Shown: in pieces, positions 1-64,000 of the stretch | Layout: every line of letters begins with the position of its first letter | Position numbering within the stretch: the stretch's first letter is position 1 | Source of the DNA: Ginglymostoma cirratum | Lineage: Eukaryota | DNA length: 64,000 nt | Assembly (NCBI GenBank): GCA_024137785.1 | Contig: JAHRHZ010000004.1 | Span: 22,588,005-22,652,004 of the forward strand | Reading direction: 5' to 3' | Program-made: the position numbers and the translations under genes | The notes under the pieces: generated by a model | What the model saw: only the letters and a program-made list of their open reading frames with translations | The model's database searches: none | Told to the model about the DNA's origin: nothing

Positions 1-139
1 GAGAATGTGCAAGCTCCACACAGACAGTTGCCCGAGACTGGAGTTGAACCTGGGACCCTGGTGCTATGAGGCAGCACTGAGTCCCTCATGACAGCTCAAA
101 TCCAGCTAAGGTTTTTCATCAATTTGAATTCAATTCAAG

Positions 140-350
140 TTTGCACATTCTCCCCAAAGCTGCGTGGGTTTCCTCCAGGTGCTCCAGTTTCCTCCCACAG
201 TCCAAAGATGTGCAAGTTAGGTAGATTGGGCAATTTAGCACAGCCATAGCGTCCAAGGATGTGTAGATTAGGTGGGTTATGAGGGATGCTCTGAGGGGCG
301 GTGTTACTTGTTGGGTCGAAGGGCCTGTTTCCACACTGTTGGGATTCTAA
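140..350 (+). mobile_element. HE1-like V-SINE (5' truncated); a minus-strand fragment lies at 1-85
   Basis: agtttgcacattctcccc...gggtttcctcc..gtgctccagtttcctcccacagtccaaagatgtgc core and 3' tail gaagggcctgtttccacactg. Confidence 0.8.
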
Positions 351-1614
351 AAAAAGATATTTTCTAGGTGGGAAAATTCAGAGTCAGCAAAGGAGGTGGT
401 CAAAGAAAGGTTCTGGAAGAGGTTTTCTGAAAAGGAGAGAGAGAGATCGACATGCAATGGGGTTTGGGTTGGGAGTTCTAGAGACTAACCCAAGTTGGCC
501 GAAGAGTTTGTACTGACAGAAAGTCCACCGAAGGGGTCTGAGAGAAGACGGGCAGCAGGGAAAGGTTGCAGGGCTGCATGACCCTACTCCCATGTGAAAA
601 AAATTAGTGAAAGGATTTTCACTTCAGTTTAATCTTTGTCCTGCAGGGGTCAACCAGAACGATCCTCCACATATCTGCAGAGTAGGATGAGCTTTCCCTG
701 AACTTTCCTGAGGTAAATATTCACCTCCGCAAAGTGCACCAACGCTGAACTAACCACACCAGGTTCCTGACAGACTATGTCCCCATAAAAGGAATGGCTC
801 TTCATTGGTAGCTAACTCAACGGCACATTTGTTGCCTTATTTATTAGGCTTTTAACCAAAACTATTCTTCACAAATATCGTGAAGGCCTTCTGATGATTT
901 CTGCACTTTGGTGCAACATCCCAGCTGCTAAAGGCCATCTATCTGTGGCCATCTATCTATGCAAAGTCACCAACTAAACCCCTCACTGAGGGGAGGTTTG
1001 TATAGAATTTATCTCTGAGAATCCATCGGGTGAAAGGTACTGCCTGGTTTAATTGTAGCCCATACAGGCCTAGAGGTTACCAGTTCTATTCTGGCCATTC
1101 TGATTATTATTTGCCTCAGTGCCCATGGTCCAGGGAAGAAAGTCAATCAGCTCACATTCCTGCTCCTCACTATTGGCTCTTCCCATCAGGAGCGTGCATG
1201 CGAGTGGGAATACTGATCGAGGTAGCAACCAGTTGTTGTTGTGTAGAGTTTGAGTATCTCTAGTACGGTGCCCATAGACCGTTAATACAGGGGCTGCTCG
1301 ACTGCAGGAGATGCACCACCATGCCTGATCCTCTCTTCACATGCTACCCACATCTGTATATTCCAGTCGGATCAAGAGGCACTGGAAGGTGGAATTCGGG
1401 CTGATATTTGCCCCTCTCCAGTTCAGCCAGACCAAGTTCAGTTTCAGCAAATGTCCTGCATGGAGTTGTCAGCCTGGAAAGGCATCTTGGCCTCCTTTTC
1501 GGTATGGACTTTATTTTCAAACTGATCTGATGGTTAGAGTTTAAAAACATAGGCACTGGGCAGCGAGCCAGTCACAGAAGGTGATTTTGGAGGCGACAGG
1601 TTTGGGTCTGGATA

Positions 1615-2175
1615 AGGATACTCCACAGATTTCTGGAATACTGCGTTCAGTTCTGGTCTCCGCGCTAAAGGAAAGATGTTGCTCAACGTGAAAGGGTTTA
1701 GAAAAGATTTACAAGAGTGTTGCCAGGGTTGGAGGGTTTGAGCTATAGGGAGAGGCTGAATAGGCTGGGGCTTTTCTCCCCTAGAGTGTCAGAGGCTGAG
1801 AGGGTCACCTTCTAGAGGTTTATAAAATAATGAGGGGCAGGGATAGGGTGACTAGCCATGGTCTTTTTCCCAGGGTGGGGGAGTCCAAAACTAGAGGGGT
1901 ATAGGTTTAAGGTGAGAGGGGAAAGATGTGAAAAGGACCTGAGGGACAACTTTTTCATGTAGTGGATGGTGCGTGGGCTGCCAGAGGAAGTGGTGGAGGC
2001 TGGTACAATTACAACATTTAGAAGGCACCTGGATGGGTACATGAATAGGAAGGTTTAGAGGGATACGGGCCAAATACTGGCAAATGGGACTAAATTAGTG
2101 AAGGATATATAGTCGTCATGGACAAGTTGGACCGAAGGGTCGGTTTCCATGCTATACTTCTCCATGACTCTGTGA
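1615..2175 (+). mobile_element. CR1-clade LINE (HER1-like) 3' fragment
   Basis: LEYCVQFWSP...ERVQKRFTR.LPG type C-terminus followed by the 3' UTR ending ctccatgactctgtga. Confidence 0.85.
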
Positions 2176-4300
2176 TTGGATACCCAATGCAATGAGGCAA
2201 ATGAACTGCTTGGAGGGCAGGCACCCAGTGATTGGCAGAGGTGCCAACACCCTAGACAGATGTACAGGTGGATGGATGGATTGGGAGGGAGTCTAGAATT
2301 AAGAAAAAGAACGTCACCCACCACCCCCAATTCCCAAAGTGGTGGCCCGGCCTATTTCGCTGTTTAACTGGTAGAGGGGGCACCCACTTACTGATCAGTT
2401 ACCCATCACGTATCTCAGTCGGGATACTTCCTGAAGCTGGCACTCTCCTGATGGGTGAATGTGCAAATCTGGCTGTTTTTCAAGTATCTGTGATAAACAA
2501 TCAGCCTGTTCTATTTTATGACAGGTCTTCCCTAAATGGAATAGGTCAAGGGTGTTCAGCACAGGAGTGTTGCTATGTTAATTCAGGGTCTGACCTACCA
2601 AAAATCCACACATGCCAAACTGCGCTTGGCTGCTCCTTGAAATTCCCAGTTGTTCAGCAAAGAGTATCTTTTAATTACACAAAAACTCTACCCCGTTCAG
2701 AAAGGGACTGGGCAGTCATCACTTTAATTCCAATCTCAAAACCCACTCTGGCATCACCTCTAAACTATGAGCACCCATGACTGGTGGTTAGCTACATTTT
2801 AACTTCCTCCCATTTGTCAAACGTCCCAAAACCAATGAGCTCAGAGAAAACTAAACTAACTGAAGCAAGAACTTTTAATGTTCATGTCTCAAAGGTTTGG
2901 GAATTGATTTCAACAAACTTGAACCCTTAATCCCGACTCTATTCTTATTGCAAGACAAGCAAACTGAGTGGGTAATCATTCAGTACAAAGTCTACACCAG
3001 GCATCATGTAAACCACTATCTCACTGAGCAGCTACAAATAGTGACTCAAACCTCCTTCCATTTAGTGAGTCTGGTTTTATTGTTCACCGGATTGTTCCTG
3101 TATGTGATAAATTTTTGCCCTGGAGATATTAATGAACTCACAGTGGTTAGAATTTGATGAGAGTATCAAGCTGAAAACTGGAAGGTGTGTTGCCAATACA
3201 ACATAGCGTTTCTCTCCGCGTGCTTTAACCAATCATTTACTTCCTCAAACTCAATTGGTCCTGTGTTTTTGTAACCGATTGGACTCTGCAGTCCCATTCT
3301 GTAACTCCTGAGGGAGACTGGGATATCTTGAATAATCGTTGGGGTAGGAGAAGGGGGTGCATAATTGGGGTGGGTCATGAGGTAATAGTGTTCTGAGGGA
3401 ACAAACTGGGTGGTCTTCACACCAAACCCAGTGGGATTGAAAGTCTCCAGGAGCAGGCTAACTTGTTCCCCTTCCAAGGCCAGGTATGCAGAGGTCAGAG
3501 GTCAATAACTCCATCCTAAACACTATCTTGACTGACTGGTTCACTAGGTATATGGTTAAGACACAATCTGCAACTTTCCTGCCACTGTGAGTCAGTGTTA
3601 CACCAGCCAATACCTTTAACTACAGTATTAGATCCTCGAAATGTCCTGTGATTATGTTTAATCATTCAATCAAAGCTGGAATATTTACATTTGGGTATAA
3701 CAGAAACCTAATGAGATGCGGGCACTGAGGAAAGCCAAGGATGTTAATCTTGTCCTTTGGTGTCCTTTTAGTCCTATCCTTCTCACCCGTAGGTGCTGAC
3801 TTGTCTAAGGGCTCCAACAGTATTCCTGTACTTGATCCCATCTTGTACGGGAGATGAGACAGTGGTTTTCAGACTATTAAAGCATGAAGTGGATTCCAAA
3901 ATCTGTTCCAATCTGGTGATCTATCTGTAAGCACTGTGCTCTCTGTTGGGGAGCATTCATCAGCAAGTGGGAGTTGAATTTTCCTCTTTCTAACCTGAAA
4001 GGGACTGGGCTATGACAGCTAAAGCACATTTTCCAGCCTAGCTGGGATTAGCTGGGCTACAAAGTTAGCCTCAGAACTAGAGCCCTCCTGGTCATTAACG
4101 CTCATGGCCCATATAATCTGCTGGATGCCTAGCCATTGCTTAAGGGAGTGAGGGATGCTGGGTGAGAGGGGTCATTCCCAGTGATTTTATCTCATCCCTT
4201 TTAGGCCCCGGGTTAATGTCAGCCTCTCTTGTTTTTGTACCTCACAGGATGTTAGTTGGGTTATGTCAAGATGCCTCAGGCATCATGAGTACAGGGCAGG

Positions 4301-4531
4301 GATAACAACAGTGTGGAGCTGTTGGAACACAGCAAGGCAGGCAGCATCAGAGGAGCAGGAAAGTCGACATTTCGAGTCGGGACCTTTCTTCATTTCTTCA
4401 GCCATTTCTGAAGAAGGGTCCCAACCCGAAACATCAGCTTTCTTGCTCCTCTAATGCTGCCTGGACTGCTGTGTGCCTCCAGCTCTACACTGTGTTATCT
4501 CAGACTCCAGCATCGGCAGTTCTTACTATCT
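4301..4531. mobile_element. Inverted head-to-head dimer of PLE family A 3' terminus
   Basis: 4301-4392 is the reverse complement of 4408-4500; the right arm extends to the ...cttactatctc end. Hammerhead core CTGAAGA..GAAAC ATC at 4408-4435. Confidence 0.8.
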
Positions 4532-7500
4532 CTGAATGAGTATGGGGCACACTTGATGGACCAGATGGTATTGCTCCTGCACGTCATTTTTGTATGTTCT
4601 CAGAGGACAGCTGAAAAGAACGTTCCTTTTTCAACATACATTCGTGAAACAAAAAGGTTTAAAACGTTTGTTCCTCTCATCTTTATTTATGGGATGACGT
4701 TGACACTGAATGGCTGAGATAACCAACAGTCACTGCTCCTTAAAATAACTCACGTCAAGTGTTTGCAGACGTTTTGATGGGATAAAGTGCTAAAGCGTAC
4801 AAACTCTCCACCTCCTGCTTCCACATTCACAGGAGACAGCCTCAGCTCCTGCATTTCAAGTTGAGACAGACATCAGCTCTTTATTTATCATGAATAATTC
4901 TGCCTGCAGATCTCAGGGGTAGACCGATTTGTCCTCATGGTGGCTGAATTTCATTATGAAAACAGACATTAAATGTTGCAAACTGTGAAAATGCATCTTG
5001 CTTATGAAATTTTTATTTGATAGATTCCCATTCCTTTCCACACTGTGGGACTCCATTAGAAAAAGTCATTCCACAAGTAGTTTAAAATCTACTCATTATC
5101 CTAATACATATGTACACTATTCAGTGCGTCATTAGGGATCTAGGACCTTCATAAATATTCAGGCTAATGAATCTAAAAGATCTATGAATAATTTTGTTTT
5201 TGCCATTCAGTGCTTCATATTATCATGTCATTTACCACTGGGTTTAACACTCATGGTGACAACTGTTTTATATTCAAAGCTCTTCCCCAAAATCCACCCC
5301 ATGCCATATTGACTCTCCTACGGGCAGCCTAGTCCAAGTAACCATACTTGAGGTGAGCTGAGAGAAAGAGCAGGACGGGCTATTCAACTACAGATGGCGT
5401 CGGACCCTGGGGTGTGAGCAGTGACGCTGTACAAGAGCCGAAGTCCATCAGCAGGCTTCATTTGAAGGTACAGGCTCAGCGCAAGGTGCTTAGAATCACG
5501 ATGATTCTCTGTTAGTCTTTCAAAATGTGGAACCAGTCGATCCTGGTGGAGGCTATTTCCACCAGTTTTAGACGTCAACTCAACCCCTCCCCCTCCATAA
5601 AAGAAAACAGTGGGCCTCAATTCCCACCCCTCCCCTCCAAAATCAAAATGTGAATCTCTACCAACGAGTGCCAGGAATGCTGCAGTCTAGAATGTCCTGC
5701 CTTTCCCAGGTTCATTGTCTTGTAACTCCCTGGGTCCACCGCTGTGCTCCCTTGTAAAGGTCAGGTCCACGTTCACTGCTTCCCTTTCCCTCGCCTTGTT
5801 AAAACGTCCTGGAGGCACAGTGAATAATGCGCGATGCCACTGTTCCTCACTTTTACACGCTCTCTTCTAAGGTCACCAAAGTCTGGGGCTCGAACTCCTC
5901 TTTCAACTCCTTTGGGGCTCAGTGAGTACTTCAGCCAAGAGTTCCCTCGCTTTATCAAACAGCCTGTGCAGAAATGCAACACCCGTGGATGAGCTGTTTG
6001 CTCAGGTTACTGCGTGAATGCAGGGAAAAGATTCACTCTCTGACCAGTGAGAACAAATGGCAGGTTGTGTGCTATAAATTCAAGCATTACACTACAAATA
6101 GGACCTACCACATGGCACCCAATATATTCTTAACCAGACTTTCCCCATGCCGGGACCAGCAGTCTGTCCCTCCTACTTTCAGGAGTTTTTGGCAGTTCCT
6201 CAGTTCCTACAAACACCGGCCTTGCCACGCTCCCAGCCACCAGTACCACAGCCCACCAGTGGGTGACACACTGGGAAACTGCCGGCGCATCACAAGATGT
6301 GAACCCGGGTCTGATGGTTCTCAAACACTTGCCCGAGTCTCCCTGCTGCTCCCACAATTCTCAGCCAGAATTGGCTTGACACGGGCTGGTGTCTGACAAT
6401 GCTCAGGGCGCAACCCAGCAAAACGCCTCCTTCAAGGCCCTGTCAACCCAGAGTGTCCAGAGGAGAAGGGTGCCAGGTCTGGCCTTTGCTGTGGTCACCA
6501 GCCCGAGATCGCCCACCTCCACTGGTCTGATTTACCTCGGGGGTCAGGGTCAGGAATTTCTGGCAGTCCCATTCTTCAGCTGGCGGTCTCTGTGAGGGTC
6601 TGCTGGTGTGAGCTAAGCTGTGATGCTCACCATGGTTGAATGAGCGGATTGGCAAAGTCTTTAGGCAAGGGTACAGGAGACGAAGTAGGGGGCCTGAAAA
6701 TGACAGAGCTGTAGACCGCCATTGTGGGACTTGGTGAAATTGTGACTGATTGCTTTATACCTGCTGCTGCATCATCAATGGATTGTTCAGATATTCCTCC
6801 CAGCGTCCAAATACATCCCTAAAACATGCAGGAAGCAGGTTGAAAAAGAAATCAAAAGCCAAATGGAATAATTCACTTTCTGGACCGCTGCCAGAGACAC
6901 AGCGGGCCCGGGGTCTTTGTGTCATTCACATATGAGCAATATTTCAATATACAGCAATGGCCAGATTAACCAGAAACCATTTTAACCTTCCTCCTTCCTT
7001 CCTTCCTTGCCTTTTCCTCTCAGATTTAAGATTCCGTCTTTGTTCTTTGCTCTGACATCCCTTTGAAATATTTATTGCTTTACTTTTCAGCCACTAAAAC
7101 ACGTCCGGCTCAAAACAAAATTCAGATTGCACTTTAAAATGTCATTAGTTTTTTAACCAGAGCGGTGAGAGGCTGCAGGAAGGTTACCACTGATCTTTTA
7201 TGACCCACTGGTATAAATTCCTCAAGTTAAACAGAATTGGCATTTTAATTTCACTTCACAACACAAAGCAAGTCAGAGGCATGGGTCTCGGCCCAGTCAT
7301 TATTGTGCGGACGCATTAAAATAAATCTTTCAAGATGCAAACTAACCAGATGAAAGGGTTTCTAATTCAATCCTACTCAACTAATGATAAACAGATCGTG
7401 CGGGTCATCGAGGCTCACGTTTACTGTGTTAGCTCAGACACGTGGTAACCAAGGAAACACTGGAGAACCCATGTGGATAAGTGGCATTATCTGACCTATG

Positions 7501-9894
7501 ACACTCATGCCAATAAGGGCTGTTAAAAGTCAAAATTAAACTCACCGTGTTTCGTGATCCAAGATGTCACTGATTTAAGATCAAGTTTGACTGCCAGAGG
7601 GAAGGTGGTGTTACCATCTTCCAGGTCTAAAATCTGACAGGGATGTGGTCATGGATCATGTGTTGCTTTCACAACAACGAATATTCATAAGTCCCAATCC
7701 CTTCAATAATTAATGCTTCCCACATCACAAGGAGCACGTAGCCTTCAGAGAAAACTAACCTTCATTTAAAATCGCTTTGGGTGTTCGGCTTGCTTCTTAA
7801 TGGTGTCCAGCGATCGATTCAAATCCTAAAAATCGAACTTCGCCTCTCAACGTCTACTCTAGCTCAGGGCAAAGATGCAGTGCAGCATCAAAATGTCCTC
7901 CACTTTGGGAGCTACAGGATACAGGTGGAAGAGGAATAGCAGGAATAAGAAGCTGCGTCAAACACTGAAGGACGCTCCACCCAGGAATGGGAGGATGAGT
8001 GCTATTATTTGACCTTTGACACTTGTGCCAATAAACGCTGTTAAAAGTCAAAGGTTGCACATTAGACGCGCCGTGTTTCTTGATCCGGGGACAAGTGGCG
8101 GTGCATGAGCATCAGTTTTCCTGGAATCTTTTTATTCACTCATTGGGCATGGGTATCACTGGCTGGTCCAGCATTTAGTGCCCATCCTTACTTGCCCGTG
8201 AGAAGGTGGGGGTGAGCTGCCTTCTGAACTGCTGCAGTCCTCCTGCTGTAGGTAGACCCTTAATGTCCTTCGGGAAGGGATTCTAGGATTTTGACTCAGC
8301 GACAGTGAAGAAATGTGATATATTTCCAAGTCAGGATGGCGAATGGCTTTGAATGGCCTGAATATTAAATGTGGGACTATGTCAAATCAACAAACTGGAA
8401 GACAATAGTGTTAGACCAAACAATTATAATGTCAAAAATATTCACCCACCCCACCATCCCACGACTAACACTGCTTTTGATTGTACTTCAGTACAATCAG
8501 TACAGATTACCCAGCCTCTGACCTGCTCTTGTACTTGAGCAAAAGAGAAGTTTAAACTAGGATGAGATTTTTAAAAAATTTGTTCATGAGATCAGAACAT
8601 CTCCTGCCCATTTCTAATTGCCCAAGAAGCTGATAAGAACCCGTATTCCTTTAGCTGCCTGCAGTGCCATAGCTCCATGGTGCCCGCGCTGTGGAGGGAG
8701 TGAATGTTTAAAGTGGTGCCAATCATGATGGGCTGCTTTGCCCTGGAGGGTGACAAGCTTTGAATGTTGGAGTTCGTAATCAACCGGGCCAATGAGGAGT
8801 CCCACCACACTCCTGGCTTCTGTCTTACAGATGGTGGAGTCAGGAAGTCAGCTACCTCAGTACAGATTACCCAGCCTCTGACCTGCTCTTGTTGACACAG
8901 CATTTGTGAGGCTGGTTCAGTTACATTTCTGGTCAAACTTTGGTACCTTCTTTCCACAGTCTTGAGAAAACAGTCTGCCACCAGTCACTGATAATGCATG
9001 TCGAATATAGTCCCAGGTAATTCATTTAACCAGGTTGATGGTTATAGATGTGCCTAGAGTCAGTGTGAAAATAGCACAGCGTCACTGAAGTTCAGAGTTA
9101 CTGCGCACACCATTGCCTCTTAAAAACTACTTTAACCAGCCTTGGAGAATTGGACGATGTACCTCCCAGGTTCTTGTGGAGCAAGGAGGCCCAGGTTCAA
9201 GTCCCACCTGATCCAGAGGTGTATGTCATAACAAAACTGAATTGTCTGCTTAAAAGTATCTACAACCAGATTGTGTTGGCTGTTCATATTAACCTCAAAT
9301 GCTACCTTTCGGACTCACTAATGTGAATAACAGTTTACCAAGATACCTGCAAATTCATTTCTGTTCAATTCCAGTTGCAAACTGTCACCATGGAAACTAC
9401 CTGTGACATAATTATAAATAACTGAAATTCCTGTCAGCCTTTGCAATACTGTACTAACTCTCAAGTAGCTACCATGCACTGGGAGTGAACAGGAATGCCA
9501 CAAATGCTCAATTAGACGCAATGAAAGAACCAGGTACTGGGACCAGCCATGTAGTGTTTTCAGTTGGTACTGCAGCGATGGTTTTAAAGACCACATATTA
9601 TCGTGGTCTGACCAGGTGAGTTAGTGGATTCACTAAAACTTCCCAAACGGAACGAGGTCTGACATCTGAGGAATGCTAAAGATGACAATATTACTAGATT
9701 CTGAGAAACTGACCTTTCACAAATCAGAGATACAGTCTCTGGTCAGTGGTGATCATAGGGAGTTGGTGACAGGGTAATTCAGAGCTGGCACTGCTTCCCA
9801 TGGGATGTAGGCATTTGTTGACCATCCCTAATTTACTACAACTGAGAGGTGCACACTGTGTCAGCTCCGAGGGCAGATAACAAGAAACCACATT

Positions 9895-10615
9895 GCTGTA
9901 GGTCTTGATTGATTTATCATTGTACCAGGATACAGTGAAAAGTATTGATGTGTGTGCTATACAGGCAGATTGTACCATACAAAGTACGAGTGTAGCAGAA
10001 CAGAGTGCAGAATACGGTGTTACAGCAGCAGAGAGAGAGGTCAGAATTAGCATTTGAGAGGTCTGTTCAAAAGTCTGATAACAACAGGGAAGAAGCTGTT
10101 CTTGAATCTGTTCGTATGTGTAATCAAACTTTTATATCTTCTGCCCGATGGAAGAGAGTATAACCAGGGTGGGAGAGGTCTTTGATTATGTTGGTTGCTT
10201 TCCCGAAGCAGTGGGAGATGTAGATGGAGTCAAGGGATGGAAGGCTGGTTTGTGAGATGGACTGGGCTGTGTTCACAACTCTCTGTAGTTTCTTGAGGTC
10301 TTGGGAACTGTAGTTACTATACAATGCTGTGATGCACCCTGATAGGATGCTTTCTTTGGTGCATCTATAATTGGTAAGACTCCTTGGGGTCATGTCAAAT
10401 TACCTTAGCCTCCTGAGGAAGGAGAGACGTTGTTGTGCTTTCTTGACCATCACGCTGATGTGGGTAGACCAGGACAGATTGTTGGTGATCGTCACTCCCA
10501 GAAACATGATACTCTTGCTCACTGCCACCTCAGCACCATTGATGCAGACAGGGGTGTGCCCTGCACTTTGCTTCCTCAACTCAATGACCAGCTGCTTCAT
10601 TTTGCTGACAGTGAT
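9895..10615 (-). mobile_element. Rex1/Babar-clade LINE 3' fragment
   Basis: FLGVTITNNLSWSTHISVMVKKAQQRLSFLRRLR; YRCTKESILSGCITA..LQRVVNTAQSI. Confidence 0.8.
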
Positions 10616-10779
10616 GGAAAGATTGGGCCTGGGGTCACAATTCAGCCAGACCAGGTCAGGATGGCAAATATCCTTTCCTAAAGGACCTGAGGTTTCTTGG
10701 TAGGATTGAGCAGTGTTCCAGTGCACTAGCCTGGGCCTCTGAATTACTGGCCTAATGACACTGCCACGACCACACCATC

Positions 10780-12035
10780 TTCATCACTATATGCTATTGA
10801 ACATCAAGTGGAGATGTTCAACTTCTCTCATTGGAAACGGCCACCATGAGGCACTTGTGTGGCACATCACTTATTAGTGTAAGCCTGAATGCGGTCAGGG
10901 TCACAGACACAGGCCTAGCTTATTTTCTGAAAAGTTACAAATGAAGCGGAACACTATACAGTTATGAGCAAAAAGCCCCACAGCCAACCGTACAATGGAG
11001 GGAAGGTTCTATGGTTACGTAGCTCATGACACTCCCAGGAAGAATTCTTCCTTCATCACCACTTCCAACAGACTGTGTTTGGGCATCCTGGTGGGAGGAG
11101 TGTCATGCTTTGATCTTGAATGTTGGCTGTGTGAATGCATAGCTCCACCTACTGAATGTTGCTTCTGTTGTTTAGCATGCATTCAGGTTGGAACCCCCTT
11201 TCAGGTGCTGCTCCTGGTTAATTCCTTCTCCACTCTCTACTGAACCAGGATTTATCCTTGAGCTTAATGTCAACGTCAGAATGAGGGATAAGCTGTACCA
11301 GGGATATCACAGATGGTAGTGGGTACCACACAGCAGGTAGTGCTGCCAATGTCCAACAGTTGCTCATGGATATCCTGTTTCAAGTTGCCAGATCAGTTTA
11401 GAATCTAGCCAGTTGATCAGTCACATTGCCACACATGATCAAAGGTGGCTTCAGTATGAAGATGGAATACAAACTCTACAAACACTGTATGATGGTCACT
11501 CCTACCACCCAGACATTTTTACTTACAGTTAATATAATACAGTGATGGTCAGTACACAATTCAGACCGTCAAAGAGAGTAATGATGACATGAGTGCCTTT
11601 ATCATACTGACAGGCTCATTCCAGATGAGATGACAAGCAGCCTCCCTTATTGGTTCTCAAACCACCAGCTTAAGCTCAGGTTTGGCAGACTGTCCTTCGG
11701 GATCGATGCTCTTAGTGATGCTGAGCTGTTCTTGGTGATGGAGATTGATGGTCCTCACCCAGTGTCCTTGCACCCTCAGCAAGGAGGGGTCCCGAGTCAT
11801 CAGCTGAGGAAAGGGCAGACAGTAGTGTGGTAGAGAGGTAATTCCAGAGGCAATGCTGGGCAGTCCAGAGGGCAATCCCTCACCACTACAGGGTACGGTA
11901 TTACCACACATGCTGGGTCTGTCCCACTGGGGCAACAGAACATAGCCAGAAAGGGTGATAGAAGGGTCAGGGTCATTCATTGCAAGGGTGTGAGTCAGAA
12001 TTGGAAAGACTACATCAGTCTGTACTGCATGGGAC
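10780..12035 (-). mobile_element. Old LINE endonuclease-region remnant
   Basis: PDPSITLSGYVL..DRP..GNTV resembles the AP-endonuclease N-terminal motif (I.GY....DR....GG) of CR1/L2-group ORF2; heavily degenerate. Confidence 0.55.
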
Positions 12036-13337
12036 AGCTATGTCAATTTTGAGACATGTGAACAGCGCTTTGCAGGGGTCAAATGAGCTGCACTCCCTTT
12101 TGTCAGATCTCTGCCTAGTAGGATGCTGGTGATTGGTGGCTCAGTGGTTAACACTGCTGCCTCACAGCAGCAGGAACCCAGGTTTGATTCCACCCTTAGG
12201 TGACCGTCTGTGTGGAGTATGCACACTGCCTCCAAAAGGTATGTAGGTTAGCTGGATTGACCATACTAAATTGCCCATAATATCCAGGAATATGTAGGCC
12301 AGGTGCATTAGCCATAGGACGTGCGGGGTTACTGGGATAGGGTAGGGGGATGGGTCTGAGTGGGATGCTCTTCAGAGGGTCAGTGTGAACTTGACAGGCT
12401 GAATGGCCTGCTTCCACACTGTAGAGATATAAACGAATCTATGATTTTACTCTTCTTGTCCTTTTCTGTAAGTTGGTTAACACAACTGACTAACTGGTGA
12501 GACCATTTCAGAGGGCAACTGAAAGCCAACCACATTGCTGCAAGTTTGGAGTCACATATGAGCCAGATTGAGTGAGGAGATCAGATTTTTCCTCTCTAGG
12601 CCAAATCAGGTGGGATTTGTAACATTAACGGAGCAATGAAGTTAACTAATTGATACAGTAGTTCATAAACACAGACAAGTTTGAGTGCGTTAGTTTGGAG
12701 TGCAGTTTATATTTGCATCCATTTGGTAATCCCAACACCCCCCTCGACTTTTTCTCAAACATGGCAAACACTTTCATTTTCATTGGCCTTCAGACAAACA
12801 AAAAAATTGGTCACCTTATCCTGGAATTCAACAATGGTGAGGAAACGCTAATCAACATAAAAGGATTAGACACTTTGAACTTCAGCGCAAGGCTGGGAAG
12901 AGACAAAGTTGGAGAGTTTTGATCTCTAATGAGATTAAAAACCCAGCCCTTTAGGGCAGGTTTTCAAATACTGTCCCTATTGTTCAAGCCAAAAAACAGA
13001 AAGCCAGTTGTTTGTGGCTGAACGCAAACCGAGAAGAGAGCAGGTTTCAGGCACCACTTGGCCTCACTTTCTGATGCTATCACGTTCTGTACAATTGATT
13101 CGCTGACAGACATCAATCCCAAAGAGTGGTTTGACAAGGCAAACATTTCATGCTACAACCAGAAAACCTCAGAAAGCCTCAAGTACTAGCAGCAGGAGGT
13201 TGAAGGGAGGCTGCTTGTCATCTCATCTGAAATGAGCATGTCAGTATGACAAAGGCACTCATGTCATCATTACTGTCTTTGAGGGACTAAAGTGTGTACT
13301 GAGCATCACTGCACTATATTAACTGCAAGTTAAAATG
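11514..13337. repeat. Inverted duplication, arms 11514-11648 and 13203-13337
   Basis: gtaatgatgacatgagtgcctttatcatactgacaggctcattccagatgagatgacaagcagcctccctt is the near reverse complement of aagggaggctgcttgtcatctcatctgaaatgagcatgtcagtatgacaaaggcactcatgtcatcattac. Confidence 0.9.
12135..12445 (+). mobile_element. HE1-like V-SINE
   Basis: tRNA-like head ggtggctcagtggttaacactgctgcctcacag..ggtttgattcc; tail ggcctgcttccacactgtag. Confidence 0.8.
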
Positions 13338-13684
13338 ACTAGTGCAGATCTCTGCCTCCTTCTGCACTTCACATCTCAAAACACATCGTGCTTCCTACAA
13401 ATTTACTTCCCTGTTTGGCACAGGTCTTTGCTGTCATGAGAATTGTTGTCTCCGATGCACCAGTTTTACTGATGTTTATACAAGGACAGATGTAGAAGAT
13501 TATTTTTCTCTCTCTTGTATGGGATCTTTGTGCTAATCACGACGAGCATGTTCTTTTTGGGACAAGCATCAGCATGAAACACATCCCAAGTGATGCCTAA
13601 TCAGCAAAATTAACATGTGAATTGGACCTTTTGCTCGCTACACTGACATTCCTTTTAGTTTCCCCTTCAGACACACAGTGGCAG

Positions 13685-13745
13685 TGATAACAAGGTGTAG
13701 AGCTGGATGAACACAGCAGGCCAAGCAGCATCATAGAAGCAGGTT
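13685..13745 (-). mobile_element. Short PLE family A terminal fragment lacking hammerhead
   Basis: gataacaaggtgtagagctggatgaacacagcaggccaagcagcatcatag. Confidence 0.7.
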
Positions 13746-14264
13746 TCTGTGAGGGAAATGGGACTCTGAGTGAACCTCTGGTATTGGCAATACAGGCAGC
13801 AACTCAAAAGGGTAAAGGCAACCACCGTTCCTGCTTTGCAACAGGCAAATCTCTCAGCCCACCCACAGAGCCTGGCATTGCAGTTCACTTCTTGACAAAG
13901 TGTCACTTGTAAACAATCAGACTGCTGTCTGCTGCTCCAACCTCAAGGAATGTGTGTGGAACCTACAAAGTGCAGGACCATGCCGTCTAACCCCAATAGC
14001 TCACCTCCATGAAAAACCCCATCATTATTTTCTCTCCCTAAGGAAGGCGATCCCTTTTATTCTTTGATATTTGGTTTTGTATCAGTATTTCAAGTCTGTG
14101 AACTCCCAAATGATACCTCACTGTTCTTTTGCAGCTGAAACCATTGTTTCCCATGTGCCCTTGAGTGTGGTGGTTTCCATGGTGGTCTCTCTGCCTGACT
14201 TACAGACCTTAAGTGCAGCTTTTGGACACATTGGTGGATCATGTGTTATTGTATTGGACATGGT

Positions 14265-14469
14265 GGCATGGTGGCTCTGTGGTTAGCACCGCTGCCTCAC
14301 AGCGCCACAAACCCAGGTTCAATTCTACCCTCGGGCAACTGTCTGTGTGGAGTTTGTATGTTCTTCCCATGTCTGTGTGGGTTTCCTCCCACAGTCCGAA
14401 GATGCGCAGGTTAGGTGGATTGGCCATGCTAAATTGCCTGTAGCGTTCAAGGATGTGTAGATTAGGTGG
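14265..14469 (+). mobile_element. HE1-like V-SINE cut by gap
   Basis: A/B-box head and V-domain; ends at the N run. Confidence 0.8.
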
Positions 14470-14479
14470 NNNNNNNNNN
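14470..14479. other. Assembly gap (10 N)
   Basis: N run. Confidence 1.
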
Positions 14480-14582
14480 GCTGAGTGAGGAGAACCTTGT
14501 CCCTTTCACTTCTTTCAAGTCAGTTTTTTTGCCTGAGATGTTACCCTCATTAACATCCATCTTTGAGGTTCCTGTGGTATGC

Positions 14583-15045
14583 CCCAGTGCTTCCTATTCA
14601 CATACCCATCCAGATGCCTTTTCAATGTTATAACTGTACCAGCCTCCACCACTTCCTCTGGCAGCTCATTCCATACATGCACCACCCTCTGTGTGAAAAC
14701 GGTACCCCTCAGATCCTTTTTAAATCTTTCCCCTCTCACATTAAACCAATGCCCTCTAGTTTTGGACTTCCCCACCCTCGGAAAAAGACCTTGGCTATTC
14801 ACCCTATCCATGCTCCTCATGGTTTTATAAACCTCTATAAGGTAATAAAACCTCCGACGCTCCAGGGAAAATTGCCCCAACCTATTCAGCATCTCCCTAT
14901 AGCTCAAAGCCTCCAACCTTGGTAACATCCTTGTAAATCTTTTCTGAACCCTCTCAAGTTTTACAACATCCTTCCTACAGCAGGGAGACCAGAATTGCAC
15001 ACAGTATTCCAAAAGCGGCCTAAGCAATATCCTGTACAGCTGCAA
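14583..15045 (-). mobile_element. CR1-clade LINE (HER1-like) 3' fragment
   Basis: ORF 14515..15045: LLEYCVQFWSPCCRKDVVKLERVQKRFTRMLP...FTQRVVHVWNELPEEVVEA. Confidence 0.9.
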
Positions 15046-17694
15046 TAAAATCTATAATCAAAAAGAACACACTACTGTAGATTTACAGAAACAAAAAGGT
15101 TAAACTTTAAAAACTAGCCACTTAGCTGCTCCCCGGCTGTGAACTCCCCCATACAGATTTCTCCAATGGTCAGCTGTGAATTTCACTGTTTGTTTATTAT
15201 TCTTAGAACAAACTCCGATATCCAGAGATACTGGTTTCTAAACAACATGGGCAGTCAGTCATCAGGTTCACGGCTGGGTCAGACAGCTATGCAGGTTTAC
15301 TTCTCCGTTTGTTTCACTTCCCACGTGATCACTGCTTTGTCTCTCTTCCTCCTTTTTTAAAGTGCCATTGTTTTGATCTTCTTTTTCCCCAAAGTTCCAA
15401 AAGGAATGCAACAGGAAATCAGCTCCAACACTGAAAATACCTCAAAAAAAAAAAACGGAACAGCTCTTACAGCCACAACTTTTTCCTGTCCTCCATCTTG
15501 GATTACCCAGAATCAACAAGCACATTTGAGACAGGAAGGAGGACGAATTTCTTCCCTCAAAGGATGAAGACAACCTTGTGGAATTCTCTACTGCTTTTGA
15601 GACTGGGTCATTAAGTATATTCAAAGCTAAGAACGACAGATTTTTTAATCAGTAAGAGAAATAGAGGACGGTGGCAAAAAGGCAGGAAAGTGGAGTTGAG
15701 GGTTATCAGGTCAGCCATGATGATATTGAATGGCAAAATAGATGGGGTGGAAGGATCACTTCTGCCCCTATGGTTTATGAACAGCTTCTTATCCAGGCTA
15801 TTGTACATTGAGTAGTTTGACCAGGGGAAATTTCTGGAATGGAATTCTGGCCACCAAAATTTGAAATTTTCAAATGCAAAACCACATTTAGCACTTGCTG
15901 CCAACTCTCCAGATAGGGAAAGGCGATGAACAATCAAAAGCCTCATGACTGGTTAAATGAAGCGGAATGACACATATATATAAAAAAAACCTCTGCTGTA
16001 CAACATTGTCCCAACGCGCTGTACAGAGGCGGAATGCACAAAATGGATAGCAAGCTGGAGATGTGGCCACATCTGGCCAAAAGCCTGTCCATACAGGTGT
16101 GATTTTGATGAGGGAATGAGGAGGGGATAGAGAGTTGGGAAATTCGAGACATTTATACAGGGAATGCCTTTAGTGCATCCTTTATTTTCACTGCTATGCC
16201 ACTGGTAGCCATGTCTTCATCTTCCCTTGTCCCAGCTGCTGGAATTCCCTTCCTATACCTCCCACACGATGCTCCTTCAAACCTCTCTCTTTAACCTTTC
16301 TTTCAGTTGCTTGTCTTAGCATCAGCGTATATGGTTTGGTCTCTCATTTGTCTGACGATGCTCCTTTTCATTGTTTGTGACTTCCTAAAGGCAGTGCTAG
16401 CACTAACAAGGCAAGGTGAAGGGGATAACAGGAGACTGAAACCGGGTTGGTATGGGTGGTCAGAGGGCTGATGGGAGTTAGCAGAGTCAGGGAGGGCTCG
16501 TGCCATCAACAATTTCAACTCAAGGATGAGAATTTTAAAATGGAGGTGTTGGGCAATTGGGAGCAATTAGGCCCAAGGCCAGGGAAGGCTGGGTGTACAA
16601 AACTTTGCACAGGACATCACACAAGCATCAACTGATGCCTATGGAGGCTGTATCATGTGAAGCTGATGAAGACAGGCTCGGAATAGTGGAGCTGGTTAAA
16701 GTATAAATGGGGAAATCAGGCTGCGATCCCAATCTGTGTGGCTCATTTTTCCAAAAATACCCCACCTTTTCTAGTATTGGAATAGACAGTTTGAGACAAC
16801 TCGCACTTACCTAAAAGTCTGTGTCATGTCCATCTTTTGTAACGTCGAATATTTGTTAAGCAATCTGTTCAAAGATGTTCTGACACACCTGTGGAGTCGG
16901 TGGGACTCAGGCTTGTACCTCCTGGCTCAGAGATAGGGACACTACCACTGCACAAGAACTGTCAGCCTGAATGTATCTGTCTTCACTGGTGTGGAGCCTA
17001 AACATGGACAGAATGTTGCTTTTAGGGACATTTCTGATCAGCCTGTTGAGACACATCTGAAGTCGGTGCGACTTGTACCTGGGCCTCCTGGGCAAGAGGC
17101 AGTGATACTACCACTGTGCCACAAGGGCCCTTGGAGCTTGTCTAATGTGAGAATTGCTGACTATTAGTCACAGACGTTCGTATGGAGTAATTGGTGACGC
17201 AGATTAAATTACTCATGAAAGATGATTCGTCAGATCTAGCACATCTCATTTTCCAAAATCCAAGATTTGTACAAATCGCCCTGTGTAGCTGGGTTTAGCT
17301 CCATCTATAATCCGATTTAAGCTTTTAGTGCAACTGCAGGCTTGGGACTGTAAAGTCATTTGAATAAATGCAATCAAAGTTGGGGAAATGAGCTTGATTG
17401 TCAATCTGTTGCAATCTCTGTTTGGGTAGATTCCCTTTTCCAATTGCAATCTTGTTATCCCAAAATGCTCAGTATTCTCCCACCTGCTCATTTTCCAAAG
17501 CTCTCCAATTCAGCATCCACCCGACACTATAAAATTCATCATTGCCATCCTCTGTGTTTGCCAGCATATTGGTAAAAAAAAACCCTTCCACTTTATATTG
17601 AACTCGCCATCCTTTGACATCACTATCCTCCTCTAATGTCACTTCCTCGGTTGTCTAAGGCTTTGGGACTGGCCTCACTTTGTTCCACTCAATT

Positions 17695-18042
17695 CGTAGA
17701 GGTTTACAAGATAATGAGAGGCATAGATAGAGTGGATAGCCAGAGACTTTTTCCCAGGGCGGAAATGACAATTACGAGGGGGCATAATTTTAAGGTGACT
17801 GGAGGAAGGTATAGGGGAGATGTCAGAGGTAGATTCTTTACACAAAGAGTGGTGGGTGTGTGGAATGCGCTGCCGGCAGTGGTAGCAGAGTCAGATACTT
17901 TAGGGACATTTTAAGCGACTCTTGGATAGGCACATGGATGAAAGTAAGATGTAGGGTATGCAGGGTAGTTTGATCTTAGAGTAGGATAATAGGTCAGCAC
18001 AACATCATGCGCCGAAGGGCCTGTACCCTGCTGTACTATGTT
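17695..18042 (+). mobile_element. CR1-clade LINE 3' end
   Basis: EVYKIMRGIDRVDSQRLFPRAE...FFTQRVVGVWNALP. Confidence 0.85.
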
Positions 18043-18557
18043 CCACTCATGGCCAGACAACATCCAACAATGGCTGCTCTTCCTGCTGTAGCGTTCCCAG
18101 AGACCATGCTCCTGACCAATTCAGGAATCTACACTTGGTCCCCTCATCAGCTTCACCTACAGGCTATTCCAAAGGAATACACAGCATGATCATGTGATCA
18201 GCTTCCACATGCAGACTGACCATGCCCCAGTGTTCCTTCTCTGCACATCCAGTCTCAAAATAGCCATAGTTCCCTTCAGCAGAACGTCAGAATGATTAAA
18301 ATCATCTTTGCCCCCCCACGGCCTAAAGCTCCATTAGGAATTCCTGCTGTTTGTGGGACAAAGGGCTGCAAATGGAGCACCTTTTTGTTTTGGAGGAATG
18401 CAGAGTTTAGTAGGTAATGTTGTTTAGGGAGGAAGCAGTTAGAGATGTAGAGAGATGAGGCCGTTATAGAATTTAAACCTGAGAGGTTAAAATTAGCGAC
18501 ATTGCTTTGGCAGCCTCTGTATCCCTGGTCAGTGTGACAGGCTGGTTGGTGAGGGTC

Positions 18558-18690
18558 ATCTGAGGAAGGGTCACCAAAATGTTCACTCTGATTTTTTCTT
18601 CACAGATGCTGCCAGATGTGCTGAGCTTTTCCAGCAACTTCTGTTTTTGTTCCTGACTCGCAGCACCCGCAGTTCGTTCGGTTTTTATTT
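18558..18690 (+). mobile_element. PLE family B 3'-terminal unit
   Basis: ctgaggaagggtcaccaaaatgttcactctg...cacagatgctgccaga...cagttcgttcggttttt; matches 56080-56215. Confidence 0.75.
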
Positions 18691-18874
18691 AGAATGAGCA
18701 GGTGTTTATTGTGGGCGGAGGATGGGGAGCTGGCCAATTCGATCTCCCTCCCCTGCCCCACTTTCAAGACCGAATCAGGCATTAAGATTCCCGCAACACC
18801 GCACAGCCCTGGCCCTTCCCTCAATCTACCTGCCACAGCAATGTTGAGAAGAAAAACCAATTTCAAGCAGTTGG

Positions 18875-18970
18875 GATAACAAGGTGTAGAGCTGGATGAA
18901 CACAGCAGGCCAAGCAGCATCAGAGGAGCAGGAAGGCTGACGTTCCGGGTCTAGACCCTTCTTCAGAAAA
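18875..18970 (-). mobile_element. PLE family A 3'-terminal unit
   Basis: gataacaaggtgtagagctggatgaacacagcagg...gacgttccgggtctagacccttcttcag; hammerhead core with a GAAA>GGAA change. Confidence 0.8.
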
Positions 18971-20086
18971 TTCCTTCAAGGAGTTGGGCTTGTTGCTGGC
19001 ATTTATTAGCCAGCAACGGTGATGTTGAGCGATCCTCTTGAACCTCTGCAGTGCCATCAAGGAGGGAGTGGCAGAGTTTTGGTGAGGAAATGGCAATATG
19101 CTCCCAAAACAGGATGGGTTTCCACAGACAGGCTCAGCTATCCCCTCTGCTCCCTTGGCCGGCTCCCTATCCTCCACCCACAATAAACACCAGCTCATTC
19201 TAAATGGTCCTAAACCCCAGCAACCAGCCTGTCACACTGACCAGGGATACAGAGGCTGCCAAAGCAATGTCGCTAATTTTAATCTCTCAGGTTTAAATTC
19301 TATTACAGCCTCATCTCTCTACATCTCTAACCGCTTCCTTCCTAAACAACACTACCTACTAGACTCTGCATTCCTCCAAAGCAAAAAGGTGCTCCATTTG
19401 CAGCCCTTTGTCCCACAAACAGCAGGGATTCCTTCAGCTGCCCAAAATCTGATATTTCGGGAGTGCCGCGTTTCTCCACCTGCTGATCCGAAAAGCCTCA
19501 CCTTTTCTATCAGATTTTAGATTTCTTTAACTTTTTTAATTTCTTTAACTTGGCTTGCACATGTTCTCGGTTATACCTCTGTGCCTGTACATGTCAGCAT
19601 TGGGTTGCCTCAGAGGAACAGTGAAAGAATTGCTTTAAGGTGGCTGTAAAGCAGTTTCTTACATTCGGTGGCTACAATAGGTGCTACATAAATGCTGGTT
19701 TTCTTTGTGAAGCATACATACTGCTCCTGTATTGAAGACAACATTAAATACACTCTGTTGTTGCTGATACACAGAAAATACACAACCATGCAAGGCTGAA
19801 TTGCTTTGGCCTCTATGGTGATGCCCACCACAAACAAATAGCTCGATGATAACTACTGTAAGACCCAACAAAAATGTTTGGATTGCAGCGCGAGCTGGCT
19901 TCCAGATAAGAGCAAAGATGCAGGGCCAAAAAAAAAAATTAGCACTTTAAGTTGCTTTAAAAAGAAACAGCACTTGTCCCTGAGTAGGTTGAAAGTGGGT
20001 TATCTACAACTCAAATAAACAGGGGCAAACCTGGCTCCACTCCATTTGCTGGACTCGAACCGATAGGAACATTGGGCTGTACAGGG

Positions 20087-20112
20087 GTGTGTGCATGTGC
20101 GTGTGCGTGTGT
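20087..20112 (+). repeat. Short (GT)n-type microsatellite
   Basis: gtgtgtgcatgtgcgtgtgcgtgtgt. Confidence 0.8.
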
Positions 20113-20946
20113 AAGAGTCTCAAGTAATTATACATCCTTTCTACCAGATCCAATTATAGATAGTAGGTCTCCATAACAGAACACAAGTACAGCTGTGGTT
20201 GAATCATTAAATGGACTGTACAGTGGCTGGAGAGTGGCCTGGTAATTATATACTCCATTGATCAAACCAAATTAGAAAGTGGATAAAGAATTAATCAGAC
20301 AAGATAATCAGGATACTGGTTCATTTCATTTCATGTTAGCTGTGTTACTGATTTGAACTGTAGAGGTCACATCTCTCCAATGACATTGAAGTAAAATCGT
20401 TACATGGTAAACCATAAGCTTGAACCATGAAACAAGAGCTTTCCCCTCTCAAATGTTTTCCAGGCTGTAAATGCCTCATTTAATGGCCGAGCTCTGTTTA
20501 CAATGCGGTCACTGGAGAAGTTGTCAGACAGTCCAGGTGGCCACCATCTGCTACAACATGTGATTGGTCCTTTACGATTAAAGTATTATTTCATAATGCA
20601 AACATGTAGGACCTTTTCGATCTGGTTTCACTTATTGTCTTTTTAAAAACACAATCTCCTAATCTGCACCAAGACCCTCCTGCGAGCTTACTCTGTGTAA
20701 CAGCAGTTAACAAGGTCCATGGAAATGGTTCCATTCAAACGTACCCACGTGGCTCCCTCAGCTTGGGCATTTCTAAAGCCGTTCCTTTCTATACAGTTAC
20801 AAAGTGACAGCTCTTAGAGAGTCATAGCCTTTTCTCGTAAATTCCCACCCTACACCACCAAAATTGGACAGTGAAGGAGGTTATCTCAGAGTACAAAGGG
20901 ACCTCGATCAGATGGGCCAATGGGCCAAGGAGGAGCAGGTAGAATT

Positions 20947-22490
20947 TAGAATCACAGAGTCACAGAGATGCGCAGAACGGAAACAGACTCTTTGGTCCAA
21001 CTCCTCTGTGCCGACCAGGTATTCTAAATTAATCTAGTCCCATTTGCCAGCATTTGGCCCATATCCCTTTAAAACCTTCTTATTCATACACTAGATGCCT
21101 TTTAAATGGGATAGTAAGAACTGCAGATGCCAGAGTCAGACAACACAGTGTGGAGCTGGAGGAACACAGCAGGCCAGCCAGCATCAGAGGAACAGGAAAG
21201 TTGACGTTTCGGGTCGGGACCTTTCTTCAGAAATGGGGGAGGGGGAAGGGAGCTCAGGTAGCGGGGAGTGGTGGGGATTGGTCAGTGAGGTGGGAGGAGT
21301 GGACAGGTGGGAGAGATGATGGACAGTCTGAGTCAGATCAAGGAGGCGGGGATGAGAGGGAGTGATGGTCATCGGATGAGGCCGGGGGTGGGGAGATTTT
21401 GAAACTGGTAAAGTCCACATTGAGACCATTGGGTTGTAGGCTCCCAAAGCGGAATATGAGGTGCTGCTCCTCTAGTTTGCAGATGGTGTCATTGTGACAC
21501 TGGAGGAGGCCCAGGATGGACATGTCACCCAGGGAGTGGGAAGGGGAGTTAAAGTGGTTTGCGACTGGAAGGTGTTGTGGTTTGTCATGAACAGAGTGCA
21601 GGTGCTCTACAAAGTGGTCTCACCAATGTGGAGGAGGCCACATAGGGAGCAGCGGATGCAATAGGCCACATTGACAGATGTGCAAGTGAACCTCTGTCTG
21701 ATGTAGGTGGTTTGTTTGGTGCCTCGAATGGAGGTGAGGTGTAGGGGCAAATGTAGCACTTCCTGCGGTTGCAGGGAAAGGTGCCGGGGGGTGGTGGGGC
21801 TAGTGGGGAGTGTGCAGTGGACGAGGGAGTCGCGGAGAGAGCAGTCCCTACAAAAGGCAGGTAGGGGGTGGGGAGGGAAATATCTCTTTGGTAGTGGGGT
21901 CAGATTGTAGGTGGCGGCAGTGGCAGTGAATGATACGTTGGATATGGAGGTTAGTGGGGTGATATGTGAGGACAAAGGGGATTCTGTCTTTGTTTTTGTT
22001 GGGGGGAGAGGATGTCAGGGCAGAGGCATTTTAAATATTGTATTTCTACCAGCACCACCACTTCCTCTGGCAGCTCATTTCCATACATGCACCACCCTCT
22101 GATGAAAATGTTGTCCCTTGGTCCCTTTTAAATCTTTCCCCTCACACCTTAAACCTATGCCCTCTAGTTTTGGGCTCTCCTCACCGTACCTATGCCCCTC
22201 ATGATTTTATAAACCTCTAGAAGGGTGCCCCTCAGCCTCCAACACTCCAGGGAAAATAGACCCAGCCTATTCAGCCTCTCCCTGTAGCTCAAACCCTCCA
22301 ACCCTGGCAGCATCCTGAACGCTTTCAGGTTTCAGGCCATCCTTTCCAAGGCAAGGAGACCAGGATTGAGTGCAGTATTCCAAAAGTGGCCTAACCAATG
22401 TCCTGCACAGCTGCAACATGACCTCCCACCTCCTACACTCAGTGCACTGACCAGTCAAGGCAAACGTGCCAAATGCCTTTTCCTCTTCCT
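20947..22490 (-). mobile_element. CR1-clade LINE 3' fragment split by PLE (pieces 20947-21107 and 22022-22490)
   Basis: Colinear HER1-like sequence on both sides of the PLE; LVRPLLEYCTQSWSP. Confidence 0.8.
21108..22021 (-). mobile_element. 5'-truncated Penelope-like retroelement (family A, Neptune-like) with GIY-YIG remnant and 3' hammerhead motif
   Basis: Minus ORFs give FTCTSVNVAYCIRCSLCGLLHIGET (GIY-YIG) and KLEEQHLIFRFGSLQPNGLNVDF. The 3' UTR has CTGAAGA-AAGGTCCCGACCC-GAAAC-GTC (21203-21230). Imperfect 15-bp TSD agatgccttttaaat (21093-21107) / agaggcattttaaat (22022-22036). Splits a CR1 3' end. Confidence 0.85.
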
Positions 22491-23934
22491 CAAATATATC
22501 AAGGAAACAGGGGAAGTTTACATATTTCCACTACTCTTTCTTTTCCCAGTGTGGAGAAATAAATTATTTTGGACAATTAATATGCTTCCCACTCTCCTCA
22601 GGACTATTGAGATGGTCCGACACCTTCATAACATTTTGCAAAGGTTTCCCTCCTATGTCCTGTTTCCCTTAATGTTACAAACCCTAGCCTAATACTATCC
22701 CTGAAATACCACTGCCACATGGGCTACACTGATTCAAGGGAAAGAGACAAGAATTGCCTCTCAGGAAAGCCCATGAGTGAGAAAATGTCTTTAGTGTAAT
22801 AAAACATCACGAAGTGTTTTGTGCACAAGTAATTGGACAAACAGGACACAGGTCGGAGTTACCAACCATCCAGGATTGTCCTGGAAAGTACTCCTCATAG
22901 ACTGCACAGCTTCAGCCCAGAAGGCCTCTCACAAGTCAGCCCCTTTAACCTGACCTGTGGGGGGCTGCAGAAAAACACTTTAAAAAAAAAAAGGGGGGGG
23001 GGGTCTTTGACCTTACATCATATCATCCGAACAATCCAGGGGGAAAAAAAAAACAAGATTAAAGGGAACACTGGTCTTGAAGAGTCCAGGAGTTAGCAAT
23101 GAATGTCCAAGGCATACCTGAGAATAAAAAGGGGATTAAAATCAAAATGCTCGCCGTTCCTTCCAACACTTTCAGTATAATCGAGGAGGAAAATGTGACT
23201 GTTTGATTCCAGGAGGGCAACTGGAGGCAGGTCATGTGATGAAACCTCTTGAATGTATCCAGAGTTAGTCACCGAAATAGGCAATAAATGCAAATGGTAT
23301 TCCCACCAGAGGGTAAATAACAACAAGAGGAGAAAATTCCTGACAGCTCCTCTTGTCTTCATTTACGGTAAATTCAATAAAAGGGAAATTTAATGCATGT
23401 CACACATTTAGCAGGCTAAGTCATTTAACGGAAAAGGTTTTGTATTTTAAGCTCTGCTGTAATTTTAACCAAGCTGGGGTCTTTAGTGTGTAGTCTCACA
23501 TGAAGATACTTGTACCAAATGGTGCTCTTTCAGTAAAAGACACACACCTATCCAGTGTGCCGGGATGATTCCAACTGCTGCATTGCTGCAGCTGTGCAGA
23601 ACGGGTACAACAGCGAGTGACTGAGAAACAAGTGCAGTCATTAAAGCGCACAGGCAGAATGACTGAATTGGATGGGAATGCAAATACCGTAATCTGGTCT
23701 CAGTCGGGAATCTGAATAAGACTTGATTTAAGAGCACAGGTTGTTGACAAGCAGACACATCAGGGCTGAGCTCAAGCTCACATTTATTCCTCCCAGTGGC
23801 CATGGACTGCACATATCCCATCTTTCATAAAAGCTGCTGAACACCACATCGCTTTTAGTCCTGTCAATGCAGGTGCTGCTGTTATTGAAACCAATCTATG
23901 TTCTGGCTCTACGACAGCACTGCTCCTTCCAAGT

Positions 23935-24262
23935 TAGAAACTTAAATTCCACTCCAGCAACTTGAAAACATACAGTCAGCTGATGCATAACTCCTGTGTT
24001 GAGGGAGTGCTGCACTGTCAGAGGTGCAATCCTCCTTAAAGGAGAACATTCCATGATACTATTCCAAAAAGAGCAGACATTTTCTTCCTGGAGTCCTGGT
24101 CTTATTGCTTTGTCAGTGTCACATTACCTGGTTGTGGAACTGTACTATCCAGACACCGAGTGCTATGTTTTCAACACCGCAACATTATACAGTACTACAA
24201 AAAGATATCATGCTGGCTCGAAAGTGCTCTGTGACATGAAAGGTGCCATACAAACGCACACC
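23935..24262 (+). mobile_element. DeuSINE/SacSINE1-like ancient SINE (related pieces at ~50250-50350, 51490-51710 and 54150-54480 on -)
   Basis: gagggagtgctgcactgtcagaggtgc...ccatgatactattccaaaaagagcag resembles the recalled Deu domain; the tail is catgaaaggtgccatacaaacgca. Confidence 0.6.
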
Positions 24263-25037
24263 CTTCTATCAGGGCTGCAATGTAAGAAGAGCCTGTATAC
24301 ACCCATCACAGTGAAGTAAGGTACAGTTAAGGTTAGCCAGCAGGAATTCTACCAACATGAACACAACTCTATTCTTTGCTTGTTTTTACAGATTTGCACA
24401 TACCAGTCGCTGATAAAATGCAGCAGTCCCTTTTACATTATGAGCTTGGAGTGGTTATAACTGCAGAACACACAGTCTTGCTCCATTGTTGAGACAATGC
24501 AATCCTCCTGCAAGTTGCTATGGATACCACACATTCGGAAGTCGAAGAGGTAAATGCTGCTGTGTTTTGAATATTTCCAAAGTAATCATTTACTCCATAC
24601 GTCCTTCAGATTGGGAGCAGGTTACAAGGGCTTATTTTCAGTTTCTCACTGTGCCCTTGGCCTCAAGTGTTCTTCTGCAGAACTAAACCAAGGGGCTGGT
24701 GAATGGAGACAAAGTGAGGTTGTCTTCTTAAGCCTGTTTGATTCTGTGCTGGCAATACAGAAATCTTGGACAAGGAGGTGAAATAACTCAGCCTGAGCTC
24801 CTGGCTACTATCCATTGCCTCCAGCTAATAACGACAAGTGGTGAGGAGAGCGGGCTACAATTAGCTTCGGATTTAATGGCTCTCCCCACGTTAGAATAAT
24901 CCAAATAATGTCCCCAGAAGGGGCAACGTGCAAACAAAACCTGTCTTCGGCCAGCATATGGTGTAGTAGAGCAGAAATGAAACAGCAGATAGGAGAGGTA
25001 GCAAGGAAGTGAGAAAGGAAATTAAACACTGAATCAT

Positions 25038-25166
25038 TTCTGATGAAGGGTTTAGGCCCGAAACGTCAAGTTTTCCTGCTCCTATGATGCTGCTTGACCT
25101 GCTGTGTTCATCCAGCCCCATGCTTGTTATCTCGGATTCTCCAGCATCTGCAGTACCTTTTATCTC
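25038..25166 (+). mobile_element. Solo ~130-nt PLE family A unit with intact minimal hammerhead core and 15-bp TSD
   Basis: CTGATGA-AGGGTTTAGGCCC-GAAAC-GTC at 25040-25067; perfect TSD taaacactgaatcat at 25023-25037 and 25167-25181. Confidence 0.85.
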
Positions 25167-25274
25167 TAAACACTGAATCATCCCTGATCAGCTAACAGCT
25201 GTTTGAGAAGAGTCTATAATCCACACCATTCACTCGAGTTAAACTAACCTCAGTAGGTGAAAAGTGCATAGAAG

Positions 25275-25620
25275 GGGCAGCACGCTGGCTCAGTGGTTAG
25301 CACTGCTGCCTCACAGCACCAGGGACCCAGGCTTGATCCCACCTTTGGGCAACTGTGTGGAGTTTGCACATTCTCCCCATGTCTGCGTGGGTATCCTCTG
25401 GGTGCTCTGTTTCTTCCCACAGTCCAAAGATGTGCAGGCTAGGTGGATTGGCTGTGCTAAATTGCCCGTAGTGTTCAGGGACATGCAGGCTAGGTGGATT
25501 AGCCATGGGAAATGCAGCGTTACGAGGATAGGGTGGGTCTAGGTGGAATGCTGTTCGGAGGGTCAGTGCAGAGTCGATGGGCCAAATGGTTTGCTTCCAC
25601 ACTGTAGGGATTGTATGATT
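25275..25620 (+). mobile_element. HE1-like V-SINE, full length
   Basis: gggcagcacgctggctcagtggttagcactgctgcc ... gcttccacactgtagggattgtatgatt. Confidence 0.85.
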
Positions 25621-28400
25621 ATACTCAGCAGGATGGTGTGGACACAGAATTGGGCTTAGAGCTTTGAAGTAAGGAAATGATCAGAGGCTTTTTGAATCTG
25701 TTGTTGCAGACGACGAATGGAAATGAACTTGAAGCAGGTGAAGACAGAGTAATGAAGTAGCTAATTACATTCCCAAATGGTGGGTTCATCTAGGACGACA
25801 AACTATTCAGGAGTAACAAGGAAAAATGTTCTGAGTCCCTTTGTCTGATATAATTCACAGCAATAGGAACAGGAGGTAGGCAAAGAAAAATGTGTTTGAA
25901 CAATGTGATGCAACAGGCAGGGATGGTACGTCATCTCTCCTCATCTTTATCCCTCCGCTCACAGCCTCAGAGCTGCATATTAATAAAAGAAACTGTCGAA
26001 CCACAGTTTATTTACTCCCTGATATTACCCTCAATACTATGTGCAGTCAGTCTGCGCTCACATTCTGTAGATTGATTTGTGCAATGAATGGTTTCCATTA
26101 ATCACCTCAGTGAATGCGGTAACATTGATCCCAGTTAGGGCTTTCTGGTTACTGAGTTGAAGAACACTGGGGAGATTTGAAGATGCTCTTTTCTCAGCTG
26201 TCACTCAGGTTTACAGCAGTCTGTAGGCCGTTGCTTTGCTGCTTATTTTCTCTCTGCAGTCCATTAATGTTAACAGTCAGCTTCCCAATGGGAACCTCCC
26301 GAACCGGATTCCAATTATGGCCTACTTATAGGCAGGCCCTTGCCTTGTTGTTTACTGACACTTCATCCCGCATGGTTTTCTTTGGCAGTTTTGTTAGTAA
26401 TTATCTACCTTGTCATCTACACTCCACAGGAGAAGGACAAGTCTCATTCAGTCTGGGAAATGTGTTGCTTGTATTATTCTGAACTACACACAAGCCATCT
26501 AACCAAGTGAGCAAACCAACCCCTAACCCCAGGGTTATATTGGGTTCTTGTAAGTTCAACTCAGATAGCTTCTAGTCGTAGGTGAGATGGTTACAAAAGA
26601 CAAATATTTAACGTGAGAGAAAAGAGTTTCAACACAGAGGTTAGAAGAATGGTGCTGGGAGTCTCTAGATCCCTTTTCCAAACCACCAATCATTCTTGGT
26701 TTTAAAAAAAAGGGAGTACAATTGTTGATTGTTTGTCACTGTTTAGCAACTGTGTGGAATGAACCGGGGAATGGTTGTGAAGAAAATCGCTTGCATTAAT
26801 TTGATGGACCAAATGGCCTGTTTCTGCACTAGGAAACATTCCTTGATCCTGTGAAGTTATACCGCATCACAGCTGAGGTATAGCATCAACACCTACGTTC
26901 CAAAAGTGAGGGTTTTACGGTGATATTGGATATGATCAGCAGTGGGAGCTTGGATTTGTAACCTCTCCAATCCAATGGTGTCCAATGCCTGGCCCAGGCC
27001 AGACCAACAATGGAGCTGGGAACTGTCCTGATCTATCTCAATACCATATTGACTGGCATCATTGCTGAACTGGCCAATGGGCAAAAAAGGCCACAGGGTC
27101 TAGTTACAAAAGGAAGTCTGTCATTTAAAAAAATACTCCAATCACACGCATACCGTCACCAGATAACAATGGACAAGGCAGGCCATTCAGCCCATCTGAA
27201 TCCAACCACCCTCAAACACCCCCCCAGTGATACAGCCAAAAGTTTCTCAAATGAGATTTGGCTTCTGGTGTTGTCCTTGGAATCTATTCCACACATTGAT
27301 CACCTTTTAGGAGTAAACTTGTCTTTGGACAGCTGCGCAGAATAGGAAAAAAACTGGCTGTCTGCCCTGATTTTCATGCTCATTAGTATGTTATTACACA
27401 AAGTCAAAATCACCTGCTTTCACATCAACAAAAGTTTCTTGACTGGTCTTGAATTCACTCTTCATTTCATTGAGGATGTTCTGTTTACTATCGAAATTCA
27501 ATTTGAACAAAAATTCCACTTTTATCCTTTCAATTTCTTTAACTACATTACATAACTGCAGAGATCTCCTTTCCCAGGCACCCCATCCTAGGTTGAAAAG
27601 CCCAAGTTTCCCTAGTCTTTCCTCATAAATTCAAACCTTTGACACTGGAAATCAGCCCCATGGCTCTTTCGCTGCAGTTCACAAGTGTCTAGATTAAATA
27701 TGGTTCCTCAAAATGGTCACAATATGCAACCTGCAGTTTGATCAAGGTCCTATACAGATTGTTCACTTCCTCTCTGACTTGCATTCTTCTGTATTATCAA
27801 CGTGGTTTTGCTGGTTGTTGCTCTGTAATGATTGGAAATGTCGAGTGCCAAGTCCAGAGGGATTGCTCGAATTCTAGATTATGTACATTGTTTTTTTTTC
27901 TTTGCATGCAATATTTTATTCCTGACTGCATTCTACCTTCAACCTCTACTGCTCTGACTGACTACATATTTTAACATAAATCACTGTCGTTTCTGTGGTG
28001 CAACCTCTGAACTCACCATTGCTCTTAGTTTGGCATCATCTACAATTTTTGCTAATGTGCTTCGAATTTCTCTAATTTAGATAAATGGGCTAAATTAAAT
28101 CAGGTTGAACAATAAGCCCTGGCCATCAACTCACGTCCCATTCACACAAACACTCAGTACTTCCTTGCACCTCAGTGCCACCATCACTCAGCCAGTTTCT
28201 AAATCTTTCTCACTCTCAGCGAATCCCCACCCACTCGGCATTTAACCAAAATCCTTTCATGTGGAACTTTTGCTACAGCCTATTGAAAATTAAGGTATAC
28301 CATATCACAGAATCAAACACTGCCCACTTCATTCCTCACCTCCTGAAAGAAGGTAGTCACAACGTTGATCAGCCTAGATTACCCAAGCCCCACTCCATTA

Positions 28401-28736
28401 GGGGAGGCAATGGCCTAGTGGTATTATTGCTGGACTGTTAATCCAGAGACCCAGATAATGTTCTGGGGACCTGGGTTCGAATCCTGCCATGGCAGATGGT
28501 GGAATTTGAATTCAATAAAATATCTGGAATTAAGAATCTAATAATGACCGTGAATCTGTTGCTGATTGTTGGAAAAACCCCATCTGGTTCACTAATGTCC
28601 TTTAGGGAGGGAAACAGCCATCCTTACCTGGTCTGGCCTACATGTGACTCTGAACTGCCCTCTGGGCAAATAGGGGTGGACAATAAATGCTGTCTAGCCA
28701 GCGATGCCCTCATCCCATTAATGAGTTAAAAAAAAA
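28401..28736 (+). mobile_element. tRNA-derived SINE, near full length (related minus fragments at ~8125-8345, 8575-8680, 10615-10780, 46510-46830)
   Basis: A box tggcctagtgg, B box ggttcgaatcc, A-tail ttaaaaaaaaa. Confidence 0.8.
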
Positions 28737-28934
28737 CTCCTTCTGAAAACACAGGAAATAGTTACTGCTTGATTGTTAAATCTCAAAATATCAACTTTTA
28801 CGGTCTGCATTATCCTCAACAGGCTTTGCATGTAAATGAATCAATTGGGGAACACAGGCGAATGAACGCTGGGGATCAATGGATTGAAAAAGAAAGGTGA
28901 TTTGGTGATCGGGGTAACAATGAACCTCAAAACG

Positions 28935-29055
28935 AGGGTCTTATGCAGCAAGGGTAGTATCTCTACCTCTGAGTCAGGAGGCCTGAGATTACACACCTCT
29001 GGAGCAGGTGGGGTTTAATAACATCACTGAACAGGTTGATTAGAAAGTATCTATA
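28935..29055 (+). mobile_element. Short tRNA-derived SINE family (other copies at 9170-9262 +, 16860-17130 - tandem pair, 49110-49218 -, 49740-49842 -)
   Basis: Shared ggtagtatctctacctctgag..aggcc..ggttcaagtcccacc...aacatc.ctgaacaggttgattagaaa. Confidence 0.6.
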
Positions 29056-29479
29056 CTTCAAAATGTTGTCTTGACGATATATTCAACTGTTGCACATAGA
29101 GTGGGAGACTTCATGAGTCTACAGTTGGCTGCATCGGTTTTGGTGCTGTTTTTCACACATTGCTTATATTAGTTATTGCCTTTTCTCATATGAATAGCAG
29201 GAAGGAATTGAAAATAACACCAATTATGTTGAAACAACAAGTTTGCTTTGGATTAATTACTGTAGGTACGGATGTTAATTCAGCTCAGAGTCCTGGATTT
29301 CTAGGCTGGAAGTCTACTAAGGTGTATTAGCCAATCCCAAAACATCACTAGAAGATATCACAAATGATCCTAGATCTCTTCACACTGTGATACAGTGTAA
29401 TGATCATCAGGAAACAAAAATACAGAGTTTCACATTGGCAAAAGTTCCCTTCTGCCTTTAGCAATTACACTTAGAGTTC

Positions 29480-29800
29480 TAGAGTCACATAGCATGGAAA
29501 CTTACCCTTCAGTCCAACTATTCTGAGCCAACCAGACATCCCAATCTGACCTCGCGCTGTTTGCCAGCATTTAGCCCATGTCCTTCTAACCCTTCCTATT
29601 CATATACCCATCCAGATGACTTTTAAACGTTGTAATCATGCCAGCCTTCACCACTTCCTCTGGCAGCTCATTCCATACACGCACCACCCTCTACATGAAA
29701 AAGTTGTCCCCCCAGGTCCCTTTTAAATCATTCCCCTCTCACATTAAACCAACGCCCTCTGATTTTGGACTCCCCTACCGCGGGGAAATGACTTTGGCAA
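29480..29800 (-). mobile_element. CR1-clade LINE 3' end
   Basis: Reverse complement of the 1850-2170 sequence. Confidence 0.8.
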
Positions 29801-31014
29801 CTCCTTGAGGGATTGGTGGGCCCTGACCAACACCAGGACCAGCTCAACTCCCAAACTGCACCCATGTGACTGATCTCCTCTGGAAAGACCCATTTGGCCT
29901 CAGTGCCCTTGTTCTAAGCCAGGGTTGGGCAGAAGGAAGAAAGCAGCCAGGTTTGCCAGTCCCAATGATCATCAACTGACCTCTGCTATAGAGGCCGTGT
30001 GTGAGAAGGGCAGGATCAGGATGGATCGGAGTGCTGCACACTGAGGACTCGCACTGGAAGAATGACTGGTGAGGCTGAGCCAGTGTATTCGGTGTAGGGC
30101 ATTGCCTTCAGTTGGAGAGGATCATTAGCTGGATGGCGTAAAACACAGGGAACACTCAGAGAAAGAATGAGGAAGAACAGGTAAAATGACACAGCCCGAT
30201 AACTTACTGTCAAGTAAGGCTGGCTACTTATATTTAATAAACAAAATTGCTGTGCAGTTACATGGGGTTAACTTGCTTGTATCATCTCACATTGATCATG
30301 TGCAATGTTAAAATGCTTCAGTAAAGCCAGTTGTCAGCAAAGAGGCTTCCAGAAGGAGGGGCGAATGTGCCTGGGAGTCTTGACTTACTGTCACTCCATG
30401 GCAGAGTGTGGATGGGCCACACTGCAGGCCAGCGAAGGAATCCTTTGCTACTATTGCATATCCTGAACCTCTGGCAGCCTCCTGCTTGCTGCTACTGAAA
30501 CAGAGGCCGCAGCTTGGAGGAGGAATGAGGCGACAGACCCCAAACAGGAAACTACACACCCCTCTGAGAGAGCTACATCCCTCTAATTCTAGTTTTGAGT
30601 AGCTTCAATTTTAATCCCTCCCTCACTTGTGGCATCCTTTCAGTCATCTCTACAATACCCTCCCTCCACTTCTCTTCCTGATTTTTATCCTTTAAGACAC
30701 ACCTCACAACCTGGCTGTTGACCAGACCTCTGGTCATACAATTTATGATCTAATATGTTCTAATGTCACTCAGTGTCACATTCTGCTTTATCATGTTCCT
30801 GGGATGCACCTCGTAGTGTTTTATTGCCATGAAGACAAAGTAATATAATTGGCTTTTAACCGTGCTCTCTTTGTTCTTGAAGGCAGTGAATCTTGCTGTG
30901 ATTTTACACTGTGACTTTGAACCACTTTCCAGGGACATTCATTACATGTGAGCCTGGACCATGAGGGCCAGTCTAACCTTGGTGAGAGTCTGATTGGAAC
31001 AAAATCAGAATCGA

Positions 31015-31285
31015 GGGCAGCATGGTGGCTCAGTGGTTAGCACTGCTGCCTCTCAGTGCCGGGGACGCAGGTATGATTCCAGTCTCAGGAGACCATCTGT
31101 GTGGAGTTTGTACATTCTCCCCGTGTCTGTGTGGGTTTCCTCCCATGGTCCAAGGATGTGCACGTTAGGTGAATTAGCCTGGAGAAATGCAGGCTTACAG
31201 GGATAGGGTGGGGAGGGCTGGGTCTGGGTGGGCTACTTTTTGGAGGGTTGATGCAGATTCAATGGGCTGAATGGCCTCTTTTCCC
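31015..31285 (+). mobile_element. HE1-like V-SINE
   Basis: Same head, core and tail motifs. Confidence 0.8.
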
Positions 31286-32934
31286 CTGCCAAGCCAGAAT
31301 ATGCCCTTAGTCAATGCTCATATTTATTTCCTCAAGTGAGTGCGAGTGGCAATCTGGAACAGGAAACTAGCAGATTTCTCTTCCCTTTGTACAACTCAGG
31401 CAAGAAAAATTCAGCTCCATAAGCCACCCTGAAGTTCATGTGCATCAGGTGAAACAGAGATTGCAATCCAACTTGTTGCATAGCCCTCATACAAGGCGGC
31501 TTTTGGGCTCACAGTTCAGTCCTGTTAAGAACTTGCAGAGTTCCAAGACTGCTGACTTTGCTCCATGGCCTTTCAACTGAACAATTGAATTTTGGTAGAC
31601 AACAGCTCAATACTGTAAGAGCTCAAACACTTGAGAAAAATTCAGCTCATTAAATTCACAGAATGAACCTTCGCAGCAACCCAACTATCCCAAGAATGTC
31701 TCCTGGAAGTGACAAATACCATCAAACTGGATCGCTCTGCTTTAAAAGGTTCCTGTGAACCTTTCCTCTTTGCACAAAAAGGGAAAATGAGGAGATTGAT
31801 GGGTACTCTTTACGAGACATCATCAGAGATTAAAGGAGCAGGCAGCTCTCAGAAGTACTGAGTTATTCTCCCCCTGCCCTCAATCCTCCTGCAAGTGTTT
31901 GCTAAAATATCGAATTTTTGCCTCCTGCAGACAGCGTAAAGACAGAAACGAAGAAGAATTGGCAACAATCTTCCAAACATGCCACCTTTTGTAGCTGTTT
32001 ACAACAAAATTACCATTTTCTCCCCCTACTTTTCCCCCATCTGAAGGCCTGGCTCTTACTAGGGGTGGTTCCATGAGCAAAGAAATCATGGCCACTTTTC
32101 ACATGAGAACTCACGGCTGTGGGGTTGGGCGTGAAATTTGACCATGGGAAGCATTACAGCTGAACCATACAATATTTTTACACAATGGCACGCGGATAAA
32201 AATACACTGAAAGGCAAACAAACACACTCTCATGCACTACCTCGCAACTCCAGTTTGATTTTTCCCACTTGGGTTGTCGAGTTGCTGTTCCTAATTTTAC
32301 AATCCCAGGTAAAATCTGCCATTGGAGCACACAGTCTGTACTTCTCTTTCACAAAGTAACCTCCAGGTTCCAGAATTGCAACACATAAATACCGACTCCT
32401 TTCAAAAATCAGTGCACTGGATTTGGGCTAATGAGGTTAAAGGTGCTTCGAGATTTAAAAGTTACAATCACTCAGTGGTCTCAGAATTACCCTCCTTTGT
32501 TTCCTTCCCTTAACTGAATTTACAGAGAAAGGTCAACATTAGATCAGGGAAGCTCTAGACAATTATTTGAGCTTAACAATCAAACAATTACCAACTCCCC
32601 CAGTGACAAGGATATTGTTCTGGATGGTTCCTGTTTTTAAATTGGTCAGTAGTGGCATTTTCTTATATTTACTCATGCGAGATGGGTATCACTGACCGGC
32701 CAGCATTTTATTGCCTGTCACTAGCTGCCCAGGAGAAGGTGCTGCTGAGCTCTGGTGACTCACACTTAGTGTGATATTTGTGAAGAATTATTGTCACACA
32801 AGAGCAACACCATGCAATATTCTTCACATCTTAAAATGTGCATTTTCAGTTTAAACTCAAAACAAGGCTCAACAGTTGTCCCAGCCAACTTCATTGCTTT
32901 ACAGAACAGCCACCTCTTCACTTATATACACTCA

Positions 32935-33266
32935 CAGAATCATTGGATCCCTACAGTGTGGAAGCAGGTCATTCGGTGCATCGAGTCCACAGCCACCTTC
33001 TGAAGGGCATCCCACCCAGATCCACCCTATCTGTGTAACCCTGCATTTCCCATGGTTAATCCACCTAGCCTGCACATCCCTGGACAATACGGGCATTTTA
33101 TCACGGCCAATCCACCTAGCCTTGCTCAGACTGCGGCAGGGAACCAGAGCACCCAGAGGAAACCCACACAGACACAGGAAGAAAGTGCACGCAGATAATC
33201 GCCTGAGGGTCGAACTGAACCTGGGTCCTTGGCACTGTGAGGCAGCAGTGCTAACCACTGAGCCCC
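32935..33266 (-). mobile_element. HE1-like V-SINE
   Basis: Reverse complement of head at 33215-33265 and tail at 32935-32975. Confidence 0.8.
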
Positions 33267-33610
33267 ATATACTGTTACATCCTCTTCTGAAGTAATCTGC
33301 TCCTTACGGGGACCTCAATCCAACTAGCAGCTTGTGTAGCAACTGGACAGTATGCACATTGTCCTTCACTCTCCAAGAAGGGTAAACGGCATTCTGGCCT
33401 CGCTCCATCAGCTAATGCTGCACTGACTCTTCACAGGGTTAAACGAATCAGAGGGTATGGGGAGGTAGCAGCAACAGAGTTGGATGATCAGCCATGACCA
33501 TATAGAATCACAGAGAAGGGCCAATGGGCCTAATGCATTCCTAATTTCTTTACTTTTCTACGGCTGGGAAGAAAACCTGTCGCACATATAAAGTGAAGCT
33601 ATTAACTCAC

Positions 33611-33802
33611 CCTGTAGGGCCTCTTTGGCTCGGGCCAGCTCCGTCTCCTTCTGAGCAAGCTGCACTTTCAGCTCAGTCACCGACAGGATTTCGGCCGATT
33701 TCCCTACATTCGAATCCTCCAGCTCCTTGGTCAGCATTTCCTTCATCTGTCGCAGCCACTGCACCTCCTCCTGGAGCTGGGAGACCTCCTCACGGAGAAG
33801 CA
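33611..33802 (-). CDS. KAZN: Kazrin coding exon (equivalent to human KAZN exon 2, coiled-coil)
   Basis: Translates (V)LLREEVSQLQEEVQWLRQMKEMLTKELEDSNVGKSAEILSVTELKVQLAQKETELARAKEALQ, closely matching recalled human kazrin LLREEVSRLQEEVHLLRQMKEMLAKDLEES...RVQLAQKEQELARAKEALQ. Pyrimidine-rich acceptor ctctttggtctgttgacAG| and donor CAG G|GTGAGT; 192 bp, phase 1/1. Confidence 0.95.
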
Positions 33803-35344
33803 CTGTCAACAGACCAAAGAGACAGCTCAGTACCAGACAAGAGACAGCTTGGCAAAAACACTGACTACCCATTCCCAGTCGAATGGGGAGGGGAGAGGGT
33901 GGGTGCAGGGCCCCACGGGAGAGATTGGAAAAGGAAGGCAAGGGCCTGAGGAAAGCTGAACAAGGGTCTCAACCTGAAAACAAAAAATACACCTGTTCTC
34001 AAAAATGGCTTGACATAAACTTCCCACCTCCGCCACTATCGACCCATACGTTAAAATAGCCTAGTAGCTACCGTTAGTACAGTTAGGAAAGAGGCCACTC
34101 AGCCTACTGAATCTTTCCTGGCCCTTTCAAAGAGTGAACCAGTGTCCCTCCGCCACCACCAACCCTGTTCCATCCCCACTTCACTGTAACTTCTCCTCCT
34201 CCATGTTTCCACCAGATTTTCGTTTTGAACCCTACTGCTCAATCTGTACCATGCAGGAGACTGGGCAGTGCTGCCCTGCATTTGGGAACGGAGAGAAAAG
34301 TTTTAAAATCCTCTGTGCACAAGACCAGTGGGGGGAAACGCAGAAAACTTACCTAAAGACCCGGGTCCCTGCTGATGTCACCAATTACAGACATACAATA
34401 CGCACAAAGTTACAACAAGGTTCCTTCATGTAACAGTCCAGACCATCCACATTGGCATCAGAACCAAACCAGGTCTTGGCTCGCACGTCAAAGAGATGGC
34501 CACATGAATAAATTTTAAAAGTTTTGCTCTCTATTCCCAAGTGGCATCGGAACCAAACCAGACCCAATTTCTCCCCCATTGGTTCTCGACTCCAGTGTTG
34601 TGCAGGCTGACCCCCTCCTTACCACTCACCCAATACTCTGCTCTTTGCACCCTGACTCGCCCAAGCCTTGTTAACCAATAATCCTGGTTCTCTATCCAGC
34701 AACATGCCCATTTTAAAAACAATCAACGTCGAGAACAAATTGTACCAGCTTCTCACCCCTTCCCCATCCCTACAACCTTCTCCTGCCCCATCGCCCTCCA
34801 AAACCCACATGCTCCTCTAGAAAGTTCCGAGTCTGGTAACATCTGTTGTTGCCATTGATGCCAAAAACCTGTTTTCCTCTGCCCTCTTGAATGCATCCAA
34901 CAGCAGCTCAGATATGAACCTTCATGGACTATTCGTAATGACTGCTGCAGCTGCAGTCCACAGAACGCCAATTACTGCATGTGAAACAACGTGAAACTTC
35001 CTGAGAGGTTTGAACGACATGACAAGATGCTCCAACAGTGAGAGTAGTGGTATACCAAACTTTGCAGTGTTAAAAATAATTCAGGAAATTTAAAAGAAAA
35101 GGACAGCGTCAGTTGAGAGGGACAGAAGAAAAACCACGACCCAGTTCCATTTTGTCTTAATAGCTGCTGCATCATCAGTAGATCGATAGGAGGTTGCTGA
35201 TGGAGCGAACTGGACTGTCACTGGTTGATATCACCACCTAGCAAACGCTTTTCCTGCGGGAGTCACTGGATAAAGCTGAGGAAAAGGTTTATGAAATCCT
35301 GTGGCTTCATCTTCACACCAACTGGGAGAAGCAAAAACTTCAAA

Positions 35345-37062
35345 CAAAACTTGCAGTGAGATGAAATTACTTCTCTCTCAGAAGGCTCGTGAATCAGTGG
35401 AATTCACTACCTCAGAGTGCAGTGGATGCTGAGACACTGAATAAATTTAAGGAGATGGACAGAGTTATAATTAGTAATGGGGTGGAAGAGTCATGGGGAC
35501 TGGGCAGGTAAGGGGAGTTGAGGCTGAGATAAGATCAGCCATGATCATATTGAATGGTGGAGCAGGCTTGAGGGGCTGAATGGCCTAATCCTGCTCCTAC
35601 CTCTATGTTCATACAATATATAAAAACAAAACAGCTTAGGAGCACCCAGAGAAACCCATCAGTTATAGAGTCATGGAGATGTGCAGCATGGAAACAGAGC
35701 CTTTAGTCCAACCTGTCCGTGCCAACCAGATATCCTCAACGAATCCAGTCCCATTTGCCTGCATTAGACCCATCTTTCTATAAACCCTTCCTGTTCATAC
35801 GCCTATCCGGATGCCTTTTAAATATCATTTGATACATTTGTACCAGCCTCCATCACTTCCTCTGGTAGTTGATTCAATACAAGCACCACACACTGCATGT
35901 AAAATGTTGCCCTTAGATCGCTTTCAATCATTTCCCTCTCACCTTAAACCTATGCCCTCTAGTTTTGGACTCCCTTAGCCTGGCTAAAAAGACCTTGTAA
36001 ATTTACCCTCTCCATGCCCCTCATGATTTTATAAACCGCTATGAAAGGTCACCCCTCAGCCTCCGATGTTCCAGGGAAAACAGCCCCAGCTTATTCAGCA
36101 TCAAAACGCTCCAACACCTTGTAAATCTTTTCAGAACCCTTTCAAGTTTAACAACACCTTTCCTATAGCAGGGAGACCAGAACTGACCAAGAAGCAAATG
36201 CGTGGAGTGATATCAAACCCGATTTATGAACAAACCTTGTGGCTTCGATAAAGCACCTTTCAGATTGCCTGTGGCATTGACACTTGTATTGCACAAAGCA
36301 GCTGCGTGCACAAAGACAGAGTTTGATTTGAAATGTAAACTGCAGCCTAGGAACTCCCTCAATGATCGCTGTGAGAGTCACAGCTGTTGGAGGTGGCTAC
36401 GGAAACAATGGCGCTAGATTGAATCAAAAGATTGGGATTACAAGGCACAGGGGTCATGGGAATTTTCAGCAATTAAAAGGTGTTTCTTTAAAAGGTGCGA
36501 CACAGCAGGCAGTGAGAAAAACAAGTGCTTGCCACAGATTCACCAGTAACCAGCCTCCATATCAGACCGTTAACTCTGTGTTTCTCTCTCCACAGATGCT
36601 GCCAGACCTGCTGAGTTTTCTCCAGCACTCTGTCACCTCAGTCTCAAATTCGTGCTCCTTTACTCTGAGGCTGTGCCCTCTTGTCCCAGGCTCTCCCACG
36701 AGGGGAAACAGCCCCTCAGCATTGACCCTGTCAAGCCCCTTAAGAATCCTACATCTTTCAACCAGATCACCTATCATTCTTCTAACCTTTGCTCATAAAA
36801 CAATCTCCCAGACCAAGGGCTCTCTTGTCAGAGCATTCCCACCGTCTGAGGCATCAAGGTGGCAAACCTTCATTGCAGTCTTACTATGGAAAGTACATGA
36901 GGTATGGAGACCAAAACTATCCACAACACCTACCTGTGGTCTCACCAAAGCCCTATACAATTGCAATTAGATTTACTCCATTAGCTTTTCTAATTATTTG
37001 CTGCATCTCTATGTTAACTTTCAGTGAGTTATGAGCAAGAACACCCAGGTCCCTTTCAGCAG
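35345..37062. mobile_element. Cluster of CR1 3' fragments (35345-35610 +, 35665-36190 -, 36650-37060 -)
   Basis: FSQ..VN.WNSLP, GLDRVNAEGLFPLVGE..TRGHSL and HER1 3' UTR motifs. Confidence 0.75.
36565..36630 (+). mobile_element. PLE family B terminal fragment
   Basis: gttaactctgtgtttctctctccacagatgctgccagacctgctgag; similar pieces at ~41755-41865, 47098-47165, 52125-52205 and 52615-52700. Confidence 0.65.
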
Positions 37063-37101
37063 GTTATTTAGAAGCAGACAAAAAGTTATATGCAGTTAAC
37101 T

Positions 37102-37727
37102 GAGATAATAGGAACTGCAGACGCTGGAGAATCCGAGATAACAAGGTGTGGAGCTGGATGATCACAGCAGGCCAAGCAACATCATAGGAGCAGGAAAGCT
37201 TGACGTTTCGGGCCTAGACCCTTCTTCAGAAATGGGCNNNNNNNNNNNNNNNNNNNNNNNNNNNNNNNNNNNNNNNNNNNNNNNNNNNNNNNNNNNNNNN
37301 NNNNNNNNNNNNNNNNNNNNNNNNNNNNNNNNNNNNNNNNNNNNNNNNNNNNNNNNNNNNNNNNNNNNNNNNNNNNNNNNNNNNNNNNNNNNNNNNNNNN
37401 NNNNNNNNNNNNNNNNNNNNNNNNNNNNNNNNNNNNNNNNNNNNNNNNNNNNNNNNNNNNNNNNNNNNNNNNNNNNNNNNNNNNNNNNNNNNNNNNNNNN
37501 NNNNNNNNNNNNNNNNNNNNNNNNNNNNNNNNNNNNNNNNNNNNNNNNNNNNNNNNNNNNNNNNNNNNNNNNNNNNNNNNNNNNNNNNNNNNNNNNNNNN
37601 NNNNNNNNNNNNNNNNNNNNNNNNNNNNNNNNNNNNNGAAGGGTCTAGGCCCGAAACGTCAAGCTTTCCTGCTCCTATGATGCTGCTTGGCCTGCTGTGT
37701 TCATCCAGCTCCACATCTTGCTATCTC
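37102..37727. mobile_element. Inverted pair of PLE family A termini flanking a 400-N gap
   Basis: 37102-37237 (-) and 37638-37727 (+) are near-identical inverted arms; intact core CTGAAGA-AGGGTCTAGGCCC-GAAAC-GTC at 37202-37229 (-). Confidence 0.8.
37238..37637. other. Assembly gap (400 N)
   Basis: N run. Confidence 1.
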
Positions 37728-37914
37728 TTATATACAGTTAACTACCCATTTGAGAGATGTACTAAGCTAAGTAACAGCTACTCAATCCAGAAGCTCGCTA
37801 ACTGCACACAATGCTCACTTACTTTCTCCTTCCTGATCATGCATTTCCCTGGGCCAAGAGAGAAAGTAACATATAGTTTATAGGAATAAACAAAGCCTAA
37901 TCTAAATCAGAGAA

Positions 37915-38203
37915 TTCATACAGTGTGGAAACAGGCCATTCGGCCCAACATGTTCACACTGACTCAACCCCCTACCCTAAAACCCTGCATTTCCCATGGC
38001 TAATCCACCTAACCTATACATCTCTGGACACTATGGGCAATTTAGCATGGCCAATCCACCTAACCTACACATTTTTGAATCCAGTGGAAATCCATGCAGA
38101 CTCAGGGAGAATGTGCTAACTCTGTGTAGACAGTCGCCGACGCTTGAATTGAACCCTGGTCCCTGGTGCCGTGAGGCAGCAGTGCTAACCACTGTGCTGC
38201 CCC
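37915..38203 (-). mobile_element. HE1-like V-SINE
   Basis: gaggcagcagtgctaaccactgtgctgccc head (reverse complement) and cagtgtggaaacaggccattcggccc tail. Confidence 0.8.
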
Positions 38204-41200
38204 GTGTGCTTTCAATGTGACAAGAACTGTATGTGGGTGTGGGGTAAGATTTTAACCTGGTTCATTAAACAGGACTCAGGCTGGGTCGGGTCAGATATCC
38301 TACTTACACCCCATTAAAATCCATAGGGGATGTAATGCAGGTGAGGTGTTAAACAGGCATCTGACTCACACCTTGAAAATGGTGAAGTTAAAATCACAGT
38401 GTGTGTGTGCTTAACAGGCTGGTGAAAGTGGTATTGTTTGTGGCAGAGATTCCTGAGGCCAAGAAATGCAGGGAGCTTGGGGAAGAGTATATGGAAAAGG
38501 AGTCCTCCTGTTGATGTTTCAGGAGGGCAAAAGCACCTTTCATTTCATCTCCCTCGAGCTGCGACACAGTATGATACTCCAACAATAAAATGGGTGGGTA
38601 CATAGATCCTCTGCAAATATTTGGTTTTGAATGTCCATGGGGAGCTCAGTTTTGCTGAAAAGGTTTTCCCAAGTAATTGGCTTTAACGTAAAGCGACACC
38701 CACGCATTCACATTGAGAGAGACTGTCATCTAAAGCTAAAGAGATGGATATCAGAATTTCCCTGAATTTTACTCCTGGGATTTGCACCCTAGAAACTCTG
38801 AATAATTAAAAGAGAAATTACATATCCCTGCAAATCAGATAAATGCTGATAGTAAACTTGGCTCAGCGGGCGCAATTTCTCAGTGTCAGAGCACTGCAGT
38901 TTCAGGACAGGCCTTAAAATCTAGGCCAACACCGCAGTCAGGAGAAAGAACCAAAAGATGTGCATTTACTGAAGCTGTGTGTTGTGCTGTGCTGTGCTGG
39001 GAGTAAATAACTAATTGGATCTTCCTATGCAGAAAGTGACTGCCGTGTTGGTCAACATGTTGTCTGCAGGAGGCAGCTCAGTGCATGCAAAACGTTTCAA
39101 AGCATTTCTAAGAGCGGTAAGATGCTTTTCATTCAATGGAAAATGCAAATAAGTCCAAGATTTGTGGCCCATCCCCAATTTCCCCTGAGCAGAGTGGCTC
39201 TCTGGGCCACTCCAAAGAGCAGTTAAGAGACAATTGCACCAACGGAAAAAGGGATTAAAGTTGAGTTCACACTTGTCACTCCTCCTGAGCGCATCCTGCT
39301 AGAGGGAGTGCATGGAAAGGCTAGGTGAGAACAGGATACGGTGTAGTTATTCACCAGAAGGCTTCTACAATTATGACCTGCTTAGTAATACAGGTCATTG
39401 CACTTATTTTTGACTATTGTTTGCTCCACCTAACAAGACTCCCTGAAGAGCGGAGGCTAGAGCTGTGCTTTGGACTGATCCAGATAGGAACCCCTTCATT
39501 GGCCCGACAGCAACCCCATTCTCATGCTTAGGAACTCTAATCCATTCCAAGTCTGGGTCCAATGCAGTCCAACCAGCTAAGGCAGAAAATCTATTGCGAC
39601 AATATCTGGCACTGGTGGGAATGGTTCTCTCCTTGGGAGTTAAGGCCACAATGTACACGGTTACAGATCACCAGTGGCAAGGACATGAATTAAGCATCAA
39701 AAGACATGATGCCTCCATGGCCACCAGTTCCAGACAGGTTCACACCTGAGCCTTTGAGAGAGATTCCCAGCCACACAGCTGCTAGATCATTCTCAAGTTC
39801 TGACTATGGATGCCTTTCAGGCTGTCCCAACCAGTACAGTCACTGGCACATCACATTCCCAATCCACTGAGTGCCCGGAACGGGACTCTAGTAGAGGCAT
39901 GGAGAGGGCTGGAAAGCCCAGAGTGGGATTGCGGTAGTGGAAAGGAAAGTTGGGCTCTCTTAAGTCATTTTTTTTCTTCTCTTATTCTAAGTTAATGCGA
40001 AAGGCGCCGTGTATGTACAGTGAAGGTACTCACTTCTCAGTGTATTTTTACATTGAATACACATGACAATAAGTGATTCAATCCATTCCAATTCACTCCT
40101 CCTAAGCAGCTTAGCTGAAGGGATAACCTAGGGCTTATACAAGTGAAGGAGTTATAGTAATTAATAGCAGAGAGAGAAAAAAAGAGAAATTCTTTTCTTT
40201 ACCTTTGGGCTTCACTTGTCTTTGTTTGCAGACCGTTCAAACTAATTTATGGAGGCATGTGTCATTTGCATCCAACCATTTCTTGCATTTAGCCATGGAC
40301 TGCCCAATCTATGTTGACTTCAACTACTTCTCTGTCATTTGTGTATTGATTGCAAATTCTTATTTAAAAACTTCTTCCAGCGTCTTGAATTTCCTATCTT
40401 TGCAACAGTCTAAATTCCAGCTAACTTCCTCCAATATTCCAATACCCTTTGGTATATCCTGTTTCACCTCAAATTATTGTACAGCCTTTAGAAAATGCGC
40501 TTCGGTATCATGAATTCCAAAAATTAAAGTTCCACGGTTTGCCACATCATTCCTCATTTTTAAAAACTGCCTCAACTGTGCCTGCAGTCATATTTTAATG
40601 TTCCTGCCAAGTTGTTGTTTGATCTTTGAAGCTTCCATTTGTAAAGCAGAAGAATTGTTGACAACGGACGGGTCATATGCCTCAATTGGGAATTAAATTT
40701 GGATCCACAACAATGTGGCTGCATAGTACATTTAACGTAATAATCTCACGTGCACTGTAGATTGATGTAAGGAATGTAGGCTTTGAATTGGGAAAGAAGT
40801 GATGGAAAGCTTAAAGGAAGTGGGAGGTTTTCAAAAAGTTTGTAAGAGAGAAAGGATGATGGGGACATTTCCTGACAGGCAGTCGAAGGCTTCTGTTACC
40901 AATGAACATACTAGGTTGAAGCAAGTGCACATAAAGCAAAAGTCAACAGAACCCTACGCTTGGAGGTTAATGCAGAGATCAGTTGGAGGCCACTGAGGAA
41001 TCTAAAGATGAGGACAAAAATCTTGTGTGAGCAATGAGGAATCAATGTAGGTCAACATAACCTGAGGGGGCGAACCTGGATGTTTTGGATAGCATAATCG
41101 TACCTGAATTTTGGCCATTTGCCCTCTTCTTCAACAATGTTAAAGATTTATAATCAATAATTGCATAAATAGAGGTCAATAAAAAAAAGCTGAGATTTGA

Positions 41201-42296
41201 ATCAAAACATTAAAAACAGATCATGCAGCATCTGTGAAAAACAGTGAACAGCAACTTGTACTTATAGCACCTTCAGCATGTCGCAAAGTGTTCCACATGT
41301 GCGTTATCAAGTCAATTTTATTAATAAATCACAACGCTATCATGAGACAGGTGGCTAAAGTCTTATAAACATACAAATTAGGAGCAAAAGGAGACCATTC
41401 AGTCAGATAATGGTTGAATTGATGGTGGCCCTATCTAAGCCAATTAACTTCGATTTCTTTGCCTAATAAGAATCTACCTACCTTCACTTTAAAAATATTC
41501 AGCGACCCTGCTTCTGCCAAAGTTGTACAAACCACGACAGAAACATTTCCCCATATCTGTCCTAAAAGGGAGACCCCAGTTTTGAGTGCCCCCTAGTTCT
41601 GGACTCACCCAAGAGATTAGCCACGCAAGTCTTTAAAGTGTGTCTTAAAGAAAAGGAAAATAATAAACTGCAGAGATTTAAACAGAATTCCAGAGTTTCA
41701 GGCTTTTGCAGCAGGAGGAACAGCCAGAGTGAGGACTCCCAGACCCCTCTGTTCTGGCCCCAAAATGTTAACTTTGATTTCCCTTCACTGATGCTGCCAG
41801 GAATGTTGAGCTTTTTCAGCAATTTATGTTTTCGTTCCTCTGTTGCAGCATTCTGCAGATTTTTGCTAGTTAAACAATATTCAGCTCTAGTCCTTCGGCT
41901 AAAGTGTATCATCTGACTTCCCACATTTATACTCCATTTCTCAAGTTTTCACCCACTCACTTCAGCTGCTTGTGACCTTGTGTAGACAGCCATCTCACAG
42001 CTTGCCTTACCCACCAACTTGGTGATAGTACATTCACTTCCATCATCCAAATCATTAATAAATATTGAAATAATTGTAGCCCCTGTACTCATCCTTATGA
42101 CACTCTGCTAGTTACGGACTACAATTCTGAAAATGCCCCCTTTATCCCAACTCCCTATTTGTTCATCTTCTATTAGTTAGCCAATCCTCCATCCATGCTA
42201 ATGTATGAAGCTCAACATCAATGGGCTCTTATCTCATCAAGTAGTTTTATGTGCAGTAACAAATTGAATGCCTTTTAGAAATCTAAACATACAAGA

Positions 42297-43832
42297 TGAT
42301 GAGCAATCACTGATGCTGAAAGTAATTCATGACATACTGCAAAAATATATCCCAGTGAGGAAGCAGGATCCTAGCAAGGATGTAAACCAACTATAGTTAA
42401 CCAAGGAAGTTGGAGATAGTATCAAACTAAAAGAAAAACAAACAAGATTCGTGGTAAACCGGAAGATTGGGAAAGTTTCAAATACCAACAAACTATTACC
42501 AAGAAAAACAACAAGGGACAAAATAAACTGAAGGCAAACTAAACTAGCAAGTAATAATATGTAAGCAAGTTGGTAAGTACGCTGGTTCCCTTTTATATCG
42601 CCTGCTTGTTACTACCTCAAAGTGTCAGTCATAATATCCCCTTCATTAAGCCGTGATGACTCTGCTTGATTCTATTGTGTACTTCTAAATTCTCTACTAC
42701 TGCATCTTTTATGATGGACTGTGACATTTTCCTAATGACATGTCAAGTTAACAGGCCTATTGTTACTGGATATTTAGTCCTTCATTTTGTAGAAAGGCGT
42801 TATACTGGTGGTTTTCCAAACCTCTGGGGCTCTTCCAGAAACTTAATGATTTGTGGAAGGTTACTACCAGTGCCTCTGCCATCACGACAGCTACTTCCAA
42901 TAGAACCCTAGAATGCAACCTATCACCTCCCACAACTCCACCTACACATCTCGTTGCCCTGGGTAGGCAACCAACATCAAAGACCCCCTCCCACCCCAGT
43001 AATACTCTCTTCCAACCTCTTCCGACGGGCAGGAGATATAGAAGCTTAAACACACACACCAACAGGTTTAAGAACAGCTTCTTCCCTGCCGTTAATAGAC
43101 TGCGAAACGGACCTCTCCAATTTCAAATCTCATGTTGATTTTACTTCTGTGCACCTCCTGTGCAGCCGTAACCTTGTGTGCCTTGCTCCATATAAACACC
43201 CCATGATCAGTATGTCCTTGTATGTTATGATCTGCCTGTACTGCATGCAAAACAAAACTCTTCACTATACTTCAGTACACGTGACAACAATAAATCAGAC
43301 CGAATCAAATCGCATTCGGGGACATATCGACCTTCAACCCCATTAATTCCTCTACGATTTTTTCACTATTGATAGTTTTGTTACGCCGTTGATTATTTCG
43401 TATATTTGTAATGCTATTAGTGTACTCTGCTGTGAAGACTGATGCAAAGTATTTACTCAATTTCTCTGCCATTTCCTGGATCCCCATTATTTTCACCACA
43501 GCCTCATTCTGAGTGATATATGATCACTTTGACCTCAGTCTTATATAATTAGTGAAGCTTTCAATGTAATGCTTACGTATTATTACTTGCTAGTTTATTT
43601 TACCTTCAGATTATTTTCTCGGTAATAGTTTGTTGGTATTTGAATCTTTCCCAATCTTCCAGCTTACCACTAATCTTTGTCATCTTGTTTGTTTTTCTTT
43701 TAATTTGATACTATCTCCAACTTCCTTGGTTAACTATAGTTGGCTTACATCCTTGCTAGGATCCTGCTTTCTCACTGGGATATGTTTTTGCAGTAAATCA
43801 TGAACTATTTTCAACGTCAGTGATTGCTCATC
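42297..43832. repeat. Inverted duplication, arms 42297-42567 and 43570-43832
   Basis: gcaggatcctagcaaggatgtaaaccaactatagttaaccaaggaagttggagatagtatcaaa versus tttgatactatctccaacttccttggttaactatagttggcttacatccttgctaggatcctgc. Confidence 0.9.
42915..43312 (+). mobile_element. Rex1/Babar-clade LINE 3' end
   Basis: PSHPSNTLFQPLPTGRRYRSL..TNRFKNSFFPAV; tail aataaatcagaccgaatcaaatc. Confidence 0.8.
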
Positions 43833-43877
43833 AATTTTCTGATAAACTGCTATCCTAGACCACCAAAATTTGCAGCC

Positions 43878-44775
43878 TGGTGGACAGTGATGAAAGTTAT
43901 CTCAGAGTACAATGGGACCTTGATCAGATGGGCCAATGGACCGAGGAGTGGCAGGTGGAATTGAATTTAGGTAAATGAGGTGCTGTGTTTTGGTAAGGCA
44001 CACCAGGGCAGGACTCATACAGTTAATGGTAGGGCCCTGGTGAGTGTTGCTGAACAAAGGAACCTAGGGGTGCATGTGTATAGTTCCTTTAAAGTGGCAA
44101 AGGTAAACAGAATAGTGAAGAAAGCATTTGGTATGCTGGCCTTTATTGGTCAGGGCATTGAGTATAGGAGTTTGGTAGGGGGGGGGGGTCATGTAGTGGT
44201 TGTACTGGACATTGGTAAGGCCACTTTTAAAATACTGCATTCAGTTATGGGCTTCCTGCTGTAGGAAAGATGTTGTTAAACTTGTGAAGGTTCAGAAAAG
44301 ATCTACAAAGGATGTTGCCAGAATTGGAGTGTTTGAGTTATAGGGTGGAGCTGACTTGGTTGGGTCTATTTTTCCTGGTGCGTTGGAGGCTGAGGAGTGA
44401 CCTTATAGAGGTTTATAAAATCATGAGGGGTGTGGATAGGTTGAATAGCCAATGTCTTTTTCCCAGCGTAGGGGAGTCCAAAATCAGAGGGCATAGGTTT
44501 AAGGTGAGAGGGGAAAGATTTAAAATAAACCTGAGGGGCAACTTTTTCATGCAGAGGGTGGGGCATGGATGCAATGAGCTGTCAGAGGAAGTGGTGGAGG
44601 CTGCTACAATTACAAATGTTTAAAAGGCATCTGGATGGGTATATGAATAGGAAGAGTTTAAGAGGGATATGGGCCAAATGCTGGCAATTGAGACTACATC
44701 AGATTAGGATATCTGGTCTGCATGGATGAGTTGGACTTAAAGGCTCTGTTCTATGCTGTACAAGTCTATGACACT
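43878..44775 (+). mobile_element. CR1-clade LINE (HER1-like) 3' ~900 bp
   Basis: FGKAHQGRTHTVNGRAL..QRNLGVHV; LRSDLIEVYKIMRGVDR; 3' UTR present. Confidence 0.9.
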
Positions 44776-44799
44776 ACAACTCGAGTGACTCCAAACAGA

Positions 44800-46265
44800 C
44801 ACATCTCCAGAACCTGCAATCAAGGATTTGAAAAAAAGAACGGGTGCTGCGGAGGTAATCGGCTCATGCACTGAGTACAAGTTTCTACAATTTGTTGATT
44901 CTGGACTGGTCAGGTCAGATTGAAAATGTAACACCATCAGTACTGAAAGGAGGCAAACAGCATAAAACAGGAACTACAGACTAGTTTACCTCACATCAGT
45001 CATTGGCATATTCCTGGACTCGACCGAGGGAATCTTAACAATGCAATTAGAAAATCATGGCATAATGAGAACAGGTTAACACGGTTCCAGGAAAAAGCAC
45101 ACATTTGTCTATCTTGTTGAAGATATAACTGGCAGGTAGATAAAAGGGGACCAGCAGGTGTAGTCCAGTACTTGGGTTTCCAAAGGAACATTACACAAGG
45201 CACCGTGGAAAGGCTAACACACAAAATAAGGGCTTTTGGAGTTGAGGGGATTTAACAACATGGAGAAAGGACTGGTTGACAGACAGGAAGCAGAAGGTAG
45301 GGGCAATGGGGGCATTTTCAAGGTTGGCAGGATGTGGATTAGGGACATGCTGCAAGGATCAGAGCTGGGCCCTCAGCTTCTTACAATCTGTATGACAACT
45401 CGGATGAAGAGAGGGAGAGTATGATCTAAATTTAGTGATGACACAAAAGGTATGAAGGAATGCAAACTTTGAGAAGGACACAAAAACACAGCAAAGATAA
45501 TTAACAGATAAGGCAAGTGAGTAGACAACATGATGACAGATGGAATAAGTGTGAAGTAATTCATTTTGGTCATAAGAGTACAACAGCAGAACTTTTTTTT
45601 TAGAAAGGCACAAAACTCGAAAATGTCAATGCTCAGAGAGACTTAGATATATTCAAATAAAGAACTGAAAAGGTTAGCATGCAGGTACAGCAGGCAATTA
45701 GGGAGCCAAATGTCATGTTGGCCTTTATTGCAAGGGAATTAGAGTATAAGAACAAAGTTTCATGCTACAGTTTTACAGTAATCCAGTGTGATCACATCTC
45801 AAATACTGCGTGCATTTTTCCATATTTAAAGGACGGACATACCTGTATTGGAGGCAGCACAACAGATGTTCACTGGATTGACCCCCAGAACGATTAAATT
45901 TAGTCAATGTTGTCTACAGTTTAGAAAACCCGAGCTGTGATCTCATTGAAACACAGACTTATGAAGGGTCTTCACTGATTAGGTACAGGGGCTGTTTTCA
46001 CTAGCGGAGGTATCTAGAACAAGGGAGCACTGTTCCAGAGTCGGGGAGGGGGTTCGATCATTCAGGAATGGAGATGTGGAGAAATTTCTTCACTTCCAAG
46101 GACTGTGAATGTTTCATTGTTGAACATATTTATGGAGGAGATGGACAGATATTTGATCTTTCAGGTAATTGAAAGGTATGGAGAGCTGGCAGAAAAATGT
46201 GAAGTTAAGGGAGGAGTTCAGCTATGATTTGTATTGAATGACAGAGCATGCTTGAGGGCCATATG
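44800..46265 (+). mobile_element. Old degenerate CR1 LINE ORF2 remnant
   Basis: aactacagactagtttacctcacatcag (NYRPVSLTS-like), QGS.LGPQL, KF.DDTK and MQVQQAIR..N.MLAFIARELEY. Confidence 0.75.
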
Positions 46266-49219
46266 ATGTATTTCTCGTAATCACAATTTCTTGGGGAGAA
46301 GCAGCAAGGAAGGATTGGGCATAGCAGTCCATGCTGTGCGGCTCACTATCATAGTCGAGGCTAGACTCCCGTCTGTCACAGGCTGTAAATGACAACAAAT
46401 ATCCTGACTGCCTGGTGCAGAGATTCATCCATTTGTATGTGATAGAATTACTCAGCAAACACTCCTCATCCCAATTAGCCTTTCCCCACAAACCAGCCCT
46501 TTATTCTTTTATGGGAAGTGGGCATTGCTGACAAGGCCAGCATCTGTTGACCATCTCCATTTTCCCTTGAACAGTGTAGCTCTCTGGACCTATTAAGTGC
46601 TCAGTAATGAGTCAACCACATTGCTGTGGGTCTGGAGTTACATATAGGCCATGCTGACTAAGGATGGAAAATTCACTTTCTTTAAAAAAAAAATCAATGA
46701 TATTTGTCTTTAACACAGTTTCTTGCATGAGCTGTCAATTACAGATTTTAAATTAATTTAAAATTCCACCAGTGTCCACAGTGCACTGGGCTAGGCTTTC
46801 AGATTACTAGGCAAGCAGCGTTAATGTGATACCATTATCTCCCCTTGGGAAACCGAGAGCATGTCTCAACAACGTTCTTCCCTCATTGGTACTTAAATCT
46901 AGAAAATCAAAACTAGCTGATGTCCACACTGACAGAGCCACAGGATTCAAGGTGACTGATAATGTTGCGCACAGCCAAAGCCCATTTTTCCAGGAGAGCA
47001 GGAAGTTAATTCTAACTGTCCATTTGAGGGTAGGAAAATCCGAGCTTCATGGTGCTGCCGTTGTTACCATGCCTCTTAGTCAAAGTCACAGTGAACTCGA
47101 AATGTTAACTCTGTTTCTCTCTCCACAGTTGCTGCCAAACCTGCTGAGCTTCTCCAGCATTCTCTTAGTGAGCTACGCTGTGGAGAGACTGACTTCCTCC
47201 TGGACATCATGTTATAAATCGCCTGTAAATGCAAAGACAGATCCCACTGTGTTCTCTGGAGGATCCGCTATGCAGACACAATCCCAACTTAACATGGAAC
47301 CCAGATTTGTGCTGATGCTGTCCCAGAATTAGAGTTGGAGTAGGGTGAGTATTGTCTCAGCTCTTTCAGGCTGAGCTCTGGAGCAAAGGTAACAACATGG
47401 GAGACTGCAGAGCGAATGTGGCACAGGTTTTGACCTTCATAAACCTTGCTTGACAAGATCTGCTGCTGCTGCTAACAGCAAAACCTTTAGGACAGAGCTT
47501 CTCAAACCCATTCACCTACAGACCATTTTGCTGGCGTGAATGATCCCTATAGACCACCTACCAGTGCCACAGCACCCTTTACTGCCTGCCACAGCAAGAC
47601 GTCTCAACAGAATTAATGGGAAACTAATGGAAAATATAAATATTTCACTGCTTTTTCACTTCCAAATATAACAAATTTGTGCATTCCTTTCATTAAAGAT
47701 CCTGAATAAATTAATTCATGCCAGAGGCAGAAGTAGAGACATTTTCATTTTATAAACATTAGCACAAAAGAACACTTTTAGTTGAAACATTCTAATGTCA
47801 TTAAATCACCATAACCTTCAGCTGAGAAACTAATAGTTATCATGCATGTGTGTTAAACTCAACAGGAACATAAATCTTCCTTATGAGACTACATTGCTGT
47901 TGATTGTACTCATGAACACTTGTGTTCCCTTGTCTGGGAGCTGGTTTGTTTGCAGGACACCCATGAAGTGCTGAGGCTGAAAGCTCTGGTCTGTTCTCTC
48001 ATATAGCCTCAGCCATGTCATTACGCACCTGCATTTTAAACCAACCCATTGGACGCCCTTTATGGATCACCAGCGATCTGCAGACCACACTAATAGAACA
48101 ATATGGGACTGATCGTTTATCTGTGGACATGACGTAGGGGTCCACTATGACTACATGAGCACACTGTGAAGCTGGAACCTTTTTGGCTAAAACATCATTC
48201 TGTCCAGCACATTTCTCCAACTGAGTCATTCAGAATCAACAGAACCATTTAAAAAGGAATAGTGTGTACCCAAGTCTAATGAAAAAGCTTGCAACAATCT
48301 CACTTTGCTGATAAAATAAGCTACATGCGCCAGGGTTTAGGTTATGAATTTGCACTGATGGAAATTAGAATTAACTTTATTGTCACATGTATTCAAATGA
48401 AAAGTATATACTTCACTGCTTATGACACCATCTTAGGTACAGCTTCTTCAGTTACAATTCTTGGGAAAATGGAGAAGGAAAAAGTCCAGAATTGTAGATT
48501 TTAGGGATGACTTATAAAATGGAGGAAAAACAAATCAGTATAACAATCTTCTAATCCAGACCATGCAGGCATTTAGCCTCCAGTCCACACCAAGTCTTGA
48601 CTCCAGACCATCACTGGACAGCAGGAATCATGCTGGGAAAATAGACTTTGATTCCTGTTTCTCCCTTTCTTGGATGTGGTGTGGAATATACCATGGGACT
48701 AGACGCCTGATACGTAACTCCATCATATGAAACACCTCATTGGATAGGCAAATCCAGAACATCTACTTATAATGTTGGCTTCTGTCAATGATCAGGAGTG
48801 ATTTACTGGGCATTATTATAAATTGTCAGTAAGAAATGACGTGACACATTCCTCTATATTTTCAACACAGAACAAACTACTTCCCAGTTGCTCTTGACCC
48901 TGTACTCTTACACAACAGCTTCACAACAGGATGAGTGCTTCAGCATAATAACCAAACACGCACAAATCACACAGTGTCTAATCAGACATTCAGCAAACAG
49001 TGCCAGAGTCCAGACTACATTTAGTAATGGTGCCATCATTTCAGCTCACCAACAATTGTAACTTTCTGTAGCTTGGAACTGGTTTAACCTAAAATTGACG
49101 AGTCTGTATTGGATATTTTTTAATCAACCTGCTCAATGTTATCATTACACACCTCTGGATCAGGTGGGACCTCCACCTGGGCCTCCGTGGCCAAAGGTAA
49201 GGACATTATACCAAGGACC

Positions 49220-49430
49220 AAAAACAGAAATTGCTGTAAAAAGCTCAGCAGGTCTGGCAGCATCTGTGGAGAGAAATCAGAGTTCATGTTTCGGGATCAG
49301 TGACCCTTCTTCAGTTCTGAAGATAACTCTGCTTTCTCTTCACACATGCTGCCAGATCTGGTGACTTTTCTTTCGCCAATTCCTGATTTTGTCTCCGATT
49401 TCCAGCATCCGCAGTTCTTGCGGTTGTTTT
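49220..49430. mobile_element. Inverted dimer of PLE family B terminus
   Basis: 49220-49315 (-) carries CTGAAGA-AGGGTCACTGATCCC-GAAAC; the (+) arm ...cacacatgctgccaga...cagttcttgcggtt follows. Confidence 0.75.
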
Positions 49431-50379
49431 GTACGTTATAACCTCACTCCTTTAAAGGATAAACTCAGGATGAAGTTGCAGGTAGTTCTCACACCTTGAC
49501 TAAACCACAGGATCAACTGCCCGTCAAACACGCAGACAGATTTGAGAAGTAATGAAAACGCCCCATTTCTTCATCTGAACTGTTTGCCGAGTTGTGTCTT
49601 GTCAAGATTTGAAAGTGTACAAAATTTTTTTTTTCCGTAAGTCAAAATCAGCTTCTCTGCTGGTATTCTTGAACATTCCTGGTGATCAGTGAGTGACTAC
49701 CACACCCACCTCCTACTTCCTCGCATGCAAATCTTTTTTTAATCTACCTGTTCAGGGATGTTATTACAGACCTCTGTAATACCAGGAACAGGTGGAACTT
49801 TAACCTGGTCTTCCTAGCTCAGAGGTGGGGACACTACCACAGTAAGTCACGTGCGAGCTTTGACAGTGAATATCAGGGGAATATTTACACACTGGTGTCA
49901 CAGCTGAGATCAATCCTCTTCAGCTTCATTACACATTCCTCCAGCAGAAAGGTCACTGGATAGTGATCGGAATAATAAAGGGCTTAAAAAAAAGTCAATC
50001 ACAAGGACATGTTGTACAGGCCCCAGATTGATTTCCCTAGAGTGCAGAAAATGGGGAAGTGGATCCAATTGAAGTGTCCAAGATGATTAAGGGAATTGAT
50101 AGGATCAATGAGGAAAAATTGTTTCCTGGGAGTGGGGTAAGAGAAACAGAACAAGGGTGATAGAACTGTATTGTTAGGAAACACTTTTTCACACGCAGAA
50201 ATCCCCGACTCTCTCCCACAACAAGAGTTTTATTCAGAGGAGTAAAAAGGCTTGTATTTACATAGCACTTTGCACAACTGCCAGATGTCTCGAAATGCTT
50301 TACAACCAATGAAATAGTTTAGAAGTGTAGTCACTGTTGAAATGTAGGAAAATTAAAGGATTAAGGGAAGCAGGTCAAT

Positions 50380-51110
50380 GGAGTTAAACTACTGGTTTGG
50401 GGGGAGGGGGGCGATATGGGCCTCCCCCTTAATCCAGGCAGACGTAGTGGCGATTCTGGCAGAAATCTCTCTACTAGCCCCCCCGCCCCAAACCAAAACT
50501 CGTTAACAACCTTTTCATGGGAAAGAACGAGAGAGAGGGGTGTTGTTGGAGACTCAAGTTCACGGTCGGTGAGAAAAGAGAACAAGAGATAAAGGTGGGG
50601 ATGGTGAAGACCTGAGCCCCGGCTACATACCTCCCCGCGCACACACACACACAGAGACAGAGAGCTGAAGAGACACTGAGTCCCTACAGCAGTAAACCCC
50701 TTCTCTGCTTCACCGCTGGCTCCAGCCCACAAACACAGCAAAACAAGCTTCCCCAACACAAAGCTGCAGCACTTACAATCCTCCCGGTCGGATTTCATAG
50801 CTAGCGTGTGTTATGGAAGCTTGCGCCGGGCGCTCTCTCTCTTGCTGCTGCTCCTCCCTATTCAGGAGGAAACTGGTTTGAACTTTACCTGCGTTGGCAG
50901 GAATTTGACCCCCCCCCCCGCAGGTTCTTACTCTCTACACACAACCATGATGTCATGGGAGGCGGTGATAAAGTTTGTTGCTGTGAGATTTTCTTCTCTC
51001 CCCTCCCAGCACAAATTCTCTCTCCATCTAGTATTACACACAGGGATCTGAAAGCTCTGTACTAACTCCTCAGGGAGGGGGGAGTTTTAACCTAGCTCCC
51101 ACCTTTTTAA
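50380..51110 (-). promoter_or_regulatory. Putative internal promoter / 5' exon region of kazrin
   Basis: Locally more CpG (gcgccgggcgc, ccccgcgc, cccggtcgg), a GC box ccccgccc near 50481, G/C runs, GA/CA microsatellites, no transposons, and two minus-strand donors (50776, 50888). Confidence 0.5.
50777..50798 (-). CDS. KAZN: Candidate alternative first coding mini-exon of kazrin (MKSDRED + 1 nt)
   Basis: gctATG AAA TCC GAC CGG GAG GAT T|GTAAGT: purine at -3, consensus donor, and phase 1 matching the acceptor at 33802 (T+TG=Leu, giving MKSDREDLLLREEV). Sits in a CpG-enriched, repeat-poor island. Confidence 0.55.
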
Positions 51111-51694
51111 AGTGCTGGTAATTCGATCCCACAACCTGTTTCTTTGTCTCAGTTTCCAGGCTGTTCTTCAGTCAGGTGAGGATATATTCTCACAGACACC
51201 AGTCTACAGGTAGCTGCGGTCATATCTCAGCCTCTGCACAGACACTTGAGTCCTGGGACCCCAAAGCATAGCCTTGAAGCTGCTTTTTTTTTTGTACTCT
51301 GCCTGCTGTTAAATTTAGATTTAGGCTGCAAGTCCAAATGCAACTCAGTCATTTTGGCAGCGGGCTTGCTGGCCCAGGTTTGTTTTTTAAGAACTGTGTA
51401 GGATTGGCAGAGAATTAAATGCGTGTCAGGTAGCTTACTTGACACCAGTGTCTGGGAATCTGAAAAGAAAGCATGGCTAATATAAACGGAAGAGCTTGCA
51501 TTGACTTGGTGCCCCTCGCAATCTCCAGCTAGCCCAAACTGCTTTACAGCCAATGATGATACACTGTACTTTTGGGATGTAACCTCCATTGGTAATGTCA
51601 GAAGTTGGGCAACTAATGTGCGCCTAGCAAAGTCACACACACACAACACTAACTAGATAGCCTGTTTCTCTCAACGATGTGTTTGAGGGATTTT

Positions 51695-53460
51695 AAGCAA
51701 TGACTGGTCATGATCTGGAATGCTGAGATTGTAGCAGAGGCACATTCAGTTGGGGCATTCAAAAGAGAAATCTGTTCTGAAAGAGTCATAGAGCTATACA
51801 GCATGGAAACAGACCCTTCGGTCCAACTTGTCCATGCTGACCCCCAGATATCCTTAATTAAGCTAGTCCCATTTGCCTGCCTTTGGCCCATATCCCACTA
51901 AATCCTTCCTATACATACACCCATCCAGATTCCTTTTAAATGTAGTTGTACTGGACTCCACCACTTCCTCTGCCAGCTCATTCCAGACACGCACCGCCCA
52001 CTGCATGAAAAAGTTGCCCCTTCGGTTCCTTTTAAATCTTCCCCCTCTCACCTTAAACCTATGACCTCTAGTTTTGGACTCTCCCCTACGCTGGGGAAAA
52101 GACCTGGGTTATTCATGTCGAATTTGAAACGTTAACTCTGTTTCTCTCTTCACAGATCCAGCCAGACCTGCCGAGTTTCTTCAGCAATGTTCTGTTTTTA
52201 CTTCAAAAGACAATTCTATAATTATTTTTGAATAGTTGAATAATTATAGCACAGAAGAGGGCATTCAGCCCAGTGTGACCATGCTGGTCCTCAATCCATC
52301 AAAAGGCCTTCTAGCGTTTTTTTTTGTATCCCTGCGCATCTTTGCATATAATAACCAAATTTTCTGTTGATCCTGCCTCCAGGATACAGTATTTTCCAGA
52401 TCCTTAAAAACAAAGTTGTCATATTCCCAGCAGATCTTGGGGCTGCTCTCTCATTAGAGCGAGACAGCTGGTGGTGATTTTTAATTTGAAGGACAACATG
52501 CCTCAGGCGAGGGAGAGTTTGAGAAGGAGAGTCCTTCATTGTAGTCTCAGCCCCTGTGGGAATTCGACCCACAATCCTGCCTTGCAAACCAGCTGTCTAG
52601 CCAACTGAGCTAGCCAGTTCTGAAGAAGAGATTCAAAATGTTAACTCTATTTTCTCTCCACAGATGCTGCCAGACCTGCTGAGTTTCTCTAGAAATTTAT
52701 GCTCGGGTTGAGCTAGATCCTCACCACTCGCTGCGTGAAAAACATAGTTCCTTCCACCACCATTGCTTCTTTTTGCTAATTATATTAAACCTGCTTCTCA
52801 ATCCTCCAGCCAATGGGAACAGCTTCTCCCTCTCTGCTCTGTCTATGCTCCTCATGAGTTTGACACCACCCCCCCCATCAAATCTGCCCTCAACCTTCCA
52901 GGAAAACATTTGATTCCTTCAATCTCCCTACGTAACTGAAGTTTCTCATCTCTAGAACCATTCTTGTAAATCTTTTCTGCAACCTTTTCCAATGCCTTAC
53001 TGTCCTTCCTGAAGCCTGCTGGGCAGCATTGGACCCAATGGTTTGGTTGAGACTCAAGACAGAAGACAAGATTGCAGGGCCACAGGAAGCAAGTAGGCAA
53101 GTGGGACTAGGGACTAGCAGAGCATACGACCGGCCAAACAGCTTCCATGTTAACCTGGACATACGAACATTCCAATTAGGAGCAGGAGTAGGCCTCTCGC
53201 CCCCTCGGGCCTGCTTGGCCATTCGATAAAATCAAAATGGATTTGGTTACTCCACATTCCTATCTACCCCTGATAACCTTTCAACCCTGTGCTTATCAAG
53301 AATTTATCTCCTTCTGCCTGAAATTATACATAGACTTTTCTATCATGGTATTTTAAGGGAAACAGTTCTAAAGATTTGCAAAGAAAAGCAAATTCTCCTT
53401 ATCTGTTCAAAATGGACGACCTCTTATTTTTAAACAATCACCTCCCTGGTTCTGGACACC
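51695..53460. mobile_element. Cluster of CR1 fragments (mainly 51782-52115 -, 52720-53030 -, 53160-53460 -)
   Basis: GNFFMQWAVRVWNELAEEVVE, LQKRFTRMV and CR1 tails. Confidence 0.7.
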
Positions 53461-54807
53461 AGTGAGAAGCACCCCCCCCCCAACTCTGTTCTTCTGTAAA
53501 TAGCACCACAAAACCCGTTATGTTCACCTGCGAAGGCAGGCAGGGCCTCGACTTTATTGTATTATCTGAAACATATCAAATTTAGCTTCCAAAGCTTTGA
53601 GAGCTATCCAGCAGAAAGGCTGACCCAATCTCTGCTCACAATCATCCTTTAATTCAGCACAGCAATGCAATTTGATTACAGGGTTTCAAACATCCCGCAG
53701 TTTTCAGAGAATTCCAACAGTGTATCCAACTAGGCCAGGGATTCAATACAGTGGGTAATGACAGTGTGACAACTTCATGTCTTTTCACACACTCTGTTGG
53801 CTGGTCATTTTAAATTAAACCTATAAAATCTCCGCACTTGAGGATGGCTTACAACTTGTACTTGAACACAAGGTCAGTTCAGTACGACTGTCGAAGAGTT
53901 ATTCTGAATGTCATGCCATTGACTGGCCAGCACCCCAGTGTTACCACTGGCAACAATCACACAGAGCTCTCGGTGAAGGGTCAAGTACCAATGTTCACAT
54001 TAAGGCAAAGACCAAGCCATTCATGCCTCTGTTTCCCTGGGATTTGTGTTACAGTCGCAACAGGAAGTCAGGGAACTCTGACAAAATGTTACCCTTTGGC
54101 TTTTATTTCCGAGAACTGAGTTCTAATTTAATATAGAATAATTGGGATGGTAATTATATTTGCTCAGTGTCTCAGGATCTCCTGGATCACTTCACAACTA
54201 ATGAATTACTTTAGAAATGCAATTGCTGTTCTGCCACTGATATCATAGCAGCCATTTTCAACACAGCAAGATTCCACAGTTAACAATGCGATGATTGACC
54301 AGTTAACCTGTTTGTTAAGTAATGAATATTGGCCAATCACTAGGAGAAAGCTCTTTTACAGGATTCCTTGGAGATGGGGCATTAATTTTAAGGTCATTGA
54401 TAAATTCTATATTCCTTCAGCACTGCGCTGAAGTGCTAACATAAGTGATGTACTGCAGTGCGGTTCAGTGTTATAATTTACGGACTCATGAGAGTCCTAT
54501 CAGTGAATCAACCTGATATCGCCCCAACTTTGGCAATTTTCTAATCCATTTTGGAACTTAGTGAATGTAATCTCATTATTCAAGAAACGTGAGGAAATAC
54601 ATGCTGATTAGCTGGACACCAGTAAAGGAAAGAATACTGGAATCTAATAATAAGGATTGGGCAGGAGTGACACAGATTTCTGAATGGAAAATCCTCTATT
54701 TAACAAAGTTCTCATCTATTTAGTGAAGCACCTAGTGGAGTAGATAAGGGAACACCAGTGCATGTAGTGTCTTTGGATTTTCAAAAAGAGATTCTATAAT
54801 GTACTGT

Positions 54808-55112
54808 GGGACAGCACAGTGGCTCAATGGTTAGCACTGTTGCCTTACAGCACCAGGGACCCGGGTTCGATTACATCCTCGGGCGACTGTCTGTGTGGAC
54901 TGTGCACGTTCTCCCCGTGTCTGTGTGGGCTTCCTCCGGGTGCTCCGGTTTCCTTCACAGTCCAAAGACGTCCAGGCTACGTGGATTGGCCATGCTAAAT
55001 TGCCCATAGCATTCAGGAATGCGTAGATGAGGTGGATTAAAGGGGAATGGGTTGGTGTAGACTTGTTGGGCCAAAGGGCCTGTTACCACACTATAGGGAT
55101 TCTATGTTTCTA
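54808..55112 (+). mobile_element. HE1-like V-SINE
   Basis: Head, V-domain gggcttcctccgggtgctccggtttcc, and tail. Confidence 0.8.
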
Positions 55113-55192
55113 TGAAAATCAGAACTAATGAGGATAGAATAATCATGGACTAAGGTTTGGTAAACAAGTAGAAAACATGATTCAGAATAAAT

Positions 55193-56215
55193 GGAACAGA
55201 AACAGAAGCTGCTGGAAAAGCTTAGCAGGTCTGGCAGCATCTGTGAAGGAAAATCAGAGTTAATGTTTTGGGTCTGGTGACCCTTCTTCTGAACTGATGA
55301 TAGCTAGGAGGGAAAATGAGTTGTTGTTTTTCCAGCTTGTGCTGAAAGACTGCAGCAAGCCTGAGACAGAGATGTTGGCCAACGAACAGGCTGGCATGTT
55401 AAAGGGGCAGGCAACTGGAAGCTCAAACACACCACCCTGTTCCCTGGCCAACATCTCTGTCTCTGCATCGCTGCAGTGTTCCAGCGAGACTCAGCGTAAG
55501 CTGGAAAAACAACACCTCATTTTCCCCTTGGGGGGCCCTGCAGGCCTCTGGACTCAATATTGAGTTCAATAATTTTAGGGCCTAAACTCTCCCAAGTCCC
55601 AGCCCCCTACCCCACACACCAGGCCCTGTTATCACATAGCCTGCCATTACACACTACCTATTGTTAGTCACTAACAGTCCCCATTAATAGCTATTCACCC
55701 TCCTACCTGAGATAACATGATGTAGAGCTGGATGAACACAGCAGGCCAAGCAGCATTAGAGGGGCAGGAAAGCTGACGTTTCAGAAATTCTGAAGAAGGG
55801 TGTAGGCCCGAAACGTCAGCTTTTCTGCTCCTCTGATGCTGCCTGGCCTGCTGTGTTCATCCAGCTCTACACCTTGTTATCTCAGATTCTCCAGCATCTG
55901 CAGTTCCGACTATCTCTGAAACAATTTACACCCTCCTACCTAGATCGTTATCCACTCCTTTGTCTGTACAACTGTTTTCTCTCTCTTTGGGCACTATCCC
56001 CACCTATCGTTCATTCTTTACCCTCTCCCCCCACCCTAGCTTCTGCATATAAACTGACAATTTCGTAGCTACCATCAGTTCTGAGGAAGGGTCACCGGAT
56101 GCAAAACATTAACTTTGATTCTTTTTCTTCACAGATGCTGCCAGACCTGCTGAGCTTTTCTGGCAAGTTCTGCCTTTGTTCCTGATTTACAGCATCTGCA
56201 GTTCTTTCGGATTTT
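55193..56215 (+). mobile_element. Penelope-like element (family B) 3' fragment with inverted 5' arm and nested family A insertion
   Basis: Plus strand encodes QCSSETQRKLEKQHLIF..., similar to the family A C-terminus. 55310-55391 is inverted relative to 55436-55525. A terminal hammerhead-like motif lies at ~56080-56113 and its inverted copy at ~55257-55292. Confidence 0.8.
55709..55917. mobile_element. Inverted dimer of PLE family A terminus nested in family B element
   Basis: Arms 55709-55783 (-) and 55788-55917 (+); intact core at 55790-55817; caccctcctacct is repeated at 55696-55708 and 55929-55941. Confidence 0.8.
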
Positions 56216-56821
56216 ATTGTGAATAAATGGGTTATTTTTGGAGCTAGTAGGTTGGAACAAGGAAGGTGCCACGAGGATCAGAGCTTGCCCATCAGCTATT
56301 TTCAGTGTCCATGAGTGACTCACATGAAGGGACTAAGTGGAATGTTTCAAAGGTTGGTGACTGTTCAAACTTAGGTGGGAAAATAACCTTGAGGGAGACT
56401 GCAAAGAATGGGCCAGGTCAAGTGAATTGGCAAAATGTGGTAAAATTAACATATTATGGACAAATGTGAAGTTACCCCACTGTAATAGGTAAAACAGAAA
56501 AGCAGAATACTTTCTCAATGTGAGGGATTGGGAAATGCTGGTATTCAGAGGAATCCAGTGTCTTTAAACATGAATTGTAGAAATTTAACACCAATAGTTG
56601 GGAACGCAAATGGTCTGGTAGTCTTTATCACAATGAGATTACAGCATAAGAAGAAAGAAGTTTTATTGCAGTTGTACAGTGTTTTGGTAAGAGCATGTCT
56701 AGAATACTGTCGACAGCATTGACCACCTTGGGTAGAGAAGGGTAAACGAACTTTGGAAGCAACGTGTAAAAGATTCACCAGACTGATTCTGCAGCTGAGA
56801 GCACTGTTCTATGAGGAAAGA

Positions 56822-57032
56822 TAGAATCATGGAATCCCTACAGTGTGGAAGCAGGCCATTTGGCCCATCAAGTCCACACTGACCCTCTGAAGAGCATCCC
56901 ACCCAGACCCACACCCGCTACCCTATTCCCTGTAACCCTGCATTTCCCATGGCTAACCCACCTAGCCTGCATACCCCTGGACACAATGGGCAATTCAGCG
57001 TGGCCAATCCACCCTAACCTGCACATCTTTGG
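56822..57032 (-). mobile_element. HE1-like V-SINE 3' half
   Basis: atcatggaatccctacagtgtggaagcaggcc...cctgcacatctttgga. Confidence 0.75.
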
Positions 57033-57589
57033 AGAGTCACTGATGTGTAATGGACCAAAACTGGACCCGCATCTCCGCATTAGTTCATTACTGACGTCCA
57101 GCAAAGGGGCAGAACCAGAGTAAAGCTTGCTCTACATTGCTCCTTCACGTAGACCCAGGCCAGATATATCAGGATGTCCTGTACCAGGCAGACTCAGATG
57201 TGGACAGAGATGTTGGCTGAAGATGCTTTGTGAAAGTAAAGCCCGTCAAATCTGATCTCTGAGTGAGCCACTGCTGCCCACTGAAGTGATTAGGTCCATA
57301 TTCTCCAGAAAAAACTTAGAAAAATGATAAGCAATCTCATTGAAATACATAACATTCGTAAGCAGCAAGGCAGAGATAGGTACAGGTAGCATGTTCCCCC
57401 AAAATAAGCAGCAAAGGCTCAGACGAAGGGATCTGCCGTTTAGGACTGAGATGAGTAGAAATGTTGTCACTGAAAGGGCTATGAACGCTTAGAATTCTCA
57501 ACTCCAGACAGTGTGGGTGCTCATGGATTGAATATACTCAAGTCATAGGCTGACAGACATTTGAGTACAAAGAGAATTGAGAAATACAT

Positions 57590-57875
57590 GGTATGTCACA
57601 GTAGCTCACAGCTTGCAGGGACCTGGGTTCAATTGTATGTTCTCCCGGTGTCTGTGTGGGTTTCCTCCCACAGTCCTAAGATGTGCAAGATAGGTGCATT
57701 GGCGATGCTAAATTGCCCACAGTGTCTGGGGATATGTGGTTAGTGGATTAGCCATGGGAAATGTGGTGTTAAAGAGGTAGGGTAGGGGTGCGAGTCTGGG
57801 TGGGATGCTCTTCAGAGAGTCGGTATGGGCTTGTTGGGCCAAATGGCCTGTTTCCATACCGTAGGGATTCTATGA
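57590..57875 (+). mobile_element. HE1-like V-SINE
   Basis: Core and tail ggcctgtttccataccgtagggattctatga. Confidence 0.75.
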
Positions 57876-58114
57876 GGTGCAGGGATTTTGTGTCGCTAAG
57901 GTCAAGGATCAGTTGTGATCTTAGTGAATGGTAGAGAAGATTTGAACGGCTCACATCTGCTTGTCTTATAGACTTCATCTTCTCAGGCAGGCTGCTTTGT
58001 GAGACGGGCGTAAGGACATAACGTCTATGATGTAAAGTGTGGTCTTCTGGGATGGAACTGAAGCACCTTCTTAGGGCAGTGTGAAAAGATGAGATTCCGT
58101 TGGCTTATTGGGAT

Positions 58115-58510
58115 AGTGTAGAGGGAGCTTTACTGTGTATCAAGCCTCGTGCTGTCCCTGTCCTGGGAGAGTTTGATGGGGGACAGTGTAAAGAGAGCTT
58201 TACTCTGAATCTGACCCCATGCTGTCCCTGTCCTGGGAGAGTTTGATGGGGGACAGTGTAAAGAGAGCTTTACTCTGTATCTGACCCCATGCTGTCCCTG
58301 TCCTGGGAGTGTTTGATGGGGAACAGTGTAGTGAGAGCTTTACTCTGTGTCTGACCCCTTGCTGTACCTGTCCTGCAAGCTTTTGATGGGAACAGTGTAG
58401 AGAAACCTTTACTTTCAGTTTAAAAGAAAGAGAAAGTAAGACTCTGTATCTAACCTCATGCTGCACTTGGTACGGACAGTTTGATGACACAGTGGAAGGA
58501 ATGCTTTCCT
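58115..58510 (+). repeat. 70-bp minisatellite, about 5.5 copies
   Basis: Unit gtgtaaagagagctttactctgtatctgaccccatgctgtccctgtcctgggagagtttgatgggggaca starts at 58116, 58186, 58256 and 58326, then degenerates. Confidence 0.95.
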
Positions 58511-58987
58511 CTGATGGTGGGGCTGCTGAGCTGAAGGATTTTGCTGAAGGACTTCCTCTTGGCCCTGAAGCCACAGTGATCACACTCCCTTATCACTAAA
58601 CGCCCTGCATGCCACAGGGACGGGTCCCAGCAATGCGCCTGACATCAGCATCTAACCCCAGAACTAATCTCTGGCTGTGGATGCCTGAAACGTCGAGCAT
58701 TTCTGAAAGCAGAAAACCTTTACAAAGGCAACATGTATTAACCCTCCAGTGACTGAAGGAACAAAGAAATAAATCAAGAGAAAGAATCTTCATTCATTCC
58801 TGAGGGGGGAAACAAGCAAATCACCTCATGAGAACTTGCAGAATGTTTGCATAAAATGTTAACATTTCTTGTTAAATCTGCTTATTACTTCATTTCTGAT
58901 AGCAAAACTTACAGTTGTTTAATGATTAATAAAAATAATCGTACATTAAATAAGTGACCGAGAGTGACTGTCTCCACCAGCAGCTGT

Positions 58988-60545
58988 TATAGTCATACAA
59001 CATGGAAACAGACCTTTCGGTCCAACTCGTCCATGCTGACCAGACATCCCAATCTGACCCACTCCCATTTGCCAGTGGTTGTAGACCTGCCCGCCAAGTT
59101 GGTGTGTTTGATTGCAGACACTTTGTCACCCTGCTAGTTAACATCGTCAGTGCGCCCCCAGTGAAGCATTGGTGTTCTGTCCCACTTGTTATCGATATGC
59201 CTCGGTTTGCTGGGGTGGTTGGCATTACTTCTGGTTCAGTTTTTCAGTGGTTTGTATATCGGGTTCAGTTCGATGTGTTTGTTGATGGAGATCCGGTTGG
59301 AATGCCAGGCCTCCGGGAATTTCCTGGCATGTCTCTGTTTGGTTTATGCTATTATCAATGTGTCGTCGCAGTCGGATTCTTTGTCCATGTGTATTGAGAC
59401 CAGTGAGAATTGGTCGTGTCTCTTGGTGGCTAATTGGTGTTTATGTATCTTTATTGTCAGTTTTCTTCCAGTTTGGCCTATGTAATGTTTCTCACAGTCC
59501 TTGCATGGTATTTTGTATATTACATTAGTTTTATTGATTGTGGGTAAGGGATCCTTTACGTTCGTCAGTAACTGTTGCAGGGTGGGTTACACTGATACCT
59601 AGGGGTCTGCATAATCTTGTGGTCATCTCTGGTATATCTCTGATGTACGGTAGGGTGACTAGTGTGTCTGGCCGTGTTGAGTCTTGTTTTGCTCTGTGAT
59701 GGAGATAACAGCGGATTGTGCTTTTTGGGTATCCATTCCTTTTAAAAGCTCCGTGTAAGTGCTTCCTGTTCTGCTTTGTGCAATTCTGGGTTGATGCAGT
59801 GTGTTGTGGCCCATTTGAACAATGTCCTGATGCAGCTCTGTTATAGGTGTTGGGGTGGTTGCTGGAGTAATTAAGAGACCAAGCGGCGTGCCCAATTCTC
59901 ACTGGTCTCAATACACACCAGCAAAGAAAGACACAAATTCGACTGGGACAACACATCCATAATAGCACGAGCCAAACAGAGACATGCCAGGAAATTCCCG
60001 GAGGCCTGGCATTCCAACCAGAATTCCATCAACGAGCACATTGAACTGAACCTGATGTACAAACCACTGAAAAACAGAACTAGAAGTAATGCCAACCACC
60101 CCAGCAAACTGAGGCATCTCGATAACTAGCGGGACCGAACACCAATGCTTCACCGGAGGTATACTAACAATGTTACCTAGCAGGTGACGAAACGTCTGCA
60201 ATCAAACACACTGGCTCAGCGAGCAAGTCTACAACCTCAACCACAACCCGAGTTACATATCTTCTCAAAAACCCATCTGCCAGCATTTGGCTCGTATTCC
60301 TCTAAACCTTTCCGATTCATTTACCCATCCAGGTGCCTTTTAAATGTTGTAAATGTAGCCACCGCCATTACTTCCTCTGGCAGCTCATTCCATACACACA
60401 CCACCCTCTACGTGAGAAAGCTACCCCTCAGATCCATTTGAAGTTTTTCCCCTCTCACCTTAAATCTATACCGTCTAGTTTTGGACTCCCCTACCCTGGG
60501 AGAAAGACCTTGGCCATTCACCATATCCGTGCCCCTCATGATTTA
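58988..60545 (-). mobile_element. CR1 3' end split by PLE family C (58988-59075 and 60271-60545)
   Basis: HER1-like 3' sequence is colinear across the PLE. Confidence 0.8.
59076..60270 (-). mobile_element. Penelope-like retroelement (family C, Poseidon/Penelope-like) with inverted pseudo-LTR
   Basis: Minus strand reads TNVIYKIPCKDCEKHYIGQTGRKL (GIY-YIG) and ..FKRNGYPKSTI..VTLPYIRDI... Segment 59890-60236 is an inverted copy of 59076-59415. Hammerhead motifs at 59113-59153 (-) and 60160-60200 (+). Flanked by cccatttgccag / cccatctgccag inside a CR1 3' end. Confidence 0.9.
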
Positions 60546-60783
60546 TTTGAAACAATCCAACAGCTCTGGGAGTAAACTCCCACTGTTACAGCAACCAAAG
60601 AGCAGGTCCCTCAGAGTAAACATAGATGTCTCTGGAGTTACAAGCACTCTGTAGGTTAGCAGTATGAAGGGGAAGAAGAATTCCACAGTAAAGCCAAGTT
60701 TTTGAGATTCCTGAAGGAAGCAGGTTACAGGGAGGAGACTGTGACAGTTTTAGGAGGAAGTGCTCACAGCTCAAGTCATTTAT

Positions 60784-60912
60784 AGATAGTAGGAACTGCC
60801 GATGCTGGAGTCTGAAATAACAAGGTGTGGAGCTGGAGGAACACAGCAGGCCAAGCAGCATCAGAGGAGCAGGAAAGCTGATGTTTCAAGTCTGGGCCCT
60901 TCTTCAGAAATG
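60784..60912 (-). mobile_element. Solo PLE family A unit
   Basis: Full ~130-nt terminus from agatagtaggaactg to cttcttcagaaatg; core CTGAAGA..GAAAC ATC on the minus strand at 60880-60907. Confidence 0.8.
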
Positions 60913-61803
60913 ACCCTTCACAGTGTACCAATCAGGTGTCAAAACCACTAAACAGAAGAGGGGAAGAGAGAGAGGGATAACCCTTTCAATACTGATTGAC
61001 TTTACAGAGTTTAATGTTTTTATTATTTCAAATCACAGGTTCTACACGCTGCCTCTTCAACCTCCCAAACCTCTGGTAGTGAGAAGGTATTGGGCAGCAA
61101 ATGTGAGGGAGCGTCACAACTACAGATTCCCCTCCAAGCCACAGAATGAACAAGTCCCGATTTGGAACTCTATCACTGTTCCTTCACTGCTGCTCAATCA
61201 AAATCCTGGACCTTCCTGCCTGAACAGCATTGTGGGTGTCCTCACACCCCAAGGACTGTCGTGGTTCAGAAAAGAAACTAGGCCCCATCTCTTCCACGGA
61301 ATGGGTGAATAATCAGTGAAACATCCAAGAAAGGATAAAGAAAAAAATCTGACAATGCATTTCAGACAATCTATAGTAAAGTGGTAGCTACACCCTCCCC
61401 CCAATCTATAGCAGCGAGAGTTCTGTAGGGTGTCTTATGCACTTCAGAAGTACCAACAGGTAAAATGGAAGCTGTGTGCCTCAGCCCAACGTTAAAATGG
61501 AAAGCAGGATACAAACTGTCTACCGGATCAAACAAAAGTTATTGATGTGGAAATCAGAAACAGGTTGAGAGACCTGGACAAGGATCATAATCTGCAGTAT
61601 CCCCAATGGATCAAAATAGACAGGACTGGTTTTACATTGTTCATGGCAAGCACTTTCATGGGGGTTCTGGCTGGAGATTGGAAATCAATATCTGCACTGG
61701 AAATCTGCATTATCCACGTGGATCACTGAGTTTTGCAAGCCAATGAGAATCTGTCTTATTGTAATGTCCTAAAGGTAACGCAGTCCAGATATGCTATTGT
61801 ATC

Positions 61804-61884
61804 AGAAATAAAAGGTACTGCAGATGTTGGATTGATGCTGCTTGACCTGCTGTGTTCATCCAGCCCCATGCTTGTTATCCCAGA
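61804..61884. mobile_element. Internally deleted inverted PLE family A fragment
   Basis: ataaaaggtactgcagatgttgga (- terminus) joined to tgatgctgcttgacctgctgtgttcatccagccccatgcttgttatc (+). Confidence 0.65.
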
Positions 61885-62497
61885 TATGCTATTGGAATCT
61901 TTTCATGGACCTATTTTGTTGGGACCTCTGATGTGCTGTGCATCAGACGGTCATTGCCAATTCTGGATGTATTGTCCAACCTGGGATTCAGATTACTGAG
62001 GACCCCTTCTGCTCAGGGAACACTCCCTTTCGCCTTAAACATAAGACGGACCTATGGATTGAATGATGAGTGACTAGAAAGCTGCTCAGTACAGGCTTTG
62101 ATTCTGTTCTTGTGCTAGAGATCCAGAGTTCCTCATCCTCATTGTGGCATATGTGTAATGGTATGTATCAGCATGTCCAAACCCCTTCATGGCCTCAACC
62201 CCTCACCATCTCTGTCCCATCCACCAGCCTAACAAGCCCTCTGAAATCTCTGCATTCCTCCATTATATTCCTCTATCTTCTACACAGCCCTTACCGTTGC
62301 TGCGGCACTGATGACAGCTCCTTTAGTTTGCTATATTCTGCGATTCCCTCTCCAAACCTTTCTATCTCATTCTCCTCAACAAAGCTCCTTACGAATCACT
62401 TTGTTCACCTGGTCTTGGCCAGGTGTCACGTGTCTTTGTGAAGCATCGTGGAGGATACCACTACACTGCAAGAATGGACAGACAGACGGTACTCATG

Positions 62498-62685
62498 GAC
62501 ACACGCATGCAGACACAGACAGTCACTCTCGCACACACACACACAGACATACACATGAACGCACACACATGCATGCACGCGCACACATGCACTCACATGC
62601 GCGCACACACACACGCATGCACACACACATATGCACACATACACAAGCACACCCACACACATGCATGCACACGCACAGACACATA
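62498..62685 (+). repeat. Degenerate (CA)n/(CATG,CACG) microsatellite
   Basis: ~190 bp of nearly unbroken alternating purine-pyrimidine sequence. Confidence 0.95.
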
Positions 62686-63510
62686 TGGTGCTTGACACCT
62701 TCCCAATGCTCCTCCTCCACCTTGGACAGTCTTGAAACAGTGATTCCCAGCTGCCTGTGGGAATGCCACATCTCACCTATGAAGCTTGAAGCTGTCCATC
62801 TGGGGCTTGCCTGCTGTTGCAAAGTTGAGAGTAGAGCAACTGCTCGGGGAGCCTCATGTCGGTCATGGGGACCATGTGCCCAGCCCATTGCATCACAGAA
62901 AATTAATGGTCGTGGGACAATATCAGAAGAAGCCTGTTCCAACTCCTTGCCCATTGGAACCTGACAGCACGAACCAGGGGCTCTGACAGAAGACAAATTT
63001 ACAAAACTCTGAGAAATGAATAATAAACCTAAGGCTGTTGCGAGACCCACATGTTTAATGAAGCCACAGAAAGGCTGGATGAATGGAGACTGTGATGAAA
63101 GCAGCCTCTTCCTCTCTGTAAACGGATGCGACTCGAAAGGCCTGGGGCAACCGAACACCAAGAGTAACTGGTTTTTTGTAATGATACAGTTACAGCATGC
63201 ATTAATACACAATTCACTACCACGAGTTACAAAAGGACAGAGGAAAAATGAAAACACTGAATTGGAAAAAGGAAGTGCCGGGTGGAGGAGGAGAGGGGGG
63301 AAGGGCATTTAGTGATTTAGAAAGGAAATAAAGAAAGACTTGAATTTATAAAGTATTTTCTCTTGTCTTGTAGGAATGTCTCAAAGCAAGTGATATTTGA
63401 TAAAGTACTTTGAATTGAAGCAACAGACATGAGGGAGATTTTGACTTTGAGCAATGGAGTAAAACAGGCAATTTCGTTGGCTATCAAAACAAGGAGAGAT
63501 TTAAAATCAG

Positions 63511-63639
63511 AGATAGCAAGAACTGCAGATCCTGGAGTTAGAGACAACACACTGTGGAGCTGGAGGAACACAGCAGGCCAGGCAGCGCCAGAGGAGCAGG
63601 AAAGTTAACGTTTTGGGTTGGGACCCTTCATCAGAAAAT
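63511..63639 (-). mobile_element. Solo PLE family A unit with 13-bp TSD
   Basis: TSD gatttaaaatcag at 63498-63510 and 63640-63652; core CTGATGA-AGGGTCCCAACCC-AAAAC-GTT (GAAA>AAAA). Confidence 0.85.
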
Positions 63640-64000
63640 GATTTAAAATCAGTTCCTAACTTACTTAGCCATTTGCTATTATCACCCAAAGTGAAAAGTT
63701 ACATCATAATGAAGAAAATTCTGGTAGCCATTCTATACAGAATAAGATCCCACAAGCAAAGACCAAGTACTCCGCTTTTGGTCGAGGAGAAAGCACTGAG
63801 AGAGGACGCCTGTGCTTTGTGAAGAAGCTGTGACATACCTGGCCGGAAAAGAGCAGAAACAATGGATACCTGGCAGACATTCCTCTACATCTTGGCTACA
63901 GACGGAAAGTCCCTGTGTGGGTGGGGTGCCAGAGAGCTTGTGCAATTTGTGGCTCCGAGAATACAAAACTGATGTTTAATCAACAGGATAAAGAGTTGAT

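Follow-up and report, generated by a model that had tools for sequence, protein, structure and literature searches.

The locus poses the question of why short hammerhead-bearing units, many of them starting just before the ribozyme core, recur in the window (the whole 64,000-nt stretch of Ginglymostoma cirratum DNA that was analysed), and whether they constitute a mobile element of their own. The first-pass annotation had proposed a fixed-length mini-element of ~130 nt, possibly a non-autonomous and retrozyme-like derivative of Penelope-like elements (PLEs), and had traced the common 5' end either to self-propagation or to a structural stop for the PLE reverse transcriptase (RT).

The solo tailed unit at 25036-25166 (+), assigned to family A, starts at the A of a putative initiator site; this A, four bases before the hammerhead core, is numbered +1 throughout. 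The unit is flanked by a perfect 15-bp target-site duplication (TSD), of which the left copy occupies 25023-25037 (+) and the right copy 25167-25181 (+); the final 3 nt of the left copy are microhomology overlapping the 5' edge of the element. A minimal type I hammerhead motif, known here from sequence and fitting the min-HHR description in the available text of PMC4209133, spans 25036-25071 (+). It comprises the 5' strand of helix I (25036-39), the core (25040-46), helix II (25048-51 with 25056-59), GAAA (25060-63), the palindromic ACGT (25063-66), a predicted cut between 25067 and 25068, and the 3' strand of helix I (25068-71). A 33-nt tail (25134-25166, +) lies between two 3' termini, presumably two RT start sites, each at a TATCTC motif.

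The motif described in the first-pass annotation, CTGAnGA followed by helix II and GAAAC-GTC, was recovered in the units as CTGAnGA-A, a 4-bp helix II and GAAA-CG-TC, with an unpaired base before helix II and an ACGU palindrome. Core, helix II and palindrome are all intact in only three of the seven full-length tailed A copies (25036, 37233 and 55787). Helix I, which had been called weak at about 2 bp, does have 2 bp in most A copies, but it has 4 bp in 25036, 3 bp in 37233 and 4 bp in family B. Helix II is 90.6% paired and the three proposed helices together are 86% paired, with covariation in neither case above that of shuffled alignments (for the three helices, 214-383 of 500 shuffles were equally high). 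The Rfam search gave no match at gathering score over the whole 64-kb window and no hammerhead family over 24950-25250, even at E up to 10, so that the identity of the motif rests on the core sequence and the Penelope context. By these features (core CUGAnGA and GAAA, helix II, palindromic helix III and helix I), the units are assigned a minimal type I hammerhead whose activity is predicted. It shares with the minimal type I hammerheads of metazoan PLEs, as far as the available text of PMC4209133 describes them, the conserved core, the unpaired nucleotide before helix II, the G10.1-C11.1 pair, the palindromic 15.2-16.2 positions, a short helix I and the occurrence mostly as single genomic copies; the schistosome hammerheads of the same source differ in a helix II of 7-8 bp, compared with 4 bp here.

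Five whole units were folded, and their energies did not stand out (z from -1.34 to +1.04). Minimal hammerheads of this type usually self-cleave as dimers; the dimer hammerhead is not scorable as a nested fold, and the minimum-energy dimer instead pairs through helix II. A long-range helix of 7-9 bp, 25084-25090 with 25142-25148, encloses an inner hairpin and has a matching region in family B; kept in both families, although lacking covariation, it could be an RT-binding structure. A CpG-decay comparison gave 6/44 CpG cells against 92/1035 other cells. A weak Rfam match to RMST_8, a conserved lncRNA region, at 25051-25185 (-) (16 bits, E 0.97, gathering score 80) is most likely due to chance.

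The parent of the units lies in the same window. As the first-pass annotation had stated, the unit forms the 3' end of a GIY-YIG copy: a 5'-truncated and frameshifted Penelope at 21109-22021 (-), which runs from a C-x4-CxxC linker through a GIY-YIG endonuclease and a C-rich 3' UTR into the unit (21234-21109) and has its own 15-bp TSD with 2 mismatches. The linker is translated as PCNRRKCYIC, and its Cys columns are invariant or in the majority in the homolog alignment. Such a Zn-finger-like linker, C-x2..5-CxxC, between RT and endonuclease marks the Neptune type according to the available text of PMC8557442. A total of 95 longer homologs were found. The piece 21395-21619 matches shark proteins at 71-87% identity, and among named homologs of the endonuclease fragment those from whale shark and zebra shark come closest (71-76% identity). 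A whale-shark homolog (P0009), which aligns over 22039-21344, scores 23.2 bits for GIY-YIG, above the cut-off of 22.6, and 22.7 bits for RVT_1, below the cut-off; in a zebra-shark protein the frame continues across the C-rich 3' UTR and enters this hammerhead region. On its own, the window's endonuclease fragment, which includes no RT core, had no hit in Pfam, and the PDB yielded no sequence match. No relatives were found when the Penelope protein alignment was compared with viral contigs, and a 24-nt unit pattern had 0 matches in metagenome and GTDB contigs. The parent is classed as an EN+ Penelope-like element, and as Neptune type on the strength of its linker motif rather than of an RT tree with named Neptune or Nematis references.

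The hammerhead-bearing pLTR, which stands at the 3' end of the window copy, stands before the ORF in the relatives L083 and L005, the shark evidence consisting of truncated copies. In L083 the unit sequence continues into a 5' UTR and the ORF, and in L005 the motif precedes the ORF. The module would thus be an mRNA leader as well as the 3' end of the element. These data support the earlier claim that the units are Penelope-derived and were inserted by PLE proteins.

Several other repeats share the window. At 59113-60211 a second, unrelated Penelope family is represented by an RT thumb and GIY-YIG domain on the minus strand, together with a ~330-nt inverted 5' copy that is 84% identical. A SINE-like family, which we take to be shark HE1-like, occurs at 12134, 14269, 25283, 31023 and 54817. 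Many CR1/L2-type 3' ends are present, one of which hosts the long Penelope copy, and a 70-nt tandem repeat and a long (CA)-rich tract are found at 58110-58389 and 62499-62684. An open frame at 33558-33968 (-), with a coiled-coil-like stretch and no Pfam hit above cut-off, is probably a host exon.

An nhmmer search with a profile of three solo units yielded 25 hits in the window, comprising 14 family A arms, 10 family B arms and one match (3555-3607, E=0.75) that was dropped. TSDs were scored against 295 random pairs, for which the 99th percentile was 7 and the maximum 9. They accompany 8/10 family A insertions (13-16 bp), the exceptions being 13686 and 60784, and 3/8 family B insertions (8-10 bp), a 7-nt match at 52122 being at the null level. 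Besides the unit at 25036-25166, the two other solo tailed units named in the first-pass annotation were confirmed, as were further copies at 4404(+), 18970(-) and 55787(+). Both solos begin at +1: the one at 60784..60911 (-) is without a TSD and its helix II has decayed, and the one at 63511..63638 (-) has lost core G12 and is 89% identical to the long copy. Its perfect 13-bp TSD and the 15-bp TSD described above are the two perfect duplications that had been claimed. The copy at 18970, formerly taken for a mere arm, is itself a solo tail-less unit (18875..18971, -) that begins at +1 and has a 14-bp TSD with 1 mismatch.

The remaining family A insertions are mostly head-to-head pairs. The pair at 4301..4532 joins a tail-less arm (-, 5' end +6) to a tailed arm (+, 5' end -2) within a 14-bp TSD with 2 mismatches, whose score of 8 is near the top of the null. 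The pair at 37102..37727 has a 16-bp TSD (1 mismatch) and spans a 400-N gap by which both 5' ends are censored. At 55709..55916, nested in the family B long copy, a tail-less arm (-) with its 5' end at +25, or at +1 if helix II was deleted, faces a tailed arm (+, 5' end +2) within a 13-bp TSD. A short inverted pair without hammerhead at 61805..61884 combines a tail only (-) with the segment +49..+97 (+), and its TSD measures 15 bp by eye and 12 bp inside the script's window. A tail-less fragment at 13686..13743 (-) begins at +39 and has no TSD.

The long insertion of family B (55196..56216, 10-bp TSD) consists of an inverted tail-less arm with an internal deletion and a direct copy; the long copy spans about 55420-56216. 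Its direct copy holds the C-terminus of the endonuclease, TATAAA at 56048-56053 (-29), the initiator-like TCAGTT (+1 = 56077), the hammerhead motif and the tail. In the inverted arm (55310-55420, -), endonuclease-coding sequence is joined directly to the -14 region by a deletion of ~400 nt between short matching T/C words, which removes the C-rich UTR and the TATA box. A solo tail-less unit of family B at 52615..52702 (+) begins at about -1 and has an 8-bp TSD, and a head-to-head pair at 49214..49430 is joined at the +1 region, its arms beginning at +5 and -1. A solo tailed unit at 18559..18687 (+) begins at about +4, and at its insertion 16 target nt were replaced by 10 other nt. It lies inside one arm of a long MITE-like palindrome (18336-19433; 219-nt arms 95% complementary, plus inner arms), which carries one A and one B unit and whose intact arm represents the empty site of the family B insertion. 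Three arms in all (55784, 49321 and 41750) seem to be without the helix II hairpin, as if RT had skipped it.

The proposal of a fixed length of ~130 nt with one common terminus is contradicted by the 3' ends. Eight of the 14 family A arms end at the tail terminus, about +128-130, and six at a second terminus, about +96-100; both termini fall at a TATCTC motif. Each of the four inverted A pairs combines one tailed with one tail-less arm, and all four have a TSD. Furthermore, three tailed copies (55915, 61805 and 4531) run on for 4-13 nt into common downstream element sequence (range over the tailed ends 0-13 nt), so that the 3' end would be an internal start rather than an RNA end, on a template that went past the tail. 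Tails as such are already known in Penelope, where 30-40 bp are found at one end of inverted pLTR copies in the available text of PMC8557442 and PMC3846280, and in the lizard element PAc the tail is described as the stretch between two internal RT start sites (PMC11167929).

The 5' ends are a different matter. Among the arms that reach the motif, 7/8 of family A and 4/6 of family B (11/14 together) stop within -3..+6. With a constant and conservative hazard estimated inside the unit and all at-risk arms included, this clustering has a P of 9e-13; restricted to non-inverted insertions, 6/7 fall within -3..+6 (binomial P 2.7e-7, conservative hazard), and the latter P is still <1e-4 after simple multiplication for ~100 possible windows. 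The ends were set by hand, the 10-nt window -3..+6 was picked after looking, two arms at the N gap were censored, and the ambiguous copies 55784 and 41750 were counted outside the window. Automatic local alignment placed two B ends at -10, via chance matches to the TSD and to the palindromic junction. The three arms that pass the motif extend 120-787 nt further, eight of the 22 uncensored arms end at dispersed positions within the unit, and no 5' end among the 22 falls between -4 and about -120. The junctions show 1-3 nt microhomology, and an extra G of the kind that a cap would leave is not consistently present. At six junctions the filler resembles the 5' part of the unit itself, the longest matches being 4-7 nt, a weak signal with a null of 2.9% for at least 7 nt. 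The pattern of 5' ends is real and statistically strong; the elements that show it belong to a known class.

That random 5' truncation cannot account for the common 5' end, as the first-pass annotation had argued, is borne out by P values from 2.7e-7 to 9e-13. Ordinary truncation, with the clustering due to chance or detection bias, accords with the scattered stops of 8/22 arms and with the description of most minimal hammerheads as single, probably truncated PLE copies in the available text of PMC4209133. Against a P of 2.7e-7 on the non-inverted insertions, which stays below 1e-4 over ~100 windows, it is scarcely credible. A literature search, with Repbase and subscription journals outside its reach, returned no paper whose listing or available passages describe PLE 5' ends peaking at the pLTR start site, and the term 'strong-stop' was absent from the four papers checked for it.

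The sequence around the common edge resembles a transcription start. In both families +1, exactly 4 nt ahead of the core, falls in a match to YYANWYY, the initiator consensus; with a frequency of 1.1% per nt, this motif is weak alone. Family B has TATAAA at -29, for which the chance in a 7-nt window is 0.2-0.7%, and a long-form variant of family A in the public run X23 has TATTTA at about -32 (103 reads, amplicon-like library); the long A copy in the window itself lacks a TATA at this distance (-30). Relatives were drawn from 88 related loci of invertebrate-type contigs, which gave 19 hammerhead hits in 17 loci. TATAWA occurs 31-43 nt upstream of the core in 7/19 of these hits (~4/12 families) as against 4/152 control windows, with the range picked after looking, the control windows partly in coding DNA and 12/19 hits without a box. 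Short arms in the invertebrate relatives begin at -3, -16, -38 and -46, not at one point. An inverted arm in a coral-type Neptune (L088, 601-650) begins 3 nt upstream of the core, behind reiterated near-copies of the first 13 nt of that core. The eight Penelope loci L081-L088 lie on contigs of one GTDB bacterial-MAG record and probably represent animal host contamination.

PLE start sites are described as lying in the pLTR, and a TATA box with an initiator is described for the rotifer pLTR in the available text of PMC3846280. The D. virilis Penelope is reported to have an internal TATA-less promoter and to start about 120 nt before the motif, a distance made up of 46 nt and a 75-nt intron. Because +1 is also the start of helix I, promoter and ribozyme edge are inseparable by sequence. 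A 3' splice site at the edge of the hammerhead, on the D. virilis pattern, was also weighed, and family B does have a YAG and a branch-like motif there; the idea was rejected because the solos have no common upstream exon and the first AG of family A lies inside the core.

Public sequencing runs were searched with the stretch 21085-22045 at 80% likeness. They contain at most 0.42 of its words, and with no run reaching half, they represent partial matches or relatives. In three runs the unit centre is 5-14 times deeper than the best body bin, with 26,567 against 3,539 in the polyA run. Depths at 21222, 21235 and 21274 are 6,658, 3,088 and 389 in the polyA run, 165,080, 81,856 and 15,478 in run X2, and 2.37, 1.75 and 0.43 million in run X3. 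Thus 46-74% of the depth at 21222 still covers 21235, and the C-rich UTR, in which subfamilies differ, confounds the drop past the unit. Where the hammerhead lies, depth exceeds that of the best body bin by no more than 1.1-1.9-fold, a figure itself confounded by an indel that breaks alignments at 21199-21200 (6,731 reads). At 21233, 71 contigs of run X2 depart from the element into dissimilar flanks (agreement 0.35); none does so among the rows listed for X22 or X3. These depths are consistent with a step at the unit edge, but not decisive.

No RNA start peak at +1 was seen in two raw RNA runs, nor any other position at which many RNA molecules start or stop; one is a standard polyA library in which passively transcribed copies predominate, the second is amplicon-like, and the test is therefore a weak one. 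In the same two kinds of library, equally weak for this purpose, no RNA ends were found at the predicted cut. The RNA joints listed include no unit-length go-back joint, the strands are balanced in run X22, and there is no sign of an abundant small unit RNA in libraries unsuited to find one.

The reading that we favour, at slightly better than even chances, is that each unit is a short copy of a Neptune-type Penelope's end module (the hammerhead-bearing pLTR), made when RT starts within the leader and runs off the 5' end of an uncleaved RNA. The units are probably by-products rather than an independent ribozyme-driven element. The module ends the RT-endonuclease copies here and precedes the ORF in relatives. 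A Pol II promoter, with a TATA-like box near -30 and an initiator at +1, would begin the RNA 4 nt before the core. The Penelope protein would then nick the target DNA and begin cDNA at either of two internal sites, ~97 or ~129 nt downstream, giving tail-less or tailed ends; for the lizard PAc, nicking and internal cDNA start have been demonstrated in vitro (PMC11167929, available text). On reaching the RNA 5' end, the cDNA would join the other nick by 1-3 nt of microhomology, leaving a TSD of 8-16 bp, and priming from both target strands would yield head-to-head pairs. The hammerhead would stay uncut in productive templates, and long copies would arise from a start at the 3' repeat of the full transcript. 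Solos, which lack the upstream box, are probably dead ends. A start site in the leader together with internal RT initiation would be expected to give run-off cDNAs of fixed length, which is how the solos look. Twin priming from separate RNA regions was considered for the pairs and rejected, since the arms of most pairs overlap in sequence, 61805-61884 being the exception.

A rather unlikely alternative is that, on an ordinary long transcript, RT starts at the 3' repeat and then aborts, or is captured by a target end, at a barrier on the 5' edge of the unit; candidates are the C-rich tract (G-rich cDNA), a protein-bound or dimerised hammerhead, the last AT-rich microhomology, and endonuclease cutting at ATT. 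Such a barrier would suit the C-run directly upstream of +1 in family A, the microhomology at the junctions, the ATT preference of the PAc endonuclease (PMC11167929, available text), the inverted L088 arm that begins at -3 behind reiterated core-like sequence, and the lack of an RNA start peak in the two libraries, and the skipping of helix II in about three copies means that structure does perturb RT. Family B, however, has the same edge (4/6) without a C-run or ATT at +1, and a barrier leaves the TATA-like box 30 nt upstream unaccounted for. The structural stop proposed in the first-pass annotation survives in weakened form, as a stall at the folded motif would be expected 3' of the ribozyme, at +25..+35, while the peak lies beyond the whole motif.

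Self-propagation in the manner of a SINE, with an internal Pol II promoter (initiator and downstream elements), a read-through flank and Neptune proteins acting in trans, is less likely still. The unit would hold all the cis needs of internal initiation, for which the D. virilis promoter offers a precedent, and short non-autonomous PLEs are described from Chlamydomonas and Heliconius. The copy number is high (24 arms in 64 kb), as is the depth of the unit centre over the body in the three runs. The bearing of subfamily structure is mixed. In a tree of 10/14 A arms over 93 columns, with a single long copy and modest supports, the solo 63638 is sister to that long copy (clade support 88, sister pair 56), and 25036, 78% identical to it, is placed in another subfamily; changes private to 25036 and 61833 unite these two (96% over 53 nt), and the window contains no long member of their subfamily. 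Solos thus fall in at least two clades, one of them with the long copy, a pattern that the first-pass annotation had itself listed as evidence against its proposal, as far as a single long copy can tell. The run-on of three copies points to templates continuing into the element and not into unrelated flanks, and again no RNA start peak was seen. A Pol III B box, searched by consensus, is absent from 8 units, in which a single A-box match with a mismatch lies at +50; the control SINE also gave no B-box match, and the scan is thus insensitive.

The retrozyme reading, in which units would be monomers released by the hammerhead and spread via circular RNA, is very unlikely, although dispersed, pLTR-related monomers including one chondrichthyan family are described from vertebrate genomes (10.64898/2026.07.22.740005, available text). 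The predicted cut lies 32 nt inside the unit, and because a type I hammerhead cuts 3' of its core, a released RNA would lack the core with which the units begin. The cut product would begin at +33 (A) or +35 (B), where none of the 22 uncensored arms begins, the nearest being at +39 and about +30-33; this agrees with uncleaved RNA as the main template of PAc (PMC11167929, available text). None of the 24 arms in the 64-kb window forms a head-to-tail tandem, the motif is of the minimal PLE type rather than the canonical retrozyme type, and the RNA data show neither ends at the cut nor, among the joints listed, a unit-length go-back joint. One X2 contig (depth 80.6) joins 21231 back to 21110 with 21 letters between, that is, two whole units head to tail, and is possibly a tandem, retrozyme-like locus elsewhere. 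Shorter head-to-tail joints (21189 to 21142) in run X3 are without the hammerhead. With no arm at the cut product, no tandem in the window, solos spread over several clades and family B ending at the same edge, the self-propagating, retrozyme-like element of the first-pass annotation is not upheld.

Earlier publications already describe lone hammerheads as truncated PLEs, and likewise solo pLTRs, tails and short non-autonomous Penelopes. Closest to the units are Neptune-clade EN+ PLEs (PMC8557442, PMC3846280), which in the available text share the RT with C-terminal GIY-YIG, the C-x4-CxxC linker, the hammerhead in a terminal repeat, the tail at one end of inverted pairs, TSDs of 8-16 bp and the TATA box and initiator in the pLTR; truncation is described there as variable, whereas here two families show a sharp 5'-end peak. 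PAc, or Poseidon_Ac, of Anolis shares two internal RT starts ~30 nt apart downstream of the hammerhead, extension of both strands and uncleaved RNA as template, but belongs to another clade and its ORF begins inside its hammerhead (PMC11167929); the available text does not deal with 5' ends in the genome or with run-off inserts. Animal non-LTR retrozymes (PMC7229834; 10.64898/2026.07.22.740005) are likewise non-coding, hammerhead-bearing, pLTR-related and dispersed as monomers with long TSDs; they are defined, in the text available, by tandem units, unit-length cleavage and circular RNAs, whereas the units here are solo or head-to-head with ends off the cut site.

Minus-strand strong-stop DNA of retroviruses is a cDNA of fixed length, running from an internal start to the RNA 5' end, which is tRNA-primed and is transferred rather than integrated. 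The shark cDNA, by contrast, would be target-primed and integrated, and the likeness is an analogy only. As a tentative and somewhat doubtful extension, Penelope may routinely make a leader cDNA of this strong-stop-like kind, target-primed internally and run off at the capped start on the hammerhead edge; direct integration would leave thousands of lone animal hammerheads, transfer to the 3' repeat would produce pLTRs and partial tandems, and some solos may be self-propagating Pol II mini-elements.

The pattern bears on how PLEs transpose and on what their hammerheads do. Were the 5' edge merely a stall site, the pattern would be a modest detail of annotation. If the RNA starts there, the many minimal hammerheads that stand alone in the genomes of fishes, amphibians and sharks would be fossil run-off cDNAs that record the start site of each family together with its RT start sites, and productive templates would be uncleaved, extending the in vitro result for PAc to another clade in vivo. 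The finding also cautions against counting lone hammerhead monomers as retrozymes.
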